From: a virus
Taxonomy: Duplodnaviria > Caudoviricetes
Strand: one strand, 5' to 3'
DNA length: 64,000 nt
Virus record (IMG/VR): IMGVR_UViG_3300019889_000166
Span: 1,533 to 65,532 of that record
The notes under the pieces are model-generated. The model had not been told where the DNA came from, did not search any database, and saw nothing but the letters and a program-made list of their open reading frames with translations. The position numbers were made by a program, and so were the translations under genes. This document shows positions 1-64,000 of this stretch, in pieces. Positions within the stretch are counted from its first letter, which is position 1. The number at the start of each line of letters is the position of its first letter.

Positions 1-1
1 G

Positions 2-127
2 TTCTGGGGGAACGTCAGCCTGCTTGAGCAGATGAAGCAGATGGACATCCTCATCCCAATGCTGGAGGACTACCCGGACGCGCCGCGTGGCTTCGACGGC
101 TGGTGGACCTTCAAGGGCAATGCCTAA
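2..127 (+). CDS. 3' end of a CDS truncated by the window edge (hypothetical)
   Basis: Open frame ...FWGNVSLLEQMKQMDILIPMLEDYPDAPRGFDGWWTFKGNA ending TAA at 125-127, GC-rich third positions. Confidence 0.7.
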   Translation, partial: FWGNVSLLEQMKQMDILIPMLEDYPDAPRGFDGWWTFKGNA

Positions 128-141
128 CCGGTTAATCAACT

Positions 142-169
142 TGTAGTCATAATTCTTCTTATATGCGGT
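142..169. other. dif-like (Xer-type) recombination core site candidate
   Basis: TGTAGTCATAA-TTCTTC-TTATATGCGGT: 11-6-11 layout with inner ATAA/TTAT, in an AT-rich intergenic island. Confidence 0.55.
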
Positions 170-192
170 TTGCCGCAGAATCGGAGTCGGAA

Positions 193-495
193 GTGAGCAA
201 GTATGAGATCGATGACGAGGTGATTCGCGGCCTGGTCGACAACCGCGATCTACTGCCGCCCCGCCTGCTGACGGCGGTGGCCGCGCTGGAGGAGCAGATC
301 CCGCTCCCGACGCCGGTGAACGTCGGCGCGGTGGTGCGTACTGAGGGCGGCTTCCGTGGCGGCGTTTACCTGCGCTGGGCGCACGACAACGCCACCCACT
401 CGCCGTGGATCGCGGTCGGCGATCATGAGGAGCCGCACCGGACCGACGAGATCGGCCGCATCGTCGAAGTCTTGGCCGAAGGCGTGGATCTGTGA
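193..495 (+). CDS. hypothetical phage-type protein
   Basis: ORF; GTG start at 193 preferred over ATG 163; stop overlaps next start (GTGA). Confidence 0.7.
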   Translation: MSKYEIDDEVIRGLVDNRDLLPPRLLTAVAALEEQIPLPTPVNVGAVVRTEGGFRGGVYLRWAHDNATHSPWIAVGDHEEPHRTDEIGRIVEVLAEGVDL

Positions 496-944
496 GCGGC
501 CTCCTGAACTACACGACCACGATCCCGGCTGCCAAGACCATCAGCGAGATGCAGGCCCTGCTGGCGAAGGCGGGCGCGGACTCGATCGCGGTGCACTACA
601 CCGAGGGGTCCGCGTCCGGGCTGACGTTCAGCCTGCGCACGAAGTACGGGCCGCAGCTGTTCACGCTCCCGGTGGACGTGCCCGCGGTGCAGAAGGTGCT
701 GGCCGATCAGGGGCCGGCGAGCATGGCGCGGGCGAAGTTCTACAGCCCGGAGCATGCCGAGCGGGTCGCGTGGCGGATCTCGAAGACGTGGCTTGAGTCG
801 CAGCTCGCGCTGGTCTCGGTGCAGATGGCGACAATGGATCAGGTGATGTTGCCGTACCTGCACGTCCGACCCAACTTGACGATGTACGCGGCCTACCAGG
901 AGCAGCAGGACGTGCTGGCGCTGACGGATGGGCAGGAGTCGTGA
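492..944 (+). CDS. conserved phage hypothetical protein
   Basis: 150 aa ORF, GTGA overlaps both sides, motif AERVAWRI..W..SQ.A...QVMLPY. Confidence 0.8.
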   Translation: MSGLLNYTTTIPAAKTISEMQALLAKAGADSIAVHYTEGSASGLTFSLRTKYGPQLFTLPVDVPAVQKVLADQGPASMARAKFYSPEHAERVAWRISKTWLESQLALVSVQMATMDQVMLPYLHVRPNLTMYAAYQEQQDVLALTDGQES

Positions 945-1432
945 GCGGCTGGGAGAAGTACGTCGAGCAGGCGGCGGTGTCGCTTGACCCGGCCGCGTTC
1001 GATCGGACCATCGAGAACCACGGCGGGTACATCCGCCAGTTCCGGCGAGACCGCGCCACCGAGTTGGCCCGGGGCGTCCTCGCCGCTGTCGGCCCGCTGA
1101 TCGCGGAGGACGCCCGGGAGCGCATGGTCGCGGCGGCGGCGAGGGTGTTGAAGCGGGAGGGCTGTGAGGATGCGGCGGACAGGGCGCGCCGCGAGTACGC
1201 CGCGATGGACGACCGGCACCTGAACTCCTGCATCTGGATCGACCCGGGCCGCCAGGTCGGCGTGGCTTGCTTCGGCGGTACGCGCGTCCCAGTCGATCCG
1301 TTCATGGCGATCGTCGAGGAGGCGGGCGAGGATGCCGCGCGGGCCCTTTGGCCGTCGGTCACGGAGGCGCACGTTGCCGCTGGCAAGCTGTGGCGCGCCC
1401 GGTACCACGAGTGGCTGCGAGGCGCGCGATGA
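941..1432 (+). CDS. DUF433-like domain protein
   Basis: IWIDPGRQVGVACFGGTRVPV resembles the DUF433 signature; coupled to neighbours. Confidence 0.6.
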   Translation: MSGWEKYVEQAAVSLDPAAFDRTIENHGGYIRQFRRDRATELARGVLAAVGPLIAEDARERMVAAAARVLKREGCEDAADRARREYAAMDDRHLNSCIWIDPGRQVGVACFGGTRVPVDPFMAIVEEAGEDAARALWPSVTEAHVAAGKLWRARYHEWLRGAR

Positions 1433-2385
1433 CCGATCTAGTCCCGATCACGAGCCTGTCCGACGAGGTCTCGCAGTACGGCCCAACCCGCCGCGTGCAG
1501 GTGCTGGTCGCGGCCTGGCTCGCCTCCTTCAACGCGGTCAACACGCAGAAGGCGTACGCGCGGGACATGAAGATGTGGCTGCGGTTCTGCGAGGAGGCCG
1601 ACGTCGACCCGCTGGCGGTGCTCAGGGTGCATGTCGATGCGTGGAAGCAGCGCGGTGCCGGGTTCGACGCGCCCAAGCCACACCCGCCGTCCGTCGCCCG
1701 CCGCCTGTCCGCCGTGTCCAGTTGGTACGAGTACCTGGTGCAGGAGGAGGTGCTGGACCGGTCGCCCGCGGCGCACGTGAAGCGCCCGAAGGTCGACAAC
1801 CGGCACTCGACGACGTTCGGGCTCGACGAGCACGAGGCGCGGGCCGTGATCAAGGCAGCCGGCGAGTGCGGGCTGCGGGAGTTGGCGGTGGTGTCGGTGC
1901 TGTTGTTGACGGGGATCCGGAACAGCGAGCTGGTGGAGTCGGACGTCGAGGACCTCGGCCATGAGCGCGGCCACTTCACGTTGGATGTGACGCGGAAGGG
2001 CGGCGCGAAGCAGCGGATCGTGTTGACGCTGGCTGCGGTCGCTGCCCTGGAGGTGTACCTCGCGGATCGGAAGTCGGGCCCGTTGATCGTGACGCGGACG
2101 GGTGCGCGGATTTCGCGGGAGCAGGTGGCGCGGATCGTGCGGAAGGTCGCGATCGCGGCGAAGGTGCCGCACGCCGACAAGGTGTCGCCTCACTCGTTGC
2201 GGCATGCGTTCGTCACGCTGTCGATGGATGCTGGGGCGATGGTTGAGGATGTGCAGGACGCGGTGGGGCATCAGTCGTTGGATACGACGATGCGGTACAA
2301 GCGGAACCGGGGCCGACTGGAGAGGTTCCCGGGCGACAAGCTGGCACGGTTCGTGCTCGGCGGCGATGAGGAGACGGCATCGTGA
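1429..2385 (+). CDS. XerC/D-like tyrosine recombinase
   Basis: LLTGIRNSEL (catalytic R), TRKGG (K), SPHSLRHAF (HxxR), VGHQSLDTTMRY (H,Y); N-terminal NTQKAY..D SAM-like domain; ATG 1429 overlaps upstream stop. Confidence 0.95.
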   Translation: MTDLVPITSLSDEVSQYGPTRRVQVLVAAWLASFNAVNTQKAYARDMKMWLRFCEEADVDPLAVLRVHVDAWKQRGAGFDAPKPHPPSVARRLSAVSSWYEYLVQEEVLDRSPAAHVKRPKVDNRHSTTFGLDEHEARAVIKAAGECGLRELAVVSVLLLTGIRNSELVESDVEDLGHERGHFTLDVTRKGGAKQRIVLTLAAVAALEVYLADRKSGPLIVTRTGARISREQVARIVRKVAIAAKVPHADKVSPHSLRHAFVTLSMDAGAMVEDVQDAVGHQSLDTTMRYKRNRGRLERFPGDKLARFVLGGDEETAS

Positions 2386-2648
2386 GTGAGCAACTGGACG
2401 CCCTCGCGGGCTACTTCGACGCCATGGCGCAACAGCGCCTCGAAGACTCCGCGCGCCTGGCCAGCACCTTCACCGAGCGCGAACTGCTGCTGATCAAGGA
2501 GGCCGCAGTCATGGGCTATGTGCAGGGCGGGATGGGAGGCGGTCATCACGGCAACATCCCGCACGACAGAGACATCCTCCAAGAGGTCCTACTCGCCTGC
2601 AAGCAGCACCCGGACCTGTACCCGACCATCACCGGGGAGCCATCGTGA
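2382..2648 (+). CDS. hypothetical protein
   Basis: ORF with GTGA overlaps on both sides. Confidence 0.75.
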   Translation: MSEQLDALAGYFDAMAQQRLEDSARLASTFTERELLLIKEAAVMGYVQGGMGGGHHGNIPHDRDILQEVLLACKQHPDLYPTITGEPS

Positions 2649-2926
2649 GCGAACCAGCGATCAACATCATCGCCAACGACATCCCGTACTTCAGCGGCGA
2701 GACCAACCCGCTGAAGGCGCTCGAGTCCTCGGTGACGTTCTCCAGCATGGACTGGGGCGAGGCCCGCGACACGGCGTGGATCTACGGCATCGTGTGTGGC
2801 TGGGATGAGGATGACCCGGAGGAGGAGGGGGCGATGCCGGAGGTGGCTGCCAAGTTCGGCTGGACCGATGAGCAGGTGGCGCGCCTGCGGGGACTCCACG
2901 CCGAGTTCATCAGGATGGCCGAGTGA
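2645..2926 (+). CDS. hypothetical protein
   Basis: ORF with overlapping start/stop; AWIYGIVCGWD motif. Confidence 0.75.
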   Translation: MSEPAINIIANDIPYFSGETNPLKALESSVTFSSMDWGEARDTAWIYGIVCGWDEDDPEEEGAMPEVAAKFGWTDEQVARLRGLHAEFIRMAE

Positions 2927-3330
2927 CGATGCGTCTACTCCCCAGCAGGAACGACCTGCCCCTGCTGTGGGATGGGCGGGTCGTAGAGTGGCGCGGCTGG
3001 TCGGACGGTACGACGACCATGGCGCTGCACAATCCGAAGGAGCGCTGCACCGGGTGCGGATCCAGCGCTGAGCCAGCGATCAACGCCGGGATCATGGACG
3101 CCAAGCAAGGCGAGATGGTCGAGCACGAGCCGCTGAAGAAGACCAAGTCCGGCCGCACGTACCGAGGTCGGACCATCCTCGTTCCCGCCAATCGCTGGGC
3201 GAGGCTGTTCGCCTTCCGATGCCCGGACTGCCAGCAGGACGAGGTGTGGGACAAGGATGCCGACGAGTGGTGGACGCTGGACGAGTCCGACTACGGCAGC
3301 GATGGATCGACCGACCCGCGCCTGTTCTAG
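2923..3330 (+). CDS. hypothetical zinc-ribbon protein
   Basis: CxxC pairs CTGC and CPDC; last gene of coupled + operon. Confidence 0.75.
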   Translation: MTMRLLPSRNDLPLLWDGRVVEWRGWSDGTTTMALHNPKERCTGCGSSAEPAINAGIMDAKQGEMVEHEPLKKTKSGRTYRGRTILVPANRWARLFAFRCPDCQQDEVWDKDADEWWTLDESDYGSDGSTDPRLF

Positions 3331-4145
3331 CCCTCGCTGAGGTCGAGCTCCACCTCGTAGTGCAGCACGGCGCGATCCCCCGGCGAGATGACCCGTGACG
3401 CTTCGACGGGCCGCTCCCCCACCCAGAACACCCGGACCATCGAGATCACCGGTCCGGGTGTTTCCATGCGCAGCGCCTTGCGTTCGTCGTCGCGGGGCAT
3501 CCGGGCTTCCGCGTCGTGCGTCACCCGGGTGACTTCGAGCCCGAGGGAGAACAGTTCGGCGATGGTGCCGCCGGGCCAGGGCTGCTGGCCGGGGTCGATG
3601 AGCGGGGTTCCGCCGGCGAGCTTCCACGGGATCGCGGAGCGTTGCAGCTCCATGGGCTGGCCTTTGGCGTACTTCACGAACCGGCGGCGGAGGAGGTCGG
3701 AGCCTTCTGGGAGGAGGAGGCGGCGGGCGTCTTCGGCGGTGGCGGGTTCTTTGGTGACGTGGGCGTCGACGGTGTACTGCGGCCAGCTGATGCCGTGGTC
3801 TTCGGTGAACGCGGAGGTGAGCGGGTGGGGCTCGCCTGACTTGAGGAGGCGGAGGGTGCGGCCGTAGCGCTCAGCGTCGATGGGGCGTTGAGGGGGCGTA
3901 TCCCGGACGCGGGTTGCCGCGCCGCTGCGCTTGACGATCAGGGCTTCGCTTTCGAGGATGCCGAGCGCGTCGCGGATCGAGCCTCGGGACAGCCCGGTGC
4001 CTTCCATCATCTCGGCCTCGCTGGGGAGTTCCTCACCGGGGGTGAGCCTGCCGTCGTCGATCGCTTCGCGCAGGGACGCGGCTAGCTGACGGTACTTGGG
4101 CAGCTGCGCGTGGTGGTCGATCAGCGCGGTGAGGTCGATCGGCAT
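3327..4145 (-). CDS. GntR family regulator with UTRA domain (HutC subfamily; Kor/TraR-like)
   Basis: PKYRQLA..LR..I..G.L.PGEELPSE...SRGSIRDAL wHTH plus UTRA-like C-terminus; divergent from transfer genes; -10-like TACGCT 6 nt before ATG (leaderless). Confidence 0.92.
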   Translation of the reverse strand: MPIDLTALIDHHAQLPKYRQLAASLREAIDDGRLTPGEELPSEAEMMEGTGLSRGSIRDALGILESEALIVKRSGAATRVRDTPPQRPIDAERYGRTLRLLKSGEPHPLTSAFTEDHGISWPQYTVDAHVTKEPATAEDARRLLLPEGSDLLRRRFVKYAKGQPMELQRSAIPWKLAGGTPLIDPGQQPWPGGTIAELFSLGLEVTRVTHDAEARMPRDDERKALRMETPGPVISMVRVFWVGERPVEASRVISPGDRAVLHYEVELDLSEG

Positions 4146-4175
4146 GTGCTCAGCGTAACGGTCGGGGGCGGCGTG

Positions 4176-4547
4176 TCATTGCCACGCCTCACGCCAGTTC
4201 GGTCTGTCCCGGTGGACGGATGCGAGTTGCCGTACCACCGCCCAGGCCAGAATGCGCTCACCGAGGCGCTCGGGGTCCTTGTTCTCCAGGACGATGCTGC
4301 ATTCAGCCAAGATCGCCCGGTCGGCTGCGATCCGGGCCAGATCCTCAGTGGGCGTAGGCGGGCCAGGCATGTCCCAACCAGCCTGGAACTCGCCGCCGCG
4401 TCGGAGTTGCAGCATCCAACGAAGTTCGAGGTCTCCGCTGGCCGCTGTCGCGCTGCATGCGTCGATCGCTGTTTGCGCCTCCACGCATGCCCGCTGCCGC
4501 TCGTCCCAGATCGCGGTGAGCCACGCGGCGATGTCATCGGTCTGCAT
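4176..4547 (-). CDS. DUF6221-like actinobacterial protein
   Basis: DDIAAWL...LARIAADRAILAE...VRQLASVHRDRPNWREAW pattern; TAAGGT 6 nt before ATG. Confidence 0.7.
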   Translation of the reverse strand: MQTDDIAAWLTAIWDERQRACVEAQTAIDACSATAASGDLELRWMLQLRRGGEFQAGWDMPGPPTPTEDLARIAADRAILAECSIVLENKDPERLGERILAWAVVRQLASVHRDRPNWREAWQ

Positions 4548-4588
4548 GCCTAGACCTTACCCGCGAAACGCCGTGGAATGTTGACATG

Positions 4589-4617
4589 TTGACCTGTCTG
4601 TATAGGTGGCTTACCGT
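4589..4617 (+). promoter_or_regulatory. sigma70-type promoter of the transfer operon with overlapping GntR/HutC-type operator
   Basis: TTGACC-N17-TACCGT; imperfect palindrome ACCTGTCTGTATAGGT at 4592-4607. Confidence 0.65.
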
Positions 4618-4670
4618 AGGGGACTACGCGCGCGCAGTGCGCGTATGTGCGCGGGAGAGAGAGGCTCGGG

Positions 4671-4925
4671 ATGGCTCACCAGCAGCGGCTCAAACTGACG
4701 CTCCGCAACGTCGTGAACGACCGCACCTGGACCGGAAAGACCTACACCCGCGAGATCACCGCCGACCCCGACGACCACGCCGTCATCCGCGACTACCTCG
4801 AGCAGATGGCCCGCAGTCTCGACCACCGCACCGGTGAGCCGTGGTGGCGCGTCCAGTACGAGGTCCGCGTCGAAGGTCTCGACGAGACGTGGCGCGAGCT
4901 CACCGTCCCGGGCGCGGCGCTCTGA
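4671..4925 (+). CDS. hypothetical protein, first gene of transfer operon
   Basis: ATG 4671 after GAGAGAGG; TGATG overlap with next gene. Confidence 0.75.
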   Translation: MAHQQRLKLTLRNVVNDRTWTGKTYTREITADPDDHAVIRDYLEQMARSLDHRTGEPWWRVQYEVRVEGLDETWRELTVPGAAL

Positions 4926-5200
4926 TGGCCGCCGAGGTGGTCCAGTTCGAGCGGCCGGAGCCGAAGCCGACGCGCGCGGAGAACGCGCACAAGAAGCGGC
5001 GGCTGGAGATCATCGGCAAGCGCATGGCGACGGCGTCCAGCCCCCGCGAAAAACTCGACGTCGCGCTCGACTACTTCCGGGCGACGGCCGCCGACCACCA
5101 CGTGAACCAGGCCAAGGCCGGGATTGCCACCGAACACCTCGCCGACCGGCTGATCGCCTCGGCCGACCAACTCGCGAACACGATCCGGAGGAACCGATGA
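4925..5200 (+). CDS. hypothetical helical protein
   Basis: MAAEVVQFERP...; coupled both sides. Confidence 0.75.
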   Translation: MAAEVVQFERPEPKPTRAENAHKKRRLEIIGKRMATASSPREKLDVALDYFRATAADHHVNQAKAGIATEHLADRLIASADQLANTIRRNR

Positions 5201-5568
5201 GCGCCATCGAAACCACTGACGGCCGCGCGCAGGACGTTGTCCGGCCGGTCGCCACCATCACCACGCTCCCCCGCGCCACGCCTGATCTCGCGCCGCTGCC
5301 GATCCCGACCCTGGCGCAGGTGGGTGACCTGATCTGCCCGCCTGACCTGTGGTCCGACGACCGGCCCAGCCTGCGGAAGGTGTGGCTGTACGGCGTCTAC
5401 GGACGCTGGACAGCTGCCGACGGGTTCTGGCGTTACGCCGGCGCCACCTTCGCGACCGTGATGCTCGTGCCCATCGGCGTTCTCTACCTCCTGGCGTGGA
5501 TCCTCGAACGACCCTCCCGCGTCGCCGTAGTCGCTGTCCTGTACGGCCTGTACCGACTCGCCTTCTAA
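5197..5568 (+). CDS. membrane protein, spread (Spd)-like
   Basis: ATG after GGAGG; two C-terminal hydrophobic segments. Confidence 0.7.
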   Translation: MSAIETTDGRAQDVVRPVATITTLPRATPDLAPLPIPTLAQVGDLICPPDLWSDDRPSLRKVWLYGVYGRWTAADGFWRYAGATFATVMLVPIGVLYLLAWILERPSRVAVVAVLYGLYRLAF

Positions 5569-5585
5569 CGGAAAGGAATCTGACC

Positions 5586-6029
5586 ATGACGCTCACGCTG
5601 GGCGGCATCGCAGCAGTCGCCCTTGCCATCGCGCTCACCTTCATGTTCAAGAAGATGGCTAAGCGCGCCACCGTCTACCTGATGCTGATCGCCGGGGTCG
5701 CCGGGATCGGCGGGATCCTCGGCTCGATCGTGGACCGGATCGTCAACAGTGCTGTCGGTGGTGCGGCCTCCGCGACTGAGCGGCTGTCCGGGCAGGCGAT
5801 CGGTGGCTTCATCATCATCGCTGTCATGTCGATCGCGCTGTGGCCGCACGTCAAGCCGAAGGGCCAGCCGCCGACGAGGCTCACGCCGTGGATCGCGTTC
5901 GTCTACGGCGCTGTCCTGTACGCGGTCGGTGGGGTCTTCTCCGAGCTGGCCGGGCTGTCAACGAACATCGTCGCGCAGGGCGCGAACTTCCTGCTCTCCG
6001 GCGCTACGGCGTTCATCCAGGGGTTCTGA
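5586..6029 (+). CDS. four-TM membrane protein, spread (Spd)-like
   Basis: SD GGAAAGGA; four hydrophobic helices. Confidence 0.75.
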   Translation: MTLTLGGIAAVALAIALTFMFKKMAKRATVYLMLIAGVAGIGGILGSIVDRIVNSAVGGAASATERLSGQAIGGFIIIAVMSIALWPHVKPKGQPPTRLTPWIAFVYGAVLYAVGGVFSELAGLSTNIVAQGANFLLSGATAFIQGF

Positions 6030-6032
6030 CTG

Positions 6033-6722
6033 ATGCGCCGCTTCCTGCTCTGGCTCGGGCTCACCGTGGTGACGGTTGCCGCCGTGGCCGCGTCGTTCTC
6101 GACGTTGGCGGGGCTGGCGGCGTTCACCGGGTGGGGTGAGCGGCTGTCGTGGCTGCTCCCGGCGTCGCTGGATGCGTTGGGCATGACGGCGTGCCTCGTG
6201 TGGCTCGACAGTGCGGCTGCGGAGAAGACCCGGACCTATGCCCGCTGGATGACGTGGGGTGCGGCGGGGCTGAGCATCGTCGGCAACGGTGTCGGGCATC
6301 TCGCCTCGACCGGGCATCTGACCCAGGGCCTGCTGCTCGTCGTCCTCGTCGGTGCCGTCCCGCCGGCTGCTCTGGCTACGACGGTCCACCTGATCGTCCT
6401 CGTCTCGTCCTCCGAGCCCGTCCCGGACGCAGCTCCCGTCCCGGCCGAGGAGTCTGTCCCCCTCCCCGTCCCGACCAAGGTGGTCGCCAAGCCGTCCCCG
6501 AAGAAGCCGCCAGCGAAGAGGGCGGCCCCGAAGCCGTCCCCGTCCCCGGACGAGACCGTCAACGATGTCGAGCTCCAAGGGGCGCGGCATGCGGACCGGG
6601 CGTACCGGGCCGCGAACGACAACAAGCCGATCACCCGTGACGCCCTGAAGGCCGCGCTCGCTCCGTGCGGGACGACGAAGGCGACGGCACTGCTGGCGGC
6701 ATTGAAGAGGGAGGCAGCCTGA
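6033..6722 (+). CDS. DUF2637/Spd-type membrane protein with C-terminal HTH-like region
   Basis: AASFSTL..LA...GW...SWLLP..LD...SIVGN..GH...AVPP four-TM pattern, Pro/Lys linker, ITRDALKAAL..GTTKA tail. Confidence 0.75.
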   Translation: MRRFLLWLGLTVVTVAAVAASFSTLAGLAAFTGWGERLSWLLPASLDALGMTACLVWLDSAAAEKTRTYARWMTWGAAGLSIVGNGVGHLASTGHLTQGLLLVVLVGAVPPAALATTVHLIVLVSSSEPVPDAAPVPAEESVPLPVPTKVVAKPSPKKPPAKRAAPKPSPSPDETVNDVELQGARHADRAYRAANDNKPITRDALKAALAPCGTTKATALLAALKREAA

Positions 6723-7627
6723 TGGAGATCCTGATCGTGGCGATGATCATGACCGTGGTCGTGAAGCGGGGCGTCGAGGACGTCTGGCACACGGCTCGGG
6801 GCGGCACTCCGCCGCGGTATGCGGCAGCGTCGGCCCGGCGCAAGTCCGGTGCGGCTGGCCGGTACTGGGGCCAGCTGTGGGACGACACGTGGTCGGACTT
6901 GCTGACGAGGCACAACGACCGCCGCTCCCCCACTGCCTCGTCTCGTCCTCGCGGCGCGGCCACCGTCTTCCTGTCGAACCTGTGGCGGGACGGCTGGGTC
7001 GCGGCCGAGCGGAGTCGGTCCTCGAAGGCGACCCGTCCTCGTCCCGGGCAGCAGACCGTCCCGGGGACCGTCGTCCCCAATGCCGGGGACCGTCCTGAGG
7101 ACGGGGACGGGGACGGGACGGGGACGGTCCCGCAGGACGAAGCGGTCTCCGTCCCGGACGAGGACGAGGACGGACCCCAGGACGGTCCCGAGGACGAGGA
7201 CCGGCAGCAGGACGAGGACGAGCAGGACGACAAGCAGGACGACCCCGACTCCGGACCGGACTCCGGGCCGGACCAAGACATCACTCCCCCCGCCACACCC
7301 ACCACGGAAGGACCCACCACCATGAGCATCACCATCCCCAGCGCCGACACCGAAGGATTCGAGCCCACCATCAACTGGGGCGAGACCTCCGCCCAGGGGT
7401 ACCGCGCCATGATCGGCCAGGTCGAACTCGCCATCTCCAAGCTGAGGAACGCCGAGGTGACCGACGAGGGCATCTACGCCGACCTCACCGACGTGATGGA
7501 CATGACGTCTGGGGCGGCCCGGGCAATGGACAACGCCATGACCAAACTCGCAGCGCACCGCATCGTGGCCGAGGCGCTCCACGCCGCCCCGGGTGCAGGC
7601 AAGAAGGAGTTCATGCTGCAGGGCTGA
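6722..7627 (+). CDS. transfer-associated protein (N-terminal TM, acidic low-complexity linker, helical C-terminal domain)
   Basis: ATG 6722 overlaps upstream stop; internal GGAAGGA..ATG at 7322 in frame. Confidence 0.75.
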   Translation: MEILIVAMIMTVVVKRGVEDVWHTARGGTPPRYAAASARRKSGAAGRYWGQLWDDTWSDLLTRHNDRRSPTASSRPRGAATVFLSNLWRDGWVAAERSRSSKATRPRPGQQTVPGTVVPNAGDRPEDGDGDGTGTVPQDEAVSVPDEDEDGPQDGPEDEDRQQDEDEQDDKQDDPDSGPDSGPDQDITPPATPTTEGPTTMSITIPSADTEGFEPTINWGETSAQGYRAMIGQVELAISKLRNAEVTDEGIYADLTDVMDMTSGAARAMDNAMTKLAAHRIVAEALHAAPGAGKKEFMLQG

Positions 7628-7640
7628 CCAACGACCAAGG

Positions 7641-7675
7641 GCGCCCCGGGCCGGTCAGTCCGGTCCGGGGCGTTT
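7641..7675 (+). terminator. stem-loop upstream of traB
   Basis: GCGCCCCGGGCCGG-TCAGT-CCGGTCCGGGGCGT followed by TT. Confidence 0.6.
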
Positions 7676-7796
7676 GACATGCCGGGAGGGGTCGCGTACG
7701 CGCGCACGTGCGCGCAGCCGCACCTTGGGCGGCATTCGGATGACTCGCAGGAACCGGACTCCGGACCGGACCGGACTATCAGGAAGGGGCACGTGA

Positions 7797-9800
7797 ATGA
7801 GTAGGAAGACGAGGGAAGGAGAGCGTCTGGCTCAGGACTTGGCCAGGGTGATCGCGAGTGGCAGCTCGACGCCCGACCGGCGGCTGACGAAGGCGCAGGC
7901 GCTGAAGATCAAGCAGGAGGACGCGCGGCTACTGGAGGAGCGGCGGGCGAACAGCATGCGGCGCCTGTTGCTGAAGCAGTACGCGCCGTGGATCGTCGCG
8001 GCCTCGGTGTTCGTCGTCGGCGCGATCTGCTGGCTACTCCGCTGGATCTACTCCCCGTTGACCGCGGTGTCGCTCGCGGTCCTGGTGGCGGCGGCTGGCT
8101 GCTGGGCGGCGTGGATGATCGGGCGCCGCGCGAAGAAGTGGCGGACCCGGGTCCACTGGGCTGCCGGGGTCGGGTCGTCCTGGCTGATCTGGACCGCGGG
8201 GACAGGACCGTCCTGGCGGGCCGCCCTCGTCCTCGTCCTCGGGACCGTCCTCGTTGCGGGACGGTGGTGGCAGGCGAACCGGATCCCGATTCCGAAGAAG
8301 CCGAACCGGGGGACCGTCCCCGTCCCGGAGGACCAAAGCATCCCCGTCCTATGGGAGCTCAACCTCGGGGGGCAAGGGTGCGTCCTCGCCGGGGCCGCCC
8401 TCACCGCCTACGACGATGAGCCGAAGTCGGGCTGCGACACGCACCGCATCAACCTCAAGCCCGGCAAGCAAACGATCACGTGGGCACTGTCGCAACTGGA
8501 GATCATCGCGGGCGGACTGCTGACCCCGGTCGAGCGGGTCCTCCTCGAACCGGACCCGGACCGCAACCCGATCCACGTCAAGCTGACCATCGTCGAGCAC
8601 TCCCCGATCGAGGAGACGGTCCCCTACCGCGGCGCTCGGCTCGTCGGGGACCATCGGAACCTGATCGAGGTCGGCCCGTACGGCGACGGCGACGGGTACG
8701 CGAACTGGCGGATGTGGGCGCCGGGCGCGAAGCCGATGACCGGCAGTTGGCTGTCGGGGCTGATCATCGCCGGGACTGGGATCGGGAAGTCGCGGCTGAT
8801 GGAGTTGCTGGCCGCCGGCTACATGGCGTCGGGCAACGCGGTCGTGTGGTTCATCGACCCGCAGCTCGGGGCGTCGTCGCCGGACCTGCAGGAGTACGCC
8901 GACTGGTACGTGAGCGGTGAGGGTACGGCGAAGATGTTGACGGCGCTGGAGTTGATCGCGGCCGCGCGGGAGAAGGAGAACAGTGCCAAGAGGTGGACGC
9001 GGTTCGATCCGTCTCCGGAGCGTCCGGGGATCGTGGTGTTCATGGACGAGTTCCACCGGACGGTTGAGCGGTATGCGAACCGGCTGGAGGATCTGGCGCG
9101 GACGACGCAGAAGACCGGGATCTCGATCGTCGGGCTGACGCAGGATGCTTCGCTGGAGTCGCTCGGGAAGAACACGCTGCGGGCGTCCATGCTGGCGAAT
9201 CTGATCGTGATGAAGACCGGGATGAACACGACGAAGAACCTCATCCCGGGCTTGACGGTGGATCCGGAGTTGTTGCCGAAGATCCCTGGCTACCTCTACA
9301 CGATCGGGGAGCGGACGGCTCCGGGTCGGGCGGAGTACGTCGAGGACCCGGCGCTCTGGTTCAAGCAGTACCCGATGCCGAAGCTGGATGCGTTGTCGGC
9401 GAATGCGGCGGGTGACCTGTACGGGATGCGCCGCGAGGAGACTGCGGCCGAGTTGGAGGCGAACCGTCAGTGGGTTGAGCAGATGAGCAGCGAGGGCTTC
9501 CAGCCTGAGCTGCCCGAGCCTGACCTGGATGACTGGAAGCCTGAGCCGGCGGAGCCGCGCGCGTTCGAGGTGGTGCAGTTCCCGTCGGCAGTGGCACCTC
9601 CGGAGAAGCCTGCCCGTGAGCGGGTGCTGGTGGCGGTGGCGCAGGGGACGACGCGGACGAGGGAGATCGGGATCGCGGTCGGGCTGGAGAAGACGCAGCT
9701 GCACGACGTGCTGAAGGAGTTGCTGGAGGCGGGCGAGCTGGAGCGGCCGACGGCTGGGGTGTATCAGATCGCGGGGGTTGTGTCGCAGCCGGAGAGGTAG
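7797..9800 (+). CDS. traB: TraB-like FtsK/SpoIIIE conjugative DNA translocase
   Basis: N-terminal TM helices, Walker A AGTGIGKS, FIDPQ, Walker B VVFMDE, LTQ, IPGY motif, C-terminal winged helix (TREIGIAVGL..TQLHDVLKELLEAGELER...GVY). Confidence 0.88.
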   Translation: MSRKTREGERLAQDLARVIASGSSTPDRRLTKAQALKIKQEDARLLEERRANSMRRLLLKQYAPWIVAASVFVVGAICWLLRWIYSPLTAVSLAVLVAAAGCWAAWMIGRRAKKWRTRVHWAAGVGSSWLIWTAGTGPSWRAALVLVLGTVLVAGRWWQANRIPIPKKPNRGTVPVPEDQSIPVLWELNLGGQGCVLAGAALTAYDDEPKSGCDTHRINLKPGKQTITWALSQLEIIAGGLLTPVERVLLEPDPDRNPIHVKLTIVEHSPIEETVPYRGARLVGDHRNLIEVGPYGDGDGYANWRMWAPGAKPMTGSWLSGLIIAGTGIGKSRLMELLAAGYMASGNAVVWFIDPQLGASSPDLQEYADWYVSGEGTAKMLTALELIAAAREKENSAKRWTRFDPSPERPGIVVFMDEFHRTVERYANRLEDLARTTQKTGISIVGLTQDASLESLGKNTLRASMLANLIVMKTGMNTTKNLIPGLTVDPELLPKIPGYLYTIGERTAPGRAEYVEDPALWFKQYPMPKLDALSANAAGDLYGMRREETAAELEANRQWVEQMSSEGFQPELPEPDLDDWKPEPAEPRAFEVVQFPSAVAPPEKPARERVLVAVAQGTTRTREIGIAVGLEKTQLHDVLKELLEAGELERPTAGVYQIAGVVSQPER

Positions 9801-9835
9801 GGAAAACGGTTGCCGGGATTGCCTGAGATTGGGGC

Positions 9836-9873
9836 TTGACTATAGTCACATCGGCCCGATACTATAGTCACAT
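9836..9873 (+). promoter_or_regulatory. leaderless promoter with tandem operator
   Basis: TTGACT-N18-TACTAT-N6-ATG; ACTATAGTCACAT at 9839 and 9861. Confidence 0.8.
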
Positions 9874-10135
9874 GACGACGCGGACGGTAGCCAAGTGCGA
9901 GACCTGCAAAGGCCGGGGGTTCGACACCCAGCACGACGAGTTCGAGACCCCGGTCCGGGTCGAGTGCGACGACTGCGACGGACGCGGCGAGAGCGAGATC
10001 CCCACCGCCGAGGAGCTGGCCCAGCAGGTCACCGACCACGAGGCCCGGATCGCGATCCGCAACGAGGAGCACTTCAGCAAGGGCTGGCACGACAAGCTCT
10101 GCAGCACCACCTACTGCCGGCTCGGGCTGGCCTGA
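9872..10135 (+). CDS. small zinc-finger protein (DnaJ-like CxxCxGxG)
   Basis: CETCKGRG and CDDCDGRG; leaderless ATG. Confidence 0.8.
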   Translation: MTTRTVAKCETCKGRGFDTQHDEFETPVRVECDDCDGRGESEIPTAEELAQQVTDHEARIAIRNEEHFSKGWHDKLCSTTYCRLGLA

Positions 10136-10155
10136 GAGAAGGGAAGGGCTTTCCC

Positions 10156-10443
10156 ATGAGCATCATCGGATTCGTACTCTCGGCGCTCCTCCTCGTGGTG
10201 GCCTGGCTCGCGTGGGCAGGCACCCGCGACCTGAAGAGAGCGCTGGCGAACAAGCGGGCTCGGCAGATTGCGTCCTGCTGGGTCACCGTCAGGCCGCACG
10301 CTCGCTGCGAGGCCAGAGGGCACTGGCCGCGCGAGGTGGTTCGGCTGGCGGACGGTACGACAGTCGCCCACATCTGCCGTCGCTGCGACCACGACTGGGC
10401 GGACGAGCACTGGGTGAAGACGGGCCACGAGGTGAAGCCGTGA
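10156..10443 (+). CDS. small membrane-anchored protein with Cys/His motif
   Basis: SD GGGAAGGG, N-terminal TM, C..RGH...CRRC. Confidence 0.7.
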   Translation: MSIIGFVLSALLLVVAWLAWAGTRDLKRALANKRARQIASCWVTVRPHARCEARGHWPREVVRLADGTTVAHICRRCDHDWADEHWVKTGHEVKP

Positions 10444-10658
10444 GCGACATGATGAGCACCAGCGAGGTCGCCGCGCTGTACGGCGTCACGAAGATGACCG
10501 TGATCCGGTGGGTCGAGGCCGGGCGGTTCGACCCTGCGCCTGAGAGGATGCACACGGGGACCGGTCAGCGTCGCCCCTACCTGTTCGACCGGGCGGCGGT
10601 GCTGGCCCAGCGGGAGCGGGAGGTCGGGGAAGGGCTTTCCCGGCCGTCTGGCAAGTAG
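10440..10658 (+). CDS. excisionase-like/MerR-type HTH DNA-binding protein
   Basis: MSTSEVAALYGVTKMTVIRWVEAGRF. Confidence 0.85.
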   Translation: MSDMMSTSEVAALYGVTKMTVIRWVEAGRFDPAPERMHTGTGQRRPYLFDRAAVLAQREREVGEGLSRPSGK

Positions 10659-10665
10659 CACCACA

Positions 10666-10697
10666 GCGGCGAGCAGGTTCGATTCCTGCTGTCGCAC
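10666..10697 (+). other. tRNA T-arm-like minihelix
   Basis: GCAGG-TTCGATT-CCTGC extended by GCGGC(G)A/TGTCGC; no D or anticodon arm. Confidence 0.5.
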
Positions 10698-10740
10698 GAT
10701 CCCGCTCACTCAGGGCGGGCCAGGGGAGGAACCCAAACGC

Positions 10741-11484
10741 ATGAAGTTCAACACCAAGCTCGGTCGCACCGTGGCCGTCGTCGCAGCTGCAGGCTTCGCG
10801 GTCGTCGGCGGCATCACGACCAGCGAGGCGGCCGTTCCGCAGCCCGAGCGTCAGGCGGCCCTGCCGGCGAACTCGGTCTACCACGCGCAGATCAACGACA
10901 CGGTCGAGGCTGACCTGATGAAGACCCCGGCGCTGTCGGTCTGGACCACGTCGATCAACAAGTGGGCCATCACCGAGGACAAGCTGACCCCGTCCGTCGC
11001 GGAGAAGCTGAACAGCAAGGTCGGCGAGGGCTGGGCGGTCGACATCCCAGCGAAGGCGATCAACAAGATCGGCGGCGGGTTCGTCGCCAACGCCACCGTG
11101 CTGGGCACGTTCGAGCTCCCCCCGGTGGGGCTGTACTCGATCAACACGCAGGCAGTGTTCGACCGGGTGAACGCTGATCACGCCGACTACCTGGCCCCGA
11201 CCACGGAGACGATGCCGACGCTGGCGCTGCGGTTCACCACCAGCGAGGGTGGCGTCGGTGACGCGGGCACGATCATGGGCGCGCAGATCTCCAAGGCCGG
11301 GTTCGTCGAGCTGACTGGTTCGAGTGTCGCGTCGGTGCGGCCGGGGGCATCCCCGCTGACGGTCACGGTCTACGGGTTCGGCTACAACGAGGATCGCTCC
11401 GCGTTCGGCTCGGTCGATGCGACTCCGGGCGCCAAGGCACAGTTCACCGCGGCCGCGAAGATCCTGATCGACCAGATCGGCTGA
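10741..11484 (+). CDS. secreted beta-rich protein (moron)
   Basis: Sec signal MKFNTKLGRTVAVVAAAGFAVVGGITTSEA; SD GGGGAGGA. Confidence 0.85.
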   Translation: MKFNTKLGRTVAVVAAAGFAVVGGITTSEAAVPQPERQAALPANSVYHAQINDTVEADLMKTPALSVWTTSINKWAITEDKLTPSVAEKLNSKVGEGWAVDIPAKAINKIGGGFVANATVLGTFELPPVGLYSINTQAVFDRVNADHADYLAPTTETMPTLALRFTTSEGGVGDAGTIMGAQISKAGFVELTGSSVASVRPGASPLTVTVYGFGYNEDRSAFGSVDATPGAKAQFTAAAKILIDQIG

Positions 11485-11508
11485 CCGGGATCGGATAGGA
11501 GGAGACCT

Positions 11509-11607
11509 GTGAACACTGTCCTGCGGATCCTCGCTGGGCTCCTGGCCGTGGCCGTAATGGCAGGCCTCCTTCTTGGCGGCGCGGCGTTCGGCTGGCTAGG
11601 GCCGTAG
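11509..11607 (+). CDS. 32-aa single-TM peptide (not in ORF track)
   Basis: SD AGGAGGAG then GTG; MNTVLRILAGLLAVAVMAGLLLGGAAFGWLGP. Confidence 0.7.
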   Translation: MNTVLRILAGLLAVAVMAGLLLGGAAFGWLGP

Positions 11608-11622
11608 CTGGAACGCAGAAGA

Positions 11623-11656
11623 CGTGCCCACCTCCCGGACGGGGGAGGTGGGCACG
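11623..11656. terminator. bidirectional terminator between convergent operons
   Basis: Perfect 14-bp stem CGTGCCCACCTCCC/GGGAGGTGGGCACG. Confidence 0.85.
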
Positions 11657-11677
11657 CTGCTGTTTGCGGGGGTCTGG

Positions 11678-11776
11678 CTACCCGACTGCGAGGTCGAACC
11701 TGACGCCGAGCAGGAGAAGGATGGCCAGTACGACGAGCAGGCCGATGAGGAACCAGAGCCAGCCGGGGACCGTCAT
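11678..11776 (-). CDS. 32-aa single-TM peptide after holin (not in ORF track)
   Basis: MTVPGWLWFLIGLLVVLAILLLLGVRFDLAVG; ATG 1 nt after holin stop, GGAGG upstream. Confidence 0.7.
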   Translation of the reverse strand: MTVPGWLWFLIGLLVVLAILLLLGVRFDLAVG

Positions 11777-11777
11777 G

Positions 11778-12011
11778 TCAGGCCTCCAGCTTCTCGCCGC
11801 CACCCATCGACGGCGTGCCGTTGGCGAAGCCGGCGGCCAGGGACTTCAGCAGCGACAGCAGCGCACCGCCGATGGCGACGCCGCCGAGGGCCTGGTAGTC
11901 GAGCATGAACGCGTTGCTGACGGCATCGACGCCGATGACCGCGATCGCCGACTGGGCGGCGGTGGAGACGGCGCGCTCAGCGGCGCCCTTCCAGAAAGCC
12001 TTGGTCCACAT
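11778..12011 (-). CDS. holin (r1t-type)
   Basis: MWTKAFWKGAAERAVSTAAQSAIAVIG...ALLSLLKSLA signature; follows endolysin. Confidence 0.9.
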   Translation of the reverse strand: MWTKAFWKGAAERAVSTAAQSAIAVIGVDAVSNAFMLDYQALGGVAIGGALLSLLKSLAAGFANGTPSMGGGEKLEA

Positions 12012-12032
12012 GTCTGTTGCTCCGGTCTCCGC

Positions 12033-12989
12033 TTACGCGGTCTGGACGTCGGTCGCGGTGACCGGCGAGTCGGGGTCGTCCACGAGGCCCTGCACGAGGG
12101 CCTTGATGTCGGCGAGCGCCTCGTCCTGCTCGACGTCGCGGAGGCGGTCGGCCTCGGAGCGGATCGCGTTGCGGTCGTCGGAGTTGCGCTGCTCCTCGAT
12201 GCCCTGCGCCCAGCGGTCGCCGGTGGACTTGATGAACGCGGCGAGGGTCGTTTCGATGCGGTTCTGCTGGGCCTTGAGGTCGCTGTACTGGGACACGGTG
12301 AGCTCCTCCGTGGGGGGCTTCGGGGTTGTGCCGGGTGGGGTGGTGGGCTTGCCGGGGCCGAAGAGGATCGCCTTGGCCTTCGTCTCGATGTAGGACCAGT
12401 TGATGTTGCCGGGGTCACCGTGGCTGTTCTCGGGAACGTGCTGGTGGCCGCACCAGCCCTTGAAGTTGCGCCACTGGTCGAAGCTGAACCGCTGGCTGGC
12501 GGACTTCCCGTACGAGGCCGGGTAGGCGCGGAACGACTCCCCGATCTGCTCGGGGCCTTCGACGCGGATCTTGTTGACCCGGTACTGGTAGGCGACGAAC
12601 TCGGCTACCTCGTCGAGCGCCCACTGTGGTGCGGCGGGCCAGTAGATGTGGGCCCGGCCTGCCTTCTTCCAGCTGTCCGAGGTGGCCTTGTCGCAGGTCC
12701 CGACCAGTTCGATCTGGATGCAGTCCTGGGTGTTGGTCTGCACTCCGCCGGACTCGTTGCGCAGAGCCCGAGCCGACATGGTGTCGGGGAAGTGCTGCGT
12801 CCAGACGAGCCGCTTTTGGGTGAAGTCGGGAAGCCCGGTGGCTGTCGGGGCGGTCGCCCCTCCGCCGTACCACGGCAGGGATGTGCCCTCGGTGGTGTGG
12901 ATGACGCCGATGTCAGGGTCGATCGTCGAGCCCTTGTAGTCGTCGGCGAACCAGTACTTGGCTGGCTTCTGGATGATGGGTGCTGCCAT
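12033..12989 (-). CDS. endolysin, amidase_2-like
   Basis: VIHTTEG, IQIELVG, GHQHVPENSHGDPG zinc-amidase motifs; Pro/Thr linker, coiled C-terminus. Confidence 0.88.
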   Translation of the reverse strand: MAAPIIQKPAKYWFADDYKGSTIDPDIGVIHTTEGTSLPWYGGGATAPTATGLPDFTQKRLVWTQHFPDTMSARALRNESGGVQTNTQDCIQIELVGTCDKATSDSWKKAGRAHIYWPAAPQWALDEVAEFVAYQYRVNKIRVEGPEQIGESFRAYPASYGKSASQRFSFDQWRNFKGWCGHQHVPENSHGDPGNINWSYIETKAKAILFGPGKPTTPPGTTPKPPTEELTVSQYSDLKAQQNRIETTLAAFIKSTGDRWAQGIEEQRNSDDRNAIRSEADRLRDVEQDEALADIKALVQGLVDDPDSPVTATDVQTA

Positions 12990-13010
12990 GAGTGGGCTCC
13001 CTCGGTTGGG

Positions 13011-13823
13011 CTACTTGAGGACGCAGACGAGGATCTTGACCTGCGTCAGCGGGTCGGTCGTGGTGACGGTGAGCTCTTGCAGTTCGCCGGTCATCGCGGC
13101 GCACTTCGCCGCCGACGAGTCCGGGCCAGCGGGCCCCTGGTCGCCGGTGGCGCCTTGCGGTCCGGTGGGTCCAGTGGGGCCGGGCACGGTGCTGTCCGCC
13201 CCGTCGGCGCCTTTGCAGTCGTTGCGTTGCGCGCAGTACGACGTGAGGGCCTGGTCGATCATCGTGGACAGCCGCTCGTCGCTGACCGGGGGCGCGTCCT
13301 TGCCAGCGGCACCGGTCTTCCCGACGCACCTGTCCTCGGTGCAGTACGACGCGACGGAACTCTTGACCAGGGGTTGGAGCTCGGCCGCAGTCGGGGTGCG
13401 CCCATCCTTCGGGCGGACCACCTTCGGTGCGGCGACCCGGGCGATCTGCTCGACCTGGCTCGCGGTGAGGGTCGGCTGGTAGGTGCGAATCGCGGAGGCG
13501 ACGATCGTGTGAACGGCGAGTTCTTCGTCTGGAGTGAACTCGTCGGTCTGCGGTGGCGGCGGGGTGGTGAGGGTCGGCACCGGGACGGGCGCCTTGCCTG
13601 CCGCGATGAGCCGCCGGTTCGCTTCCTTCGCCGCGTCGACCGCGCCCTGGGCTTGGAGTTGCGCCTGCGATGCGGCGGTGAGCGCCTGGTCGGCGGTGGC
13701 GCCGTTGGTTTCGACGTCGCCGGACAGGTTGAACACCTGCGCGAAGAGGTAGCCGAAGGTGAGCACGAAGACGGCAAGGGCCCCCAGCCCGTAGCGGCGC
13801 GCGCTGCGGATCTTCCTGTTCAC
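13011..13823 (-). CDS. membrane-anchored collagen-like protein of lysis cassette
   Basis: N-terminal TM, YC...C motifs, GPTGPTGPQGATGDQGPAGP. Confidence 0.8.
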   Translation of the reverse strand: MNRKIRSARRYGLGALAVFVLTFGYLFAQVFNLSGDVETNGATADQALTAASQAQLQAQGAVDAAKEANRRLIAAGKAPVPVPTLTTPPPPQTDEFTPDEELAVHTIVASAIRTYQPTLTASQVEQIARVAAPKVVRPKDGRTPTAAELQPLVKSSVASYCTEDRCVGKTGAAGKDAPPVSDERLSTMIDQALTSYCAQRNDCKGADGADSTVPGPTGPTGPQGATGDQGPAGPDSSAAKCAAMTGELQELTVTTTDPLTQVKILVCVLK

Positions 13824-14275
13824 GGGTCAACGCCCTCCGGCAATGGGATGTTGTGGTCGGCGAGCGACATCCTCAGCAGGTAGGTGCGCCGACGTTCTTG
13901 GTCGAGGAGCCGTTCGAGGCTCTTGATCTCGCTCGAGTGGCCTTGCCGCATCTCTCGCACTTCGGCTGCGTGCCGGGCCTGCTCTGCACGGAACTCTTCG
14001 TCGCGGGCCTGGGCTGCTTCGCGCAGCTCCTTGCGTAGCTCCTCGACCTGCAGTTTGAGGTCTTGGACGTCGCGGCGTAGTTCGCCCTCGGTGTCTTGCT
14101 CGCGGGCCTCGGCTGCGTCGGCGCGTTTCTTGTGGCCCTCGACGTCTTGCTGGCGGCCTTCTTTGTACTGCTTGGCGGCGTAGGCGAGGAGGGTGGCGAC
14201 GAGTCCGATTCCACCGACGGGGGCGGCGATGGTGGAGGTCGTGACTTCCAGAGCCGCGATCAGCGAGGTGATCAC
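13820..14275 (-). CDS. TM + coiled-coil protein of lysis cassette
   Basis: GTG 14275 overlapping upstream stop; TM then long coiled coil. Confidence 0.75.
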   Translation of the reverse strand: MITSLIAALEVTTSTIAAPVGGIGLVATLLAYAAKQYKEGRQQDVEGHKKRADAAEAREQDTEGELRRDVQDLKLQVEELRKELREAAQARDEEFRAEQARHAAEVREMRQGHSSEIKSLERLLDQERRRTYLLRMSLADHNIPLPEGVDP

Positions 14276-14736
14276 TGTTCGTCGCCCTTCCGGGGCACGG
14301 GTCCCCTGACGTAGCAGAGGATGGCGTGCAGGGCGGTGATGACGAGGGCTTGTGTGACGCCGCGCCAGATGCTGCCCTGTTGGTCGGCGACGTCGGTGCG
14401 GGAGTATTCCCAGACTGCTTGTGCGGTGGCGATGGAGAACATGCAGTACATCGCGGCGCAGAGGAGGTGACCGAGCCAGACTGCGGCGTGGCGCCTGACG
14501 ATGAGCCCGAGGATGAGGGTTGCGCCGCCGGCGAGGAACGCGGCGCCCCAGGTGTGGAGGTCGGCGAGCTCGATCACGATTTTGAGCGACTTCGCGGCGA
14601 CTGCCGACTCGGGGGTGTGGAGGTAGTCCCATCCGGTGACGAGTGCGTGGACGGCGAGGATCCACGACAGGAGCCGGGCCATGTGCCACGGGATGCTGGT
14701 TGTGGCTAGCCGGGCGGTGAAGTCGTCAAGGCTCAC
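14272..14736 (-). CDS. four-TM membrane protein (holin-like)
   Basis: GTG 14736; four hydrophobic segments. Confidence 0.75.
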   Translation of the reverse strand: MSLDDFTARLATTSIPWHMARLLSWILAVHALVTGWDYLHTPESAVAAKSLKIVIELADLHTWGAAFLAGGATLILGLIVRRHAAVWLGHLLCAAMYCMFSIATAQAVWEYSRTDVADQQGSIWRGVTQALVITALHAILCYVRGPVPRKGDEQ

Positions 14737-14876
14737 TTTGTCCCGTCCCCAGTTGGTAGTGATGCGCGGTGGACCACGTTGAATGCGCGGATGGCGGCTT
14801 CGATCGCGGCGATGCGTTCTTCGTGGTCTGCGAGTTGGGCGGGTATCTCTTCGGGCTCGGGTCTGGTTCCCGGCAA
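14733..14876 (-). CDS. small coiled-coil protein
   Basis: TTG start; LADHEERIAAIE; stop overlaps next start. Confidence 0.5.
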   Translation of the reverse strand: MPGTRPEPEEIPAQLADHEERIAAIEAAIRAFNVVHRASLPTGDGTK

Positions 14877-14902
14877 CGCTGCCCCCAGCAGGTTGTTGTG
14901 GC

Positions 14903-17440
14903 TTAGATGGGTCCGACGTAATCGATGGAGACGACGGTGTAGGTGCCGTCGGAGGCGCCCAGCACGTTGAGCGAGGCGGTCGAGTTCTGAAAGGCTGCGA
15001 CGGCGAGGGTGCCACCGGCTGCGAGGACGTAGGTGTCGTCGGCCGACACTGGGGTAGCGAGCACTCCGCCCGCTATGGCCGGTACGAGTTTTGCGAGCCT
15101 CTGCGTGCCGCCCTCGACCAGCCGACAGCCCCGCACTCCCGTCCCGTTCGTCTGGTACGACAGGGTGGCGGAGATCCTGTAGCGGCCTGCGATGGAGACG
15201 GTGAAGACGCCTGCCGAGTAGGTGATGCCGCTGGAGGAGAGGACCGTCCAGTTCGTGACGGTCAGGTAGGTTCCGACGCTTGAGGCGAGAGGCGCCCCGG
15301 CATTGAAGCGGGCGTATGCATACGGCTGCGGCAGTGTCTGCGTGACCCGGGTGGCCAGGATCGACCCGTCGCCGGATGCGACCAGGGTCCCCGCGCTGTT
15401 CTTGAAGAGCGCGGGGGTCGCGGACACCGGGTAGTTGGTGGCCGCTGGCGGGTTCGTTCCTGCGGTGGTCAGCGTGGTGAACGTCTGCGCCTGTGGGCCG
15501 TAGCCGGCGCCGAACGGAATTGACTGCAGCCACATCGACGTCCGCGCCGGAAGCGTGGCTCCCCTGCCGACGAAGACCCGGACCGCGTTCGGGTCGTCCG
15601 CCCCACCGACCGGGATAGCGGGTGTGGTGACGGTGTAGCGGGCGCGTTTCTTCATCGTGAAGTTCGCGGCCGGACCCGCCGCCGACTCGTGGTTACCGCC
15701 GGTCGCGTTGGAGTCGTACCAGGTGTACGGCACCCACCAGTTCCCGTCGGCGGTGGCGGTCCACGTCATGGCGGTGTGCTTGTAGATGGTGGAGACGCCG
15801 GGGAAGATCTTCGACACGAAGAAGTTGCTGCCGTCCCAGGCGAGGCCGGTGGTCATCCCGGACGCGGCAGGGAATGACTCGGTGCCCTGGTACGAGTAGG
15901 ACGTTGCGGGGTTGAAGATCCAGACGTTGCCGTTGTTCCGCGACGTGAGCGCCATGCGCTCGGAGCCGTAGTCGAAGCTGCCGAACGCAAGCCCGCCGAC
16001 CGGACCCGTGAAGCCTGAAACGCTGGCCGTGAAGTTAGTCGAGGTGACCGCGCAGGTCGTCGGGTCTCGGTGCTGAATCCGGAACTGCGGGGTCGAGGTC
16101 GTGTCGAACTCCGCGATGACGATGGCGCCCGTCGATGCGCGGTAGCCGATCCCCATCTTGGAGATGTTGTACTGCGCGTAGTACCAGCCGTCCGCAGTGC
16201 CGTCGATCGGGGTGTACTGCGACCCGTTCTGGAGGATGCCGCTCGTGTCGTAGCGGAGCAGGTACCAGTTGAAGTCGATCTGCGACTGGCCGAGCACGTA
16301 CCAGTTGGTGCCGTTCCAGGCGAGGCCGCCGCCGGGGATGTACCCGTCGCCGCCGGTGAGGAGGATCCTGTCCACCTCTGCGCCCGTGGTCGAGTGGTAC
16401 GACACGAGGCACGCGGCGCCGATGCCGCCCCACTCGGCGGTCCACCACTTCGAGTCCTTCCACACCAGGCCCATGCCGTGCTGCGCGTCCGGGAGTGCGA
16501 GGCTCTCCCAGTCGATCACCACCGACGGGGCCTGCTGCGGATCCGTGACACCGGACGCGAGGGTGAAGACCCCGCCACGCTCGACCGTGCTCACCGATCC
16601 CGGCGCGAAACTCACGCCGCCCGTGAAGGTCGCGGCCTGCGCCTCGATCATGCCCTTGAACTGGTCAGGGAGCGCCGGGTCCGTCGGCAGTACCGTGCGG
16701 GGCATGCCGTTCGGGGCGTAGGTCGCGAGCCCGAACGGCCCGAGGTCGACGCCCGAGCCGACCCCGCCGGTCCGGGTGCTGATGATCGACGACAGGGTCA
16801 TGTTGGCGGTCAGGTTGCCGGTGGTGAGCTTCCCGACGTCGAGGTTCCCGATCTTCGCGTTGTCGACTGCGAGGTCTGCGATCTTCGCGTTGCTGATCGC
16901 GAGGTCGAGGATCGCGCTGGTCCCGAGCTCGGATGGGACCCAGTCGGCTCCGTCGTGGACGTAGATCTTGTTGTCGTCGTCGGAGTCGAACCAGGTGTCA
17001 CCCGATGCCCCGACAGAGGGCTCGGTGGCCTGGCGGTAGATCACGTTCTTGCCGTCGGCCGAGGTCTGGGCTGCTTCGGCTGCGGCCTGAGCTGCGGCAG
17101 CGACCACCTCAGCCAGGGCGGCTGCATCGGCAGCAGCGGCGGCATCCAGTGCGGCCTGCGCGGCGGCGGCGTCAGCAGCAGCAGCGTCGGTCGCGGCCTG
17201 GTCAGCGGTCCCCTGCGCGGTGGCGATCGTCTCGTCGCGGATCGGAACCCACGACGTGCCGTTGAAGTAGTGCGGCGCGTTCCCGTCAGCAGGGTTGATC
17301 CACGTCGAGTTCCGTACCGCCTCGGTGGGTTCGGTCGAGGTGAGGAACGTCGCCGCCTGCAACTGGAGCCGTAGCCGCTTGACCTGCTTCTCGATCTCCT
17401 TGCGCCACGCGGCGAGCGACGACTCACGGGGTACCGACAT
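14903..17440 (-). CDS. tail fibre / receptor-binding minor tail protein
   Basis: ATG 17440; Ala-rich coil, GDTWFDSDDDNKIY, ISNAKIADLAVDNAKI repeats, beta-propeller-like GLAWDG repeats, C1q-like C-terminus. Confidence 0.85.
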   Translation of the reverse strand: MSVPRESSLAAWRKEIEKQVKRLRLQLQAATFLTSTEPTEAVRNSTWINPADGNAPHYFNGTSWVPIRDETIATAQGTADQAATDAAAADAAAAQAALDAAAAADAAALAEVVAAAAQAAAEAAQTSADGKNVIYRQATEPSVGASGDTWFDSDDDNKIYVHDGADWVPSELGTSAILDLAISNAKIADLAVDNAKIGNLDVGKLTTGNLTANMTLSSIISTRTGGVGSGVDLGPFGLATYAPNGMPRTVLPTDPALPDQFKGMIEAQAATFTGGVSFAPGSVSTVERGGVFTLASGVTDPQQAPSVVIDWESLALPDAQHGMGLVWKDSKWWTAEWGGIGAACLVSYHSTTGAEVDRILLTGGDGYIPGGGLAWNGTNWYVLGQSQIDFNWYLLRYDTSGILQNGSQYTPIDGTADGWYYAQYNISKMGIGYRASTGAIVIAEFDTTSTPQFRIQHRDPTTCAVTSTNFTASVSGFTGPVGGLAFGSFDYGSERMALTSRNNGNVWIFNPATSYSYQGTESFPAASGMTTGLAWDGSNFFVSKIFPGVSTIYKHTAMTWTATADGNWWVPYTWYDSNATGGNHESAAGPAANFTMKKRARYTVTTPAIPVGGADDPNAVRVFVGRGATLPARTSMWLQSIPFGAGYGPQAQTFTTLTTAGTNPPAATNYPVSATPALFKNSAGTLVASGDGSILATRVTQTLPQPYAYARFNAGAPLASSVGTYLTVTNWTVLSSSGITYSAGVFTVSIAGRYRISATLSYQTNGTGVRGCRLVEGGTQRLAKLVPAIAGGVLATPVSADDTYVLAAGGTLAVAAFQNSTASLNVLGASDGTYTVVSIDYVGPI

Positions 17441-18576
17441 CAGCTCGCCTCCTCGTACGGGTTCCACAGGACAGGGGTGTACGTGTCGGCGCCGGGGTCG
17501 AGCGCCCCGCCGATGACGCGGATCGTTTCCTGGTGGCCGGCGGGGTGCCTGAACGAGGGCGGGGTGTCGCCGGGGTTCTTGGGGCCATAGACGAAGAACG
17601 TGATGTTGTCGCCGAGGTTGAAGTCGCGGAGGTACTGCGGGCCGAGGGTGAGGTCGACGGCCATGTCGACGGTGGACTGGCCGCGCGCGCGTCGCTGGAG
17701 GGCGGTGCGGGCGATGCCGGTGAGTCCGGTGGGGCCGAGTTCGCCGGTCTTCTCGACGGTGTCTTCCCACCGTGGCCAGCCCTGCGCCAACGCTTCCTCA
17801 TCCCGGACAGGGGCGGACGAGGCTTCACCTTCGACGCCGATGATGTGGTTGCCCCCGTGGCCTTCGGTGTAGTCGTCGTGCACCGTGTACTCCCGGATGC
17901 TGCCGGGGAAGTCGAAGCGGGCGTTCGGGACACCGGCCCAGCCGAGGCGGATGCGGGCGTAGAACACGAACTCGATCGACAGCCGGTCCGCGTCGGTCCA
18001 CCTGGTGATGACGGTGAACTCGGGGCCGTTCTCCATGTCGGAGAGGTCTTTCAGGCAGTCGAGGACCGGCTTGTGCTCGGGCGCGAGGTACCGGATCGTG
18101 CGGGGAGTGGGGCAGTCGACGTCGAGGATCAGGCCGATGCCTTCGGGTGCGGCGTCGGCGAGGAGGTCGGCGATGATCAGCTCGTCGGTGTCGCCCGGGA
18201 CTTCTTCGCTGTACGTGTGGGTGCCTGCGTGGCGGCGGCCGTAGTACGCCATGGGGGTGGCGCAGTTGAGCGTCGCCTCGGGCTTGGTGCCTGCGTCGCG
18301 GTTGGTGATGATCCCTGACCACAGGATGTCGCTGGTGTTGTCGCCGTCGTACTCGCGTTCGCAGATGATGACGGTCTTGCCGGGAGTGGTGAACCCGATG
18401 AAGTCCCCGCCCGCCTGGGGTGCGGCCTGGTCGCAGGTAAACACGACTGTCGAGACATCGCTGATCCGTTCCGGCAGCGCGCCCTGCGGCTTGAGCGGCA
18501 GCTCGCAGAGCTTGACGCCGGTCCGCAGGTCGCACGCCCAGTACCGGTAGGTGACGCCCGGCCGTGGCGGCAGCAT
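17440..18576 (-). CDS. minor tail (baseplate hub-like) protein
   Basis: Position after Dit; ILWSGII, LGDNI motifs. Confidence 0.8.
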   Translation of the reverse strand: MLPPRPGVTYRYWACDLRTGVKLCELPLKPQGALPERISDVSTVVFTCDQAAPQAGGDFIGFTTPGKTVIICEREYDGDNTSDILWSGIITNRDAGTKPEATLNCATPMAYYGRRHAGTHTYSEEVPGDTDELIIADLLADAAPEGIGLILDVDCPTPRTIRYLAPEHKPVLDCLKDLSDMENGPEFTVITRWTDADRLSIEFVFYARIRLGWAGVPNARFDFPGSIREYTVHDDYTEGHGGNHIIGVEGEASSAPVRDEEALAQGWPRWEDTVEKTGELGPTGLTGIARTALQRRARGQSTVDMAVDLTLGPQYLRDFNLGDNITFFVYGPKNPGDTPPSFRHPAGHQETIRVIGGALDPGADTYTPVLWNPYEEAS

Positions 18577-19619
18577 CAGGTCTGCGTCTTCTGGTAGGAG
18601 CCGTCGAGGATGATCACGTCACCCGCAGCCCACACCACCGTGTCGAATCCGAGGCGCGCGGAGTCGAGGGCCCGCCACGCGCCGATGGCCTGCGTGTTGA
18701 TCGTGGACCAGACGAGAGCCACACGGGCTGCGGACGCCGCGGCCCGGTAGTAGTAGCCGGTGCCGGAGTCGGAGTCGAACGTGGAGGCGTCCATGCCTGC
18801 GGGCAGCGACCACGTGTAGGCGCCGTCACCGACGGAGGTGCCGGAGGTGCCACGCTTGATGCGGATCTTGAAGTCGACCATGTCACCGTGGTCCCGGTAC
18901 AGCGCGGTCTTCTCCGCGCCGCCGCCGGTGCCGTGGGCAACGGACCCGCCGGGTGCGCGCCAGTCGGTGGTCCACGCGATCCACGGCGCGCCGAGCAGGT
19001 TCCGCCACGAGCCTTGGTCGTAGATCTCGCGGACCCCGGTGGACCGGTTGTAGATCTCCAGCCCGGGGCCCGGGTTCGACGGGCGCGACGCGACGGACAG
19101 GACCCCGCCCGCTCCGGCGTACCCGATGTTGGTGCTGGCCATGGTCCAGACGGGGTTGCCGCCGCCGGATGCGGGGACGGCGAAGGTGCCGAGCCGGATC
19201 CCGACGCCGGTGAAGGTCGGCGCGACCGGTGAGGCATTGGCGGTGCCTGCGGTGTAGACGATGTCCATGCCGCGCAGCCCGGACGCGTCGGCCTCGTGGT
19301 CATAGACCTTGATGTCGATCGCGTCGACCCGGGGCAGGGTGGCGTGCGCGGCCGAGATCGTCTTGGACAGTTCGGCCGAGCCGGCTGGGAAGACGCCACG
19401 GTAGGCGCCGAGCCCGGCGGTGGTCTGCACGACCGCTGTCACGGGGGTGATGGTGGCGGCGAAGCTGACGTTGGAGACGACGCCGCCCCTGACGCCCGGG
19501 TAGACGAGGCCGGTGGAGTCGCGGGTGTACAGCCCGCCGTCGATCTGGCGCCACTCGGCCGCGGTGAGCTCGGGAGCCCCGGAACCGGCGTCGTACGTGA
19601 TCGCGATGATGTCGCGCAT
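18576..19619 (-). CDS. minor tail protein
   Basis: AAHATLPRVDAI motif; position. Confidence 0.8.
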   Translation of the reverse strand: MRDIIAITYDAGSGAPELTAAEWRQIDGGLYTRDSTGLVYPGVRGGVVSNVSFAATITPVTAVVQTTAGLGAYRGVFPAGSAELSKTISAAHATLPRVDAIDIKVYDHEADASGLRGMDIVYTAGTANASPVAPTFTGVGIRLGTFAVPASGGGNPVWTMASTNIGYAGAGGVLSVASRPSNPGPGLEIYNRSTGVREIYDQGSWRNLLGAPWIAWTTDWRAPGGSVAHGTGGGAEKTALYRDHGDMVDFKIRIKRGTSGTSVGDGAYTWSLPAGMDASTFDSDSGTGYYYRAAASAARVALVWSTINTQAIGAWRALDSARLGFDTVVWAAGDVIILDGSYQKTQT

Positions 19620-19629
19620 CGGTTCTCCC

Positions 19630-20478
19630 CTACTGGTACGAGTCGCTCCACGCGAGGAGCGCGGTGCCGGTGCCTGAGGCGGCGCGGAAGGCGATGGTGT
19701 TGCTGCCGGGCTCGATGCCCCACGGGCCGCCGCCGCCGGTGGAGACCTTCCCGGCCCGCAGCGCCGTGCCCTGCAGCAGAGCGAGCAGCGGAGCGGCGAG
19801 GTAGATGTCGACGAACTCGCCGGTGAGCAGGGTGTCGTTGTAGGTGACCCACTGCCCGGTGCGGGTGTTCAGGACGGTCGGGTTGACCAGCGGCCCGGTC
19901 AGCGTCACCACGGTCGGAGCGGTCTCGTTGCCCGCGTTGTACGCGTCCCCGTCGCCGGTGACGGTGGAGCCGGTGAAGCGGACCGGGAAGCGGACCGGGA
20001 ACCGGAGGCCGCCTGTCACCGAGGGCAGCGCCAGCGGCAGGGTCCTCGCGACGCCGTACCGCAACGGGTCCGGGCAGGTCAGTTCGGCCTGCCAGGTGAC
20101 CTTGTTGTCGATGTCGTCGGCCCGGTCGACCTTCCCCGAGCGTTGCGCCGTGACCCGCAGAGGGATGCCGTCGACCACGGTCAGCGAGAACAGGTCCAGC
20201 CCCAGCGCGGCCTGCAACCGGTGCTCGGCCTGCTGACGGAGCAGGATCGTCGGAGCCTCGATCCGGCCCGTCATCGTCAGCGTCCGGGCGAGGAGCTTCG
20301 GGTTCGGCGCCGGCGACTCGCCGTGCGCGCCGACCCGCTGCTGCCCGCCGCCTGTCGACCCGGGCGACCCCCAGCCGTCGAGGGTCGCCAGGGTGATCAG
20401 GACCCCGTCACTGTCCCGGGGTCCGTTGAGGGTGATGCCGCCGGGCAGGATGATCTCGGTCTCCTCGGGGAACGGCAT
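19630..20478 (-). CDS. distal tail (Dit-like) protein
   Basis: Directly after tape measure; LTCPDPLRYG, NAGN, IEPGSN motifs. Confidence 0.85.
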   Translation of the reverse strand: MPFPEETEIILPGGITLNGPRDSDGVLITLATLDGWGSPGSTGGGQQRVGAHGESPAPNPKLLARTLTMTGRIEAPTILLRQQAEHRLQAALGLDLFSLTVVDGIPLRVTAQRSGKVDRADDIDNKVTWQAELTCPDPLRYGVARTLPLALPSVTGGLRFPVRFPVRFTGSTVTGDGDAYNAGNETAPTVVTLTGPLVNPTVLNTRTGQWVTYNDTLLTGEFVDIYLAAPLLALLQGTALRAGKVSTGGGGPWGIEPGSNTIAFRAASGTGTALLAWSDSYQ

Positions 20479-23400
20479 CAGTACCCCTTCGCCATCAGTT
20501 CGGCCTTCGCGTTGGCACGCTGGGCGATGAGGTCGGCCTCGGCCATCGAGACCCCGTAGAACTTGTTCTCCTGGTAGTGGCGGTGCTCGTGGATGACGGT
20601 GGTCATGCCGCCTGCACCGCGACCGCCGCCGCCGACGTACTGGTTCGGCTGGACCCAGCCGCCCTGCTGGCCCATGCGGAGGATCTCGGGGCCGTTCTCG
20701 CCGACGAGGTACGCCTTCTCGGGTGCGGTCGGGCCGCCCTTGCCGCGTGCCCCTGCGATCGCCTGCCCGTACTGGGCGTTCGCGGACCCGGCGCCGATCT
20801 TGTTGGCCTGGTCGTCGAGCGCCTTCTGCGCCTTGTTCAACGCCGCGACAAGCCCAGCGCCGCCGTTCAGGATCGCCGTGGCGAGGTCCCCGCCCTGGTC
20901 CGCGCCCTTCCCGACGATCTGCGAGATGAGTTCCTCGGACAGGCCGAGCTTGCGGAGCTTGTCGACCTGCGCCGCGAACGCCTTCATCGCGGCACCTTGG
21001 GCCTGCAGATCCTGCAGCAGGCCCTTGCCGGTGAGGGACTTGGCGAACAGGTCACCGATGTTCGCGCTCGACGTGAGAGCGGTCGCGATCTGGTTGGCCA
21101 TCTCGACAGCGGCCTTCTGCTGCTCGATGAGCTTCTGGATCGCCTCGGCGTGAGCCTCGGTCGCCTTCTTCGCCGCGTCGGCCTTCAGGTTGTATGCCGC
21201 GTCGGCCTTGTTGGAGGCGTTCGTTGCGGCGGTCAGCTTCTTCTTCCCGACGTACAGCTTGTCCTGCAGCTTGATCAGTTCCTGCTGCTCTTTCCGGATC
21301 TTGGCGTCCTGCGCGGCGTTCTCCTTGGCGCGGACCTTCGGGTCTTTCGCCTTGGAGTCCTGGCCGCGCAGCAGGGTTATGTAGCGCTGCTGGAGGGTGA
21401 TCTCCCGCGCGATCTTGTCGTTCGCGGCCTTCTGCGCGGTCTCTGCCCGGGATGCGATGTTGGCGGCGTTCTTCGCGGGCGCGACCGCGGCCTGTGCCTT
21501 CTTCTGAGCGGCGAGCGTTGACCCGTAGTTCACCCCGGCAGACGGGTTGAACGGGATCAGGAGCTGCTTCAGGATGAGCGCGATGTCGGTGAGCCGGCCA
21601 CCGGGTAGGTTCAGCCCGCCGTCGGCGAACGACTTCACCAGGCCGAGGCCGAACGACCCCGCGACCTGGCCGAGGATCTTCTCCGACCGATCCCGCTTGC
21701 TGGGTGCGAGCGGGATGAACGCCTCTCCCCCGGTCTCCTTCTCGGCCCACTGGACGAGGCCGCCGCCCTTGCCAGGCTGGACCATCGCCTGCTTGGGGAG
21801 CTTCCCGTCCGCGTAGGAGGGGATGCCGTGCGGGTAGTAGCCACCGTTGGCGTTCGGGGTGACGGCGTGCCCGCCCTGGTCGGTGGTCTGGTTCCGGGTG
21901 ATCCGCTCGGTGATGAACCGGGAGGTGATCGTGACCGTCTTGGAGGTCGGCACGCTCGCCAGTGCAGCCTTGGCGGCGGCGATACCGGCCTCGAGCTTCT
22001 TGATGTCGGCCTCGAGCTTGGCGCGCCGCGACTTGGTCAGGTTCGGGTCAGCGAGTTCCCTCTTGGCCGCGGCGAGCTTGGTTTCGAGATCCTTCTTGTT
22101 CGCGGTCAGCTTCGCCTCACGCGACACGTTCGGGATGTTGATCATCGCCGCGGCCATAGCCTTGGCTTCCGGGACCGTGTAACCCATCTGCGTTGCGAGC
22201 TTGATGAACTGGGCCCGCGACTTCTCGGCGGTTACCGCAACGGAGACGTTCGACTTCCCGGCGTCATCCATTGCGATGGTCTGCTTGTTGGCGGCCTCGG
22301 CGACCTGCAGTAGCGCCGTCTTGTTGTTGCGGCCCTTCTCGGTGTTGATGTCGTGGGTGCGCCCGTTGTCCTTGATCGACGCGGACACGTTGTCAATGGC
22401 AGCCTGGTAGGCGATCGCCGCGTTGGCATTGCCGAGGGCAGCGGTGGTCCACTGCCCCATCGCTTCGATCGCCGCGGAGAACTGGTTCTTCTGCCGCGAC
22501 AGGGCGTCGGTGACCATCTGCAGCGGCGGCGCTGCATGCTGGGCGGCCGCGGCCAGTCCGCCGTTGGCCTGCGCCAACTCGACGGTCTTGTTCGCCGCGT
22601 CACTCATCGACTTGCCTGCGGTGTCGGAATCCTTACCGGTGATCCCGAAGAGTGCGTTGACGCCAGCGAGCGCGGCACTGAGGAACGTGAACGGTGCCTC
22701 GAGGGTGTAGATGATCGACTCGATGCCCTTCAACGCGACCGTGACGAGCGACACGCCGCCGGTCAGGTCAGAGAAGGACGAGTTGACGTTGCTCAGCGTG
22801 GTGATGAGACCGAGCGTCGTCGCGGTGATCGAGCCAAGCCCGGTGATCAGGTCCGCCATCGCGGTCGGGTTCGCCGAGATGGACTGCGACAGGGTGATCA
22901 GCGCCTCGGAGATCGAGCCGATCGCGGTCTGCAACGCCGGGCCCATCCCGGCGAGGACGGCGTTGAACGCGTCAGTGATCGGGCCGATCGCGGGGATCAG
23001 CTTCTCCAGCGCCTGCATCGCCTGGTTCACGAACGTGTCGATCGGGCCAGCCATGCTCATGAACGCCGCCGACAATGCCGGGCTGAACCGGTTGACGGTC
23101 CGCTCGAAGTACCCGGCGATGTTGTTCAGCGTGCCCTCGAACGGTGCGCTGAGGAGCAGCATGTCGCCGCCGAGATTGGTCATCGTCTTGGACCACACGT
23201 GGCTGACGCGCCGACTCTGCGCCGCGAACATGATCCCCAGCCCAGCGAGCCCCGCGCCGATACCGGCGACCAGCGCGCCGCCAGCGACAGCGCCCGCAGC
23301 CGGGGCCGCCACAGCGACAGCACTGAGGAGAGTGGTGAGCAGGATCGGGCCGAGGACCGGGGTCTTCAGCGCACCCATCAGCGCACCCAGGATCCCGCGG

Positions 23401-24011
23401 CCGCCGCTCCTGCCGGACTCCTGGAAGATAGCCTCGCCGGATCCGGTGAGCCACTTCTTGAACCCGGCACCGAACGACTTGCCGGAATCGTTGCCCACCT
23501 TCTCGAACTTGTTCACGGCGCGCTGCGCCGACGCGACAGACTCCTCCGCGCCGGCGAGCCCGGAAGCCGACGGCTTGGAGCTGGCCTGGACCTCGGCCAG
23601 TCGCAGTTGGGCAGTCCTCAGCCGACCGACAGCGTTCGCGTGAGCGTCGATGTCCTTCGCTGCGATCTTCGCCGTCTTGGACATGTCCGCAGTGGACTTG
23701 TCGGCCTTGCTGGTCGAGGTGGCAACCTCGTCGATGCTCCTGCTGGCCTTCGATGCCGACGTGCCAACCTTGCTGTTGGCCGCTTGCGCGACGGCCCCGA
23801 ACTTCGTGATCTTGGCGCTGGCCGAGGCAGCCTTCGAACCGATCATCTCGACATTGCTGCCGACATCTGCGGTGGTCTGCTTCAGGCGGTAGTTCGCCTT
23901 CGACGCCGCGACCTCGAGCCGCTTGACGGCAGCCGGGGCCTTCACCCCGATGTCGGTGACGAAGTCGGAGATGTCGGCTTCGAGCCTGACCTTGACGGTG
24001 CGATCGGTCAT
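20478..24011 (-). CDS. tape measure protein
   Basis: 1177 aa Ala-rich; DRTVKVRLEA start, WAEKETGGEAFIPL, YLVGENGPE. Confidence 0.92.
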   Translation of the reverse strand: MTDRTVKVRLEADISDFVTDIGVKAPAAVKRLEVAASKANYRLKQTTADVGSNVEMIGSKAASASAKITKFGAVAQAANSKVGTSASKASRSIDEVATSTSKADKSTADMSKTAKIAAKDIDAHANAVGRLRTAQLRLAEVQASSKPSASGLAGAEESVASAQRAVNKFEKVGNDSGKSFGAGFKKWLTGSGEAIFQESGRSGGRGILGALMGALKTPVLGPILLTTLLSAVAVAAPAAGAVAGGALVAGIGAGLAGLGIMFAAQSRRVSHVWSKTMTNLGGDMLLLSAPFEGTLNNIAGYFERTVNRFSPALSAAFMSMAGPIDTFVNQAMQALEKLIPAIGPITDAFNAVLAGMGPALQTAIGSISEALITLSQSISANPTAMADLITGLGSITATTLGLITTLSNVNSSFSDLTGGVSLVTVALKGIESIIYTLEAPFTFLSAALAGVNALFGITGKDSDTAGKSMSDAANKTVELAQANGGLAAAAQHAAPPLQMVTDALSRQKNQFSAAIEAMGQWTTAALGNANAAIAYQAAIDNVSASIKDNGRTHDINTEKGRNNKTALLQVAEAANKQTIAMDDAGKSNVSVAVTAEKSRAQFIKLATQMGYTVPEAKAMAAAMINIPNVSREAKLTANKKDLETKLAAAKRELADPNLTKSRRAKLEADIKKLEAGIAAAKAALASVPTSKTVTITSRFITERITRNQTTDQGGHAVTPNANGGYYPHGIPSYADGKLPKQAMVQPGKGGGLVQWAEKETGGEAFIPLAPSKRDRSEKILGQVAGSFGLGLVKSFADGGLNLPGGRLTDIALILKQLLIPFNPSAGVNYGSTLAAQKKAQAAVAPAKNAANIASRAETAQKAANDKIAREITLQQRYITLLRGQDSKAKDPKVRAKENAAQDAKIRKEQQELIKLQDKLYVGKKKLTAATNASNKADAAYNLKADAAKKATEAHAEAIQKLIEQQKAAVEMANQIATALTSSANIGDLFAKSLTGKGLLQDLQAQGAAMKAFAAQVDKLRKLGLSEELISQIVGKGADQGGDLATAILNGGAGLVAALNKAQKALDDQANKIGAGSANAQYGQAIAGARGKGGPTAPEKAYLVGENGPEILRMGQQGGWVQPNQYVGGGGRGAGGMTTVIHEHRHYQENKFYGVSMAEADLIAQRANAKAELMAKGY

Positions 24012-24030
24012 GGGTCACCGCCTTCCGGGC

Positions 24031-24467
24031 TCAGGGGTTTAGTACTGCGGTGGCGCGCCACAACTTGCCCGCGGGCGCTGCCCGCTTCTCTGCCTCGGCC
24101 TTCGACAGGCCGTCGTTCTTCATCGCCTGGGTGTACGCGAGGGTTTCGCAGCGGTTGCATTCGTCGAAGGTGACGTGCCATGACACGTGCTCGGTGTCGG
24201 TCGTCTGGTCCAGCGGGCCGCCGCAACCGGGGCACTCGTTCGCTTTCACCTGCGCCAGAGCGGTCACGTGATCCCGGTCCCGGTCAGTGAACTCGGGTTC
24301 GCGGGTGACGATCGTCCAGCCGGTCAGTTCCCCATCGGCATCGAAGTGGTCGTGCCGTTCGGCGGGGACTCGGCCCAGGTAGCGGGAGAGGGGTACGCCG
24401 TGGGTTATCGCCGCTTCGAGCTGCTGCCGCTTCGCTGGCGATTCTGCGATTTGGCGTCGGAGAAAGA
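24031..24467 (-). CDS. tail assembly chaperone gpGT extension (-1 frame)
   Basis: -1 frame open from the TCT TTC site: FLRRQIAESPAKRQQLEAA...REPEFTDRDR...CPGCG...CNRC. Confidence 0.75.
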
Positions 24468-25016
24468 CGAGCTGCGGTTGTTCACCTCGAACGAGACCTT
24501 GCAGGCGACGTTCCGCTCCCCACTTGACATGGTGGCGATGACGTCACTGACATTCATGTCGACGATGTTGCCGTCGGCATCCTTGACCCTCCCTGACGCC
24601 GACTTGGCCATCAGTGCGTCGGGGAAGGTGTCGCGGTTGTAGTCACTCAGCGCGTCCATCTCGTTGCCTTCGCGCGGCGGGTGCTCCGTCAGCAGCTCGT
24701 CGTACTCGTCTGCCTTCATCGCGGCGAAGGTGATGATCACCGAAGCGGCGTCGACCAGCGCCTCGGCGTCAGCGACTGCCTTCTCGGCTGCCTTGACGCG
24801 CTTGTCCATCTCGGGGTCGGTGCTGACCTTGCCGCCGGCTCGCGTCTCGGTGGTGGCTGCTGCGGTCTCTTTGGCGACGGCGAGTTCGGCTGCGGCGTCT
24901 TCGAGGTCCATCGACAGTTCGGTGTCGAGACAGATCGCCATGGGGCGGAACGCGCGGCCCTTGGTGGAGGTCTTGCGGTCCTGCAGCAAAGCCTGCAGTG
25001 CACTGTGATCGGGCAT
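24405..25016 (-). CDS. tail assembly chaperone gpG
   Basis: YDELLTEHPPR motif; between major tail and tape measure. Confidence 0.85.
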   Translation of the reverse strand: MPDHSALQALLQDRKTSTKGRAFRPMAICLDTELSMDLEDAAAELAVAKETAAATTETRAGGKVSTDPEMDKRVKAAEKAVADAEALVDAASVIITFAAMKADEYDELLTEHPPREGNEMDALSDYNRDTFPDALMAKSASGRVKDADGNIVDMNVSDVIATMSSGERNVACKVSFEVNNRSSSFSDAKSQNRQRSGSSSKRR

Positions 25017-25063
25017 GGGGGTACTCCTGGGCTCGGGTAGAACGGGGCTCGGGGTGGGGCAGG

Positions 25064-25408
25064 TCAGGCGATCGCGGCGCGCAACTCGTCCGGCATCGGC
25101 ACCGTGATGAGGGTCCGGGCGGGTCGGACCGCCTTGGCGTACTCGTCGTCAGAGGACCACTCCTCGCCGTCCTGAAGGACGTAGGAGCGGCGACTCATCC
25201 CGATCGGGGACTCAGCGTCGGGGTTCTCATCAGGGCCCGGTACGACTACCCAGTAGTCCGCGACATCGCCAGTGATGACGAACGGACGGTCGGCGGGTAC
25301 GGCGTTCGGATTGACGCCGTTGCTGCGCAGCCAGGCGAGCGTCGCCTCGAAGGTGGTCTGATCGAGGCGTTCATGGATGTCGCCGGGGATGGAGATGGGC
25401 TCGGACAC
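25064..25408 (-). CDS. hypothetical protein inserted between major tail and chaperone
   Basis: AGGAG then GTG 25408; similar to 41494..41889. Confidence 0.75.
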   Translation of the reverse strand: MSEPISIPGDIHERLDQTTFEATLAWLRSNGVNPNAVPADRPFVITGDVADYWVVVPGPDENPDAESPIGMSRRSYVLQDGEEWSSDDEYAKAVRPARTLITVPMPDELRAAIA

Positions 25409-25454
25409 GGTGGCGCTCCTGGGGCTCGGTGGGCTCGGGGGTGGCGCAAGGAAA

Positions 25455-25491
25455 GAGGGCGGGCGACCCGAGCCCGGTATCGCCCGCCCTC
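25455..25491 (-). terminator. stem-loop after major tail gene
   Basis: 12-bp stem GAGGGCGGGCGA/TCGCCCGCCCTC followed by TTTCCTT on minus strand. Confidence 0.75.
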
Positions 25492-25505
25492 GCATGTGGG
25501 GCGGA

Positions 25506-26033
25506 TCAGGTCAGCGCGAGCTGCTTGCGCACGATCCCGGTCACCGCGACAGCCTGGGTGAGCGTGATCTTGTCGAACTCTCCATCCGCCGCGAGCTGCG
25601 TCTTGATCTGCGCGCCGAAGATGATCGGCCACACGTCGACCTTCTGCGCCGCCGCGAAGTCGACCGTCAGCGCGTCCAGCCCGTACCGGACCACGAAGTA
25701 GCCGGTCACGTCAGGCTGGAACAGCTCCATCGCCTTGTTGCTGGCGGCCAGCGCGGCGGCCTGCGGGTCAGCGATGTAGACGATGTCGTCGATCGTGTTC
25801 TTCTCGCGGCCGAGGGTCTCGAACGTCTGCCTCGAACCGACGCGCCGGTCGTCGCCGCGGGCCTGCTCGCCTCCCGGCTTGAAGTTCCCGGCGGTGAAGA
25901 AGAATGACACGTCGAGCGAGCCGGCGGCGTTGACCTCGACTGCGGTGATGACGGGCAGGGCGGCGACGGCCGGGACGAACGAGACCTTGAGGTTGCCCTC
26001 GGCCTTCACGCCTGCGGGGACGGTGACAACCAT
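25506..26033 (-). CDS. major tail protein
   Basis: PAGVKAEGNLKVSFVP...GYFVVRYG...QKVDVWP; position. Confidence 0.85.
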   Translation of the reverse strand: MVVTVPAGVKAEGNLKVSFVPAVAALPVITAVEVNAAGSLDVSFFFTAGNFKPGGEQARGDDRRVGSRQTFETLGREKNTIDDIVYIADPQAAALAASNKAMELFQPDVTGYFVVRYGLDALTVDFAAAQKVDVWPIIFGAQIKTQLAADGEFDKITLTQAVAVTGIVRKQLALT

Positions 26034-26034
26034 T

Positions 26035-26259
26035 TCAGGACTCCTTCGGGGTGGCCTTGGGGCCGGGGGTGGCCTGCGGCTTCGGTGCCGAGGTCGTCTC
26101 GGCGACCGGGTACTTCGGGGGCAGCAGGGCGCCAAGCGCATCGACCGCAGGCTCGTCGAGGACCGTCAGGCCCTCGTAGCTCTTGCCGTCGGCATCGACC
26201 GCGTAGGTCGAGTACTCGTGCCTGGTGATGTCGTCCCTGACGCGGACTGGTTCGGGCAT
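26035..26259 (-). CDS. small virion-associated hypothetical protein
   Basis: VRVRDDITRHEYST; SD GAGGAG. Confidence 0.75.
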   Translation of the reverse strand: MPEPVRVRDDITRHEYSTYAVDADGKSYEGLTVLDEPAVDALGALLPPKYPVAETTSAPKPQATPGPKATPKES

Positions 26260-26270
26260 GGTGATGCTCC

Positions 26271-26684
26271 TCAGATGTGGAGGCGGTAGATGATCAGCCC
26301 GGAGGTCCGGGAGGGAACGACGTTCGTTTCAGTGCGGAAGATGACGTCGTCGAGTGCTTCCTTCAGCCGCGCGCCGCCTGTAGGTCGCGCGCTAGTGAGC
26401 GCCGCGCGGATCCGGTCCAGCGCCCACAGGGCCCGGGTCTTGTCACCGCCGACGATCAGGATTCGGCAGGTCCACTCGAGGTCCGTCGCGGTGTCTTTGT
26501 TGAGGCGGTCCCCGAATGCGTGCCCGCCACCGGGGAAGAACACGGCGTAGGGGTGGACGCGGCCGTCCTCGTCCTTCGGCGGGTCGGACGGCAGTTCGGT
26601 GTCGAACACGTTGAGGTTGGGGATCGCCTGCAGTAGAGCGAGAGTGGCGTCGGCAACCGGGGTGATCGCAGGCAGCGTCGTCAC
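26271..26684 (-). CDS. tail terminator-like protein
   Basis: Position; P....HPYAVFF motif. Confidence 0.75.
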   Translation of the reverse strand: MTTLPAITPVADATLALLQAIPNLNVFDTELPSDPPKDEDGRVHPYAVFFPGGGHAFGDRLNKDTATDLEWTCRILIVGGDKTRALWALDRIRAALTSARPTGGARLKEALDDVIFRTETNVVPSRTSGLIIYRLHI

Positions 26685-27043
26685 AGGATCTTCTCCCCGA
26701 CCTTGCCCATGGCTGTCCCGAACGACGGCTCGTGGGTGTCGACCGCTGGGCCCATGTACGGCTGGGCCTCCATCCGGACGGACCCGTCGTCGTTGTGGGT
26801 CCCCGCCTCGACGTACTTGCCGTACTCGGCGGTGGGACCGATCTCCGCAGTGAGCCCATCAACGTCGGGGTCTGCGATCGAGCCCATCAGGTGGCCCGTG
26901 TCGACCGGGGCGAAGATCATCGCGGTGGCCGCGATGTCATGGGCGGTCTTGCTGACCACCAGATGCGCCTTCGGCTCCACTCCCGCCGCGCCCTTTTTCA
27001 GGTCGCGGTCCAGCTTCCGCAACTCGGAGACGTCGAAGTGCAT
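26681..27043 (-). CDS. HK97 gp10-like tail completion protein
   Basis: APVDTGHL.GSI, Y.KYVE.GT, MEAQPYMGPA. Confidence 0.9.
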   Translation of the reverse strand: MHFDVSELRKLDRDLKKGAAGVEPKAHLVVSKTAHDIAATAMIFAPVDTGHLMGSIADPDVDGLTAEIGPTAEYGKYVEAGTHNDDGSVRMEAQPYMGPAVDTHEPSFGTAMGKVGEKIL

Positions 27044-27462
27044 CAGGCCTCCAGATTGTCGCTGCAGATGTAGTCGCGCTGGAACAGAAGCGAGCCGCGC
27101 TGAATGTCGCGGACAGTCAGTTCGCGGCCGACGAAGGTCGGGTCCTCGCAGGCGGCGACGGTGCCGAAGTCATCGAGCACGAGGTCCATCGAGACGGGGC
27201 CGGACACCTGGTAGTCGTGGCTGGTGATCTTCTCGGCCCCGGCGACAACGGATCCTGCGCTGGTGGTCTCGTGGTGCTGGATGCGCACCTCGCCGGCGAA
27301 GATGACGACTTTCTCCCGGCTGGTCGAGCCGGTGTCCGGGTCGTGCACGGACTCGCCCGTGAACCGCTCGAACGTGATCGTCGCGGTCCATGTCGTCGTG
27401 AGAACGGGCCGGTGGTGAGCGGTCCAGCCAGCCGGAATTACCCGGGATCCTGGGAACGGCAT
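27043..27462 (-). CDS. head closure/stopper protein (DUF6093-like)
   Basis: ATG 27462; DPDTG, DP..VGREL.V.DI..GS...QR. Confidence 0.75.
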   Translation of the reverse strand: MPFPGSRVIPAGWTAHHRPVLTTTWTATITFERFTGESVHDPDTGSTSREKVVIFAGEVRIQHHETTSAGSVVAGAEKITSHDYQVSGPVSMDLVLDDFGTVAACEDPTFVGRELTVRDIQRGSLLFQRDYICSDNLEA

Positions 27463-28067
27463 CAGTACGGCCAGCCGGAGCGGCACGCGTAAGGCTCGAA
27501 CTCGGCGATCTCGAAGCCGGACGACTCGGCGTCGCCCTCACCCTGGTCCTCTTGCCTGCGCAGTTCGGTAGCCTGCGCCCGGAGCGCCGCGGCGACAGCG
27601 GGCCCGTCGGTCTGGAGATCCTGGGTGCGGATCTTCTTCGACACCATCGCCTCGTTGCCCGCGATCGCGTCCAACGCCTGCGCGGCCGCCCGTTTCACGG
27701 AGTCGCCATTCATGGCGAGGAAGCGGGCGATCTGCTGCGTCGAGAAGATCCGGTTCGCGGGGTCGGTGTCGGCGATCAACAGCCGCACGTCCCCCTGCTC
27801 CTCGGACGGAGGCGGTGCAGGGTCAGCGTCGGCCGTGTCCCACTGCGTGCCCGCGCCGGTCCCGGTGACGATCCACCCGATGTACCAGGTGCCTGCCGCG
27901 TCGAGCGGGACCTGCACGGTCCACGACGCGCCGCCACCTGACGGGGTCGGGGTCGCGGGGGTCTCGGTGCCGTCGGGCGCCCGGACGGTCACGGTCGCGT
28001 CTGTCGTCCCATCGAACGGGTCTACGCCGAGGGTGAAGACGGCGATGTCGCCGACGTCATACGCCAT
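27462..28067 (-). CDS. head-tail connector with N-terminal Ig-like extension
   Basis: VRLLIADTD...IFS..QI..FL...VKRAAAQAL..IA...TQDLQTDG connector; N-terminal ~90 aa beta-rich domain. Confidence 0.8.
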   Translation of the reverse strand: MAYDVGDIAVFTLGVDPFDGTTDATVTVRAPDGTETPATPTPSGGGASWTVQVPLDAAGTWYIGWIVTGTGAGTQWDTADADPAPPPSEEQGDVRLLIADTDPANRIFSTQQIARFLAMNGDSVKRAAAQALDAIAGNEAMVSKKIRTQDLQTDGPAVAAALRAQATELRRQEDQGEGDAESSGFEIAEFEPYACRSGWPY

Positions 28068-30765
28068 GGCTCACCTCCAGTTGGCTCGATGGTTGGTTCC
28101 ACGCGGTCAGGTCGGACGAGTGCGAGTTGGTCGCGGTCAGCGTGGGTTCGACGGGCGGCACGACTGCCCCGAACACCAGCTGATAGGCGGCGTCGATCTC
28201 GGCGGCGACCCCGAGGGTCCGGGCCTTGGCCGCGGTCAGCGCGGCGGCAGCGTCCGTCTCGGTTGCGACGCTGAGGATCACGGTCTTGAACAGGACCAGC
28301 GGCCGGGCGAGATCGGTCTCGCTCGCCTGCCCGAGGGTGGTCGCCTTGCTGGCAGCCAACGGCCGCGCCGTGTCGGTCTCGGTGGCCACTCCGAAGATGG
28401 CGCCGGGGCCGGCGCCGGTCGTGATCTCGTGCGCCGCATCGGTTTCGGCGGCGCTGCCGAGCGTGACCTGCTTGACCCGGAGCAACGCGAACACCGCATC
28501 CGCCTCGGAGGCGACACCCAGCACGACGGTCTTGGTCGCGACAACCGCATGGGCAGTGTCGGCCTCCGACGCCTGGCCGATGGTGACGGTCCGGGCGTAG
28601 GTCGCCGACAGGGCTGCCGCCGCGTCGGTCTCCGTCGCTACGCCGAGCGTGACCTGCTTGCTGGCGACAGCGGCCAGCGCTGCGTCGGTCTCACTCGCGG
28701 CACTGAGGGTGCGGGCCTTGCTGGCGGTGATCCCGAGCGCGGCGTCCGTCTCGGTAGGCCGGTTGAGCGTCGCAGCCTTGGAGCGCACCAGCGCCAACGC
28801 GGCATCGGTCTCCGTCGCCAGCGCCAGGTCGACGCCGACCGGCGCGACCACGAACTGGCCCGGGTTCGCGTACAGCCACGCGACGTTGCTCGCACTGAAG
28901 GGCGTGTCGAACAAGGTGAGGCTGTCGACATCGGCAACCGCGGCATCACCGCCGGGGTCTCCACCGACGTTCAGTTCGGTCGGGACCAGTAACGCCCCCA
29001 TGGTGTACGCCGCCGACGCTACCCAGACACCGTTGAGGAAGAACTGGATGCTGTTGCCGTTGCAGGAAGCCGCGACGTGCGTCCAGGTCTCGGCGGTGAT
29101 CGGCGCCACGGACGGGTTGATGATTCCCGTCGTGCCTCCGGCCCCGTAGAGACGCACCCAGAACAGGCCACTCAGGCGGCCAGCGTGAGCCACCTCGGTG
29201 CCGCCAGCCCGCATCGTCAGGAAGCGTGCGCCTGAGGTGCTGGTGCGGCACTTGACCCACCCGGAGAACGCCCACCCCTTGGGGGCCGCCGACCAGTTCA
29301 CCCCGGATGCCCTACGAGCACCAGCGCCCGCTGCCCCGTTGGAGCCGAGAGCGGACCCCTGCACACCAGTGACCCAGGAGCCGGCGGCAGTGAGCGTCAG
29401 GTTGTTCCCCGCAGGGGAGCGGTCCGCAGCCGCGGTGCCGGTGTTCTCGTTGAACTCGTAGACGCCCCGGGCAACGTTCGCGGGCTTCAGTGCTGTCTGT
29501 GCGACCGGAGCACCAGCCCAGTAGAGATCGGTCGGCGAGTTCACGAAGTTCTTCGTGAACGTCAGGTAGTCGAAGGTGACCTGGCCGCCCACGGACGCGT
29601 CGCCGCCGACGTACAGCACATCGAGGTCCGTGACCGTTGGAGACAGGACCGGCGTCGCGTTCGACGTGTTCGTGGTCTGCTGCGTCGACGAGTCGAGCCG
29701 GATATTGACGTAGGTCGGGTTCATCGCGACCTGGAAGCGGCTCCAGGCGCCGACTGTCAGCACCGACGCGCTCGTGACCGAGTAGGTGCCGTAGACAGTC
29801 ACCCAGGTGATCGTGACGGACCTGTCGGTGTTCACCACGACCCGGAGCCGCGAGGACCCGCCTGAGGAGTCGATCGCCAGGATCGGCGCCGCACTGCCTA
29901 CGGGCGCCGTGTCGAGCCGGAGCCAGCCGGTGATCGCGAGCCGGTCACAGTCGGGCAGGTTGATCGCCGCACTGGCCCCGGGGCCAGCGGCGCTGGTCGA
30001 CAGGGCCCGGCCGTAGAGCCCTGCCGTGTAGCTGCCAGCGGCGGTCTTGGTCAGGTCCCGGTTGTAGATGCTGAAGTCGTCCGTTGTGTCGTCATCGAAC
30101 GGGTAGATCGCCAGCTGGAAGTCAGTCTGCTCGGCCGCCACGATCGCCGCGATGGAGGCTGCCTCGACGGGGTCGTTCCACCAGCGGATATCGTCGATGA
30201 TCCCGTCCAGCGGCTGCGCGCCACTTAACGCGTTCCGTCCGGCGTCCATGGTGACGGCGCCGTTGTAGGTCAGGGCTGTTGCGGTGGTGGTCGAGAGCAC
30301 TTGGGTGCCGTCGACGTAGATCTTGACGGTGTCCGTTGCGACAGTTGCGTCCAGAACGACCATCACGTGGTGGAAGGCGCTGTCACGGATGCTGGTCGAC
30401 GTCGAGAACGTCACCCCGGCGATCACCGCTTCGACGTTCCCGGAGGCGTTGCTGGCGTACAGCGCCCACTTCAACGCTGACGCTGCCGAGGCGGAGGCGA
30501 TGCACCGCGCTGCCGAGGTGGTGGTGTTCAGCTTCACCCACGCGGCCACGGTCAGGCCGCCGTCGGTATTCACCGGGTAGTCGAACTCGCCGATCGGGCC
30601 GACGCGCATCGCGCCACCGGTGCAGTTCAGGCCGTTGCCGTACTTGCCGGTCGCTGTCGCAGCCGAGCCGACGATCGTCCCGGTCAGGAAGTAGCCGGAG
30701 AGATCCCGGACCTTGCTCCCGCTGACGGTGTCCGAGTTGAAGGAATACCCCGCCCCTTGGGCCAT
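28057..30765 (-). CDS. LamG/concanavalin-A-like multi-domain virion protein with repeat stalk
   Basis: Three LamG-like units (TVAAWVK..FHHV..IYVDG..GIIDDIR; ITGWLR; FSGWVK..WTHVA..FFLNG) then 11 ETD-type repeats. Confidence 0.8.
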   Translation of the reverse strand: MAQGAGYSFNSDTVSGSKVRDLSGYFLTGTIVGSAATATGKYGNGLNCTGGAMRVGPIGEFDYPVNTDGGLTVAAWVKLNTTTSAARCIASASAASALKWALYASNASGNVEAVIAGVTFSTSTSIRDSAFHHVMVVLDATVATDTVKIYVDGTQVLSTTTATALTYNGAVTMDAGRNALSGAQPLDGIIDDIRWWNDPVEAASIAAIVAAEQTDFQLAIYPFDDDTTDDFSIYNRDLTKTAAGSYTAGLYGRALSTSAAGPGASAAINLPDCDRLAITGWLRLDTAPVGSAAPILAIDSSGGSSRLRVVVNTDRSVTITWVTVYGTYSVTSASVLTVGAWSRFQVAMNPTYVNIRLDSSTQQTTNTSNATPVLSPTVTDLDVLYVGGDASVGGQVTFDYLTFTKNFVNSPTDLYWAGAPVAQTALKPANVARGVYEFNENTGTAAADRSPAGNNLTLTAAGSWVTGVQGSALGSNGAAGAGARRASGVNWSAAPKGWAFSGWVKCRTSTSGARFLTMRAGGTEVAHAGRLSGLFWVRLYGAGGTTGIINPSVAPITAETWTHVAASCNGNSIQFFLNGVWVASAAYTMGALLVPTELNVGGDPGGDAAVADVDSLTLFDTPFSASNVAWLYANPGQFVVAPVGVDLALATETDAALALVRSKAATLNRPTETDAALGITASKARTLSAASETDAALAAVASKQVTLGVATETDAAAALSATYARTVTIGQASEADTAHAVVATKTVVLGVASEADAVFALLRVKQVTLGSAAETDAAHEITTGAGPGAIFGVATETDTARPLAASKATTLGQASETDLARPLVLFKTVILSVATETDAAAALTAAKARTLGVAAEIDAAYQLVFGAVVPPVEPTLTATNSHSSDLTAWNQPSSQLEVSHGV
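28170..28830 (-). repeat. 11 tandem ~20-aa coding repeats ([TSA]E[TAI]D core)
   Basis: ATETD, PTETD, ASETD, ATETD, ASEAD, ASEAD, AAETD, ATETD, ASETD, ATETD, AAEID at 20-22 aa spacing. Confidence 0.9.
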
Positions 30766-30768
30766 GGG

Positions 30769-31233
30769 TCAGCTCGCGGTGAAGAAGCCAGCCGCATTGA
30801 AGGCGGCCGTGGTGGCGACGTCGGTGTCGAACGTCAGGGTGCCGACCAGCAGCTGGCACAGCGGGACGATGTCAGCGTCGGTGCCACCGGAGGCGTTGTC
30901 CCAGCAGACGATCGCGGCGCCCGCGATCTGCGTCGCGCCGGTGTTGGTGTAGCTGGCCGGGTCAGCGGCGTCGACCGCCATGACGTCGGTGCCGTCGTTC
31001 ACGGCAGCCACGACGGAGGCGAGGGTGCGGCGGGTGTAGCCGGTGAAGTCGCACTCGTCGTTCGCGGCAGCCAGGATCAGCGACAGGTTGTCGTAGTCCT
31101 TGAGCGTCGCGTCGGACTCGAGCCCGGTCGACTTCAGCCACACCAGGATCAGTGAGTCCGAGGCGTCAGGCAGGTCCGCGTACCGGGCGACCTTGCCCTT
31201 GGCGATGTTGAACGTGAATGCGGCGGTTGCCAT
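30769..31233 (-). CDS. virion structural hypothetical protein
   Basis: FTFNIAKG...E.DFTGYTR..L; SD GAGGAG. Confidence 0.8.
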   Translation of the reverse strand: MATAAFTFNIAKGKVARYADLPDASDSLILVWLKSTGLESDATLKDYDNLSLILAAANDECDFTGYTRRTLASVVAAVNDGTDVMAVDAADPASYTNTGATQIAGAAIVCWDNASGGTDADIVPLCQLLVGTLTFDTDVATTAAFNAAGFFTAS

Positions 31234-31260
31234 GGCGGTACTCCTCGAGCAGGGGGGTGT

Positions 31261-31410
31261 GGTGTCGGGGCGCAGGACGCGCCATGGCAGGGAGAAAGGA
31301 GGACGCTCGATGCAGCGCAGCCGTTAGCCTGGCCAGGGACTCCCCGGTGCGCCTTCCCGCGGTTGTCTGAGAGCAGTCGCATCGATTCCGCGGGTTGACG
31401 CCCCGACACC
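31261..31410 (-). ncRNA. putative structured RNA with pseudoknot (unassigned)
   Basis: 12-bp closing stem, 7-bp stem, 8-bp pseudoknot helix, further stems; G-U pairs work only on the minus strand. Confidence 0.65.
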
Positions 31411-31421
31411 CAGCTACTGGG

Positions 31422-31640
31422 CTAGCGGCCCGTGACCGTCTTGCGAGTGGTCTTCGAGGCCGCCTTCTTCGCCGGAGCCATCGCCGCAGGCTTCTCGGCC
31501 TGGACCTCAGCCGGCTCATCCCGCGGCAGTTCCGCCGGTTCCGGCGACGGCTCCAGCAGACTCTTGATCTGCTGGAGCTCGTCGAGGATCGCGACCTGGA
31601 TCGCCTCCCCGGTCGTGACCGGCTTGAAGGAGTGGGTCAC
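31422..31640 (-). CDS. small protein after major capsid, basic PAKK tail
   Basis: GTGA overlap with capsid stop. Confidence 0.75.
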   Translation of the reverse strand: MTHSFKPVTTGEAIQVAILDELQQIKSLLEPSPEPAELPRDEPAEVQAEKPAAMAPAKKAASKTTRKTVTGR

Positions 31641-32809
31641 GCGCCCGCGCCGGTGGAGACCGCGGTCGCGATCATGTCGGTGCCAGCGCCACCCACAACG
31701 TGGCGCGCCCGGTACGAGATGTCGTCCGCCTCGAACGAGCCCTCCTCCGGAGCGACCGGACCGCCGCCGACACGGTTGCCCGCGTCGGCCTTGACGCGCA
31801 GGTCCGGGGCCTCGTGTCCACGCAGGAACGCCAGGAACAGCGCCGGTCGCGCGGACGTCGGGGCAGGCAGCAGGTACCAGGTGGTGTTCACGTTGGCGCC
31901 CTTGTCGATCACCGGCAGCCAGGGGTCCACGACCAGCTGAACCCGGCCGGCAACCGAGTTCTTCATGATCGTGGTGGTGCTGCCGTTCGTGACCCGGATC
32001 TCGATCGCGTCGAGGATCTTCCGGGCCGTGGTCTCGAGCGCCGGCGGCACCACGAGCTTGTAAGCCGCCACGGCGATCGGCAGTCCCTCGGGGTCGAGCC
32101 GCTGCGAGATCGCGTCCAGTGCGGCCTCGAGGCTCAGGTCGGTGAGCACCGGGTTCCCGGCGATCAGGTTCGACGATCCACCCGAGAACGTGTCAGCGTC
32201 GGGGTCGTAGGTGCGGCCCCATGCCGTCGCGTTGAAGATGGCGCTGTTCGGGCCACTGCCGTCGGTCAACAGTTTGACCGCTGCGGTGGTCTCAGTGTTC
32301 CGGGCCGCGATCGCGAGGTTGCCCGGCAGGTCTTCCAGTTCACCGAGCTCGTCGTTGATGATCGACTCCCAGGTGATCTGGAAGACGCCACCGTACTTGG
32401 AGACGCTGATCCGGTACGGCGCCTTCGAAACCGTCCGGTGCGGGTACTCGGTCCGCTCCGGCACCAGGTCCAGCGCAGCCCGGCCGCCCATCAGGTCGAC
32501 GAGCGTCTTCGGCTTGAAGTCGCGCACCGTGGTCCGCTTCGCGTACTGGTCCCACACGGGCGGCAGGTCCTGGTACCGGGCCATCATCTCCCGGTCGAGA
32601 ACCTCGAACGCGGCACCGCGGAAGTCGTCGGAGGTCAGCGCCTCCTGGAGGTCCAGCGCGGAGCGCTTGTTGCCGTGGAACGCCTTGCCCATCAGTCGGG
32701 CTGCGGCGACCACTTGGGCTTCGTTGATGCGGCGCGGCCGGGCGAACAACTGGTCGTCGGCCGTGGCCTCCTCGACGCTCGCGCCGGTGAAGGTCTGGAT
32801 GGGGCTCAT
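31637..32809 (-). CDS. major capsid protein (Mu gpT-like HK97 fold)
   Basis: TSDDF, VRDFKP, VPE..EY, KYG..F.ITWE.IIND, LVVPPALE, WYLL, FLRGHEAP. Confidence 0.9.
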   Translation of the reverse strand: MSPIQTFTGASVEEATADDQLFARPRRINEAQVVAAARLMGKAFHGNKRSALDLQEALTSDDFRGAAFEVLDREMMARYQDLPPVWDQYAKRTTVRDFKPKTLVDLMGGRAALDLVPERTEYPHRTVSKAPYRISVSKYGGVFQITWESIINDELGELEDLPGNLAIAARNTETTAAVKLLTDGSGPNSAIFNATAWGRTYDPDADTFSGGSSNLIAGNPVLTDLSLEAALDAISQRLDPEGLPIAVAAYKLVVPPALETTARKILDAIEIRVTNGSTTTIMKNSVAGRVQLVVDPWLPVIDKGANVNTTWYLLPAPTSARPALFLAFLRGHEAPDLRVKADAGNRVGGGPVAPEEGSFEADDISYRARHVVGGAGTDMIATAVSTGAGA

Positions 32810-32828
32810 AGTGGTTCCTCTCCGGCCT

Positions 32829-33188
32829 TCAGTAGCCGAGCTTGACGCGGATGGTGGCGGTCGCGCCGGACGTGACGGCCGCGAGCGCGTAGCCGAACCG
32901 GACGCCGTTGGTGCCGTCCTTGTTGAGCTTCACGGTGTTCGCGGTGTCGTAGTACAAGATGTCGCCGGCGGCGACAGCGATGTTCGCGTTCGCGGCGTCC
33001 TTGCCCTCGACAGCGAGCAGCCACACGCCTTCGGTGTCGACCGACGTGGTTCCGTCGGTGCGCTCGTCGGTGACGGCGACCGCCGGGATCTGGCCGATCA
33101 GGACCGGGTCACCCGACTTCGGAGTGGCTGGCAGGGAGCAGACGACCGAGAGCTTCGTGCCGTCCGCGAAAACCATGTTCTTCGCCAT
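32829..33188 (-). CDS. capsid decoration/cement protein (DUF2190-like)
   Basis: MAKN...SGDPV.IG...VA.TD...EGVW...GD.LY...FGYAL. Confidence 0.85.
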   Translation of the reverse strand: MAKNMVFADGTKLSVVCSLPATPKSGDPVLIGQIPAVAVTDERTDGTTSVDTEGVWLLAVEGKDAANANIAVAAGDILYYDTANTVKLNKDGTNGVRFGYALAAVTSGATATIRVKLGY

Positions 33189-33191
33189 GGG

Positions 33192-34820
33192 TCAGGCCTC
33201 CTGGGTCTGGGGCTTGCGGCCGAAGGCCTCGTCGATCGCCCGCTGCGAGTCCGTGCGGGTGGCTTCCTTCTTCTCGCCGATCGGGCCCAGGCCGCGGACG
33301 GTGCCGGCGCTGTTCTCGATGACGGTGGCCAGGTACAGCTCCTGCTCCTTGCGGGCCTCGTCGACCTGCTTGGAGAAGGTGTCGGTGTCGAGCCGGTTGT
33401 CGGACTCGTTCAGCGGGATCTCCCGCATGGCCTCGGCGACGATCTTCTCGACGACCGGGTGGCCGAGTTCGCTGTTGGCCTCGCGGACCCGCTTCGAACC
33501 GAACTCGCGGGCGTACTCGCGGGCCTGCTCGACGGCCAGGTCGTGCTCGGCCTTCTCGCGGCCCGACTTCTCGGCGGCGAGCTCGGCTTCGAGCACCGGT
33601 ACCCGGCCGACGGCCTCTTCGAAGGTGCGCAGCTGCGCTTCCTCGATTTGGGGCATGGTGTCCTCCTCGGACTCCGTGGTGGTGGACCCGGCCGGGTTGA
33701 CCGGGACGTTCTTGGGGGTGGTGGCTTCCTCGGCTGCCATGACGCGGGCGTCAGGGTCGGCCCACAGGTCGCGCTCGAATAGCTGCGGCGCGGAGGACTG
33801 GAGGTTCGTGGTGAACGCGTCGAGGGCGTCGCCGACAGCGGACGAGAGTGAGATCCGCTCATCGCGGGTGAGCTTCCCGTTGCCGTACATGTCGTCGGCG
33901 AGCTGCGTCAGGCAGAGGTGCAGCCGGGACTCGATCCACTGGCCGACATTGCGGGCCTCGCGGACCTGTAAGAGCGCGGCCTCGCGGGTCAGTTCGACGG
34001 TGCGCGCGGCTTCATCGACCGGGACGTAGGTGCGCTTGACGCGGACCTGGACCGGGTCGCCAGTCAGTTCGACGGCGTCATCGGTCTCCTTGTAAGTCTG
34101 CGAGAACGTGCCCGGGTCGTCGCCGCCCCAGCGGTCCCAATAGACGACGCTGTCGTCGTAGTCCTCGACCCAGACATCGACACCGTCAGAGGCGTGCGCA
34201 TCACGGACCGCGTTGCGGAACTTGTCGCGGCGGTCCGAGTCGAGCTCACCGGCCTCCTGCGCCTTCCGAGCGGACTCCAAGATGAGACCACCACGTCCGG
34301 CGTGCGTCACGATGTCGACCGAGTTGAAGGTGCCGGGGTGGATCTTCTCGATGATCCAACCGGAGCGGCCTTCGGCTTCTCCGATCTCCATCTCCGCAGA
34401 CGCGCGGACTGAGACGCCGACCGCCTTGCGGAATGCCTCGTCCGCAAGGACCGTCTTGCCGAGACCTACCGGCGTGGCGCGAGCGACGAGTCGATTGCCG
34501 TCCCAGTAGGCATCCTCGGCCAGGGTTGCAGCGAGATCCTTGACCGACCGCTCCGGCCTGTCGTCGCCTTCGGATGCAGATGGGTGGTTGAGGTACGAAT
34601 GGGTTCCCGCCCCCCACACCTTGGCCTTCGCCGCCTCCTGGAGTACCTCGGCGCTGTAGTAGCCGCTCGACCCCCAGCCAGGCGTGATGATCTGTAGCAG
34701 GATCGTTCCGTCGCTGCTTCGCCCGCGCGCTTCGAGGAGCGTGCCTGACTCTTCGAGGTCCTGGCGAACGGGGTTCCCCGCCTCACTGAGCGGGGGGGTC
34801 TCGGTGGGGCTGGGGGACAT
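33192..34820 (-). CDS. capsid maturation protease-scaffold protein
   Basis: IITPGWGSSGYYSAEVL, NHP..RPERSV.DLA, VGVS, SVD.VT.AGRGG; internal GAGGAGG..ATG at 33656 for scaffold. Confidence 0.88.
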   Translation of the reverse strand: MSPSPTETPPLSEAGNPVRQDLEESGTLLEARGRSSDGTILLQIITPGWGSSGYYSAEVLQEAAKAKVWGAGTHSYLNHPSASEGDDRPERSVKDLAATLAEDAYWDGNRLVARATPVGLGKTVLADEAFRKAVGVSVRASAEMEIGEAEGRSGWIIEKIHPGTFNSVDIVTHAGRGGLILESARKAQEAGELDSDRRDKFRNAVRDAHASDGVDVWVEDYDDSVVYWDRWGGDDPGTFSQTYKETDDAVELTGDPVQVRVKRTYVPVDEAARTVELTREAALLQVREARNVGQWIESRLHLCLTQLADDMYGNGKLTRDERISLSSAVGDALDAFTTNLQSSAPQLFERDLWADPDARVMAAEEATTPKNVPVNPAGSTTTESEEDTMPQIEEAQLRTFEEAVGRVPVLEAELAAEKSGREKAEHDLAVEQAREYAREFGSKRVREANSELGHPVVEKIVAEAMREIPLNESDNRLDTDTFSKQVDEARKEQELYLATVIENSAGTVRGLGPIGEKKEATRTDSQRAIDEAFGRKPQTQEA

Positions 34821-34834
34821 GTCGCCTCCTGCTG

Positions 34835-35533
34835 CTAGATCAGCAGTGGTTGGTGGGTAGGTGCGGCTCGGTTGTTCTTCTTGCTGTTGCAGGGGCCGCA
34901 GGCCGGGACGATGTTTGCGGCGGTGTGGTGCCCGCCCTTGGAGATGGGCACGACGTGATCCATGGTCAAGGTGCGCGGCTTGCAGTTGCAGTACGCGCAG
35001 CGATGCTTGAACAGCGCCTTCATTTCGGTCCACTGCGCGGCAGTGAAGTCGTTGACTTCGACTGCGCGGAGGCGAGCCCGCCGGCTGCCGTTCAATGCGC
35101 GGATCTTGTCTCGATTCGCGGCGCGGTACCGGCGCCTGTATTCGAGCACCCGATCAGCGTTCTCTGCGTACCAGCGGCGGGAGTTCTCCAGCGTCAGTTC
35201 GTAGTTCGCGGCGCGGTACGCAGCAGTGCGGGCGTTGGCTGCTTCCCGATTCTCTGCGCGGTAGACCGCCTGAGTGGCCTGCGCCCGTTCCTTGTTCTCC
35301 GCGTACCAGTGGCGTGTGTAGTGGCGCCCGCAGTAGCCCTTACCCTGGTGCTTCCGGTCGCACCCGTCGACCTTGCATCCGATGGTGCGGGGTGAGTTCT
35401 GCGGCGGCAGTCGCCGGGGCGGGAGGACTAGTGGGTCGCCACTGTTCTTCCAGCGTCGGTAGTGCTTGTCGCACCACCCGCGGGCGACACGCTTGCTATC
35501 GCATCCGTCGATCGAGCACGTACGATCAGTCAT
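34835..35533 (-). CDS. free-standing HNH endonuclease
   Basis: CAYC, DHVVPISKGG.H...NIVPACGPCNSKK; two C..DGC....A/GRG.C..HY repeats. Confidence 0.92.
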   Translation of the reverse strand: MTDRTCSIDGCDSKRVARGWCDKHYRRWKNSGDPLVLPPRRLPPQNSPRTIGCKVDGCDRKHQGKGYCGRHYTRHWYAENKERAQATQAVYRAENREAANARTAAYRAANYELTLENSRRWYAENADRVLEYRRRYRAANRDKIRALNGSRRARLRAVEVNDFTAAQWTEMKALFKHRCAYCNCKPRTLTMDHVVPISKGGHHTAANIVPACGPCNSKKNNRAAPTHQPLLI

Positions 35534-35544
35534 GCCGTTCACCT

Positions 35545-35617
35545 CTTACCAGGTGGTCGGTAAGGGCCTCAGTCGTTTGCGCGACTGGGGCCCACTGTCT
35601 TGTATCCCCTTATTCTA
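35545..35617 (-). promoter_or_regulatory. own promoter and two leader hairpins of the HNH gene
   Basis: TAGAAT overlapping upstream stop; GGGCCCCAGTCG/CGACTGAGGCCC; CTTACC/GGTAAG next to SD AAGAGGTG. Confidence 0.55.
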
Positions 35618-36655
35618 CAGGGCTTTGGGGACAGGACTGGGCACATAGGAGTCCCGCCACCCGTCATTGCTGCGCTTCACGGCCCACTTGGACATGGGGA
35701 ACTCGCCGCGCTGGTAGGCGGCGAGCTTCGCCGGGCCGAGGATGTCCCTCTGGACTGCGACAGACTGCGAGTCGAACCACTCCTGTGAGCCGGTTACGGC
35801 CGAGGCGGGCTCGTCGAGGTCGATGCCCAGGTCTTTCCACGTCTTCGCTACCGGCGCACGAGAGCATCTGCAGTTCTGATGCCCGAGTGGTCCGGGCTCC
35901 GACAGCGGGTGCTCGGTGCCGTTCATGCCGAGACAGGCGGAACAGGTGCGGGTCGAGGTGGCGCTGAGCCACATCCATCCGCGCAGCACGTCTGCGTTCT
36001 CGTCGTGAGACAGCCTCGCTGCTTCTCGATGCGCCGAGATGGTCTCGGTCCGCGCGATCGTCAGCGCCCGACCCAGGCCGCCATTGAACTCACCTTCAGT
36101 GCGGGCCAGGATCGCGGCCGCTGTCTTGCGCGGCCCCTCCCCCACCAGCAGTCCACGCACGAGCTCGCGACGGACAGCAGCATCAGCCTCAGCCGACAGC
36201 GGCCACATCTGCGACGTGATCCGCTCCGTCGACCGCTGCACGATCGCATCGACCTGCCGCCCGTCGACCCGATCCCAGCCGACAAGCTTGTCCCGTTCGG
36301 CCTTCGGGAGTTGCGAGCCGATAATCTCGGCCTGCGCCTCCCCCGCTGCCCGCACGATCTGCGGCAAGTCGGCAGCGACCCGCCGGCCTGCGTCGTCGGT
36401 GAGCCGGGTGAGGCGCCGCGCGACCAGATCGAGCGCCTGCTGCAGCCGCTGCGACCGGAGAACTGTGGCCTGCGACAACATGCCCGTCTGCCCGGTGGTG
36501 ATCAACTCGACGAGCGCCTTCTCCAGATCGCCAGCGATGTCATCCCACGCATCCACCCAGGCCTTGGTGAGTTCCCGGGTGTGCGTGTCGCCGATCCTGA
36601 GGAGGTCGCGCCGGACTCGCTGCGCGAGGCGCAGCGCCTTCGGGGTGACCGGCAT
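35615..36655 (-). CDS. minor head protein (MuF/SPP1 gp7-like)
   Basis: RALTIARTE, W.W....RTC.AC..M.G, HQNCRC. Confidence 0.9.
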   Translation of the reverse strand: MPVTPKALRLAQRVRRDLLRIGDTHTRELTKAWVDAWDDIAGDLEKALVELITTGQTGMLSQATVLRSQRLQQALDLVARRLTRLTDDAGRRVAADLPQIVRAAGEAQAEIIGSQLPKAERDKLVGWDRVDGRQVDAIVQRSTERITSQMWPLSAEADAAVRRELVRGLLVGEGPRKTAAAILARTEGEFNGGLGRALTIARTETISAHREAARLSHDENADVLRGWMWLSATSTRTCSACLGMNGTEHPLSEPGPLGHQNCRCSRAPVAKTWKDLGIDLDEPASAVTGSQEWFDSQSVAVQRDILGPAKLAAYQRGEFPMSKWAVKRSNDGWRDSYVPSPVPKAL

Positions 36656-38316
36656 CAGTCTTGCGGGTCATCGTCGGTCGCCGGGTCGTCTTCCTCGTCG
36701 TCGCCGGTACCGATGGCGGCCGCGGGGTCACGCCCGTCACGGTGGGCCTTCGCTGCGACTTGCCCAGCTGTGACCATCGGATCGAGGAAGTTGCCCTCGT
36801 CATCGGTCATCTCGTCCAGCACTTCGTCGATGTCCCGCACCCGGAGCGCTTGCAGCAGGAGCCTGAGCGTGACGAGCGGCGGGAGCTTCATCGTGCCGTC
36901 GGCCTCGACGATCGCCTTCACGAGCACGTCGATCGGGGTCGAGTCGAAGTCTGGCCAGTCGATGTCGACCGTTCGGTCGTCGTTGTCCGGCAGTAGAACC
37001 AGCACCCGGTTGCTGCCCGGGTCGCGGGTGATCCGGCCGGTCAGAGCACCCTGTGGTGCGCGGACGGCCCAGTCCACGACGTGGTTGACGATGTCCCGCA
37101 TGAACCCGGCCCACAGTTCGCGGCGCAGGTTCATCGCCAGCTCCATCGGCTGGTCCAGCGTGTCCGCGACCGCACGGGCGCCGGTCACGCCGGGATCGCC
37201 GAGCAGCATCGTCACCGGTACGTCCAGAGCGGCAGCAACCATCGCGGCGAGCGGCCTGCCAGAGTCTGCGTCGATCGTGGCGCCCGTCTTCGGAATCGCC
37301 TCGAGGATCGTGTTCGGGTCGGACACGGCGTGCGCGCCGACGCCGTTCGGGTTACCGCCGCGAGCCTCCGTGACCGGCGCGGCACCGACCTTCGCTGCGA
37401 CCTGCTTGGTGCGGTCGCCGCGGGTCTTCGTCTGCCACGCGAACCGACTGAGTGCCTTCATCAGCACGGACCAGTTCTCGAGGAACTCCTTGTAGCTCCT
37501 GGCCCACGCGATCGACGCGAACGAGTCCGGGATGCCCCGGTTCGACCCGGTGTTGCTGGGCCGGTTCACCGACACCATCCGGACGGGCGCGTTCCACATC
37601 ACTTCGGCGCCGTTGATGTAGCGGGGCTTCGAGCCACCCAGCGGCTCGTAGCCGAGCGCCGGGTAGTACACGGTCCGCTGCCGCTCGATCAACTGGCCGT
37701 CGATCAGGGCGCGCTCGCTGTAGTCGCGGCGGTAGTACCAGTCCTCGGCGGCATCGTCGGGGTTGGTGATGATGTCGTTGATTTGCTCGACCGGGATCCA
37801 CCGCAGCGACACCTTGCCGGTCAGCCCGTTCGTGAACAGTGCGGCAGCGGCCTCGCCGTCTGTGTAGAGCGCCTGCTCCATCTCCTCGTGCGCCTGGGAA
37901 CCGGCGAACGTCTTGATGTTGCCCGGGTCGTCCATGAACGCCTGCACGACGCTGTTGACGTCCTGGCCGTCGTCGGACTGGTCCCGGACCGTGATCGCGA
38001 CACCCTGGCCCCAGATGTAGGCCTTCCGCAGCGACAGGCCGCGCTTCGACAGCGGGTTGACCACGGCCATCACGCGGCACAGGTTGCGGATCTGCTCACG
38101 GCCAGCCGACGACAGGTCGAGTTGCGCCTGCATCGACAGCCGCATCCAGCCGCGGTCCTCGTAGGCGAGCTCGACGTCAGCGAGGGACTCGCGGAGGATC
38201 TCCAGCTCGTTCATCGACGCGCCGAGCTGCTCCTCGAGGTGCGTCACTCGGAGCATGCTTTTCTCGCGGTCCACCTCGAACAGGTCAGGCTGGGTCCACG
38301 GGTCAGTCTTGGCCAT
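36655..38316 (-). CDS. portal protein
   Basis: Follows TerL; NPL.KRG...R..YIWGQG, DGE, II.NPDD, VPVTMLL.DPG.TGARA.A.TLD.P. Confidence 0.88.
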   Translation of the reverse strand: MAKTDPWTQPDLFEVDREKSMLRVTHLEEQLGASMNELEILRESLADVELAYEDRGWMRLSMQAQLDLSSAGREQIRNLCRVMAVVNPLSKRGLSLRKAYIWGQGVAITVRDQSDDGQDVNSVVQAFMDDPGNIKTFAGSQAHEEMEQALYTDGEAAAALFTNGLTGKVSLRWIPVEQINDIITNPDDAAEDWYYRRDYSERALIDGQLIERQRTVYYPALGYEPLGGSKPRYINGAEVMWNAPVRMVSVNRPSNTGSNRGIPDSFASIAWARSYKEFLENWSVLMKALSRFAWQTKTRGDRTKQVAAKVGAAPVTEARGGNPNGVGAHAVSDPNTILEAIPKTGATIDADSGRPLAAMVAAALDVPVTMLLGDPGVTGARAVADTLDQPMELAMNLRRELWAGFMRDIVNHVVDWAVRAPQGALTGRITRDPGSNRVLVLLPDNDDRTVDIDWPDFDSTPIDVLVKAIVEADGTMKLPPLVTLRLLLQALRVRDIDEVLDEMTDDEGNFLDPMVTAGQVAAKAHRDGRDPAAAIGTGDDEEDDPATDDDPQD

Positions 38317-38336
38317 GGCGCTCCTCCTGTCCGGTG

Positions 38337-39794
38337 CTAGTACGGGCTGATGGCGTAGCCGGCGGCGTCGAGTTCGTCGAACTCCTCGCCTTGCACGACC
38401 TGGCCGACGTCAGGAACGTGGGCGGTGGCGAGCATCACGGCGTCCGCCCGGTCGGGGCTGGGCAGGCCGCGCTTGCGGATGTCATCCTTCGACTCGATCT
38501 GGATCTGGCCGCGCGACGTGAACTTGTAGCGCAACGCACCGAGCTGGGCGGCGAGTTCGTCGTCGTCCGGGTCGATGTCGATGTCGCCGTCCTCGAACCG
38601 TTGCCGCAGCCCCCAGAACCATTCGGCGCGCGCGTTCAGGAAGTGCTCCCGGTCGCCGGCGCCTGCCCCTGCCTGCATGTCGAGCACGGTGTAACCCTGC
38701 TCGGTGAGCTGGTCGACGACACCGCCACCGACACCGACACCGTCCACGCGGACCTCGTACCCGCCGAGCATCTCGCGGGTAGCTGCGATGACGTGGCCTG
38801 TGGTCTCCGTGGTGGAGAGCTTGGCGTGCGACCCGACACAGCGGATGACGGGGCCTTGGGCGCGCATGATGATCGTGCGGTCAGTCCCGAACCGGGCCAC
38901 GTCCACGCCGAGGGACTGCTGCACGGTCGGCGCGAGGGTCCGCTGCTGGGCCGCCTCGATCAGCGACGGGGCGATGAGCGTGTCCTCGCCGATGTCGGGG
39001 AAGTCGCCCAGCACCTTCGCGGTGTAGCGGGGTGACTCGTCGCCCCACCTGATGCGCTTGTCCTCGACCCACTCGGGCGACAGGAGCAGCGGCCGCAGTG
39101 AGTCGGGGACTACCTCGTCGGTGAAGTTCGGGGTGTCGAACGCTGAGATGCCGATGACGTTCCAGCCGGAGCCGGGCTTGCAGACCCGCCCGAACTCGGT
39201 GTTCGGGTCGTCCGGGTTGCCGATCGCGAGGATGCGGCAGTCAGCGTTCGTGGTGATCGTCTCGACCGCGGTCCACAGCTGGTCCGGTACGCCGCAGGCT
39301 TCGTCGATGATGACGAGGACGTAGCGGCGGTGGATGCCCTGGAAGCCGTGCTCGTCGGTGTCGGCAGGTTTGCGGCCGAAGCCGACCAGGGTGCCGTCGT
39401 CGAGCTTCCACTCGTCGGACTGGAGGACGCGACCCGGGAGCTTGCTGCCGCGCCTCTCGGCTGACTTGGCGGCCTTCCGGATCTCTTCCCAGAGGATCGC
39501 GTGGACCTGCTTGTACGTCGGGGCGGTGGATACGACGAACGCTTCACCGGGCGGGTGGACGTCGATCCACCAGTCAGCGAGCCGGGAAGCGATGAACGAC
39601 TTGCCGGAGTCGTGGCACGACTTGACCGCGGTACGGCGGTTCGCGACGACGGCGTTGCAGATGTCGCGCTGCTTGGACCAGGGGTGCTCGCCGAGGCGGT
39701 TCACGATCCAGCCGGCGGGGTCCTCGATGTACGGGTCGAGCTTGGGCGGCTCGAAAGCCCGGGCCGCATATTCAAACGGGGAGATGACAGCCAT
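38337..39794 (-). CDS. terL: terminase large subunit
   Basis: Walker A SCHDSGKS, TAPT..Q, QGIH, IIDEA, IGNP, GVDVARFG.D, VDG.GVGGGV.D, N.RAE.FW, SPDRADA. Confidence 0.95.
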   Translation of the reverse strand: MAVISPFEYAARAFEPPKLDPYIEDPAGWIVNRLGEHPWSKQRDICNAVVANRRTAVKSCHDSGKSFIASRLADWWIDVHPPGEAFVVSTAPTYKQVHAILWEEIRKAAKSAERRGSKLPGRVLQSDEWKLDDGTLVGFGRKPADTDEHGFQGIHRRYVLVIIDEACGVPDQLWTAVETITTNADCRILAIGNPDDPNTEFGRVCKPGSGWNVIGISAFDTPNFTDEVVPDSLRPLLLSPEWVEDKRIRWGDESPRYTAKVLGDFPDIGEDTLIAPSLIEAAQQRTLAPTVQQSLGVDVARFGTDRTIIMRAQGPVIRCVGSHAKLSTTETTGHVIAATREMLGGYEVRVDGVGVGGGVVDQLTEQGYTVLDMQAGAGAGDREHFLNARAEWFWGLRQRFEDGDIDIDPDDDELAAQLGALRYKFTSRGQIQIESKDDIRKRGLPSPDRADAVMLATAHVPDVGQVVQGEEFDELDAAGYAISPY

Positions 39795-39905
39795 GCGTTC
39801 ACCTCCGGGTGCGGCAGCTCTCCCATGTCTCGACGAGCGGGTAGAGCCGGGGTGGTTTTGGCTGTCGCTGCCACCATCTGCGGCGGCCGAGCATGTGCCG
39901 GGCGC

Positions 39906-40124
39906 TCACTCGACCTCTGCCTCAGGCGGGGGGCTGGTCCGGTAGATCGCGAGGCTGATCGTGGCGGCAGGATCGCGCTCCACCTGGGCGTAGTAGACCC
40001 GCAGCAACTGCTCGACCGCCTCGAACCATGCGGGGTAGAGGTTCTTGTTCTCGCGACACTCGGCGGTGATGTGCTGGGTCTCCAGCGGCGTCGCTGCCTT
40101 CACATCAGGGCGATGCTCGCTCAT
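39906..40124 (-). CDS. hypothetical protein
   Basis: AAGGTGG then ATG 40124; 72 aa. Confidence 0.6.
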   Translation of the reverse strand: MSEHRPDVKAATPLETQHITAECRENKNLYPAWFEAVEQLLRVYYAQVERDPAATISLAIYRTSPPPEAEVE

Positions 40125-40204
40125 GGCGGCCACCTTGGGCTCGGTGTGCTTGCTCCCGGCCCCTTCCGCGCTAGGCGTGTCGGGTCCGGGGCGTCGGGGG
40201 GAAT

Positions 40205-40365
40205 GCGAAGGCCCCGGCTCACAGGTGGGGAGCCGGGGCCTCGCGGGGGGCTCCACGGGGTCGAATCGTGGGGCCGCGCGCTCCTGGTGAGGTGCGCGAC
40301 ATTCGGGTGGCAGAGAGACCTCCGCCCTGAGGGAGATTAGTGCAGGTCGGGCCCGCATCTGTCAA
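40205..40365 (-). promoter_or_regulatory. putative late promoter with four-hairpin leader
   Basis: TTGACA (40360-65) N20 TAATCT (40334-39); hairpins 40309-26, 40277-98, 40249-75, 40205-44. Confidence 0.55.
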
Positions 40366-40406
40366 GCGACACGCGACATAACGTCACGAAGCACTGGACA
40401 GTTTGG

Positions 40407-40676
40407 TCACGCAACGTCAGCGCGGATGGTGCGGCCGAGCGCCCTGCCTGCCCTCTCGACCCACCTCTGCTCGGTCGTGATTGCCAGCGTGGCCGCACAG
40501 CAGATGCACACCCTCACCCGCCCGTACCCACTCCCCGTGGAGGGCAGTTTGCCGCTCTTGCGCCACGAGTCGACCGTGTTGAACGGCCGCCCGATGAGCG
40601 GCGCTACCTGCTGGGGGCGGAGCATCCGGTGGAGGTGCTCGTTCAGGTTCGTGGTGCAGTTGCAGGACTCGGTCAC
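40407..40676 (-). CDS. HTH DNA-binding protein (possible late regulator)
   Basis: LRPQQVAPLIGRPFNTVDSWRKSGKL; directly upstream of late promoter. Confidence 0.7.
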   Translation of the reverse strand: MTESCNCTTNLNEHLHRMLRPQQVAPLIGRPFNTVDSWRKSGKLPSTGSGYGRVRVCICCAATLAITTEQRWVERAGRALGRTIRADVA

Positions 40677-40746
40677 AGCGTGCCCCCGGTTGCTGGTGTC
40701 ATGATGGATGCGGTTCGACACCCTGCATGTCACCTGTTGCGAGCGC

Positions 40747-41193
40747 CTAGCTGGCAGGCTGGGCGCTCGCTGCGTTACAGGGGCCGCAGGGTTCGAACTC
40801 CCAGCGCCGGACGATCAGGCCAAAGGGGACCTCATCACTGAGGGTCGCAGTCATCTTGAAGCGGATGGTGTCGCCGTCGCTGTGCGAGCGGTGCACGACC
40901 TCGACGCCTCGCTGGTCGCCCGTCTCCTCGGCTCGGGCGCGCAGGGCCATGACCGCCTGCTCCTCGTCGTCTATCAGCTTCCTCGTTAGCCTGGCCAACG
41001 CACCCTGCATCGGCGCGAACGCATCATCTAAGGCCTTCTGATCCATCAACTCGGCTATGGGCACGATGGACTTCACGGGGCCAGGGACGCGGTCGATGTG
41101 CATGGGGTTGTAGGCCACGACCGGCATCTTGCTCGTAAGTGCGGAAGTGTCGATTGCCCCCCAAGTCGGGGGTGGCACATCGGTGTCACTCAT
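40747..41193 (-). CDS. hypothetical protein
   Basis: ORF coupled to upstream stop; visibly more A/T than neighbours. Confidence 0.65.
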   Translation of the reverse strand: MSDTDVPPPTWGAIDTSALTSKMPVVAYNPMHIDRVPGPVKSIVPIAELMDQKALDDAFAPMQGALARLTRKLIDDEEQAVMALRARAEETGDQRGVEVVHRSHSDGDTIRFKMTATLSDEVPFGLIVRRWEFEPCGPCNAASAQPAS

Positions 41194-41348
41194 GACCGCT
41201 CCCCCTCCTTGACCTCAGCCAGCCGCGCGCCCTCGCACGGCCAGTCCACCCTGCATGTCCGGCACAGCCTGCGCGGCTCGTCGGGTGCACCTGTGGCGAT
41301 CGGGTGGTGGATGGGATGGGGTGAGGCAGTGTGGAGCGTGGGGGTCAT
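41190..41348 (-). CDS. small Cys/His protein
   Basis: H.P....LCRTCRVDWPC motif; coupled. Confidence 0.65.
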   Translation of the reverse strand: MTPTLHTASPHPIHHPIATGAPDEPRRLCRTCRVDWPCEGARLAEVKEGERS

Positions 41349-41494
41349 CAGATCCCCGCCCCGTAGACGCGGCCAGGCTTGCAGTCGCCTGCGTGGTTCG
41401 GCTCGAACCGGCAGCCGCCACGCATCGTGGACCAGCGGTATGACCGCTCGCACCAGCGTCGGAATGGGCCCCTGATGCTCCACCAGGTCGGCAT
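41348..41494 (-). CDS. small hypothetical protein
   Basis: C...C....HAGDC; TGATG overlaps. Confidence 0.55.
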   Translation of the reverse strand: MPTWWSIRGPFRRWCERSYRWSTMRGGCRFEPNHAGDCKPGRVYGAGI

Positions 41495-41889
41495 CAGAGC
41501 CCCGCCTTGTCCCGGTACTCGGCCGCCGCATGCGCTCCGGCGACCTTGGCGGCGATCTGAGCGTTCCCCTCGACCCTCGCGACCCACAGGGCGTGAACCC
41601 GTTCGGCGAGTCCCTCATCCATCTCCTCGACCACCGGGGACACGAGATGCTGGAGGAACCTGTCGTCGAATTCCGACCTCAGTTCGAGGACCGTCGTCCC
41701 GCCTGGCCGCTTGTCGCCGATCGACCAGTAGTCGATCGTCCCGCGGGCGATGCGGACTTGCTGGTCGATCGGGATGTCGGCAGGGTCGATGCCGTTGCGG
41801 CGGAACCAGTCGAGCAGGGCGTCGAAGTCTGGCTGGGTGAGCGTCTCCCACAGTTGCTCGTTCACGCCGATGGTCACGGTGGTGGTCAC
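41494..41889 (-). CDS. hypothetical protein, paralogue of 25064..25408
   Basis: FDALLDWFRRNGIDPADIP...IDYW. Confidence 0.75.
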   Translation of the reverse strand: MTTTVTIGVNEQLWETLTQPDFDALLDWFRRNGIDPADIPIDQQVRIARGTIDYWSIGDKRPGGTTVLELRSEFDDRFLQHLVSPVVEEMDEGLAERVHALWVARVEGNAQIAAKVAGAHAAAEYRDKAGL

Positions 41890-42050
41890 GATGCATCCTC
41901 ATCCTTGGTGATCTCACGGAGCCCGTCAGCCACCACGTTCAGGCCGTCCGTGATCGGGTCGGTGGCCAGCTTCGTCATCTCGGCCACCACGTCAACGACC
42001 GCCTCGATCGGTGCCGTGACCGCCTTGATCAGGTTAAAGAATCCACTCAT
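41886..42050 (-). CDS. small hypothetical protein
   Basis: MSGFFNLIKAVTAPIE; coupled both sides. Confidence 0.65.
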   Translation of the reverse strand: MSGFFNLIKAVTAPIEAVVDVVAEMTKLATDPITDGLNVVADGLREITKDEDAS

Positions 42051-42913
42051 GCGCTTGCCTCCAGTTGTGTACCAGTGTCGCCGAACATCTGCCCAACGAT
42101 CAGCCCCAACGCGCGCAGCCCCTCGTCGGCCCTGATCTCGGTTCCGCACTTCACGCACTGCACCCCGTGCCCTTCGCGGTCCATGACGAGCGCCCCTCCG
42201 CACGGCGCCTTCACGGTCGCGGTGTCGGCCCCGTCGCCGATCCGCAGGTCCACAAGCGCCGCACACCGCCCGACAGGCCTCGCCCGGTAGTCGCCGATCG
42301 TGTCCGTCAACGTCCGGTTCAGCTGCCGGATCTCCTCGTACAGCTCGCCGGCGAACTCCTGCCCGGTCGCCCAGGGCAGGTTCGCTGCGAGGAGGTGGCA
42401 TTCCTCGGTGACGGACGGCGGGTGGGGCGTGTAGCCGTGGCAGGCGCACTTCTTCGCGGTGCAGCGGACGGCCCCGGTGGGTTGGTGGCCGAGCGCCATG
42501 TGCCCGCAGGTGCAGCGCCTCGGGAGGCGGCGCTGGTCGGACGAGTTCGGCCCAGGGGAGTGGACGACGCCGAGGACGCCGCGCCCGTCTCGGGTGTCGA
42601 GGAGGTCGGTGACTTCGAGGCGCATGGGCGCGGGCGGGTCGGGGCGCTTCGTGTGCTTCGTGCCGGGGTCGGCGGGGACGGTGCCGTGGGCGAGGACCGA
42701 GGGCAGCAGGGCGTAGGTGTCGGGCATGGCGCGGAGCCACTTGCCGAGCTGGGAGGCACACCTCGGGCAGAGCAACTGGCCGGGTTCGCACTGGACCATG
42801 CTCGCTGGCGAGCTTTGCCGGGTCTCGCAGCCGTTCAGGCACTCCTGCGGGGGTTGGGCCGTGTAGCCCTCCTGTGCCCGCAGATCGGCTTCTGTGACGT
42901 GTGCGGCGGTCAT
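42047..42913 (-). CDS. Cys-rich zinc-binding phage protein (putative late transcription regulator family)
   Basis: LCPRC..QL..WL, PP.P.RLEV.DL, GRC, CGG.L, C.KCG. Confidence 0.7.
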   Translation of the reverse strand: MTAAHVTEADLRAQEGYTAQPPQECLNGCETRQSSPASMVQCEPGQLLCPRCASQLGKWLRAMPDTYALLPSVLAHGTVPADPGTKHTKRPDPPAPMRLEVTDLLDTRDGRGVLGVVHSPGPNSSDQRRLPRRCTCGHMALGHQPTGAVRCTAKKCACHGYTPHPPSVTEECHLLAANLPWATGQEFAGELYEEIRQLNRTLTDTIGDYRARPVGRCAALVDLRIGDGADTATVKAPCGGALVMDREGHGVQCVKCGTEIRADEGLRALGLIVGQMFGDTGTQLEASA

Positions 42914-43227
42914 ACGGACTCCTTCGGCATCCAGTCGGCGCGGAACCACGGCGGCAGGCCGCGCTGACCGCTGGCCGCTAGGTTGCGGATCCTCGCCATG
43001 AGCGGCTCGTTCACAACGTCCTCACCCAGCCATTCGAGGACGTCAGCGAGGCCCCGGCGAACGTGGAGGCGACCATCCCGGCCAGCCTGCTTGATCGGGT
43101 CAGGCGGCATGGTGCCGACGATGATGGCCGCCCAAGCGCCTCCCGTCTGGGCTGGATCGCTGGTCAGGAACATCTGGTCATCGGGGAACCAGGGGTTCTC
43201 GATGACGGACATGCCGGGCATGCTCAT
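42910..43227 (-). CDS. hypothetical protein
   Basis: VRRGLADVLEWLGE motif; coupled. Confidence 0.7.
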   Translation of the reverse strand: MSMPGMSVIENPWFPDDQMFLTSDPAQTGGAWAAIIVGTMPPDPIKQAGRDGRLHVRRGLADVLEWLGEDVVNEPLMARIRNLAASGQRGLPPWFRADWMPKESV

Positions 43228-43469
43228 GTGGTCCTCCGGTTCAGGGGTTCGAGGTGCCTCTGGCAGACGAGGTTGTCGTCGCTGTCATAGCCCGCTTGCT
43301 GGCCGGGCAGGATGTCGCCGCCGCAGAGGTCGCACTTCGACCGGTACTGCGCCTCGAACGTCGCGCCAGTGCGGACCCTCTCCGCTGGTGGCGTCTTCAG
43401 GTCAGGACGGCAGCAGGCCCCAGCGCACTGGGCGACGAGCAGGCCAGTGTCCTCGCAGCGCTCGTTCAT
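43224..43469 (-). CDS. small zinc-binding protein
   Basis: RCE...L...CA.., FEAQY.SKC..C...I.PG. Confidence 0.7.
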   Translation of the reverse strand: MNERCEDTGLLVAQCAGACCRPDLKTPPAERVRTGATFEAQYRSKCDLCGGDILPGQQAGYDSDDNLVCQRHLEPLNRRTT

Positions 43470-43714
43470 GAGTCACTCCAGGTGGTGCCAGTCAATGTCC
43501 GGTGGTCATCCGCGTCATGCGGTGGCCGGTTGCAGTCCGCGACTGCGGAGCCGCTCCAGATCCCGATTGCCCCACACTCGACAGGCACGTCGTCCTCATG
43601 GCTGGCCTCGACGTGGTACGCCCGACACGCCTCGCAGTAGTTGTCCTGGGCGTCGAAGTCCACACCGGCGATCGCGGCAGCCGTGCGCGCTTGTCCCGCG
43701 TCCTCGATCATCAC
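43466..43714 (-). CDS. small Cys/His protein
   Basis: CEAC, CGA...C.RPPH....H; coupled. Confidence 0.65.
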   Translation of the reverse strand: MMIEDAGQARTAAAIAGVDFDAQDNYCEACRAYHVEASHEDDVPVECGAIGIWSGSAVADCNRPPHDADDHRTLTGTTWSDS

Positions 43715-44352
43715 GCCGTCGCCCCCTGCTCAAGCTCGACAGCCGCCCGCAACGGGGCCAGATGCCGCAGGATCACCGACGCCGCAGCCGACCCAGGCGA
43801 CACGTCATGCCCCAGCTCACCCAGTACCGCCACCAGGACACCCTGAACCAGCATCCCCTGCTGCTCCGCCAACCGGACCCGCCGCTCGTCCACGCCAGCC
43901 TTCAACGCCGCCGTGGAGTACTTCTCCAGCCGGTTCGACGCATCCACCAGCATCACGTACGCGACGTTCGGCTTCGCCTCCTCCGTCGTCCCCCTGTCAT
44001 CCCCGCCCTCCTTGACGCGCGTCACACCCCACGTCAGATCCTGCTCCTCCAGCACCCGGACCCGCTGCCGCCAGTAATCCACCTCGCCGGCCGTCCACTG
44101 CACCAACTCCAGCAGCGCGTCAGCCGGGTGGATGTCGATGCGGGCGCCGAACAGGGTCACGTCACGGCGAGCCTGAGTCGCGATGGCCGCGGTCTTGTGG
44201 TTCTGCATCGAGCCGCCGTGCAGCTTGCAGGAGCCGATCCCGACATGGTCCGTGCCCCAGCCAGATGGCTGCGTGCAGGTCCCCTCGCCCTGCCGCTTCC
44301 GGGCGCCGCAGAACCGCTCGTCACGGCTCTCCTCGGGGGCGTCTGTGGTCAT
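43711..44352 (-). CDS. HGG-motif protein, putative terminase small subunit
   Basis: CGARKRQG.G.C..P.GWGTDH.G.G.CKLHGG, P.DALLELV, AGVDERRVRLAEQQG. Confidence 0.75.
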   Translation of the reverse strand: MTTDAPEESRDERFCGARKRQGEGTCTQPSGWGTDHVGIGSCKLHGGSMQNHKTAAIATQARRDVTLFGARIDIHPADALLELVQWTAGEVDYWRQRVRVLEEQDLTWGVTRVKEGGDDRGTTEEAKPNVAYVMLVDASNRLEKYSTAALKAGVDERRVRLAEQQGMLVQGVLVAVLGELGHDVSPGSAAASVILRHLAPLRAAVELEQGATA

Positions 44353-44636
44353 GACTTGGGCTCACTGAGCGGCTCGGTCCAGATCTCGCCTTCGGTGAGC
44401 CATGCGATGTACCGGCCGGGCTCCTGCGTGTCCCAGAGGTGGCTGAGCTGGTCCTGCTCCTGTCCGAGGTGGCAGTCGAAGAGGTTGCCGGTGACGCGTT
44501 CGATGACGGGGTGCTGGAGGGTCCAGCCGGTGTCGTCGATCTGGAGGATGTGGTCGTTGCGGTGAGGGTCGGCGAGTAGCGCGCGGACGAGGTCTGCGTC
44601 GGGTCCGGTGACCGTGATGGGCTCGGTGTCGCTCAC
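44349..44636 (-). CDS. hypothetical protein
   Basis: GWTLQHP..ER..G.LFDC...PGRY. Confidence 0.7.
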   Translation of the reverse strand: MSDTEPITVTGPDADLVRALLADPHRNDHILQIDDTGWTLQHPVIERVTGNLFDCHLGQEQDQLSHLWDTQEPGRYIAWLTEGEIWTEPLSEPKS

Positions 44637-44968
44637 AGGGACTCCCCTCGCCCGAGCTTGCGGGTGATCTCGGCTGCGATGTCGCCTGCTGGCTTGCCCA
44701 GGAACTCGGCGAGCACCGGAGCGATCTCCTCGGCGACCTGCTGCCGGATGGCGGGGTAGGCGGCTTCCAGGGCGGCATTGACCAGGTGCCAGCGCCGGTC
44801 GATGTCATCGCCGATCCCGGCGCCGCATGCGCACCCGAAGGGCCTCGGCTCGTGCTCTCTGATGACTCGTTCAGCGAGGATGGCACGGCGGTGCTCAGGC
44901 GCGTTCCCCTCCCCTGTGAGGTCGAGGCTCCCGGTGTGATGCTCGCCGGCGGGCTGGGTGTCGGTCAT
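44633..44968 (-). CDS. hypothetical protein
   Basis: ATG 44968; H...CACG...H motif. Confidence 0.65.
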   Translation of the reverse strand: MTDTQPAGEHHTGSLDLTGEGNAPEHRRAILAERVIREHEPRPFGCACGAGIGDDIDRRWHLVNAALEAAYPAIRQQVAEEIAPVLAEFLGKPAGDIAAEITRKLGRGESL

Positions 44969-45342
44969 GCGTGGTCCTGCGCGAACAGCGAGCGGCGATT
45001 GGACTCGACTGCAGCCCTCGACCGAGCGAGCGCCTCGGGGTCGTCGACTCGCTTGTCGCTGACCAGCTTTCCGGTCCGAGTGTCGTAGGTCTGCAGGGCA
45101 AGGCGACCGACGCCACCGAGAAGACCAGGACCGGCCCCGGTGTAGCCGATGAGGATCTGCTCGGTCCCAGCCGAGATGGTGATGATCTGGTCGGGCTGGA
45201 GCCCGGTGACTCTGGCAACCGCATCGGTCAGCGCGTCCGCAATTTCGGACCTCGGCTGGGTCATGGTCTTCGGTCGGTTTTCGTTGCCCATTTTCTGCTC
45301 CTCGCGTGCGTAGCGTTCCTGGAGTTTGAAGTCTTCGATCAT
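44965..45342 (-). CDS. hypothetical protein
   Basis: ORF coupled to downstream gene; start uncertain. Confidence 0.6.
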   Translation of the reverse strand: MIEDFKLQERYAREEQKMGNENRPKTMTQPRSEIADALTDAVARVTGLQPDQIITISAGTEQILIGYTGAGPGLLGGVGRLALQTYDTRTGKLVSDKRVDDPEALARSRAAVESNRRSLFAQDHA

Positions 45343-45357
45343 TCGTTCCGGGCCCCC

Positions 45358-45510
45358 AATTCCCCAACAAAAAGACCACGATCACAGGGGGGGTTTTCCC
45401 TTATAGGTCTGGTCGGTGTGACTGACGGTGTACAAACACCGTGACTAACGGTGTGAGTCACGGTGGTTGTCACGGGGTGTGTCACGGTGTGACAAACGGC
45501 GTGACACGGG
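45358..45510. repeat. iteron-like array plus AT-rich tract, putative replication origin
   Basis: GTCAC at 45457/45469/45481, GTGAC at 45418/45441/45489/45501 (12-bp steps); adjacent AACAAAAAG..TTTTCCCTTATA. Confidence 0.7.
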
Positions 45511-45511
45511 T

Positions 45512-45937
45512 CTAGTCGTAGGGCTCCGGCTCGGTGTCCGGGTCGCCGTACCGGGCCTGGTGCTCCCGCTCCTCGGCCGCGATCCGGTCGGCTTCCAGCC
45601 GCGCCTGCTCGCGGTTCGCCCGGGACTTCCTCTGCCGCTCCATGCCATCCTTCTTCTCCTTCTCCCACCAGGCGCGGGACTTGTTCCAGTCGAGGTAGTC
45701 GTGGATCCGCTGCCCGTCGTCGTGCTGGACCCACAGCCCGGCCTTGATCAGCTCGGCGACGTAGGCCTGCTTGAAGCGCGGCATGAGTCGCGGGATGCGC
45801 TCGGGCGGGATCGCCCCGTCGGTCCGGTGCTTCGCGGCGTAACACATGGCGGAGACGTGCAGCCGGAAGGCACCGTCGGACAGTCCGTCGACCTTGGGGT
45901 GGTCGGCGAAGTTGTCGTCCATGTTCAGGTAGGGCAT
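45512..45937 (-). CDS. phage replication initiator / replisome organiser (short)
   Basis: DDNFADHPKV..LSD.AFRLHV..MCY....TDG.I...LIKAGLW...IHDYLDWN. Confidence 0.8.
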   Translation of the reverse strand: MPYLNMDDNFADHPKVDGLSDGAFRLHVSAMCYAAKHRTDGAIPPERIPRLMPRFKQAYVAELIKAGLWVQHDDGQRIHDYLDWNKSRAWWEKEKKDGMERQRKSRANREQARLEADRIAAEEREHQARYGDPDTEPEPYD

Positions 45938-45989
45938 CAGGCGCTCCCCGCGTCTTGGGTGGTGCGTTGTCAGGGGTGGTCGGGTGTGG

Positions 45990-46310
45990 TCAGCGGTCGC
46001 GGCACATCGTGCAGAGCAGGACCCCGTCGGGCTGGCGCTGGAGGTCACTCAGCCGCACCTCGGCTGCCTCTGCGCTGCCGGCGGGGATGTGCATCGCGTT
46101 GTCGTTCTCGTCGCCCTCGGGGTGCTGGCAGGCCGGGTTGTCGCAGTACGCCGTCCAGCACGGGACCTGCGCCTCTTCGATGGCGTGGACCCGGATGCCC
46201 ACGTCGAGCTTCCCGATCCACTCCTCGGCCTGCCGGGTGTCGGGGAAGTGGGCCTCGGAGTCGGCGAGGTGGACGACGATGCAGGTGCCGGTGGTGCGGT
46301 TGATGGTCAT
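45990..46310 (-). CDS. hypothetical protein
   Basis: C.TAYCD..C...H...LLCTMC. Confidence 0.65.
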   Translation of the reverse strand: MTINRTTGTCIVVHLADSEAHFPDTRQAEEWIGKLDVGIRVHAIEEAQVPCWTAYCDNPACQHPEGDENDNAMHIPAGSAEAAEVRLSDLQRQPDGVLLCTMCRDR

Positions 46311-46798
46311 GCGGACCGCCGCGCCGTCTTCACGGCGGCCCGCAGCATCGCGGCCATCATCGACTTCGGCATCGACTCAGGATGGAGTCGCTTCGCCGGT
46401 CTGATCGTGCGAAGGGAGCCGCCACCCGAGACCGGAGCCATGAGCCCCCAGCCCTCAGGCAGCTCCCCCTCACGCACGATCGCGGCGTCACAGACGACGA
46501 GCCACCAGTAGTCCATGAACGGGCGGAACGCCTCGGCTTTGTCGGGGTCCTTGAGTTCGGTGAGCCAGTCGGAGCGCGACACCTTGACCTCGTGGCCATG
46601 GAGGGCAAGACCGTTGCTTGGCCAGAGGTCCATAGCGATGAAGTCGGCAGTGCGCTTCGAGTCGAACCCGGCTCCGGACCGGACGTGCTCAGCGGCGGCG
46701 AACCGGTCACCGTTGCCGAACTGCCTGCCGTACCTGATGCCGAGTAGGTCGAGCATCTGCCGCTCCGTCCACTTCACCAGGACTGGCTGAGTGCTCAT
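46307..46798 (-). CDS. MmcB-like PD-(D/E)xK nuclease
   Basis: RTADFIAM.LWPS.G..LHGHEVKVSRSDWL.EL..P.K...DYWWLV...ELP.GWGL. Confidence 0.8.
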   Translation of the reverse strand: MSTQPVLVKWTERQMLDLLGIRYGRQFGNGDRFAAAEHVRSGAGFDSKRTADFIAMDLWPSNGLALHGHEVKVSRSDWLTELKDPDKAEAFRPFMDYWWLVVCDAAIVREGELPEGWGLMAPVSGGGSLRTIRPAKRLHPESMPKSMMAAMLRAAVKTARRSA

Positions 46799-47325
46799 GC
46801 GGATTCCTTCTCTGGGTCGGTCGGGATGTGGACGTTCTTGACGTCGCGCGGCAGCTCGAACAGGCCGCTGGTGGCGCGTTCGAGGGCTTCGGCGCGGGCG
46901 TTCGCCTTGGCCGCCTCGATGCGTCCGTCGGCGTGCATCTGGTCGCGGTCTTCGTTGCGTTCGGCGGCGGAGACGAAGGCGTGATCGGCGCCGTTCTGGT
47001 TGCCCGCGGCGGTCTGGCAGGCGGACTGGACCTTGCCGCACCAGTCGCACTTGTACTGGTCGGGCAGCTTCGCGGTGGCCGAGCGCGCCTTGCCTTTGCT
47101 CTCGTGCTTGCGGCGGATCACCTCCGCGCCTTTCATGGACAGCATCACGGGGAGCTGCATGGTGTGGTCGAGGGCGATCGCGGTGCACGCCTCGGTGATG
47201 TCCTGGGTCGAGTACTTCTCGGCGGACAGCTTCTCGAGCGCGGCCAGGATCGGCGGCGTCTGCCATTCCTCACGGATGGACCGGAGGAACGTGGCCAGGC
47301 CTCGCATCTCGCCGACAGTCATCAC
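46795..47325 (-). CDS. hypothetical protein
   Basis: LA.F...IR.EW....I.AAL; CDWCG....C...H.F. Confidence 0.7.
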   Translation of the reverse strand: MMTVGEMRGLATFLRSIREEWQTPPILAALEKLSAEKYSTQDITEACTAIALDHTMQLPVMLSMKGAEVIRRKHESKGKARSATAKLPDQYKCDWCGKVQSACQTAAGNQNGADHAFVSAAERNEDRDQMHADGRIEAAKANARAEALERATSGLFELPRDVKNVHIPTDPEKESA

Positions 47326-47582
47326 GCGGCGGCCCTCCCTTTCGTCTGGCGCTGGCGGGTGATCTCGACTGCGAGCGCGGCGGTCAACGATTCGGCGGTG
47401 TACTCGTCGCCTGCCTTGTGGGCTTCGGTCGCGTCGGTGAGGTCTTGCATGGCCCGGTCGCGGAGCCCTCCGCTGGTGCGGACGCCGACGACGTGCAGGG
47501 TCTGCTCGAGTGGCTGGACGCCCATGTAGACGAGGCGCAGCTGGTCGTAGCGCCAGCCGCCGATGGTCGCGTGGTCGCTCAT
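47322..47582 (-). CDS. hypothetical protein
   Basis: ATG 47582 after GGAGG; coupled. Confidence 0.65.
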   Translation of the reverse strand: MSDHATIGGWRYDQLRLVYMGVQPLEQTLHVVGVRTSGGLRDRAMQDLTDATEAHKAGDEYTAESLTAALAVEITRQRQTKGRAAA

Positions 47583-47812
47583 GCGGCGGCCTCCGCGACG
47601 TAGATGAGGCCCTTCTTGACGAGCTTCGGCGTGGCCGCGCGGCGCTTCTTGTTGCGCTGGTCGACTTCGAAGGACTCGACGGCGGTCATGAGTTCGACTC
47701 GGCGGGCGTACTGCATCTTCGGGTCTTCGTAGATCTCCCCGGCCTTCGGTACGGGCGGCAGCGGGAGGTGGCGTTCCACGGCGAGCAGTTCGACGAGTTG
47801 GGCGCGGTTCAT
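47579..47812 (-). CDS. hypothetical protein
   Basis: ATG 47812 after AGGAG; coupled. Confidence 0.65.
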   Translation of the reverse strand: MNRAQLVELLAVERHLPLPPVPKAGEIYEDPKMQYARRVELMTAVESFEVDQRNKKRRAATPKLVKKGLIYVAEAAA

Positions 47813-48396
47813 GCTGCGATCTCCTGACGGGTCTCGGTAGCGGGAGCTTCGTCGTCGAGCGGCGGGTCGAAGAGGACGATGCCTCGGCGGATCCCGGCCG
47901 GCCCCTTGCGCCATTCGATGACGGGCGGCGGCCCGGTCCACTCTTCGACCGGCAGTGGCTCCGGCTCGTAGGTGCCGGTCTGCTGGGCGCCGGTGTGCTC
48001 CGGGGCGTTGCGGCAAGGGATGCAGAGCGGATGCCCGAACTCGCGGTGACGCGCGGCACCCTCCGCCGTACCGCACTTGGCCCACACCCGCCCGGCGGCG
48101 AGGATCACCTTGCAGGCGCGGCAGTAGGGGCTGTAGCCGCGGGACATGTTGACGACGCGTTCGATGCCGCAGGAGGCGCACGCCACCCGGTCGACTGCGG
48201 TGTTCCGGTCGGCGTACCCGACGGAGTTCGGCTGGATGTCGCGCGCCCGGATCAGTCGGCTGACCGTGCTCGCGCTGCAGCCGATCTGGACAGCGACCTT
48301 GTCCATGTTGCCGAGTTGCAGGTACAGGGCGGCGGCCCGCTCGCCGATGGTCGGGTCTGTGGCGGCGATGCTCGGCCGTCCCGGGCGCCGGTTCAC
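47809..48396 (-). CDS. HTH + zinc-finger protein
   Basis: DKVAVQIGCSASTVSRLI; CASC, CRAC, CGT..G..RH.....LC.PCR. Confidence 0.75.
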   Translation of the reverse strand: MNRRPGRPSIAATDPTIGERAAALYLQLGNMDKVAVQIGCSASTVSRLIRARDIQPNSVGYADRNTAVDRVACASCGIERVVNMSRGYSPYCRACKVILAAGRVWAKCGTAEGAARHREFGHPLCIPCRNAPEHTGAQQTGTYEPEPLPVEEWTGPPPVIEWRKGPAGIRRGIVLFDPPLDDEAPATETRQEIAA

Positions 48397-48863
48397 GACT
48401 CCCTCCCCGCACGTACCCGCTGCGCTTCGGCGCGGGTCCTGATCGGTTCTCCGGCGTGCCTGAGTGCGGTCTGGATCGCAGACAGGGAGACGCCGAGCGA
48501 GTCGGCGAGGCCGCGCTTGGATTCGCCCTTGCGGTACCTGAGGGCGACCTTCCGCTGATCGGCTTCGGACAGCAGCGGGCGGCCGAGCGGCCTCTTGGGC
48601 GTCCCCTGCGCCAGCGTGTTGTCCCGGTCGCCCTCGCCTTCGACGAACGTGTGGATGCCGTGGCGCAGGGCGCGGTTCCCGACTACCTGGACCTTGCCGC
48701 CGTGCTTGGGCCACACTCCGGCGTCCACCTGGCCGCCGGAGGCGACGTAGGCCTCGTTGATGCGGTCCCACGGGAGGCCTTCGGGTTTCCGGGCGCTACG
48801 GTGCGGGATCGGGGTCGTGGGGAGGTCGAGCCAGTCGCCTCCGCCGGCGTTGATGGCAGTCAT
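48393..48863 (-). CDS. HTH DNA-binding protein
   Basis: RYRKGES.R.LA..LGVS..AI..AL...G..IR. Confidence 0.8.
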   Translation of the reverse strand: MTAINAGGGDWLDLPTTPIPHRSARKPEGLPWDRINEAYVASGGQVDAGVWPKHGGKVQVVGNRALRHGIHTFVEGEGDRDNTLAQGTPKRPLGRPLLSEADQRKVALRYRKGESKRGLADSLGVSLSAIQTALRHAGEPIRTRAEAQRVRAGRES

Positions 48864-49831
48864 GCGGAGATCTCCTCTACCGGGTAGCCGTCGTGGGTGC
48901 GCCCGTCGAGCTCGCGCCCGGCGGACTTCTTGCCGACACGACTCATGAAGCAGGCGCCCATGCGTCGCTCGGCCCGGCCAGTGACGATCTCGCTGTCCTG
49001 GTATTGCGATGCGAGAACGTGCTCCCCGTTGCGGTGCACGATGTGGTCGACGCCGCGTTGCGTGCGACGGTCAGCGCTGCCGTCCTGCCACTCGCCCCAC
49101 TGCTTGAACAGATAGGGCACCTCGGCGGCGGCGCACTGATCCCGCAGAGCCCGAGCCCAGTCCGGGTGCATCGGTCGAGCTCCGTGGCCCGACTCGCCGC
49201 CGACGATCACCCAGTGCAGGTGACGGTTGATTCGGATATCGAGGCCGCTGGCCCACTGCTTCAGCGCGGGGATGAGATCGACCGGGCCTAGCAGAGGTTC
49301 GCAGCTGAGGAACCGGACGGCGGCCGGGGTGTCTAGCAGCGCGGGGATGCGGATGTCGGCCCACTTCTGGTCCTCGACGGAGACGCCGAGCCAGACGTTG
49401 GGGAGTGCGAACCGGGCGGCCTCATCGTATGGAAGCGGGTCCTTTCCGCGCACCCGTAGAGCCCGGTCGACGAGGACCCGGAAGTAAGGGCTGGATAGCA
49501 GCGACCGCATCCGGGCATGCCGCTTGGTCAGGATCTGGAAGGTGTGGCGAGGGTTGAGCGCCATGACGGCGAACACCTCGGCGATGAAGAAGTCGGTGAC
49601 GTCCTGGTGGAACAGGTCGCTCATCGAGTTGACGAACACCTTCCGCGGCTTGCGCCAGTGGAACGGGATCGCGAGCCGCTGCGAGTGCATCTTGACGGTC
49701 GCGAACGAGCCCTTCCCGTTGAACCGCTCGTACATCACCTCGGCGTAGCAGTTGTCACAGCCGGGCGACACCTTGGTGTAGCCGGTGGTCGGGTTCCACG
49801 TCTCGTCGGTCCATTCGATGCCCGTGCTCAC
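48860..49831 (-). CDS. phage Gp37/Gp68 family (DUF5131) protein
   Basis: IEWTDETWNP..G.TKVSPGC.NCYA, VFVNSMSDLFH, HTFQILTKR, FLSCEPLLG, WVIVGGESG, FKQWG. Confidence 0.93.
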   Translation of the reverse strand: MSTGIEWTDETWNPTTGYTKVSPGCDNCYAEVMYERFNGKGSFATVKMHSQRLAIPFHWRKPRKVFVNSMSDLFHQDVTDFFIAEVFAVMALNPRHTFQILTKRHARMRSLLSSPYFRVLVDRALRVRGKDPLPYDEAARFALPNVWLGVSVEDQKWADIRIPALLDTPAAVRFLSCEPLLGPVDLIPALKQWASGLDIRINRHLHWVIVGGESGHGARPMHPDWARALRDQCAAAEVPYLFKQWGEWQDGSADRRTQRGVDHIVHRNGEHVLASQYQDSEIVTGRAERRMGACFMSRVGKKSAGRELDGRTHDGYPVEEISA

Positions 49832-50103
49832 GCGGCCACCCCGATCTGCTGCCGGGTCCTGCGATAAATTCGGACGACCGAGCGCTTGGCGCTGTCACCG
49901 AGCGACGCCTCATACCGGAGCGGCGTCAGGTACCCCTGGTTCGCGGCCTGGGAGAACAGGCCGCCGCGGGAACGCTCGGGGATGTCGGCCGCGGCCAAAA
50001 GGTCGCGGAGGTGGTTGCTGGAGGCCTCGCGGCCAGCCTCGACGGTGTCAAGGATGGCGAGGAACGCGGCCCAATGCTTCGGGTTCATCTCGTTGCGTGG
50101 CAT
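49828..50103 (-). CDS. hypothetical (winged-helix-like) protein
   Basis: S.N.LR......GGLF..A...G; coupled. Confidence 0.7.
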   Translation of the reverse strand: MPRNEMNPKHWAAFLAILDTVEAGREASSNHLRDLLAAADIPERSRGGLFSQAANQGYLTPLRYEASLGDSAKRSVVRIYRRTRQQIGVAA

Positions 50104-50106
50104 GGG

Positions 50107-50781
50107 TCAGTCACCTTTCTTGCAGCCGGCGGCCGTGTGCTTGATGGAGTCGGCGTCGTCCCGCGTGATGGGCAGCTCCCAGTGCCGGGCAACGTCGAGG
50201 AACGCGGCCACGTAGGCGCACCGGTAGCTCTCGTTGACGGGCAGCCATTCCCCCGGCCCGCTGTCGCCTTTGGCCTGGTTGGCGGCCCCGTCAACGGCGA
50301 GCAGGTTGCGTTCCTGATCGTTGGCGAAGTCGACGCGCTTCTGCTGGGTCCACTCGTTGGCGCCCATGTCCCAGGCGAGCGAGAGCGGAAGCACGTGGTC
50401 GATCTGGACGGCGAGCGGGTTGGTCTTCCGGAACGCGATCGTCCGCCCGGTGTAGGGATCCTGCAGCGACCCGGTGAGGACGACGCAGTTGTCGGTGCGC
50501 ACCTTGTAGCTGACCCCAGTCATCTGCTTGCCGAGCACGTCGTTGCGGCTATCGCAACCGTTGCGCCCACCCTTGCCTGCATGCTTGTCGGTCCAGGCGG
50601 CCCCGAAGCTGCAGGCGTGCTGCTTGCCGCAGTCGCGGTCGTAGCCGGCGGGGTTGGGGCGCGCAGGGATGATGCGGACCTCAGCGAGCAGGTCGGTGAT
50701 GCCGGTGTCGGTGGTGGCTTGGGTGGCGGTGCAGCCTGTGGCGAGGAGCGCGGTGGCGATGAGTACGGCGAGGCGGGTCAT
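50107..50781 (-). CDS. lipoprotein HNH nuclease (DUF1524-like)
   Basis: Lipobox LLATG-C; GYDR..FG.AW.D, CDSRNDVL, DPYTG, QIDHV.PL..AW..GA..W, FAND..NLLAV...NQ.KGD. Confidence 0.88.
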   Translation of the reverse strand: MTRLAVLIATALLATGCTATQATTDTGITDLLAEVRIIPARPNPAGYDRDCGKQHACSFGAAWTDKHAGKGGRNGCDSRNDVLGKQMTGVSYKVRTDNCVVLTGSLQDPYTGRTIAFRKTNPLAVQIDHVLPLSLAWDMGANEWTQQKRVDFANDQERNLLAVDGAANQAKGDSGPGEWLPVNESYRCAYVAAFLDVARHWELPITRDDADSIKHTAAGCKKGD

Positions 50782-51302
50782 GCGGCGATCCCCTCGGGCA
50801 GGCTGAGCTTGTCGAGGGCAACGGTGTGCGTCTTGGGGAGCTGGATCTCGGGCTGGCCGATGAGGGCGAGTCCGAGGAACCTGAGCCACGCGGCGTCCAC
50901 CTGGTTGTCGTCGCGGAGATCCACCCCCGTCCGCTGGAAGAGTTCCATCCGCATGTCTGGCTTGGTGGCGTTCCCCTTGCCGGTGGCGAACTTCTTGAGG
51001 GTCGCGGCGGGGACTGTGACGTACCGGATTCCGTCGAGGCGGAGTTGCAGCCGGATGACGCCTTGGACCATGCCGGTGATCCCTGCGCCGTGCGCGTGGG
51101 TGGGCAGGTCTTCGATGACGGCGAGTTCGACCGTCTGCCCGCACCTCGGCAGGTTGGTCAGGTTCTCGATGGCTTCGGAGATGACGACGAGACGCTGGTC
51201 GCCGGTGACATCCTTGGGGTACTTGATGGTGGTGGTGACGCCGTCACCCCAGGCGAGGCCGGTGGCGGTGAGGCTCGGGTCGATGCCGACGACGATGGTC
51301 AT
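50778..51302 (-). CDS. RuvC-like Holliday junction resolvase
   Basis: VGIDPSLT.TG, VIE, P.TLKKFATGKGNA.K, DDN..DA. Confidence 0.88.
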   Translation of the reverse strand: MTIVVGIDPSLTATGLAWGDGVTTTIKYPKDVTGDQRLVVISEAIENLTNLPRCGQTVELAVIEDLPTHAHGAGITGMVQGVIRLQLRLDGIRYVTVPAATLKKFATGKGNATKPDMRMELFQRTGVDLRDDNQVDAAWLRFLGLALIGQPEIQLPKTHTVALDKLSLPEGIAA

Positions 51303-51305
51303 GTC

Positions 51306-52040
51306 TCAGGCGACCTTCGCGGCGGCGCGCTTGCGGGCAGGTGCTGGCTTCTTGGCGGCTGGCTTCTTCGCCGGGGTCGCCTTCGCAGTGGCGGGCTTGC
51401 TGATCGCCTTGACCCACTCGCCCAGCTCGGGGAACGCTGCGCCATCGAGGCGGACGGGCATGATCGCGCCGAGGAAGTAGTCGCCCGCCTGGATGATGGT
51501 GGGCCGGAGTCCGCCGCCGGAGACCTTGATCGGCTCGTTGCGGCTGGTGACGTGGGCGAACTTGGCGAGGTAGCTGGGGTTGTAGCCGGTGCCGCTGAAC
51601 TCGGTCGGGGCGGTCCACTCGCTGAAGACCTTGCTGACGTCGGGGTACTGGCCGTCGGACAGGCCGTACCGGGCGGTGAGGTCGTCGGCGTCGGCGAACA
51701 GTCCGTCGGCGAGTGCGACGGTGAGGCTGGCGTTTCCGGCTTCTCCGCTGGTGGTCAGGGTGATCTTGGTGTTGATGTCCTTGCGGCTCTTGAAGGTGGA
51801 CAGGATGTGCTTGACGTCCTGGATCTTGACGAGCGCCTCGAAGTCGGCGGCGTTCTCGACCTTGGTGCGGGCGATGCCGACGATGTAGCGGTCGGTGGCG
51901 GTGGCGACGAGGTAGTCGCCTTTGCCGGTGAGCTGGATGGTTTCGAGGACGGGCAGTCCGTACTTGGCCTGATTGGCGAAGGGGATCACGCGGCTGAGCA
52001 GGGTGCGGAGTTCGTTGAGGTCGATGGTGATGGTGCTCAT
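51306..52040 (-). CDS. DNA polymerase III beta-clamp-like protein with PAKK tail
   Basis: LPVL..I.L......ATATDRY, YPDV, NPSYL, IMPVR. Confidence 0.75.
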   Translation of the reverse strand: MSTITIDLNELRTLLSRVIPFANQAKYGLPVLETIQLTGKGDYLVATATDRYIVGIARTKVENAADFEALVKIQDVKHILSTFKSRKDINTKITLTTSGEAGNASLTVALADGLFADADDLTARYGLSDGQYPDVSKVFSEWTAPTEFSGTGYNPSYLAKFAHVTSRNEPIKVSGGGLRPTIIQAGDYFLGAIMPVRLDGAAFPELGEWVKAISKPATAKATPAKKPAAKKPAPARKRAAAKVA

Positions 52041-52225
52041 GAGCGTGTCCTTTTCGCGGTGAGGTCGGTGAGGGTTTCGGTGACGACCGCCGCCTGGTCG
52101 TACGCCTTGGCGGCGGTGATGTTGTGGCGGCGGCGCGGGATGAGCTGGGTGTGTGCGAGCCAGAGCCCGGCTGCGGCGGCGGCTCCGAGCGCGAGGCCGG
52201 CGGCGGTGAGGGCGCGGTCGGTCAT
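52037..52225 (-). CDS. small membrane protein
   Basis: ATG 52225, TM segment; coupled. Confidence 0.6.
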   Translation of the reverse strand: MTDRALTAAGLALGAAAAAGLWLAHTQLIPRRRHNITAAKAYDQAAVVTETLTDLTAKRTRS

Positions 52226-52599
52226 GCGGCACCGTCCGGGCTGTCGAGATATCGCCACTGGATCCGGGTCACTTCGTCCCAGACGTCGATGCCTTGCGCC
52301 TCGGTGAAGTAGGTGAGGATGAAGTCGTCGACCGGCATGCGAGGGAATCCCTCGAGGACCATCTCGTCGCGTCCGTATTGCACGTTCTTCAGGGTCGACA
52401 GCGGCTCGCGCCTGACCGACACGACCTCGACCTCGGCGAGGCGCACCAGCGGCTCGCCCTTCTTCCTGCCCATGACCTTGCGGCAGAGGGTGAGGCGGTC
52501 GCCGGGCTTGAGCATCAGCCAGCCCTTGCGGCGGGTGACGGTCTTGGTGCGGGCGACGACTGCGGCCTCTGTGAAAGCGACGCTCATGAGGCGGCTCAT
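52222..52599 (-). CDS. ASCH/PUA-like domain protein
   Basis: KTVTRR.GW..LKPGD.L....K.MG...VVSVRREPL...EGF. Confidence 0.8.
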   Translation of the reverse strand: MSRLMSVAFTEAAVVARTKTVTRRKGWLMLKPGDRLTLCRKVMGRKKGEPLVRLAEVEVVSVRREPLSTLKNVQYGRDEMVLEGFPRMPVDDFILTYFTEAQGIDVWDEVTRIQWRYLDSPDGAA

Positions 52600-53093
52600 G
52601 ACGCCACCGTCTTGGCGTACTCGTCGAGCCAGTCGGCGAGGCCTTCGCTTTCGCAGCGGCCGTTGTTGGTGCGGCTGTCGGCGGCTTCCTGGCGGGCGGC
52701 TGCGGCGGCCTCGGTCAGCGCTTCGGCCTTCACCTCGGCCTCCGAGCGGAACACACCAGCAGCAAGCAGACGATCCGCCCCCTGGTAGGCCATGTGCTGA
52801 CGGGCGGCCCACTGGACGACCGCGGCGTGGTGCTTCGATCGGGGCTTGCTCTCGTCGAATGCGTCGGGATCCAGCACCTCGGCCAGGCGCTGGCGGTCGG
52901 CTACTGGGGCAGGCTCGGCAGCGGTCAGGTCCACCCCGTCACGTTCGAGCGACTCGCCCAGCACGCGGCGAGCCTCGGCATTACCCTGCCAGCGCCAGTA
53001 GTCCGCCTTGTCGCTGGTGCAGTTGTTGATCGCGGTGATGAAGCCTTCGCGCTCAGCCAGGAAGTAGGCGACCCGCTCTCGTAGCCCGCTCAC
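52596..53093 (-). CDS. hypothetical protein
   Basis: ORF coupled both sides. Confidence 0.7.
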   Translation of the reverse strand: MSGLRERVAYFLAEREGFITAINNCTSDKADYWRWQGNAEARRVLGESLERDGVDLTAAEPAPVADRQRLAEVLDPDAFDESKPRSKHHAAVVQWAARQHMAYQGADRLLAAGVFRSEAEVKAEALTEAAAAARQEAADSRTNNGRCESEGLADWLDEYAKTVAS

Positions 53094-54181
53094 GAGGTCG
53101 GCTCCTCAGGGAGGAGGCTGGCGACGTGGTCGGCGGCTTCCTTGAAGGTGGCCCGCATCACCTTGTTGGATTCCGGGCGGACGTACCGATCCGGGGCGCC
53201 CATGCGCAGGAACTCCGCGAGCGCCCGCACCTTCTCCACCGGTACGCCGGGCTGTTGCCCACCCACCTCAAGGACGCGGGCTGCGACGTGGCTCAGTTGC
53301 GCGGTCTCCCAGGATCCGGAGTCGTCTGGTTCGTCGAACACGGTGCCGCATCGGCAACCGTAGATCTCGGCGCCCGGCCCGCCCCACACCATCGGCTCGT
53401 GACCGCGCATCGCCTGCACCAGCGCCTCGATCGGGTCGTCTTCAGCGGGAGTTGACTGCTCACGCTCGATGAGCTGCTGTGACTCCAAGCTGGCTGCGTT
53501 CCAGTTGTGCGTGATGTCGAGCAGGCAGCCCAGCCCAAGGTGATCGCCGGGCACGCGGGAACCAACCTCGCCGCCACACCAGCAGAACTCGTTGGGCACG
53601 ACGCGCGGTGCAGGCATCGTGCTGCCGTCCAGCCGAGTGGCGTACTCCAGATCCGAGACCGGCTCGGCCTCTACCTGCACAGGAGAGGGCTCGGGCTTGC
53701 CTGGGCAGTCGTACCAAGCAGGCACCACCAGGTCCACGTCAGTGCCGTCCAACCAGCGATGCGGAGCGTGGGGAGATGCGTCAGCAAAACCGATACACGG
53801 CACCTTGTCGGCCTCTACCTGCACGGGAGGGGGCTCGGGGTACGGCACGCGGCGGTAGAGCATGACGTCCGTCGCCTTGGCGTCCCCGACCAACTGCTCC
53901 CATGGCAGGGAGGACCCGCTACCGTCTTCCCACTTCCCGTCGTCGGCAGCCCAGCCGACCCCTTGGTGCGGGTGGTTCAGGCTGAAGAACACCACGCAGT
54001 CCCCGGCGGGTTCTTCGACAGGCACCTTCGGCAACTGCTTGGCGATCTGGTCCGCGATGTAGCGAAGGGCTGTCGGCAGGCCGAGAGGCATGTCAGTGTC
54101 GCCAGACGCCAGCGCGCGCAACTCTTCGGGCAGTAAGGCCCAGCCGATCTCAGCGTCGGCATCCAGCTTGAACTCAGGCAT
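53090..54181 (-). CDS. modular hypothetical protein with internal repeat
   Basis: ATG 54181; PEP.PVQVEA twice. Confidence 0.7.
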   Translation of the reverse strand: MPEFKLDADAEIGWALLPEELRALASGDTDMPLGLPTALRYIADQIAKQLPKVPVEEPAGDCVVFFSLNHPHQGVGWAADDGKWEDGSGSSLPWEQLVGDAKATDVMLYRRVPYPEPPPVQVEADKVPCIGFADASPHAPHRWLDGTDVDLVVPAWYDCPGKPEPSPVQVEAEPVSDLEYATRLDGSTMPAPRVVPNEFCWCGGEVGSRVPGDHLGLGCLLDITHNWNAASLESQQLIEREQSTPAEDDPIEALVQAMRGHEPMVWGGPGAEIYGCRCGTVFDEPDDSGSWETAQLSHVAARVLEVGGQQPGVPVEKVRALAEFLRMGAPDRYVRPESNKVMRATFKEAADHVASLLPEEPTS

Positions 54182-54594
54182 CAGTTCCCCGCTGCCCGGC
54201 ACGCGGCCTTGTTCGTGTTGTACGTGGGGGCGAGGTTGTTGAGCTTCGTGCCCATCGACTTCATGACGGGGAGCTGTTCGAGCAGCTTGTCGACGTCGCC
54301 CACGGAGACGGCGTCGAAACCCTCACCGGCAGCACCCATCGCACCGGCCGCGTACCCGAAGCCTTCGTCGGCGTTGTCGAGCGCGTCGAGGCAAGCCTGC
54401 GGCACGGACTGCGAGTCGGCCTTGGCGGTGACGGTGACGGTCGGGGCAGGCGGCGCGGGCGGGGCCGGCGCGGTCACGGTGACGGTCGGCTGCGGCGCGT
54501 TGGCGACGGCTTCCGATGCCTTGTCGGTACCACAACTTGACAGCGCCAGGACGGCGCCGACGGTGGCGGCGAGGATGGTGATGGTCTTCTTCAT
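54181..54594 (-). CDS. lipoprotein
   Basis: MKK..., lipobox LSS-C, PTVTVTA repeats, VPQAC..ALD.AD. Confidence 0.8.
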   Translation of the reverse strand: MKKTITILAATVGAVLALSSCGTDKASEAVANAPQPTVTVTAPAPPAPPAPTVTVTAKADSQSVPQACLDALDNADEGFGYAAGAMGAAGEGFDAVSVGDVDKLLEQLPVMKSMGTKLNNLAPTYNTNKAACRAAGN

Positions 54595-54609
54595 GGGCTC
54601 GGTTCCTTG

Positions 54610-54744
54610 TCAGTTGATGGAGTGTTTGCGTGGGTCGGCGGTCCAGCCGCAGCAGAGGCGGCAGGGCTTCCGGGTGGTGCTGGGTTTCGGGTGGCAGGCG
54701 CGAGGGCAGTACCACTTCGCCTTCGACGCCTGCCCGAAGGTCAC
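54610..54744 (-). CDS. small Cys-rich protein (not in ORF track)
   Basis: GTG overlapping upstream stop; WYCPRACH...CRLCCGW. Confidence 0.5.
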   Translation of the reverse strand: MTFGQASKAKWYCPRACHPKPSTTRKPCRLCCGWTADPRKHSIN

Positions 54745-54926
54745 GCCGTGGCCTGCGCTGCGGGCAGAGAGCGAAGCTGCGAGGCGGCCAGGGCGAGAGT
54801 CGCGTGGACCTGGGCGGTAGCCGCCGTGATCTCAGCGATCCGCATGTCGCCCGGGTCCTCGGTGGTGTGCCGCTCGGCGTGCGCGACCAGTTCCTCGGCC
54901 TTGGCGAAGTGCTCGGCGGCGTTCAT
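54741..54926 (-). CDS. small hypothetical protein
   Basis: EHF..AEEL....AQVHATLALAA motif. Confidence 0.75.
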   Translation of the reverse strand: MNAAEHFAKAEELVAHAERHTTEDPGDMRIAEITAATAQVHATLALAASQLRSLPAAQATA

Positions 54927-55651
54927 GCCGCACGCTCGGCACTCACTCGGCGCAGCGGCCACGACTGGTCGACCTCCTGCGGCTTGCCAGACTTCTTGAA
55001 GTACGCCTCCAGCGATGCGGCCTGCTCAGCGCGCCACCCGATCTGCTCCTCGTGGATCTCGTACAGCGAGGGGAACTTGGCGGGCAGGTTGTACTTGTCG
55101 GCGAGCCGGAACAGCAGGCGGCAGGCGGCGATCGCGTCCGCGTCGGCGGCGTGAGCGTTGTCCATGACCAGCCCGTGCGCCTCGACCGTCGCGGTCAGGG
55201 TCCGCTTCCCCTTGCGGTACGTGTCGACCTTCTTGTCGATGACGTGCGGATCGAGGATCGGGGAGACTGCGTCGTAGGAGCCGAGCCTTTCCTCCAGGCC
55301 GCCGAGCTTGTAGCGCAGCAACTCCTGGTCGAGCATCGTCAGGTCAAAACTGGCATTGAAGGCGACGATCGGCGTGCCGGATGCGAGTGCGACGGTGAGC
55401 TCGAGCGCGATCTCCTCCAGCGCGGTGGAGGGGTGGGCGCCTTCCGCTCTGGCTTGCTCCGTGCTGATCCCATGGACCTTCGTCGCCTCCTCGGGAATGG
55501 CGATTCCGGGGTTGAGCATGAAGGTCCGCGTCCGCGTCGGCTTGCCCGGCTGAATGTCGACGATCGCCGCGGTGACGATCCGATCGTTCTCGACCGAGAC
55601 GCCAGTGGATTCCACGTCAAACCCGCAGAGCGATCCCTTGTGCCAGCTCAT
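54923..55651 (-). CDS. DnaQ-like (DEDDh) 3'-5' exonuclease
   Basis: FDVESTG, IP.EA..VHGI, FNASFD, AH.A.AD. Confidence 0.92.
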   Translation of the reverse strand: MSWHKGSLCGFDVESTGVSVENDRIVTAAIVDIQPGKPTRTRTFMLNPGIAIPEEATKVHGISTEQARAEGAHPSTALEEIALELTVALASGTPIVAFNASFDLTMLDQELLRYKLGGLEERLGSYDAVSPILDPHVIDKKVDTYRKGKRTLTATVEAHGLVMDNAHAADADAIAACRLLFRLADKYNLPAKFPSLYEIHEEQIGWRAEQAASLEAYFKKSGKPQEVDQSWPLRRVSAERAA

Positions 55652-56097
55652 GCTGCTCTCCTCGCCCGGGCGTCGCGCGCCCACTGGTTTACGCAGGTCT
55701 TGCAGCGACGCTTCCCGTCGGTCGTCATCGAGGTGTTCTCCGGCGTGAACTCGTGGCCGCTCTTGCATTCCGCCTTGGGGCGTTGCCGTCGCCGGTTCGC
55801 TCGCTGCTCCTGAGCGGTTGCCCAGCGACAGTTCTCCGGCGAGTAGCCACGGTCGTTGTCGGTGCGGTCGAGGGACCGGCCGGCCGGCCGTTCGCCCATG
55901 TCTGCAACGAAGTTCCAGAAGTCCTCACGCCACCGATCGCAGACGGTGATCCCCCGCCCGCCGTAGTCGGCAAAGCGGGCATGATTCGGGCTCGAGCAGC
56001 GCCGGACCATGTCGTTGTACGTGTGGTAGAGCGGGTGCTCCGTCTTGCCGCCGCGCCAGTTGGGGTTCGTCGCTCCGTGGTGGCTCTTGTTGCTCAC
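55648..56097 (-). CDS. HNH-type homing endonuclease with C-terminal zinc domain
   Basis: M..RC......YGGRGITVC.RW...F.ADMG.RP...SLDR.DND.GYSPENCRWAT; CKSGHEFTPENT..RRCKTC. Confidence 0.88.
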   Translation of the reverse strand: MSNKSHHGATNPNWRGGKTEHPLYHTYNDMVRRCSSPNHARFADYGGRGITVCDRWREDFWNFVADMGERPAGRSLDRTDNDRGYSPENCRWATAQEQRANRRRQRPKAECKSGHEFTPENTSMTTDGKRRCKTCVNQWARDARARRAA

Positions 56098-56960
56098 GAC
56101 TGGCCGCCGCCGTTCTGCCAGGCGTCGTCTGCAGCGATCGCGTCGTCGTCCACGAGTTCGGCCTGCAGCACCTCACCCGTCGGGGTAGTCAGGGTGCCTT
56201 CGGCTTGCGGGACCTGCCGGGCCGCAGCGGGCGCCACCTGCGGCCGCTCGGCTGCCACGTCCCGCACCGCACGCAACTGCTCACGGATGTACTCGGCGGA
56301 CGTCGGGACCCACTTGGCGAGCTGGCGGGCGGCCGACTTCAGCCACATCGCCTCTTCGCTCGTGGTCCACGGCGAGTAGTCCGACCGGGCGGAAGCGGAC
56401 TTCGACTTGATCTCGTTGATCCGCGACCGGTTGAGGACGACGACCTTGGAGGTCGCGCCGCCCTTCATGATCGCGTAGGCATAGACCAGCTTCAGCTTGC
56501 CGCGGTCGTCGGCATCCCAGTCGATCTCGTGGATCGGGCGCTCGTCGCGGCCGGGCACGTAGGTGAACTTGTCGTGCTCCCGCACCGCCTCGACGATCAC
56601 CGAGGCGACCGCGCCGGCCCGGTACATCAGTTCGACGAGTCCCTGGTAGCCGGTGATCCCCATGATCTCTTTCGGGGCACCCTTCCGGGGCGACTGCGGC
56701 ACCAGGTAGAACTGCTCGGTGCCGGGCTCCAGGCCGAGGCGGGCAGCGGTGAGCAGCGCGGCCATGAACGCGCCGGTGTTGTTCGCGGCGGCCTCGGCGA
56801 CCTTCGAGTCGCGGCGCAGTGCACCGACAGCGAGGCGGACCCACGTCTCGGGCTTGACGTGCGACGGGAGTACGTCGGCGAAGTCCTGGTGGTAGTGCTG
56901 GACGAGCGCGCCCGGGGAGTTGTCGCGGGTCGCGATTGCGTTGCTGACTGTCTCGGTCAT
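56094..56960 (-). CDS. recT: RecT-family single-strand annealing protein
   Basis: AARLGLEPG..FYLVP, GYQG.VEL.YR.G, SPW...E.MWLKS..RQL.KWVP.S.E. Confidence 0.92.
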   Translation of the reverse strand: MTETVSNAIATRDNSPGALVQHYHQDFADVLPSHVKPETWVRLAVGALRRDSKVAEAAANNTGAFMAALLTAARLGLEPGTEQFYLVPQSPRKGAPKEIMGITGYQGLVELMYRAGAVASVIVEAVREHDKFTYVPGRDERPIHEIDWDADDRGKLKLVYAYAIMKGGATSKVVVLNRSRINEIKSKSASARSDYSPWTTSEEAMWLKSAARQLAKWVPTSAEYIREQLRAVRDVAAERPQVAPAAARQVPQAEGTLTTPTGEVLQAELVDDDAIAADDAWQNGGGQS

Positions 56961-57889
56961 GCTGCTGCTTCCTTGTCTGCGTTGAGGTCTGGGAGGTTCT
57001 TGGCGGTGACGAGGTATGGGTGGCCGTCGCCGCGGGCTTGGCGGGTCGCGATCTTGTAGCCCTGCCAGAAGGCGGCCTGGGCGTTGCCCATCTCGTCGGC
57101 GACCGCGGACCTGGCTTTCTGCTCGACCGTCTTCGCTTCGGCCAGTTCGGCGCGGGCGATGAGGAAGTCGCGGGCGATCGCGTCGCTGAGGTCGATCGAC
57201 TCGGGGTCGATGTCCGGGTGCATCTCGCGGACTGCCTTGTAGGTGGCGTCGTGTCCGTCGATCGACGGTGCCGTACCGGCATCGAGAGTTGCGAGGAACT
57301 CGACTGCGGCATCGCGGAGGATCTGCGCCTCGGCCGGGTCGTAGTCCACGCGGTACTCGCGGTAGTCCAATCCGGAGATGAGGACGGCGACGCTTGCCCA
57401 CGGCAGCCCGAATGTGTCGAGGTACCAGAGCACCTGGGCGCGGACGTGGACGGGGATGCTGTCGGTGTCCTCGTCGCCCCACTTGTCGCCGAACGGTGAA
57501 GTCTTGACCTCGAGCAGCCCGATCGGCTCCTCACTGACGCCGAAGTCGACGTGCCAGATGAGGCCATCCGGGTTGGCGATCTGCCAGGGCCGCTCGAGGT
57601 TCCGGTAGGTGCCGGTCTTCAAGACGTGCAGGTCTTTGTGGCTGTCGCGGAACTTGTCAGCGACCGGCTCCTCCAGCCGTGTCCCCCACTCCATCTCCGG
57701 GGACTCCGCGACCGCTCCGATGAGGCCGGCCTTGCGGTGCCACAGGGAGTAGCGCGACTCGAACGGCGAGAGGCCCAGTACTGCCGGGATCTCACTGCCA
57801 CCGAGACCGTGCGCCCGGGCGGCGTGCCAGTCCGGGGAGCCGGGCAGGAAGGTGCCGACGAGTTCGGCATTTCCGATGCGCTCGGTCAT
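56957..57889 (-). CDS. YqaJ-like viral recombinase exonuclease
   Basis: W...R..GLGGSE...VLGLSPF, WG.RLE, ANPDG, LEVKT, QV.WY. Confidence 0.93.
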   Translation of the reverse strand: MTERIGNAELVGTFLPGSPDWHAARAHGLGGSEIPAVLGLSPFESRYSLWHRKAGLIGAVAESPEMEWGTRLEEPVADKFRDSHKDLHVLKTGTYRNLERPWQIANPDGLIWHVDFGVSEEPIGLLEVKTSPFGDKWGDEDTDSIPVHVRAQVLWYLDTFGLPWASVAVLISGLDYREYRVDYDPAEAQILRDAAVEFLATLDAGTAPSIDGHDATYKAVREMHPDIDPESIDLSDAIARDFLIARAELAEAKTVEQKARSAVADEMGNAQAAFWQGYKIATRQARGDGHPYLVTAKNLPDLNADKEAAA

Positions 57890-58179
57890 GCGTCGTCACC
57901 CGGCTCAAGCGCCCAGCATTCGCGGCAGACGGGCTGCGGGCGGCCGTCGACCAGCATCAGGTCGGGTTGCCGGTCCTTGGCGGGGAACGGGTCGCCGCAC
58001 AGCGTGCAGTCCTCGACGGGCGTGCAGTAAGGGCAGTCGATCCAGCCGTCGTGACCACGGACCTCCTGGCCACCCTCACCGCCACACTCGCCGCAGTTGA
58101 CGGTGTAGACGACCCATTGGCCGATCGGGATGGTGGTCTGGTTGGCGACCTCGACGGTCGGCTCGGTGACGATGCTCAT
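57886..58179 (-). CDS. small zinc-finger protein
   Basis: CGECGGEG, CPYC, CTLC, CREC. Confidence 0.7.
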   Translation of the reverse strand: MSIVTEPTVEVANQTTIPIGQWVVYTVNCGECGGEGGQEVRGHDGWIDCPYCTPVEDCTLCGDPFPAKDRQPDLMLVDGRPQPVCRECWALEPGDDA

Positions 58180-58523
58180 GCGGCTGCCCCTCTCAGGCAT
58201 TCGGTTTCGGCCCAGCGGAGGCTCATGGCGATGACGTGCTGGCCTTGGTCGTTGAAGGGCAGGTCCCAGCGGACGAGCGCGATGTCTTGGTCGCGTTCGA
58301 TGCCGACGACTTCGCCGTGGCCGTACTCGGTGGCGTTGAGGTGGTCGTTGACCCTGAGCGGGGCGACGGCGGGGACGGTGATGCGGGCGAGGGCGTCGGC
58401 GACGACCTGCTTGATGTCTGCCGTGTCGTCGAGGCGGGCGACCTGCTCCATGGCGGCCTGGGCGATGCCGAGCAGCCGGAACGGGTGGTACTCCTCGGCG
58501 TGCGGGCGGGTGAGGGAGGTCAT
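58176..58523 (-). CDS. hypothetical protein
   Basis: MTSLTRPH start; SH3/Tudor-like YGHGEVVG...VRWD. Confidence 0.65.
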   Translation of the reverse strand: MTSLTRPHAEEYHPFRLLGIAQAAMEQVARLDDTADIKQVVADALARITVPAVAPLRVNDHLNATEYGHGEVVGIERDQDIALVRWDLPFNDQGQHVIAMSLRWAETECLRGAAA

Positions 58524-58862
58524 CGCGTGCCGCCCGTCTTGCGCTGCTTGCCTGCGGGGTGGCGGGCGATGCAGGCTTCGAGCGCGCCCCGCTCGATCGG
58601 CTCGGCCGGGTACCGGTCGACGATCGGGGCGCACACCGCGCACCACACCTTCTCTGGGAGGGCCGGGTTCTCTTCGCAGCGGAGACAGGTGAAGCCGTCC
58701 GGGATGAACTCGACGGGCAGGTCAGCCAGCGCCTGCTCGTGCCAGCGCTCGTCGGAGGTGAGGTCGAACGTGTCCCGGACCGCCTTATAGCGGAGGACGA
58801 ACGCGACCACCGCGGCGGCGATCAGGAAGACGACGGCGAGGGCAATCGCTGCGGGGCTCATC
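58520..58862 (-). CDS. membrane-anchored zinc-finger protein
   Basis: MSPAAIALAVV TM; CLRC..CAVC; RHPAGK. Confidence 0.65.
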
Positions 58863-59046
58863 GGCCAGCCTCTTCCTGACGGACGATGCCGAGCAGGTCG
58901 CGAGTCCATGACCCGTCGGGCTGCTTCACATAGCCACGGATCTCGGCGTCCATCTGGGCGAGGTCGCGGAGCGCCAGGCCGATGCGGCGAGCCTTGGCTT
59001 TCGCGGCGCGGCGACGCTGACGAGCGGCGCGGATGCGGGCGATCAC
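58858..59046 (-). CDS. small basic protein
   Basis: Coupled ORF. Confidence 0.6.
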   Translation of the reverse strand: MIARIRAARQRRRAAKAKARRIGLALRDLAQMDAEIRGYVKQPDGSWTRDLLGIVRQEEAGR

Positions 59047-59147
59047 GGGCGCAGGGTCAGGTAGATGGCGGCGCCGAGGATGGCGGCGACGAGGATCGCT
59101 CCGAGCACTGACGGGATCGCGGCCTTCGCCTGGGTGGTGAACTTCAT
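59043..59147 (-). CDS. 34-aa TM peptide (not in ORF track)
   Basis: SD AGGAG; MKFTTQAKAAIPSVLGAILVAAILGAAIYLTLRP. Confidence 0.65.
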   Translation of the reverse strand: MKFTTQAKAAIPSVLGAILVAAILGAAIYLTLRP

Positions 59148-59217
59148 GAGATGCTGCTCCTGTCTGATTCCCCCGGTTCTTGCTTGGCGGCGAGCCGGGG
59201 GTTCGGTCTGTCTGGGG

Positions 59218-59454
59218 TCAGGACGCCTTGGCGGCGCGAGCCTTGGCTGACTTCTGCTGGAGCCGGAGGTAGTACGCCTTGCGGTACGCCGCGACGGCCT
59301 TCGCTCGGGTCTCCGGATCCATCAGCCCGTCCGGGTCGACTGCCTGCTCGAACTTCCGCTCGAGCCCTTCGCGGGCCGCGCGGGTGCGGGCGGAGCGATT
59401 CGTCTCCTGCGCCCATCCCTCAAGCGCTGCGATCTGGTGCGGGACGCTGGTCAT
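59218..59454 (-). CDS. conserved actinobacterial mobile-element protein
   Basis: W....RSART..AR.....FE..VDPDG...P..R.K......KAY..RL..KS..AR. Confidence 0.8.
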   Translation of the reverse strand: MTSVPHQIAALEGWAQETNRSARTRAAREGLERKFEQAVDPDGLMDPETRAKAVAAYRKAYYLRLQQKSAKARAAKAS

Positions 59455-59744
59455 GCTGCCTTCTGTCGCTTGCTGCTGTGCGCAGTATCGCTTGACAGTC
59501 GGGTCACGAAAAGATCATTGAGGGGGACCTTGAAGTACTCCGCGATGCGGAGAGCAGGGTCGGGCTGGATGCTTTTGATCTCACCCCGCAGGATGCGACC
59601 GAGGTACGAGTGCGAGCTCCAGCCGGCGATTGCGGCGAGGTCGCGCTGGTTAATGCCTCGGATGACCATCAACGTCACGATCTTCTTCGGATCGAGCACT
59701 TTCATGTACAGCTCCGGAAGCTTGGTGCGAGTGGGTCGGCTCAC
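59451..59744 (-). CDS. Cro-like XRE HTH protein
   Basis: RGINQRDLA..AGW.SHSYLGRILRG....A.RIA..F.V; SD AAGGAG before GTG. Confidence 0.88.
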   Translation of the reverse strand: MSRPTRTKLPELYMKVLDPKKIVTLMVIRGINQRDLAAIAGWSSHSYLGRILRGEIKSIQPDPALRIAEYFKVPLNDLFVTRLSSDTAHSSKRQKAA

Positions 59745-59758
59745 TGTATCTCCTTGGT

Positions 59759-59920
59759 GGGCACTGTGTCCAGTGACACTCCTCAGAGTGTGCGGGCACG
59801 GTGCCCAAAATGTCAACAAGTTCTCTTCCGGAAACCGCAAGCAGGCAGCGGGGCAGGTGGTTTCGGCGCGTCGAGTGGTCGATACAGTGGTGCCCATGGA
59901 TGTGCTCAGTGCCGGTGCCC
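59759..59920. promoter_or_regulatory. lysis-lysogeny switch: operators and divergent promoters
   Basis: GGGCACTGTGTCC (59759), GGGCACGGTGCCC (59794), half sites GTGCCC (59890, 59915); minus-strand TTGACA-N18-CACACT. Confidence 0.7.
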
Positions 59921-59989
59921 AGCCTGTTAGGCGAAGCGCGGCAGTAGAGGGAGCATGTTGTCCAACGGGGTCACAGAAGGGTCGAGCCT

Positions 59990-60427
59990 ATGGGGTTGTT
60001 GTGGGACCTCATCCAGAAGCACATCGACAATGCGCCGTATCCGCCGTCGGAGCGGCAGGTGGCGCACAAGCTGGGGGTATCGCCGAACGCGTTGCGGTTC
60101 TGGCGGGATCCGAAGAAGCTCCCTTCGCGGGAGAACCTGCAGGCGATCGCGGACCTGGTCGGGGTGCGGTACTCGGTGGTGCTGGACGCTGCGCTGCACG
60201 ACACCGGCTACCACGAGGAGAGTCGGGTCATTCACCTGCGCCCGCGGCCGGCTAGCACAATCGAGGCCGACCTGCGAGCCGAGGAACTGAGCCTGGCCGA
60301 GTTGCCCGACGTGCCAGGTGCGGAGCGTAAGCGCGCCGAGCTTCAGGCCCGCGTAGACCTCCTGCGGGCAGAGTTGAGTTCGTCACGTCGAGCTACTGGC
60401 GAGTCTGATTCTGTTGCCAAGTTGTGA
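59990..60427 (+). CDS. CI-like immunity repressor (XRE HTH)
   Basis: LW.LIQ.H.D...YPPS.RQVA.KLGVSP..L..W...LP..ENL.AIA...V.Y..VLDAAL.D.GY; divergent from cro. Confidence 0.85.
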   Translation: MGLLWDLIQKHIDNAPYPPSERQVAHKLGVSPNALRFWRDPKKLPSRENLQAIADLVGVRYSVVLDAALHDTGYHEESRVIHLRPRPASTIEADLRAEELSLAELPDVPGAERKRAELQARVDLLRAELSSSRRATGESDSVAKL

Positions 60428-60558
60428 CGTGGCGAGCTGTAGCGGATGCCCCCGTATGAACGATCAACTAGCGACCAGACACCGGTCGTCCGACCTCAAG
60501 CGGATGACACCACAGAAACCGTCCGACCAGTGCCTGGCGCAACTATCTAACGGGCGAC

Positions 60559-60915
60559 ATGGGGAAAGGTGACGGAACTGTGGCAAGAAGAATCAAGCTG
60601 GGGAGCAAGATCGTGTTGCCGCTGGACGCCCTGGGGGGGTACGTCCTGTCAGTGTGTCTGCTGGCTGTCGGTGGCGCGCAGCCATGGGGTACCGCTCTAC
60701 GTGCACCGCTGATGCTGGTCGGGGTCGTAGTGTTCCTGGCCGGCGCGGTTGCACACATCTTGGACAAGCAGGACAGGATGAACGACGCGCTGGCCGAGAA
60801 GATCGATCACTCGGTGGGCGACGTGTGGGATGCGGGGGAGCGAGCTGGTGTGCGGCATGCGGCGCTGGAGGTGCCGGCGTTGTCGGTGGTGCCTGATGTG
60901 GTACCGCGGCGATGA
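60559..60915 (+). CDS. two-TM membrane protein
   Basis: Two hydrophobic segments; start uncertain. Confidence 0.65.
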   Translation: MGKGDGTVARRIKLGSKIVLPLDALGGYVLSVCLLAVGGAQPWGTALRAPLMLVGVVVFLAGAVAHILDKQDRMNDALAEKIDHSVGDVWDAGERAGVRHAALEVPALSVVPDVVPRR

Positions 60916-61373
60916 GTGACTGGGCGGGGTTCCCGGATGGGCGTAACACCCGGGAACCCCTGCACTGGAGGCGGGGGCGTTGGTTGCTGACGCTAACAGG
61001 AACGCTGGCTTTTCTGTTGATTGTTGCCGGTTGCAACGGTGACGGTTCTGCGTCGGTTTCCGGTCCACCTCAGGTGACGTTCTTCGCGGAGGGATCGGGT
61101 ACGGCGGCGGGCGCGGTGACGATGCAGACGGAGAAGGGCGGCGTGATCCAGAAGGACGTGGCGCTGCCGATGACGAACACCTCCACCGGCCAGCCCGGCA
61201 TCGGGTCGGACAAGTTCAAGCGGGGCGATCAGCTGTCGATCGTGCTGGTGAACAAGGAGGGCGGCGGTTCGGTGACGTGCCGGATCGAGGTCGACGGCAA
61301 GGTGATCGACGAGGCCACCTCGAGCGGCGCCTACAAGGTAGTGACGTGTCGGGGGAAGGTCCCGGCCAGCTAG
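60912..61373 (+). CDS. MmpS-like membrane/lipoprotein
   Basis: IVAG-C lipobox; VTCRIEVDGKV......G....VTC. Confidence 0.75.
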   Translation: MSDWAGFPDGRNTREPLHWRRGRWLLTLTGTLAFLLIVAGCNGDGSASVSGPPQVTFFAEGSGTAAGAVTMQTEKGGVIQKDVALPMTNTSTGQPGIGSDKFKRGDQLSIVLVNKEGGGSVTCRIEVDGKVIDEATSSGAYKVVTCRGKVPAS

Positions 61374-61430
61374 TACAGATTCAAGCCGCGCGGCCCCGGA
61401 CCCCGGTCGCGCAAGGCTTGGATCCGGGCG

Positions 61431-62327
61431 TCAGAGATCTCCGAGGTTGAGCCGCTTGGCTTCCTCGGCCGCCCGGGCGGATGCCGTAGCCCTGGTGTAG
61501 CGATCCAGCATCGAGCGCTGAGTCCAGCCCGCTTGGGCCATGAGACCGCCCTCGGAGCCACCCGCAGACAGCCACCTGGTGGCCGACGTGTGCCTGAGTA
61601 GGTGCGGGTGGAATCGGTCGATGCCTGCGTGCCGAGCTCGGCGACCCAGTGCGTCCCAGAGGCCGGAGTAGCGCAGTGGCGCGCCGCGTTCCCCGAGCCA
61701 CAGGTCGGGCAGCTCTGCGAGCTTGTGGGTGCGGCGGATGCGGAGGTACCGGTCGATGGCCTGGGAGGTCTTGGGGCCGATGCTGGCGATCCGGCCGCGG
61801 CCGCTCTTGGTTTTGCGGAGGGTGACGATCCCGCTGGGGAGGTCAATGTCGATGGGGTGGTGCATGCCGACGACCTCGCCGGCGCGGGCGCTGGTCTCGA
61901 CCATCATCCGCATGATGGCCATGTCTCGCCGGTCGATGAACGCGCGGCCGTCGCAGGCTTTGAACAGGGCGAGCAGTTCGTCGTCAGTGAGTGGCTCGAG
62001 CACCTTCTCTGACAGCTTGGGGGGCTTGACGCCGAGGAGCGGGTCAGTGGCCTGTTCTTCCTCGTCGAGGAGCCAGGCGCTGAAGCGTTTGAGGGCGAGC
62101 TGTCGGCTCATGGCGGTGGAGGCCTCGGCGCCGCTGTCGAGCATGGCAGCGATCCAGGCAGCGGCTTGGCGGCGGTCGATGATCGCGGGTCGGTCTTGCT
62201 GGTGGCACCAGGCGAGGTATGCGGTGACTCCGGCGCGGTAGCTCTTGAGGGTTGCGGGCGCCTTCTTCTCTGCCGTGAGCGTGACCATCCATGACTCGAG
62301 CAGGTCCGTGAGGTTCATCGCGGTCAC
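61431..62327 (-). CDS. int: tyrosine integrase, Xer-like without arm-binding domain
   Basis: RRD.AI...ETSARAGE, KTKSG, HPHLLRHT, AGW....M.DRY; GTG 62327 overlaps upstream stop. Confidence 0.95.
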   Translation of the reverse strand: MTAMNLTDLLESWMVTLTAEKKAPATLKSYRAGVTAYLAWCHQQDRPAIIDRRQAAAWIAAMLDSGAEASTAMSRQLALKRFSAWLLDEEEQATDPLLGVKPPKLSEKVLEPLTDDELLALFKACDGRAFIDRRDMAIMRMMVETSARAGEVVGMHHPIDIDLPSGIVTLRKTKSGRGRIASIGPKTSQAIDRYLRIRRTHKLAELPDLWLGERGAPLRYSGLWDALGRRARHAGIDRFHPHLLRHTSATRWLSAGGSEGGLMAQAGWTQRSMLDRYTRATASARAAEEAKRLNLGDL

Positions 62328-62650
62328 GAGAGGGTCGCCCGAAGCTCGTCTGCCTTGCGCTGCGATTCGATCTGCTGTGGCGTCGGCCTGTCCCAACCAA
62401 GCAGATGTCTGACCACTAAAGCCACATGGTCGGACATCGCAAACCATTCTCCGTGCATGCGATCGCGGTGGAGCTCAACGTGGAGGCGGATCTCCTCGCG
62501 TCGACCACCTGGAGCAGCCCCGAGGAGTTCCAGGATCTCCGGACTGCCGACCTGAAGGTCCATCAGCCTCCTCAATGGATTCCCCGCAATGCCGATCTTG
62601 ATTCGGCCTGACTCCGTTGCCTGGATCACGTAGACATATTGCTCAGCCAT
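62324..62650 (-). CDS. GIY-YIG (T5orf172-like) domain protein
   Basis: YVYVIQ.....IKIG....P..RL..LQ.GSP..L.LL...E..LH......GEWF; TATGAT 7 nt before ATG. Confidence 0.88.
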   Translation of the reverse strand: MAEQYVYVIQATESGRIKIGIAGNPLRRLMDLQVGSPEILELLGAAPGGRREEIRLHVELHRDRMHGEWFAMSDHVALVVRHLLGWDRPTPQQIESQRKADELRATLS

Positions 62651-62663
62651 GTACCCCATCATA

Positions 62664-62862
62664 CTCTAAAAGTATTTCCGCTATGAGCGCTGTGCGACGC
62701 ATATTTTCAGCTGAACCAGCGACCATATGCCCTCTGACCTGCGGGAACCTTGGTCTGCGACGGGCGGCACTGGCCACGATACTACTTCAGTAGCCGTGGA
62801 CAAGCGCTGTGCAACTGAGGCTACTAGGCGGGGCGGGCTCGAGCGCTGTCAGCCTAAATATC
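62664..62862. other. candidate attachment region
   Basis: AT-rich non-coding stretch upstream of int with AGCGCTGT at 62686, 62803, 62842. Confidence 0.4.
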
Positions 62863-62925
62863 CTTGGCGGGATTCCGTGCCGCGCCTTGTTGACTCGTTG
62901 CAACATGCGTCCTACTCTCGGAGCC

Positions 62926-63186
62926 ATGGGCACCCACGTGACGCGCACGGCCGCCGAGGAACTAGCTGAAGCCAAGGTGAAGCTTGACCAGGCGTTCGCC
63001 GAGATGCGGAACTGGCACGGTCACCTCGAGACTATGGCAGAGCACCCGGTTGACAGCGAGGCGGTGGCGCATCAGGCGCGCCGGTCGGCCCGGATCGTGG
63101 CGGCCCTGATCGCTGAGGCGGAGTCGGGGACGCGGGTGGCCGAGCGGCTGCAGGCGTCGGACAAACGTGTACCAACCGGAGGGTGA
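62926..63186 (+). CDS. hypothetical helical protein, leaderless
   Basis: TTGACT-N17-TACTCT-N7-ATG. Confidence 0.75.
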   Translation: MGTHVTRTAAEELAEAKVKLDQAFAEMRNWHGHLETMAEHPVDSEAVAHQARRSARIVAALIAEAESGTRVAERLQASDKRVPTGG

Positions 63187-63268
63187 CTCACCCCTTGCGG
63201 TACGGGTAGGTTACTGGTGACTGTCCAACGCGCGGCTGTGACGTAGCGGGAACTACCGATCGGCAACG

Positions 63269-63297
63269 AGGCCTCAGCGCTATCAACGCTGGGGCCT
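63269..63297. terminator. stem-loop between convergent genes
   Basis: AGGCCTCAGCG/CGCTGGGGCCT. Confidence 0.7.
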
Positions 63298-63306
63298 TCG
63301 TCATGT

Positions 63307-63999
63307 CTAGCTGATGTCGGTCTCGTAGCGGAGTACGTGGCTAGCCTGCGGCACGATCACCCTGCTGACTTCGACGGGCACCCCGTCCACCCTGATGACC
63401 CTGACGATGTCGAACACGTCCGCGGGGGTGACCATGCCCAGGAGTCGCCTCTCGGTGGTGTTCGGCACGCGCCCGTGGGCTTCTTCGGCGACGTTGACCA
63501 TTGAGCCTGCCGGTAGCAGTCCGGTGTCGTACAGCTCGCCGAGGGTTCCGTCGGGGTAGGGCTGCGCGGCCGGGTCGGCGAGGACGGTTCCCTTCGCGAG
63601 CTTGAGTGGGACGGCGGACCTCTGGATCTGGATCGGTTCGCCTTTCAGCCGCTTGACCATCCGCCGGCGCATGACCGTGGTGCCGACTTTGATGCCGAGG
63701 TATTCGGCGTCGGTGTGGCTGGCGGGTTCCTCGCTGTAGTCCGGGTCGTCGATCGTGTAGTCGTCCCAGGCGGCGGCGTGGTCGGTGACGAACGCGGCGG
63801 TGTCTTCGCGGATCCCCGACCAGATCCGGGTGAGGGTATCGCGGTAGCGCTGGGTGGAGAGCACGCGGACGGCCGGGGGTTCGGCGACGGTGGTGGGGTT
63901 GCCGTGGGATCTGTTGATGAGGCCTTCGTCGGCGAGGAGGGAGAGCGCGAACCGGACGGTGGATCGGTTGATGCCGGTGAGGTTGGCGATCTTGGGTTC
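63307..63999 (-). CDS. GntR-UTRA regulator (5' truncated), paralogue of 3327..4145
   Basis: EPKIANLTGINRSTVRFALSLLADEGLI wHTH; shared RRR.VK..KG.P...QRSA.P.KLA.GT.L.DP..QP.P.GT..EL. Confidence 0.9.
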   Translation of the reverse strand, partial: EPKIANLTGINRSTVRFALSLLADEGLINRSHGNPTTVAEPPAVRVLSTQRYRDTLTRIWSGIREDTAAFVTDHAAAWDDYTIDDPDYSEEPASHTDAEYLGIKVGTTVMRRRMVKRLKGEPIQIQRSAVPLKLAKGTVLADPAAQPYPDGTLGELYDTGLLPAGSMVNVAEEAHGRVPNTTERRLLGMVTPADVFDIVRVIRVDGVPVEVSRVIVPQASHVLRYETDIS

Positions 64000-64000
64000 G

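Follow-up and report, generated by a model that had tools for sequence, protein, structure and literature searches.

A putative TraB-type DNA-transfer cassette in the genome of a temperate actinomycete siphovirus

Does a TraB-type conjugation module lying beside the lysis genes of a siphovirus belong to the phage, and could it move phage DNA between cells? The locus lies in IMGVR_UViG_3300019889_000166, a single 65,532-bp virus contig that has overlapping ends (146 bp, 97.9% identity) and a CheckV completeness of 100%. The window, the whole 64,000-nt stretch of DNA that was analysed, spans almost all of the genome of a temperate siphovirus whose hosts are mycelial soil actinomycetes (Kribbella-type) and whose relatives are found in Kribbella, and the record holds the full set of siphovirus genes. 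The features of an integrative temperate siphovirus are all present in the query: an integrase at the genome end, a candidate repressor, and full virion and lysis genes (Table 1). Neither host DNA nor tRNA genes were found in the 65,532-bp record; since it represents the whole element, the flanks are absent and an att repeat could not show there. Elsewhere, two more assemblies yielded this element in circularly permuted form, one of them with an exact 141-bp overlap, and in three independent metagenome assemblies the contigs are circular or permuted and lack host flanks. In two soil samples, which come from two studies, contigs span the traB-to-lysis junction at even depth. A previous sequence-only reading had placed here a GntR-UTRA regulator, a membrane-anchored FtsK-type ATPase and a terminator facing the lysis cassette, all of which we confirmed.

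Table 1. Features of the window (positions count from its first nucleotide)
Feature	Position	Strand	Evidence or remarks
int1, XerC/D-like tyrosine recombinase	1267-2385	+	Pfam Phage_integrase E 1.9e-24; NCBIfam XerC/XerD-like, below cut-offs
Three small genes 3' of int1	2382-2648, 2645-2926, 2923-3330	+	High-GC3 frames
GntR1, GntR/HutC-type regulator with UTRA domain	3327-4145	-	Pfam GntR, UTRA E 1.2e-15 and 1.8e-17
DUF6221 gene, first of leftward pair with GntR1	4176-4547	-	Pfam DUF6221 E 3.6e-10
Divergent promoter/operator region between DUF6221-GntR1 pair and spd-traB operon	4548-4646	.	Function inferred
Four small genes in successive frames, Spd-like by position	4647-6029	+	Frame-specific GC3 profile, hydrophobicity scan
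Small gene 1 of spd-traB operon	4647-4925	+	Product conserved 51-64% in relatives
Small gene 2 of spd-traB operon	about 4920-5200	+	GC3 frame profile
Small gene 3 of spd-traB operon	about 5170-5568	+	One predicted membrane helix
Small gene 4 of spd-traB operon	about 5550-6029	+	Several predicted membrane helices
DUF2637 membrane protein, Spd-type	6033-6722	+	Pfam DUF2637 E 2.5e-8
320-aa protein	6665-7627	+	N-terminal membrane helix, acidic low-complexity middle, conserved C-terminal part
TraB-like membrane-anchored FtsK-fold ATPase, 667 aa	7797-9800	+	NCBIfam plasmid_TraB E 1.5e-21, 76.6 bits
Predicted sigma-70-like promoter (TTGACT, 18 nt, TACTAT)	9836-9865	+	Inside twice-repeated palindrome, directly after traB
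Zn-ribbon protein, cargo	9836-10135	+	Profile searches
Cargo gene without assigned function	about 10140-10443	+	
HTH_17 excisionase/MerR-like protein, cargo	about 10446-10658	+	Profile searches
Secreted 247-aa protein, cargo	10741-11484	+	Profile searches, hydrophobicity scan
Hairpin terminator between + strand run and - strand lysis genes	11623-11656	.	Perfect 14-bp stem, 6-nt loop, T-rich tail
Lysis cassette	11678-12989	-	41-aa protein, holin, endolysin
Holin	11778-12011	-	Pfam Phage_r1t_holin E 5.4e-15; PHROG holin
Endolysin	12033-12989	-	PHROG endolysin
Virion genes	13011-39794	-	Tail fibres, Dit, tape measure, tail tube, connectors, capsid, decoration protein, protease, MuF-like protein, portal, large terminase
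Early and replication region	40747-59454	-	DUF5131, RuvC-like, clamp-like, exonuclease
Replication initiator	45512-46048	-	
RecT	within 56094-57482	-	
RecE-like	56957-57889	-	
cI-like HTH repressor candidate	59990-60427	+	Weak LexA_DNA_bind and PHROG regulator matches
int2, tyrosine integrase, classical end-of-prophage position	61431-62447	-	Pfam Phage_integrase E 1.6e-21
Candidate attP, A+T-richer intergenic stretch	62663-62926	.	Placed from break point of integrated relative
GntR2, second GntR/UTRA regulator	63307-64000	-	Profile search; gene spans contig junction

The module and the phage could be two independent elements, either a prophage that abuts an AICE in tandem or a cointegrate of the two that excised jointly, with no lasting partnership. 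The two integrases and two GntR regulators would fit such an origin, as would a related Kribbella prophage, recovered in a portal-seeded search (portal 74%, Dit 62-64%), that lacks the whole cassette and demonstrates that the phage backbone can exist without it. Against this, the order GntR1-spd-TraB-lysis-tail is kept in five diverged relatives, a count of cassette carriers that is biased because four of the five were retrieved using TraB as the query. The same junctions thus recur with proteins diverged to about 60%, and the divergence of TraB (59-67% identity) parallels that of portal (64-76%) and Dit (70-74%), which suggests that the association of cassette and phage is old. The K. qitaiheensis prophage (~59.9 kb) is bounded by one 30-bp att pair (29/30, E 9e-9), without a third att copy between TraB and the lysis genes, and it splits two host genes separated by 13-31 bp in every one of 40 other Kribbella genomes. 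For this relative, both the att-bounded prophage form and a clean empty site are therefore demonstrated. In the query, neither the candidate attP nor the int1 flanks share a repeat of more than 13 nt with the traB-lysis interval, int1 lies mid-segment rather than at an end, and the segment carries no Rep. The sequence-only reading, which took the module and the siphovirus to be joined, had named an att junction in the traB-lysis interval and independent tandem insertions in relatives as evidence to the contrary; the former was found in neither the query nor K. qitaiheensis, and the latter are contradicted by the single att pair and the empty sites. The two-element explanation is largely refuted, and we regard it as highly improbable: TraB module and siphovirus form a single element rather than a chance tandem.

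That reading was incomplete in leaving out the cassette-less relative, the second recombinase and the second GntR. The recombinase int1 lies 1 kb upstream of the GntR1 gene within the plasmid-like segment, and has homologues in K. qitaiheensis (76%) and a Kribbella MAG (55%); in the integrated K. qitaiheensis relative, the homologue is not adjacent to the att site. Relatives have a non-orthologous tyrosine integrase at the position of int2, adjoining the att repeat, and the cI-like candidate, 81% identical in K. qitaiheensis, adjoins the integrase there. Among the three small genes 3' of int1, only 2923-3330 has a family match (PHROG 9156, function not assigned). The N-terminus of GntR2 is at the record start, and its gene is divergent from an operon ending in int1, and the promoter between them contains ACTTGTTGCAACAAGT, a perfect palindrome. 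A promoter/operator resembling this GntR2 operator (19/20 match) lies at 62886-62905, inside the candidate attP. The cassette itself, flanked by the lysis genes on one side and the attP/integrase end on the other, is accompanied by the second XerC/D-like recombinase and second GntR.

Profile searches of the record found no relaxase or T4SS genes, and searches with Pfam, NCBIfam and PHROGs found no RepSA, RepAM or Prim-Pol in the cassette segment or the record, so that the absence of these functions and of host genes, first noted within part of the window, is borne out across the record. An integrative unit, as defined in the part of PMC3218068 that we draw on, combines Int, Rep (RepSA, RepAM or Prim-Pol) and Tra within 9-25 kb. 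The cassette was ruled out as such a unit, having Int and Tra with no Rep found, and also as a unit with its own att pair, usually at a tRNA, there being no tRNA, internal att copy or flanking repeats. Phage replication genes are present, in agreement with the earlier proposal that the phage replicon serves instead of an AICE Rep.

The Streptomyces plasmid-phages pZL12/phiZL12 and pFP4 were reportedly described by Zhong et al. 2010 (J Bacteriol 192:3747) and Chen et al. 2012 (Plasmid 68:170), respectively. An extrachromosomal plasmid-prophage of the pZL12 type, in which int1 would act as a multimer resolvase and TraB would move the resident plasmid, has this precedent and the circular or permuted form of the three assemblies in its favor, but replicating or packaged phage DNA would also assemble as a circle. 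Moreover, the frames that were scanned yielded neither ParA/ParB nor a plasmid Rep, an integrase occupies the classical position, and one relative sits in a chromosome, bounded by att repeats. We consider this explanation unlikely, and rejected the query as a pZL12/pFP4-type extrachromosomal plasmid on the missing partition and Rep genes and the integrated relative. As expected of a plasmid-phage, a complete tailed-phage gene set and FtsK-like tra genes do share one molecule.

The TraB-like protein scores 76.6 bits on NCBIfam NF041214, against a curated cut-off of 800 and 832.9 for a bona fide plasmid TraB, and Pfam FtsK_SpoIIIE (PF01580) fails to match it even with E allowed to reach 10, making it a distant relative of TraB and not an equivalog. 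Its AF2 model (pLDDT 83.4) finds the motor domains of TcpA and FtsK as best Foldseek matches (E 1.8e-11 to 5e-10, probability 1.00). The N-terminal anchor is predicted from hydrophobic residues 62-109 and four long modelled helices at 54-160, while residues 606-658 are modelled as helix-helix-helix-strand-strand, a winged-helix pattern, with weak profile matches to winged-helix proteins (E 0.015-0.5). The predicted architecture is accordingly that of membrane helices, an FtsK-fold motor and a C-terminal winged helix. In Streptomyces-type TraB, this last domain recognises clt, a cis-acting locus of short direct repeats close to traB. The ATPase motifs are intact, with Walker A GTGIGKS and a DE motif. 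Homologues occur on 108 actinomycete plasmids (tblastn), one an annotated traB, at only 22-33% identity. By sequence, the protein appears to belong to a divergent TraB clade.

The operon context, a Kor-type GntR with Spd-like membrane proteins, is that of Streptomyces-type TraB. GntR1 shares 64-73% identity with its counterpart in each of the four full-length relatives and is a candidate Kor-like repressor of the spd-traB operon. The layout is divergent as previously read, except that the DUF6221 gene separates GntR1 from the divergent promoter region. This region contains TTGACA and TTGACC hexamers and a partial palindrome, with no consensus promoter called by a promoter scan. Similarly, several products of the operon have predicted helices, although not all are membrane proteins as had been supposed. 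The four small genes at 4647-6029 have no family matches in Pfam, PHROG or NCBIfam searches, nor has the 320-aa protein, which is 36-42% identical in relatives. The DUF2637 protein matches DUF2637 proteins on four small Streptomyces plasmids (tblastn), one of them encoded within a GntR-traA-traB operon; on a 15-kb Streptomyces plasmid, a GntR gene is divergent from traA-traB-...-DUF2637. A tblastn search of 50,697 phage records with the DUF2637 protein gave no match. Judged by these similarities, GntR1, the Spd-like genes, the DUF2637 gene and TraB make up a putative plasmid/AICE-type dsDNA-transfer cassette in the phage cargo zone.

The cassette is a heritable, dispensable part of the phage genome; in our preferred explanation, for which we put the odds at about even, its TraB would move phage DNA between compartments or mycelia. 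GntR1 would hold the spd-traB operon off until relieved. A membrane TraB hexamer would then bind a putative site on circular phage DNA, either an excised prophage or newly injected and then circularised DNA, and together with the Spd proteins pump it through septa or points where hyphae touch. In this way the prophage could establish itself in adjacent compartments or mycelia without lysis, the transferred DNA replicating by the phage's own genes and integrating by the phage integrase. If true, the phage would also spread without virus particles, combining two routes as experimentally studied Streptomyces plasmid-phages are reported to do.

Possible, though in our view rather doubtful, is that an integrative conjugative element landed in the phage cargo zone and left plasmid/AICE genes that are now decaying or kept for another purpose, with the phage DNA itself not transferred. 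Such genes might keep out rival plasmids or phages, arrest host growth (kil/kor-type), mobilise host DNA, or have no use at all. The TraB-less relative makes the cassette an accessory that the phage can do without, and int1 is the recombinase that a once-independent element would have. The cassette also lies in a zone of variable cargo: the content of the traB-to-lysis interval (9836-11484) differs among relatives, two of which have similar promoters (TTGACT...TAGACT) at the same place, and the promoter at 9836-9865 is predicted to drive these variable genes. Furthermore, no clt/TRS-like short-repeat cluster near traB emerged when the query and three relatives were scanned for clustered 8-mers and 9700-11760 was searched for repeats; the clusters detected were low-complexity coding DNA, and imperfect or dispersed sites would escape such scans. 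On the other side, Walker A residues G328, G330, K331 and S332 and E418 are invariant, and full length is retained, across 39 diverged TraB-like sequences, while the GntR, Spd-like genes, DUF2637 and TraB are all retained in relatives at 40-73% identity, which argues against decay.

The cassette resembles the kor-tra-spd modules of Streptomyces conjugative plasmids and AICEs (pSVH1, pIJ101, pSAM2), as portrayed in the sections of PMC2440964, PMC3218068 and PMC4447253 that we compared. In both, a GntR gene is transcribed away from an operon that encodes small membrane proteins and an FtsK-like ATPase with a membrane anchor and a C-terminal winged helix (predicted in the query), and neither has a relaxase or T4SS; the DUF2637 protein is likewise common to the query and small Streptomyces plasmids. 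In contrast to those modules, the Spd-like genes of the query lie upstream rather than downstream of traB, its segment has no Rep or att pair of its own, its TraB is far under the family cut-off, no clt was recognised, and the carrier is a virus. Among temperate actinophages, phiC31 and VWB also encode plasmid spreading-type membrane proteins, SpdB2-like, for which a role in spreading phage DNA has been suggested (Thoma et al. 2015, PMC4447253). The account given there describes these phages with only an Spd homologue, whereas the query has a TraB motor, a regulator and several Spd-like genes. FtsK-family ATPases also occur in the Streptomyces phages Coruscant, Wofford, Elmer and Mandalore and in many Bacillus phages. 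These matches, in lytic phages of 120-134 kb, cover ~20% of the TraB-like query, in the Walker region, at 30% identity, and the membrane/winged-helix architecture and kor/spd context of the query have been shown for none of these large lytic phages.

The sequence-only reading had taken the combination for an undescribed class, which does not hold: in the accounts excerpted from PMC4170104 and PMC3583192, pZL12/phiZL12 and pFP4 already combine episomal conjugation with infective particles. For its transfer, pZL12 depends on a major tra gene together with two genes beside it, according to the relevant portion of PMC3583192, and in record GQ919031 the FtsK/SpoIIIE-like gene 71c and two neighbours adjoin structural genes, with a GntR regulator nearby. 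In pZL12, as in the query, a full tailed phage shares its molecule with an FtsK/SpoIIIE-like transfer gene, yet BLASTP hardly aligns the two translocases (E 0.12). Whereas pZL12 is, in the summary given by PMC4487206, a 90-kb plasmid prophage with ParA/ParB, the present lineage measures 62-65 kb, has no partition genes found, includes a chromosomally integrated member and belongs to a different host genus. Transfer of pZL12 is reported in the citing papers, and the present lineage is known from sequence alone. New here, compared with pZL12 and pFP4, are the integrative element, the other host genus and the divergent TraB clade.

The 65,532-bp IMG/VR record, of which the window covers bases 1533-65532, is a single contig classed as viral, with a CheckV completeness of 100%. 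Its first 146 bases recur at its end with three mismatches, and a minus-strand GntR-type gene (GntR2) spans the contig junction and is complete only when the molecule is closed. Because of this end repeat and the gene across the junction, we read the query as a circular or circularly permuted molecule of ~65.4 kb. G+C is ~68% along the whole record, in which no tRNA genes were found. Genes were called from third-position G+C and scanned against Pfam, PHROGs and NCBIfam, which returned no host-like genes. From 11.7 to 59.5 kb, the minus strand encodes the predicted gene set of a complete temperate siphovirus. The features that the sequence-only reading had described at 3327..11656 are all present, and the GntR-Spd-TraB cassette is real as first observed; we add to it the DUF6221 gene, two recombinases (int1 and int2) and a second GntR/UTRA regulator (GntR2).

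Features of the phage element and its TraB cassette, in window coordinates
Feature	Position	Strand	Remark
int1, XerC/D-like tyrosine recombinase	1267-2385	+	ends an operon of small genes without assigned function, divergent from GntR2
Three further small genes	after int1	+	
GntR1, GntR/UTRA regulator	3327-4145	-	preceded by the DUF6221 gene
DUF6221 gene	4176-4547	-	
Divergent control region			100 nt, between the DUF6221-GntR1 pair and the operon
Four small genes		+	two with predicted membrane helices
DUF2637 membrane protein	6033-6722	+	
320-aa protein		+	one membrane helix
667-aa TraB-like protein	7797-9800	+	last gene of the operon
Hairpin	11623-11656		ends the cargo genes, faces the lysis genes
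Lysis and virion genes	11.7 kb onward	-	holin, endolysin, tail fibres, Dit, tape measure, tail tube, connectors
Head genes	within the minus-strand run	-	capsid, decoration protein, protease, MuF-like protein
Portal	36655-38316	-	
Large terminase	38337-39794	-	
Replication initiator	45512-46048	-	
RuvC-like, clamp-like and exonuclease genes, RecT/RecE pair	within the 11.7-59.5 kb run	-	
cI-like repressor	59990-60427	+	
int2, tyrosine integrase	61431-62447	-	closes the arm together with the cI-like repressor
T5orf172/MUG113 gene, A+T-richer intergenic stretch, small gene, then GntR2 (GntR/UTRA)	after int2		

Three further genes were noted in the phage part. The T5orf172/MUG113 (GIY-YIG-like) gene at 62324-62662 overlaps the annotated 5' end of int2 in another frame, and the real start of int2 is probably further downstream than annotated. 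An HNH endonuclease gene (34835-35542) lies inside the head-gene block, in a stretch left empty by the G+C-based caller. Between the head and connector genes, a 902-aa protein (28057-30765) carries two Laminin_G_3 (concanavalin-like lectin) domains; it is common to the query and a Kribbella MAG element (55%), and absent from the Kribbella qitaiheensis and 62.0-kb elements described below.

Directly after traB lies a consensus-like promoter with four cargo genes behind it, encoding a Zn-ribbon protein, an uncharacterised protein, an HTH_17 protein and a secreted protein. The DUF2637 protein matches those of four small Streptomyces plasmids, one of which has a GntR gene divergent from traA-traB-...-DUF2637, and megablast of 3300-11700 against phage and plasmid collections gave no match. 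Clustering of 8-mers and repeat finding were used to look for repeats like clt, the cis-acting site read by plasmid TraB, and returned only coding low-complexity clusters. A 23-nt perfect inverted repeat (7179-7201 / 8229-8251) was also seen inside a longer 67-nt match of 81%; one arm falls in the acidic low-complexity stretch of the 320-aa gene, the other where traB encodes its membrane helices. It may follow from codon complementarity, as Asp/Glu codons are the complement of Val/Leu codons.

The TraB-like protein matches the NCBIfam plasmid_TraB model (residues 61-489, E 1.5e-21) but scores 76.6 bits, where the curated cut-off is 800 bits and a true plasmid TraB reaches 832.9. Pfam FtsK_SpoIIIE (PF01580), run on the whole record, matched nothing, the TraB-like protein included, and a profile search of PDB sequences gave weak matches only, to HerA and FtsK. 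An AlphaFold model built from 39 relatives reached a mean pLDDT of 83.4, and in Foldseek its core aligned best with TcpA, the coupling protein of pCW3, and with the FtsK motor (E 1.8e-11 to 5e-10), then with EssC/EccC. Ahead of the motor are four long hydrophobic helices, and the protein ends in a helix-helix-helix-strand-strand unit; the Walker A residues (G328, G330, K331, S332) and E418 do not vary among the aligned relatives. By tblastn, relatives with 22-33% identity occur on 108 actinomycete plasmids, one of them an annotated traB. Among 50,697 phage records, only six match the protein, over ~20% of its length, and these belong to four large lytic Streptomyces phages; canonical plasmid TraB as a query gave no actinophage match.

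A TraB-seeded search gave five loci, whose contigs were examined. One element was recovered twice, with different start points, as an IMG/VR record (62,034 bp) and a MAG contig (62,006 bp), and one of these two copies has an exact 141-bp end overlap; the Mycobacterium sp. label on the MAG may be a binning artefact. The Kribbella MAG contig (62,477 bp) holds element genes only, with gene order continuous across the contig ends, and the remaining loci are on a 26-kb fragment and a 117-kb contig of K. qitaiheensis. All have, in this order, GntR1, Spd-like genes, TraB, lysis genes or tail fibres, Dit and tape measure, on to the portal. The sequence-only reading had proposed looking for TraB near the lysis genes of related prophages, and in these TraB-seeded loci that order is kept.

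The K. qitaiheensis contig shows the element in its host. Host genes run to 41,008, followed by a tyrosine integrase, the phage, TraB (88,305-90,308), GntR1, int1 and GntR2, and resume from 100,912. A 30-bp direct repeat (29/30, E 9e-9) stands at 41,002-41,031 and 100,895-100,924, with no comparable third copy at 84-103 kb, which spans the TraB-lysis interval, and in all 40 other Kribbella genomes examined 13-31 bp separate the two host genes that border the element here. Therefore the whole 59.9 kb is one insertion. The alternative, that two elements inserted in tandem, was rejected as very unlikely, given the single repeat pair, the 40 empty sites and the conserved order in the relatives. 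In the query, no repeats longer than 13 nt link the candidate attP region or the int1 flanks with 9.8-11.7 kb, where an att junction had been named as a sign against a single element; the exception in this nested-att search is an operator-like match (19/20). Contigs of four sequencing runs (two samples from two studies) span window positions 1-20,000 at similar depth, those of one sample bridging 8303-11076, 10380-12114 and 11179-13016 and those of the other 9053-11048 and 11197-12305, although one of the two samples may be the query's own source. We are highly confident that the query is one att-bounded, circularising phage genome with an apparently intact kor/spd/traB-type cassette, and the earlier proposal that module and phage form one element is borne out.

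Across the four full elements, TraB is 59-67% identical, the portal 64-76%, Dit 70-74% and GntR1 64-86%. Since these proteins are similarly diverged, the association of cassette and phage is old. Some parts differ between the elements. With tblastn (E 1e-6), the large terminase and adjoining small genes found no counterpart in any of the three full-length relatives, while the adjacent portal is 66-76% identical, which suggests that the packaging module was swapped within the lineage. Right after traB, a relative (L020:6662-7242) and the Kribbella MAG element (G004:C254, same place) hold another two-gene cargo, a 70-aa protein and a 134-aa protein with a weak winged-helix match, with a strong promoter directly before its ATG; this different cargo identifies the interval between traB and the lysis genes as a swap zone. 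The Kribbella MAG element also has GmrSD_C/HNH nuclease and DUF4326 genes beside its int1 homologue (L014:6443-7590; G004:C254 46443-47590), which could be defence cargo of the plasmid-like segment.

Cassette frequency is not measurable from these relatives because four of the five with the cassette were found with TraB itself. A portal-seeded scan of IMG/VR gave seven fragments, five of which were searched for TraB, and the sole one to extend to the traB side begins with the 3' end of traB. A related portal occurs in 3 of 98 Kribbella genomes, two of which carry TraB. In the third (G054), identity is 74% in the portal, 62-64% in Dit and 70% in the RecE-like protein; no TraB was found by protein search (26/26 candidates scored) or profile (12/45 candidates scored), and after its lysis genes come, within ~2.6 kb, three small genes and a regulator of the XRE type, then host genes. 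Because this related prophage is without TraB, the cassette is an accessory block, dispensable to the phage.

Strong matches to the TraB-clade profile were found in only 3 of 98 Kribbella genomes; a strong match lies on a 3.1-kb contig. Two other Kribbella genomes (L036:9233-11131 on G089:C10, and L037 on G047:C331) have 632-643-aa frames with weak profile matches (E about 1e-11 to 1e-12) around the ATPase core only, presumably ordinary AICE (actinomycete integrative conjugative element) or plasmid TraBs. A protein-family search gave 55 clusters including the query, and those with a source name are labelled hypothetical bar one evident misnomer; 15 of the other 54 come from 51-117 kb contigs, including nine from contigs of 58-63 kb. 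Scanning metagenomes with the TraB profile found eight loci, mostly on 1.5-11 kb contigs that are too small to show gene context, and one 8.9-kb contig carries a 34% TraB relative with a DUF5131 gene.

The mechanism we propose is modeled on Streptomyces plasmids, as described in PMC4447253, PMC3218068 and PMC2440964. GntR1 would repress the divergent spd-traB operon, as in those plasmids. TraB would assemble at the membrane, read a site on circular dsDNA and pump the DNA across, and Spd proteins would carry the transfer further, through septa. An injected or excised genome could then lysogenise neighbouring compartments or contacting mycelia of the multigenomic host without lysis, with the phage's own replication genes and integrase taking over after transfer; this takeover fits the absence of any Rep, the AICE or plasmid replication protein, in the cassette. 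We put the chance that the cassette functions in DNA transfer at close to even, perhaps a little under.

Control may reach beyond the cassette. The divergent promoter of GntR2 and g1 (record 294-352, L024, just left of the window) has a perfect 16-bp palindrome, ACTTGTTGCAACAAGT, with two extra direct ACTTGTTG half-sites beside it. A 19/20 look-alike of this operator overlaps a promoter-like site at 62886-62905, in the integrase-side intergenic region. This near copy hints, as a lead only, at joint control of the plasmid-like segment and the integration end of the phage. That int1 resolves multimers is a guess. We tentatively picture, as a possibility somewhat less probable than transfer itself, a widespread soil lineage of integrative temperate phages of mycelial actinomycetes with two modes of spread, in which a 62-65 kb circle is packaged in virions and also pumped as dsDNA through TraB/Spd pores into neighbouring compartments or other mycelia, under two GntR switches, one also touching the integrase end, with int1 resolving multimers.

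A working cassette would give a phage that integrates into the chromosome a further means of spreading without lysis, one that fits filamentous hosts. These elements could then be called 'conjugative prophages'; they would blur the line between prophage and AICE and affect models of lysogeny, immunity and gene flow in soil actinomycetes. Surveys based on Pfam FtsK_SpoIIIE would miss those of the query's TraB clade; since this clade escapes PF01580, the profile of an AICE survey (PMC3218068), elements like the query are probably under-counted. The hypothesis is testable in a cultured lysogen, K. qitaiheensis CGMCC 4.7215.

The sequence-only reading stands as to a single element with no Rep in the cassette, and fails where it took the combination for an undescribed class. 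In the record of pZL12 (GQ919031, 'Streptomyces phage ZL12', 90,435 bp, circular), the FtsK/SpoIIIE-like gene 71c and two large neighbours are directly beside structural genes, with a GntR gene close by. Citing papers describe pZL12 as carrying ParA/ParB (PMC4487206) and as a temperate actinophage replicating extrachromosomally (PMC7157519), and state that plasmid-phages conjugate as episomes and also yield infective particles (PMC4170104). Given this gene layout and these statements, a tailed phage with TraB-type transfer is of a kind already described. A literature search, with subscription journals mostly outside its reach, found no paper on a TraB cassette in an integrative temperate phage. 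A working cassette would widen the precedent of pZL12 and pFP4, which are rare plasmid-prophages of Streptomyces, to ordinary integrative phages of another family. In comparison with pZL12, the query lineage is integrative with att sites, lacks partition genes and has the classical GntR-Spd(DUF2637)-TraB layout. Its TraB and the pZL12 FtsK-like protein are hardly alignable to each other, and the query protein is nearer to plasmid TraB (E 1.5e-21 versus 1.7e-4). Unlike pZL12, the lineage belongs to another host genus and forms a sizeable uncultured clade.

Follow-up and report, generated by a model that had tools for sequence, protein, structure and literature searches.

The minus strand of positions 31261–31410 of the window (the whole stretch of 64,000 nucleotides of viral DNA that was analysed) encodes a real, conserved, pseudoknotted RNA of about 150 bases, which is one member of a larger family with lengths ranging from 111 to 162 bases. 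The element matches no Rfam family, occurs as one copy per genome in phages and prophages of Actinomycetota, and is nearly always located just past a stop codon, which belongs to a major capsid gene (five families or more), to a scaffold gene or to a small ORF. Our preferred reading, to which we give a probability of about 40%, is that it may serve as a punctuation or stabilising element of the mRNA, separating capsid expression from that of the downstream genes.

Structure of the element

The overall fold is a three-way junction, two arms of which are joined through pairing between their loops, a kissing pseudoknot. The closing helix P1 (12–14 bp, topped by the invariant GGGCGU/GCGCCC) is stacked on a rod made of P3 and P4, while P2 is a side arm which leaves the junction after CAA and whose loop pairs with that of P4; a further hairpin, P5, is optional within the P4 loop, and its presence or absence divides the 69 distinct cores into 27 of the long and 42 of the short form. 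The junction strands are very short (CAA, three bases; a single A; no J3/1 at all), and about 25 near-invariant bases are concentrated there. The parts of the element and its surroundings in the window are as follows:

31637–32809, minus strand: major capsid gene (Phage_capsid_4 / Mu-like gpT), upstream of the element; Pfam and PHROG matches
31422–31640, minus strand: 72-aa ORF between the capsid gene and the element
31411–31424, minus strand: 5' flank CCCAGUAGCUG and UAG stop (31424–31422) of the 72-aa ORF; the stretch identical in other phages begins at 31420
31398–31410, minus strand: P1 5' strand GGUGUCGGGGCGU; 13 pairs including the invariant U-G at the junction
31395–31397, minus strand: J1/2, CAA; present in 68 of 69 distinct cores
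31388–31394, minus strand: P2 5' strand CCCGCGG; covariation
31363–31387, minus strand: L2 loop, with a 5' part UCGAUGC (31385–31379) that is the first kissing strand and a hypervariable 3' part
31356–31362, minus strand: P2 3' strand CCGCGGG; covariation
31347–31355, minus strand: A31355 (J2/3) and P3 5' strand, AGG (31354–31352) and CGCAC (31351–31347)
31340–31346, minus strand: P4 5' strand CGGGGAG; first proposed by RNAalifold, then covariation
31317–31336, minus strand: P5 hairpin, CUGGCC, loop AGGCUAAC, GGCUGC; long form only
31307–31313, minus strand: second strand of the kissing helix, GCAUCGA; covariation
31295–31306, minus strand: pyrimidine tract GCGUCCUCCUUU, between the kissing strand and the P4 3' strand; contains most of CCUCCUUUCU (31302–31293)
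31288–31294, minus strand: P4 3' strand CUCCCUG; RNAalifold, covariation
31274–31282, minus strand: P3 3' strand GCGCG (31282–31278), bulged U31277, CCU (31276–31274)
31261–31273, minus strand: P1 3' strand GCGCCCCGACACC; P1 is 12–14 bp in 50 of 69 members
31234–31260, minus strand: A/C-rich 3' tail and Shine-Dalgarno word GAGGAG (31246–31241) of a 154-aa gene whose ATG is at 31233

A pseudoknotted RNA on this (sense) strand had been proposed in the initial annotation, and comparison with 69 distinct relatives bears the proposal out: the closing helix (GGUGUCGGGGCG, 31410–31399, with CGCCCCGACACC, 31272–31261), the hairpin CCCGCGG/CCGCGGG (31394–31388 and 31362–31356) and the pseudoknot between the loop segment UCGAUGCG (31385–31378) and UGCAUCGA (31314–31307) are all present in the sequence and show compensatory changes. 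Three inner helices of that annotation fared differently, GCGCA/UGCGC, CCGGGG/CCCUGG and GCGUC/GGCGC being paired in 66.7% of cases as against 64.9% in shuffles and having a covariation score (0.045) that was reached by 371 of 500 shuffles; they were dropped, and P3, the long-range P4 (CGGGGAG/CUCCCUG) and the hairpin P5 stand in their place.

In the alignment of the five helices, 89.7% of cells pair, as against 41–47% when slid, and changes on both sides are seen in 31 of 40 pairs, amounting to 472 cells versus 58–105 when slid. Pairing reaches 97.4% in P1 (both-sided changes in 9 of 13 pairs), 88.4% in P2 (6 of 7), 95.1% in P4 (all 6 counted pairs) and 78.5% in P5, with P1, P2, P4 and P5 having been fitted in the alignment; P3 is 77.7% paired, with three invariant pairs, four with both-sided changes and an upper part in two registers. 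The kissing helix, the columns of which are absent from the structure of the covariance model, is 78.6% paired versus 33–44% when slid, with both-sided changes in 6 of 7 pairs, and cognate loops pair with a mean energy of -14.4 kcal/mol as against -11.4 kcal/mol for non-cognate ones, a cognate mean not reached by any of 5000 permutations.

The G-U cells (265) outnumber the A-C cells (38), so the fold operates on the minus strand only, as had been claimed from the G-U pairs of the window. The same counts, together with the fixed orientation relative to the genes, disfavour a site acting at the DNA level (att, cos or cruciform). Folding energies are unremarkable (z = -0.63 for the minus strand, where 48 of 200 shuffles fold equally well, and z = -1.73 for the plus strand), and thermodynamics alone therefore argues neither for nor against the fold.

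At the level of single bases, AAGG and a CCU directly 5' of the P1 3' strand are each found in 69 of 69 cores; for GGGCGUCAAC, AAGGC and CCUGCGCCC, the invariance is in part a product of the search, since 71 of the matching loci were found by a pattern demanding all three. The unbiased set consists of the 17 sequences found without the pattern, in which A26 and A27 of J1/2 are invariant.

Comparison with known RNA motifs

The covariance-model search against Rfam, also recommended in the initial annotation, gave no family match to the element, whose novelty was gauged against the Rfam models and, for the motifs of PMC10690425, through passages of the text. That study mined 10,006 candidate structured RNAs from virus sequence collections, according to those passages, and its candidates likewise include covariation-supported phage intergenic motifs, some of them beside capsid genes; the positions mentioned in the passages are upstream of the major capsid protein, whereas the element is downstream.

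A known motif with a similar location is Mu-gpT-DE, which is RF03012 according to bioRxiv 10.1101/2020.02.04.933952. The resemblance pointed out earlier holds, as the element also lies downstream of a Mu gpT-like capsid gene (PF10124, PF25209), and both are orphan structured motifs. By covariance model, which is the basis of the comparison of folds, the element is not Mu-gpT-DE: RF03012 had no match at gathering score in the whole window, was not among the three weak Rfam matches at E up to 10 in 31100–31550, and had no match in 20 loci holding the element. Fifteen low-GC capsid relatives had no Mu-gpT-DE either, their sole Rfam match being a tRNA in one locus. The present family differs further in its wider range of upstream genes, which includes scaffold genes and capsid genes of other families.

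Distribution and genomic context

Among capsid relatives, the element was found in 25 of the 95 loci searched, invariably downstream of the capsid gene and on its strand; for the 24 most distant capsid loci, L090–L113, the search was by blastn and nhmmer only. The three-motif pattern gave 51 stretches in IMG/VR, for which 49 loci were searched and 47 match the model, and 51 stretches in genomes, of which 24 match, all 24 with actinobacterial record titles. Seventy-two sources yielded 72 matches, one each. Each of five host genomes had one match, and 6 of 151 genomes of one order hold the element, again with one match each, between 18 and 150 first-look candidates having been scored in each genome. 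Cultured strains carrying it in prophages, by record title, include Kribbella deserti CGMCC 1.15906, Georgenia satyanarayanai CGMCC 1.10826, Knoellia sp. LjRoot47 and Desertihabitans brevis. In cultured phages, blastn with the window's element and with a short-form member gave only short, chance-level matches, and a 2.2-kb query matched capsid genes only. None of the 19 listed sequencing runs containing the DNA is on record as RNA.

In the window, the element begins 226 bases past the stop of the capsid gene (31637–32809; PF10124, 1.6e-9; PF25209, 1.2e-38), and the gap that holds it, 188 bases at 31234–31421, is indeed the largest of the head operon by ORF coordinates, as the initial annotation had stated. 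The intervening 72-aa ORF has no Pfam or PHROG match, and its C-terminus, ...(K/R)(K/R)VTG(Q/R), is conserved in relatives despite synonymous changes. A capsid gene of the gpT type is upstream of 29 of 58 distinct elements; other upstream genes gave matches to three scaffold families and to five major-head PHROG families that are further or related ones. In 40 of 69 cores the end of a stop codon falls somewhere from 2 bases inside P1 to 11 bases ahead of it, in 51 of 69 a Shine-Dalgarno-like word starts 2–26 bases past P1, and the 8-base tail after P1 consists, family-wide, of 55% C, 24% A and 9% G. The start of a head-tail adaptor gene usually follows at 20–40 bases, and the 44 downstream ORFs analysed include phrog_18316 (13), phrog_17896 (11), phrog_541, a head-tail adaptor (10), and phrog_1732 (7). 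The element is absent from 25 loci with relatives of the downstream 154-aa gene, the upstream regions of which are unrelated, indicating that it travels with the head module and not with that gene.

A possible role in punctuating the late mRNA

The argument for our preferred reading comes from relatives whose corresponding position holds a plain hairpin. Among capsid relatives lacking the element (77 distinct ones), the best hairpin in the first 100 or so bases past the capsid stop has a median of -31.9 kcal/mol, compared with -19.5 kcal/mol inside the capsid gene, and hairpins of -25 kcal/mol or better are found in 59 of 77 post-capsid regions versus 12 of 77 inside the gene (Wilcoxon p = 4e-13). 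The terminator and RNase III sites after gene 10 of phage T7 are the textbook analogue of such post-capsid hairpins. The element shares with those of related phages the slot between capsid stop and adaptor gene, the C/A-rich spacer and the Shine-Dalgarno word that follows, and differs from them in being a multi-helix junction with a kissing pseudoknot, about 25 conserved bases and no U tract, and in preceding a separate terminator in some cases.

Probably transcribed together with the phage's own genes, the element would take the role of the plain strong hairpin found at the same spot in relatives, its compact, hard-to-unfold structure punctuating the late mRNA. The abundant message for capsid or scaffold would be protected at its 3' end, or marked there for processing, and transcription and translation of the low-copy downstream genes would be uncoupled. 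The kissing side arm and the invariant junction may lock the rod, or may be what a host factor, for instance an RNase, recognises.

Against this punctuation role it can be said that a plain hairpin would suffice, which leaves over the invariant junction, the kissing loops and the pyrimidine tract, features that look like a binding pocket or a catalytic core, and that the argument from the slot is one of analogy. Nor does the window's element resemble an intrinsic terminator, P1 being followed by ACACCCCCC with no U tract; the lone terminator-like match in the window (31318–31303) conflicts with the supported fold. Terminators follow the element in 4–10 members, and the roughly ten members with a strong hairpin or intrinsic terminator after it indicate that the element is not simply "the terminator".

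Alternative functions

The features left over by a punctuation role could instead belong to a riboswitch-like cis-regulator, in which the junction with its kissing loops would bind a small molecule or protein and set read-through or translation downstream; we consider this unlikely. The fold is conserved, covarying and aptamer-like, and a conserved junction with a loop-loop tertiary contact resembles aptamers such as that of the purine riboswitch. As in junctions of that type, P1 is stacked on one arm and two side-by-side arms are joined by loop-loop pairs at a conserved junction. The Shine-Dalgarno word lies close behind P1, and in four loci (L156, L189, L232 and L213) a U-tailed terminator 5–17 bases past P1 is followed by a Shine-Dalgarno word and a gene, which is the layout of an attenuator; AAGG could moreover adopt two states, paired either with the CCU beside P1 or with the CCUU in the loop of P4. 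Against this reading, the junction strands are tiny, and much shorter than those of purine-riboswitch-type junctions, Rfam contains no matching riboswitch, and the downstream genes (adaptor, phrog_26662, nucleotide enzymes and unknowns) are structural or mutually unrelated, with no common function or metabolic theme.

A new class of self-cleaving ribozyme, which would cut the late polycistronic RNA between the capsid and downstream genes, is improbable. The near-invariant bases at the junction and the pseudoknot are consistent with it, as are the several phage intergenic contexts and the horizontal exchange described below, known small ribozymes being likewise found in varied phage intergenic contexts and exchanged horizontally. 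Yet the element matches neither hammerhead, twister, HDV, pistol, hatchet nor other Rfam models, the hammerhead core is absent from the junction by eye, and no cleavage site is marked in the sequence. Taken more broadly, as a new class of catalytic RNA or of RNA sensing a ligand or factor, which would cut or gate the late mRNA behind the capsid gene and be traded as a cassette of about 165 bases among genomes that are unrelated, the idea is rather unlikely.

A trans-acting small RNA, cut from the operon or having its own terminator, would pair through its exposed pyrimidine tract and C-rich tail with Shine-Dalgarno regions of host or phage mRNAs. Small RNAs with C-rich loops that target ribosome binding sites are present in Gram-positive bacteria. 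The identity of CCUCCUUUCU (31302–31293, minus strand) to the 16S 3' end, noted in the initial annotation, holds over its ten bases, the actinobacterial genome in which this was seen itself carrying a family member, and the sequence has one match in the window where 0.08 are expected (7 of 100 shuffles had at least one); as a defining property of the family it fails, being present in 8 of 69 members. A CCUU-type tract is found in the P4 loop of 54 of 69 cores, and an intrinsic terminator comes after the element in some members, as in a small RNA gene or a 3'-UTR-derived small RNA. Set against these points, the anti-Shine-Dalgarno core CCUCC is present in just 19 of 69 cores and some members (e.g., L170 and L035) are without any such word, no promoter-like site was found ahead of the window's element, where the upstream ORF stops 11 bases before P1, and the C/A-rich tail is shared by the plain-hairpin relatives and so is not specific to the element. 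On this balance a small RNA seems quite improbable.

The pyrimidine tract is retained even where an intrinsic terminator stands between the element and the next gene.

A bolder variant would make the exposed UCCUU-type tract a decoy for host nucleases that target the anti-Shine-Dalgarno tail of 16S rRNA. Mycobacterial toxins attack this tail, MazF-mt11 cutting at CACCU, as described in passages of PMC12274833. A MazF decoy was rejected, the CACCU site being absent beside the tract in the window.

Horizontal exchange

Alleles of the element evidently pass from one phage to another, unrelated one in a discrete block some 165 bases long. The capsid proteins of the window and of locus L044 are only 48% identical, and the element is identical over 31256–31420, which points to horizontal exchange of this 165-base allele; contigs from four soil runs (four studies) also match the window only at about 31255–31420, with 0–1 differences and other flanks. 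Overall, the identity of the element follows that of the capsid, with a Spearman coefficient of 0.40 for 210 pairs, and the 21 loci include only one pair that is clearly discordant.

Such borders might be expected of a selfish or semi-selfish mobile cassette, small and non-autonomous, with inverted ends of 12–13 bp, which would insert behind stop codons and whose RNA fold would only make it harmless. The exchanged allele with its sharp borders and other flanks, the P1 arms as inverted repeats, the doubled junction GCCGCUAGC / CCAGUAGC at the window's 5' border and the homology between the window and another locus (L027), which ends exactly at the P1 3' end, are all in keeping with this. Very improbable it nevertheless appears: there is a single copy per locus and genome in all the sources and host genomes described above, inspection of the borders by eye revealed no target-site duplication, covariation in five helices and the kissing loops shows selection on the RNA fold, identity mostly tracks that of the capsid, and gene conversion confined to the sole homologous stretch would yield equally sharp borders. 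Of the marks of a MITE, multiple copies per genome were not found among the first-look candidates scored, and flank-discordant phylogeny and sharp borders were, for one allele.

A recoding pseudoknot causing read-through or frameshifting at the stop just upstream is extremely improbable, and was rejected on frame and indels: a stop codon does lie 3–11 bases ahead of a very stable helix in most members and the window's frame is open for about 90 codons past the UAG (ORF 31149–31409), but the window and L044 differ in the frame that their shared allele takes relative to the upstream ORF, a UAA falling inside the element in the L044 frame, the lengths of close relatives differ by 1, 3, 5 and 6 bases (matches of 171–177 bases), and the substitutions are compensatory, without a codon pattern. 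A packaging RNA of the phi29 type was considered because the loop-loop pairs could be intermolecular, the covariation being compatible with either case, and nothing else points there. A guide-RNA role for the hypervariable half of the P2 loop was dropped, the window having no second site at three or fewer mismatches.

Conclusions

Among orphan structured RNAs, those that combine a conserved junction with a covarying tertiary contact have often later been shown to be riboswitches, ribozymes or protein-binding regulators. The element is small enough for direct biochemistry, and the cultured strains which have it in their prophages make the question directly testable. As an instance of a non-coding module that moves from one phage genome to another, its exchange in one discrete piece is unusually clean. 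Phages and prophages of soil Actinomycetota widely carry the element, which marks the point of the late operon at which expression must drop from a capsid protein needed in hundreds of copies to a connector needed in a dozen, and which would offer a handle on post-transcriptional control in high-GC phages, an area about which little is known.

Position of the element in the head operon

The window comprises nearly the whole of a 65.5-kb IMG/VR virus record, and in it the folded RNA occupies positions 31261–31410 of the minus strand, behind the major capsid gene. The surrounding features, in order of transcription, are:

36655–38316, minus strand, portal gene, head operon
35615–36655, minus strand, MuF-like gene, head operon
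34835–35542, minus strand, HNH endonuclease gene, head operon, flanked by the MuF-like and protease/scaffold-like genes
33192–35033, minus strand, protease/scaffold-like gene, head operon
32829–33188, minus strand, cement protein gene, head operon
31637–32809, minus strand, major capsid gene (Phage_capsid_4 / Mu gpT-like), head operon
31422–31640, minus strand, 72-aa ORF between the capsid gene and the element
30769–31233, minus strand, 154-aa phrog_26662 gene, beyond the gap
next beyond the 154-aa gene, minus strand, 902-aa gene with three Laminin_G_3 stretches

The gap of 188 bases that follows the 72-aa ORF is indeed the largest in the head operon, as the initial annotation had it; all the strings named there are present in the window, and 31261 and 31410 are the exact outer ends of the closing helix (P1). 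In most relatives the adaptor gene stands directly 3' of the element, and the window has an extra two-gene module (154-aa and 902-aa genes; 28057–31233, minus strand) between the element and the adaptor-like gene at 27462–28067. The 613-aa ORF at 33192–35033, when read at its full length, overlaps the HNH gene (34835–35542).

A small ORF of about 60–75 aa separates the capsid gene from long-form elements (those with the P5 hairpin) in the window (31422–31640) and in loci L044, L046, L047, L051, L053 and L122. It has no Pfam or PHROG match, and its basic C-terminus, ending …(K/R)(K/R)VTGQ, is retained through synonymous changes. Its product may act together with the RNA, or may be just a head accessory protein.

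Relatives of the element

The folding energy of the element is no better than chance (minus strand z = -0.63, plus strand z = -1.73), and the case therefore rests wholly on comparison with relatives. The element is absent from 25 loci found as relatives of the downstream 154-aa gene. It is present in L027, the closest capsid relative (91% identical capsid protein), whose core is nearly identical to that of the window, with a wholly different 3' half of the P2 loop. A 23-base pattern retrieved an identical copy in L032 (the same as L044), a locus whose DNA, where alignable, shares no more than about 70% identity with that of the window. With an alignment of 66 capsid homologues, 80 viral and 35 genomic loci were collected, many of which proved to carry the element by blastn and nhmmer. 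Among 95 capsid-relative loci scanned with a covariance model (R1) built on 17 sequences, 25 gave a match (E <= 2e-6), in every case downstream of the capsid gene and on its strand; the search of the 24 most distant loci was by blastn and nhmmer alone.

A pattern built from three conserved words found 51 stretches in IMG/VR, and 47 of the 49 loci searched fit R1. The same pattern gave 51 stretches in genomes, where 24 fit, all 24 in records with actinobacterial titles; none of the stretches in records titled as another phylum fits. In total there are 72 matches from 72 sources, one apiece, with 69 distinct cores of 111–162 bases. One copy each was found in the five host genomes reached through the loci (5/5) and in 6 of the 151 genomes drawn from a single order, these whole-genome counts being lower bounds, with 18 to 150 first-look candidates scored per genome. 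One weak member (34.5 bits) is L226:4832–5006, from Streptomyces sp. N35 by its record title; here a tandem array, about five copies of a 12-base unit of the GCGAGUUGGAAA type, stands in place of the P2 arm.

Fold and covariation

Comparison bore out P1, the CCCGCGG/CCGCGGG side arm (P2) and the pseudoknot. The three inner helices originally proposed scored no better than shuffles, and the local CCGGGG/CCCUGG hairpin among them gave way to a long-range CGGGGAG–CUCCCUG pairing (P4), first indicated by RNAalifold and changed on both sides in L069, L115 and L144. P5, a hairpin of the CUGGCC/GGCUGG type, sits inside P4 in long forms and is absent from 42 of the 69 cores. The 5' strand of P3, AAGG with five further bases, lies between P2 and P4, and its 3' strand, five bases and CCU, is immediately 5' of the P1 3' strand (CGGUU/AACCG, CGAUU/AAUCG, CCAUU/AAUGG and CCGGGC/GCCCGG are examples). 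P3 is thus stacked directly on P1, and the core forms a three-way junction, with junction strands of CAA, A and none.

In the 72 sequences, on an alignment fitted to P1, P2, P4 and P5, 89.7% of cells are paired (41–47% with partners slid), and two-sided changes affect 31 of 40 pairs in 472 cells (58–105 in slid controls); none of these measures was reached by any of 500 shuffles. The upper three pairs of P3 fail in 30–43 of the 72 sequences because a subgroup pairs in another register. There are 265 G-U cells and 38 A-C cells, which fixes the strand as minus, as had been claimed, and speaks for an RNA over a DNA element. The pattern search partly built in the invariance of GGGCGUCAAC, AAGGC and CCUGCGCCC, although these columns were already invariant in the 17 pattern-free sequences.

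Both strands of the pseudoknot lie within hairpin loops in short forms, which makes it a kissing helix between the loops of P2 and P4 (L2 and L4). This helix formed no part of the model; 78.6% of its cells are paired (33–44% when slid) and 88.3% on a MAFFT alignment, with two-sided changes in six of seven pairs. About 20 different complementary pairs of kissing sequences were counted by eye. Cognate L2/L4 duplexes average -14.4 kcal/mol, a mean reached by none of 5000 permutations, compared with -11.4 for non-cognate loops and -11.3 for shuffled L2; in just 8 of 66 cases does the cognate partner outscore all others, since GC-rich words are common to many loops. Judged on this comparison of sequences, the element is real, and its fold is strongly supported once the inner helices are corrected.

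A coding or recoding signal was rejected: lengths vary among close relatives by 1, 3, 5 and 6 bases, and the identical allele has one frame relative to the upstream ORF in the window and another in L044, where a UAA closes it.

Known families

At gathering scores Rfam 15 has no match in the whole window; it has none in 20 related loci holding the element, and in 31100–31550 it gave just three chance-level matches (E 1.3–4.8). The Mu-gpT-DE motif, from a similar location, is listed in Rfam as RF03012, and its model gives no match. The family is thus absent from Rfam and distinct from Mu-gpT-DE by model search. No description of the motif was found in the literature searched on structured RNAs beside phage capsid genes and on actinobacteriophage non-coding RNAs, nor was it found in the accessible portions of two large motif surveys; a survey of virus sequences with 10,006 candidates (PMC10690425) may already include it.

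Gene context and the post-capsid slot

A gpT-type capsid gene lies upstream of 29 of 58 distinct elements, four of the others being covered by almost no upstream sequence. In 27 further loci the nearest large upstream ORFs match major-head PHROGs (212, 133/4523, 1328, 1650, 10) and scaffold PHROGs (2303, 1793, 194). Among 44 downstream ORFs, 13 match phrog_18316, 11 phrog_17896, 10 phrog_541 (head-tail adaptor) and seven phrog_1732; these four overlap, and three also match the 201-aa protein of the window (27462–28067). Five match phrog_26662 and single ones nucleotide enzymes. In 40 of 69 cores a stop codon, whatever its frame, has its end in the range from 2 bases within P1 to 11 bases ahead of its start, and in 51 a Shine-Dalgarno-like word starts 2–26 bases past P1. 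The eight bases past P1 are 55% C, 24% A and 9% G. U-tailed terminators follow P1 by 5–17 bases in L156, L189, L232 and L213, and strong hairpins follow it in L179, L185, L240/L177/L151 and L242.

Five short forms (L156, L189, L232, L179, L170) lie outside head genes, each behind a small ORF of unknown function; in the first four a hairpin that is strong or of the terminator type comes next, with a new gene behind it, and the element of L189 is about 1.7 kb from the end of a tyrosine-recombinase-like ORF.

Where capsid relatives lack the element, a strong plain hairpin almost always follows the capsid stop immediately, and then come the same C/A-rich spacer and Shine-Dalgarno word; low-GC relatives have canonical U-tailed terminators in this slot. 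In 77 distinct element-less regions the median for the best post-capsid hairpin is -31.9 kcal/mol, compared with -19.5 for a stretch inside the capsid gene, and hairpins of -25 or better occur in 59 of 77 slot regions and 12 of 77 in-capsid stretches (p = 4e-13); a looser threshold did not discriminate between the two. A tRNA gene (67 bits) occupies the slot of the element in L070:3703–3776, after a hairpin directly behind the capsid gene. It is mainly on these slot hairpins that the element may be read as an elaborate form of post-capsid punctuation hairpin.

The 16S-like tract

The initial annotation had also equated one segment with the actinobacterial 16S 3' end. The identity is real, CCUCCUUUCU being the 3' end of a 16S gene in a genome carrying the element and occurring once in the window (0.08 expected), but in the family as a whole the 10-mer is found in 8 of 69 cores, CCUCC in 19, UCCUUUC in 35 and CCUU in 54. 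The tract is also retained in members with a terminator between the element and the following gene. It is therefore part of the fold or of its function and not a conserved anti-Shine-Dalgarno mimic; in the subgroup of the window it may pair with ribosome binding sites.

Horizontal exchange

Identities of element and capsid are loosely related (Spearman 0.40; 210 pairs, 21 loci). The window and L044 are the outlying pair, with capsid proteins 48% identical and elements 98% identical over a 171-base match (identical at 31256–31420); L034, a close relative of the window (90% identical capsid), has an element just 84% identical. Four soil runs, from four studies, contain contigs whose match to the window is confined to about 31255–31420, with 0–1 differences, and which diverge into unlike sequence at both borders, at least two having other downstream flanks; some of them may be L044-like phages. 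Soil metagenome runs with 5–14% of the sampled words of 30900–31900 hold essentially the element alone. By these matches, the element has a far wider distribution than its surrounding phage.

Homology between the window and L027 ends exactly at the 3' end of P1, so that the element marks a mosaic joint. At its 5' border (31411–31430, minus strand) there is a doubled junction, …GGCCGCUAGC CCAGUAGCUG…, whose ORF end is similar to that of L034; the 5' flank belonging to the element, which has a second UAG out of frame, is similar to that of L044. This looks like an allele-replacement scar in which an L034-type ORF end was joined to an L044-type element. Such exchange would reflect either active mobility of the block or gene conversion between co-infecting phages within their sole common stretch.

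Possible function

By analogy with the slot hairpins, the leading reading, with a probability of about 40%, is that the element acts in cis at the capsid/adaptor boundary, to punctuate or stabilise. A riboswitch-like regulator is distinctly less probable, and a ribozyme or a trans-acting sRNA is less probable still. That the element is mainly a selfish cassette seems the least likely.

Several cultured strains carry the element in prophages, and each of the named helices is amenable to compensatory mutants.
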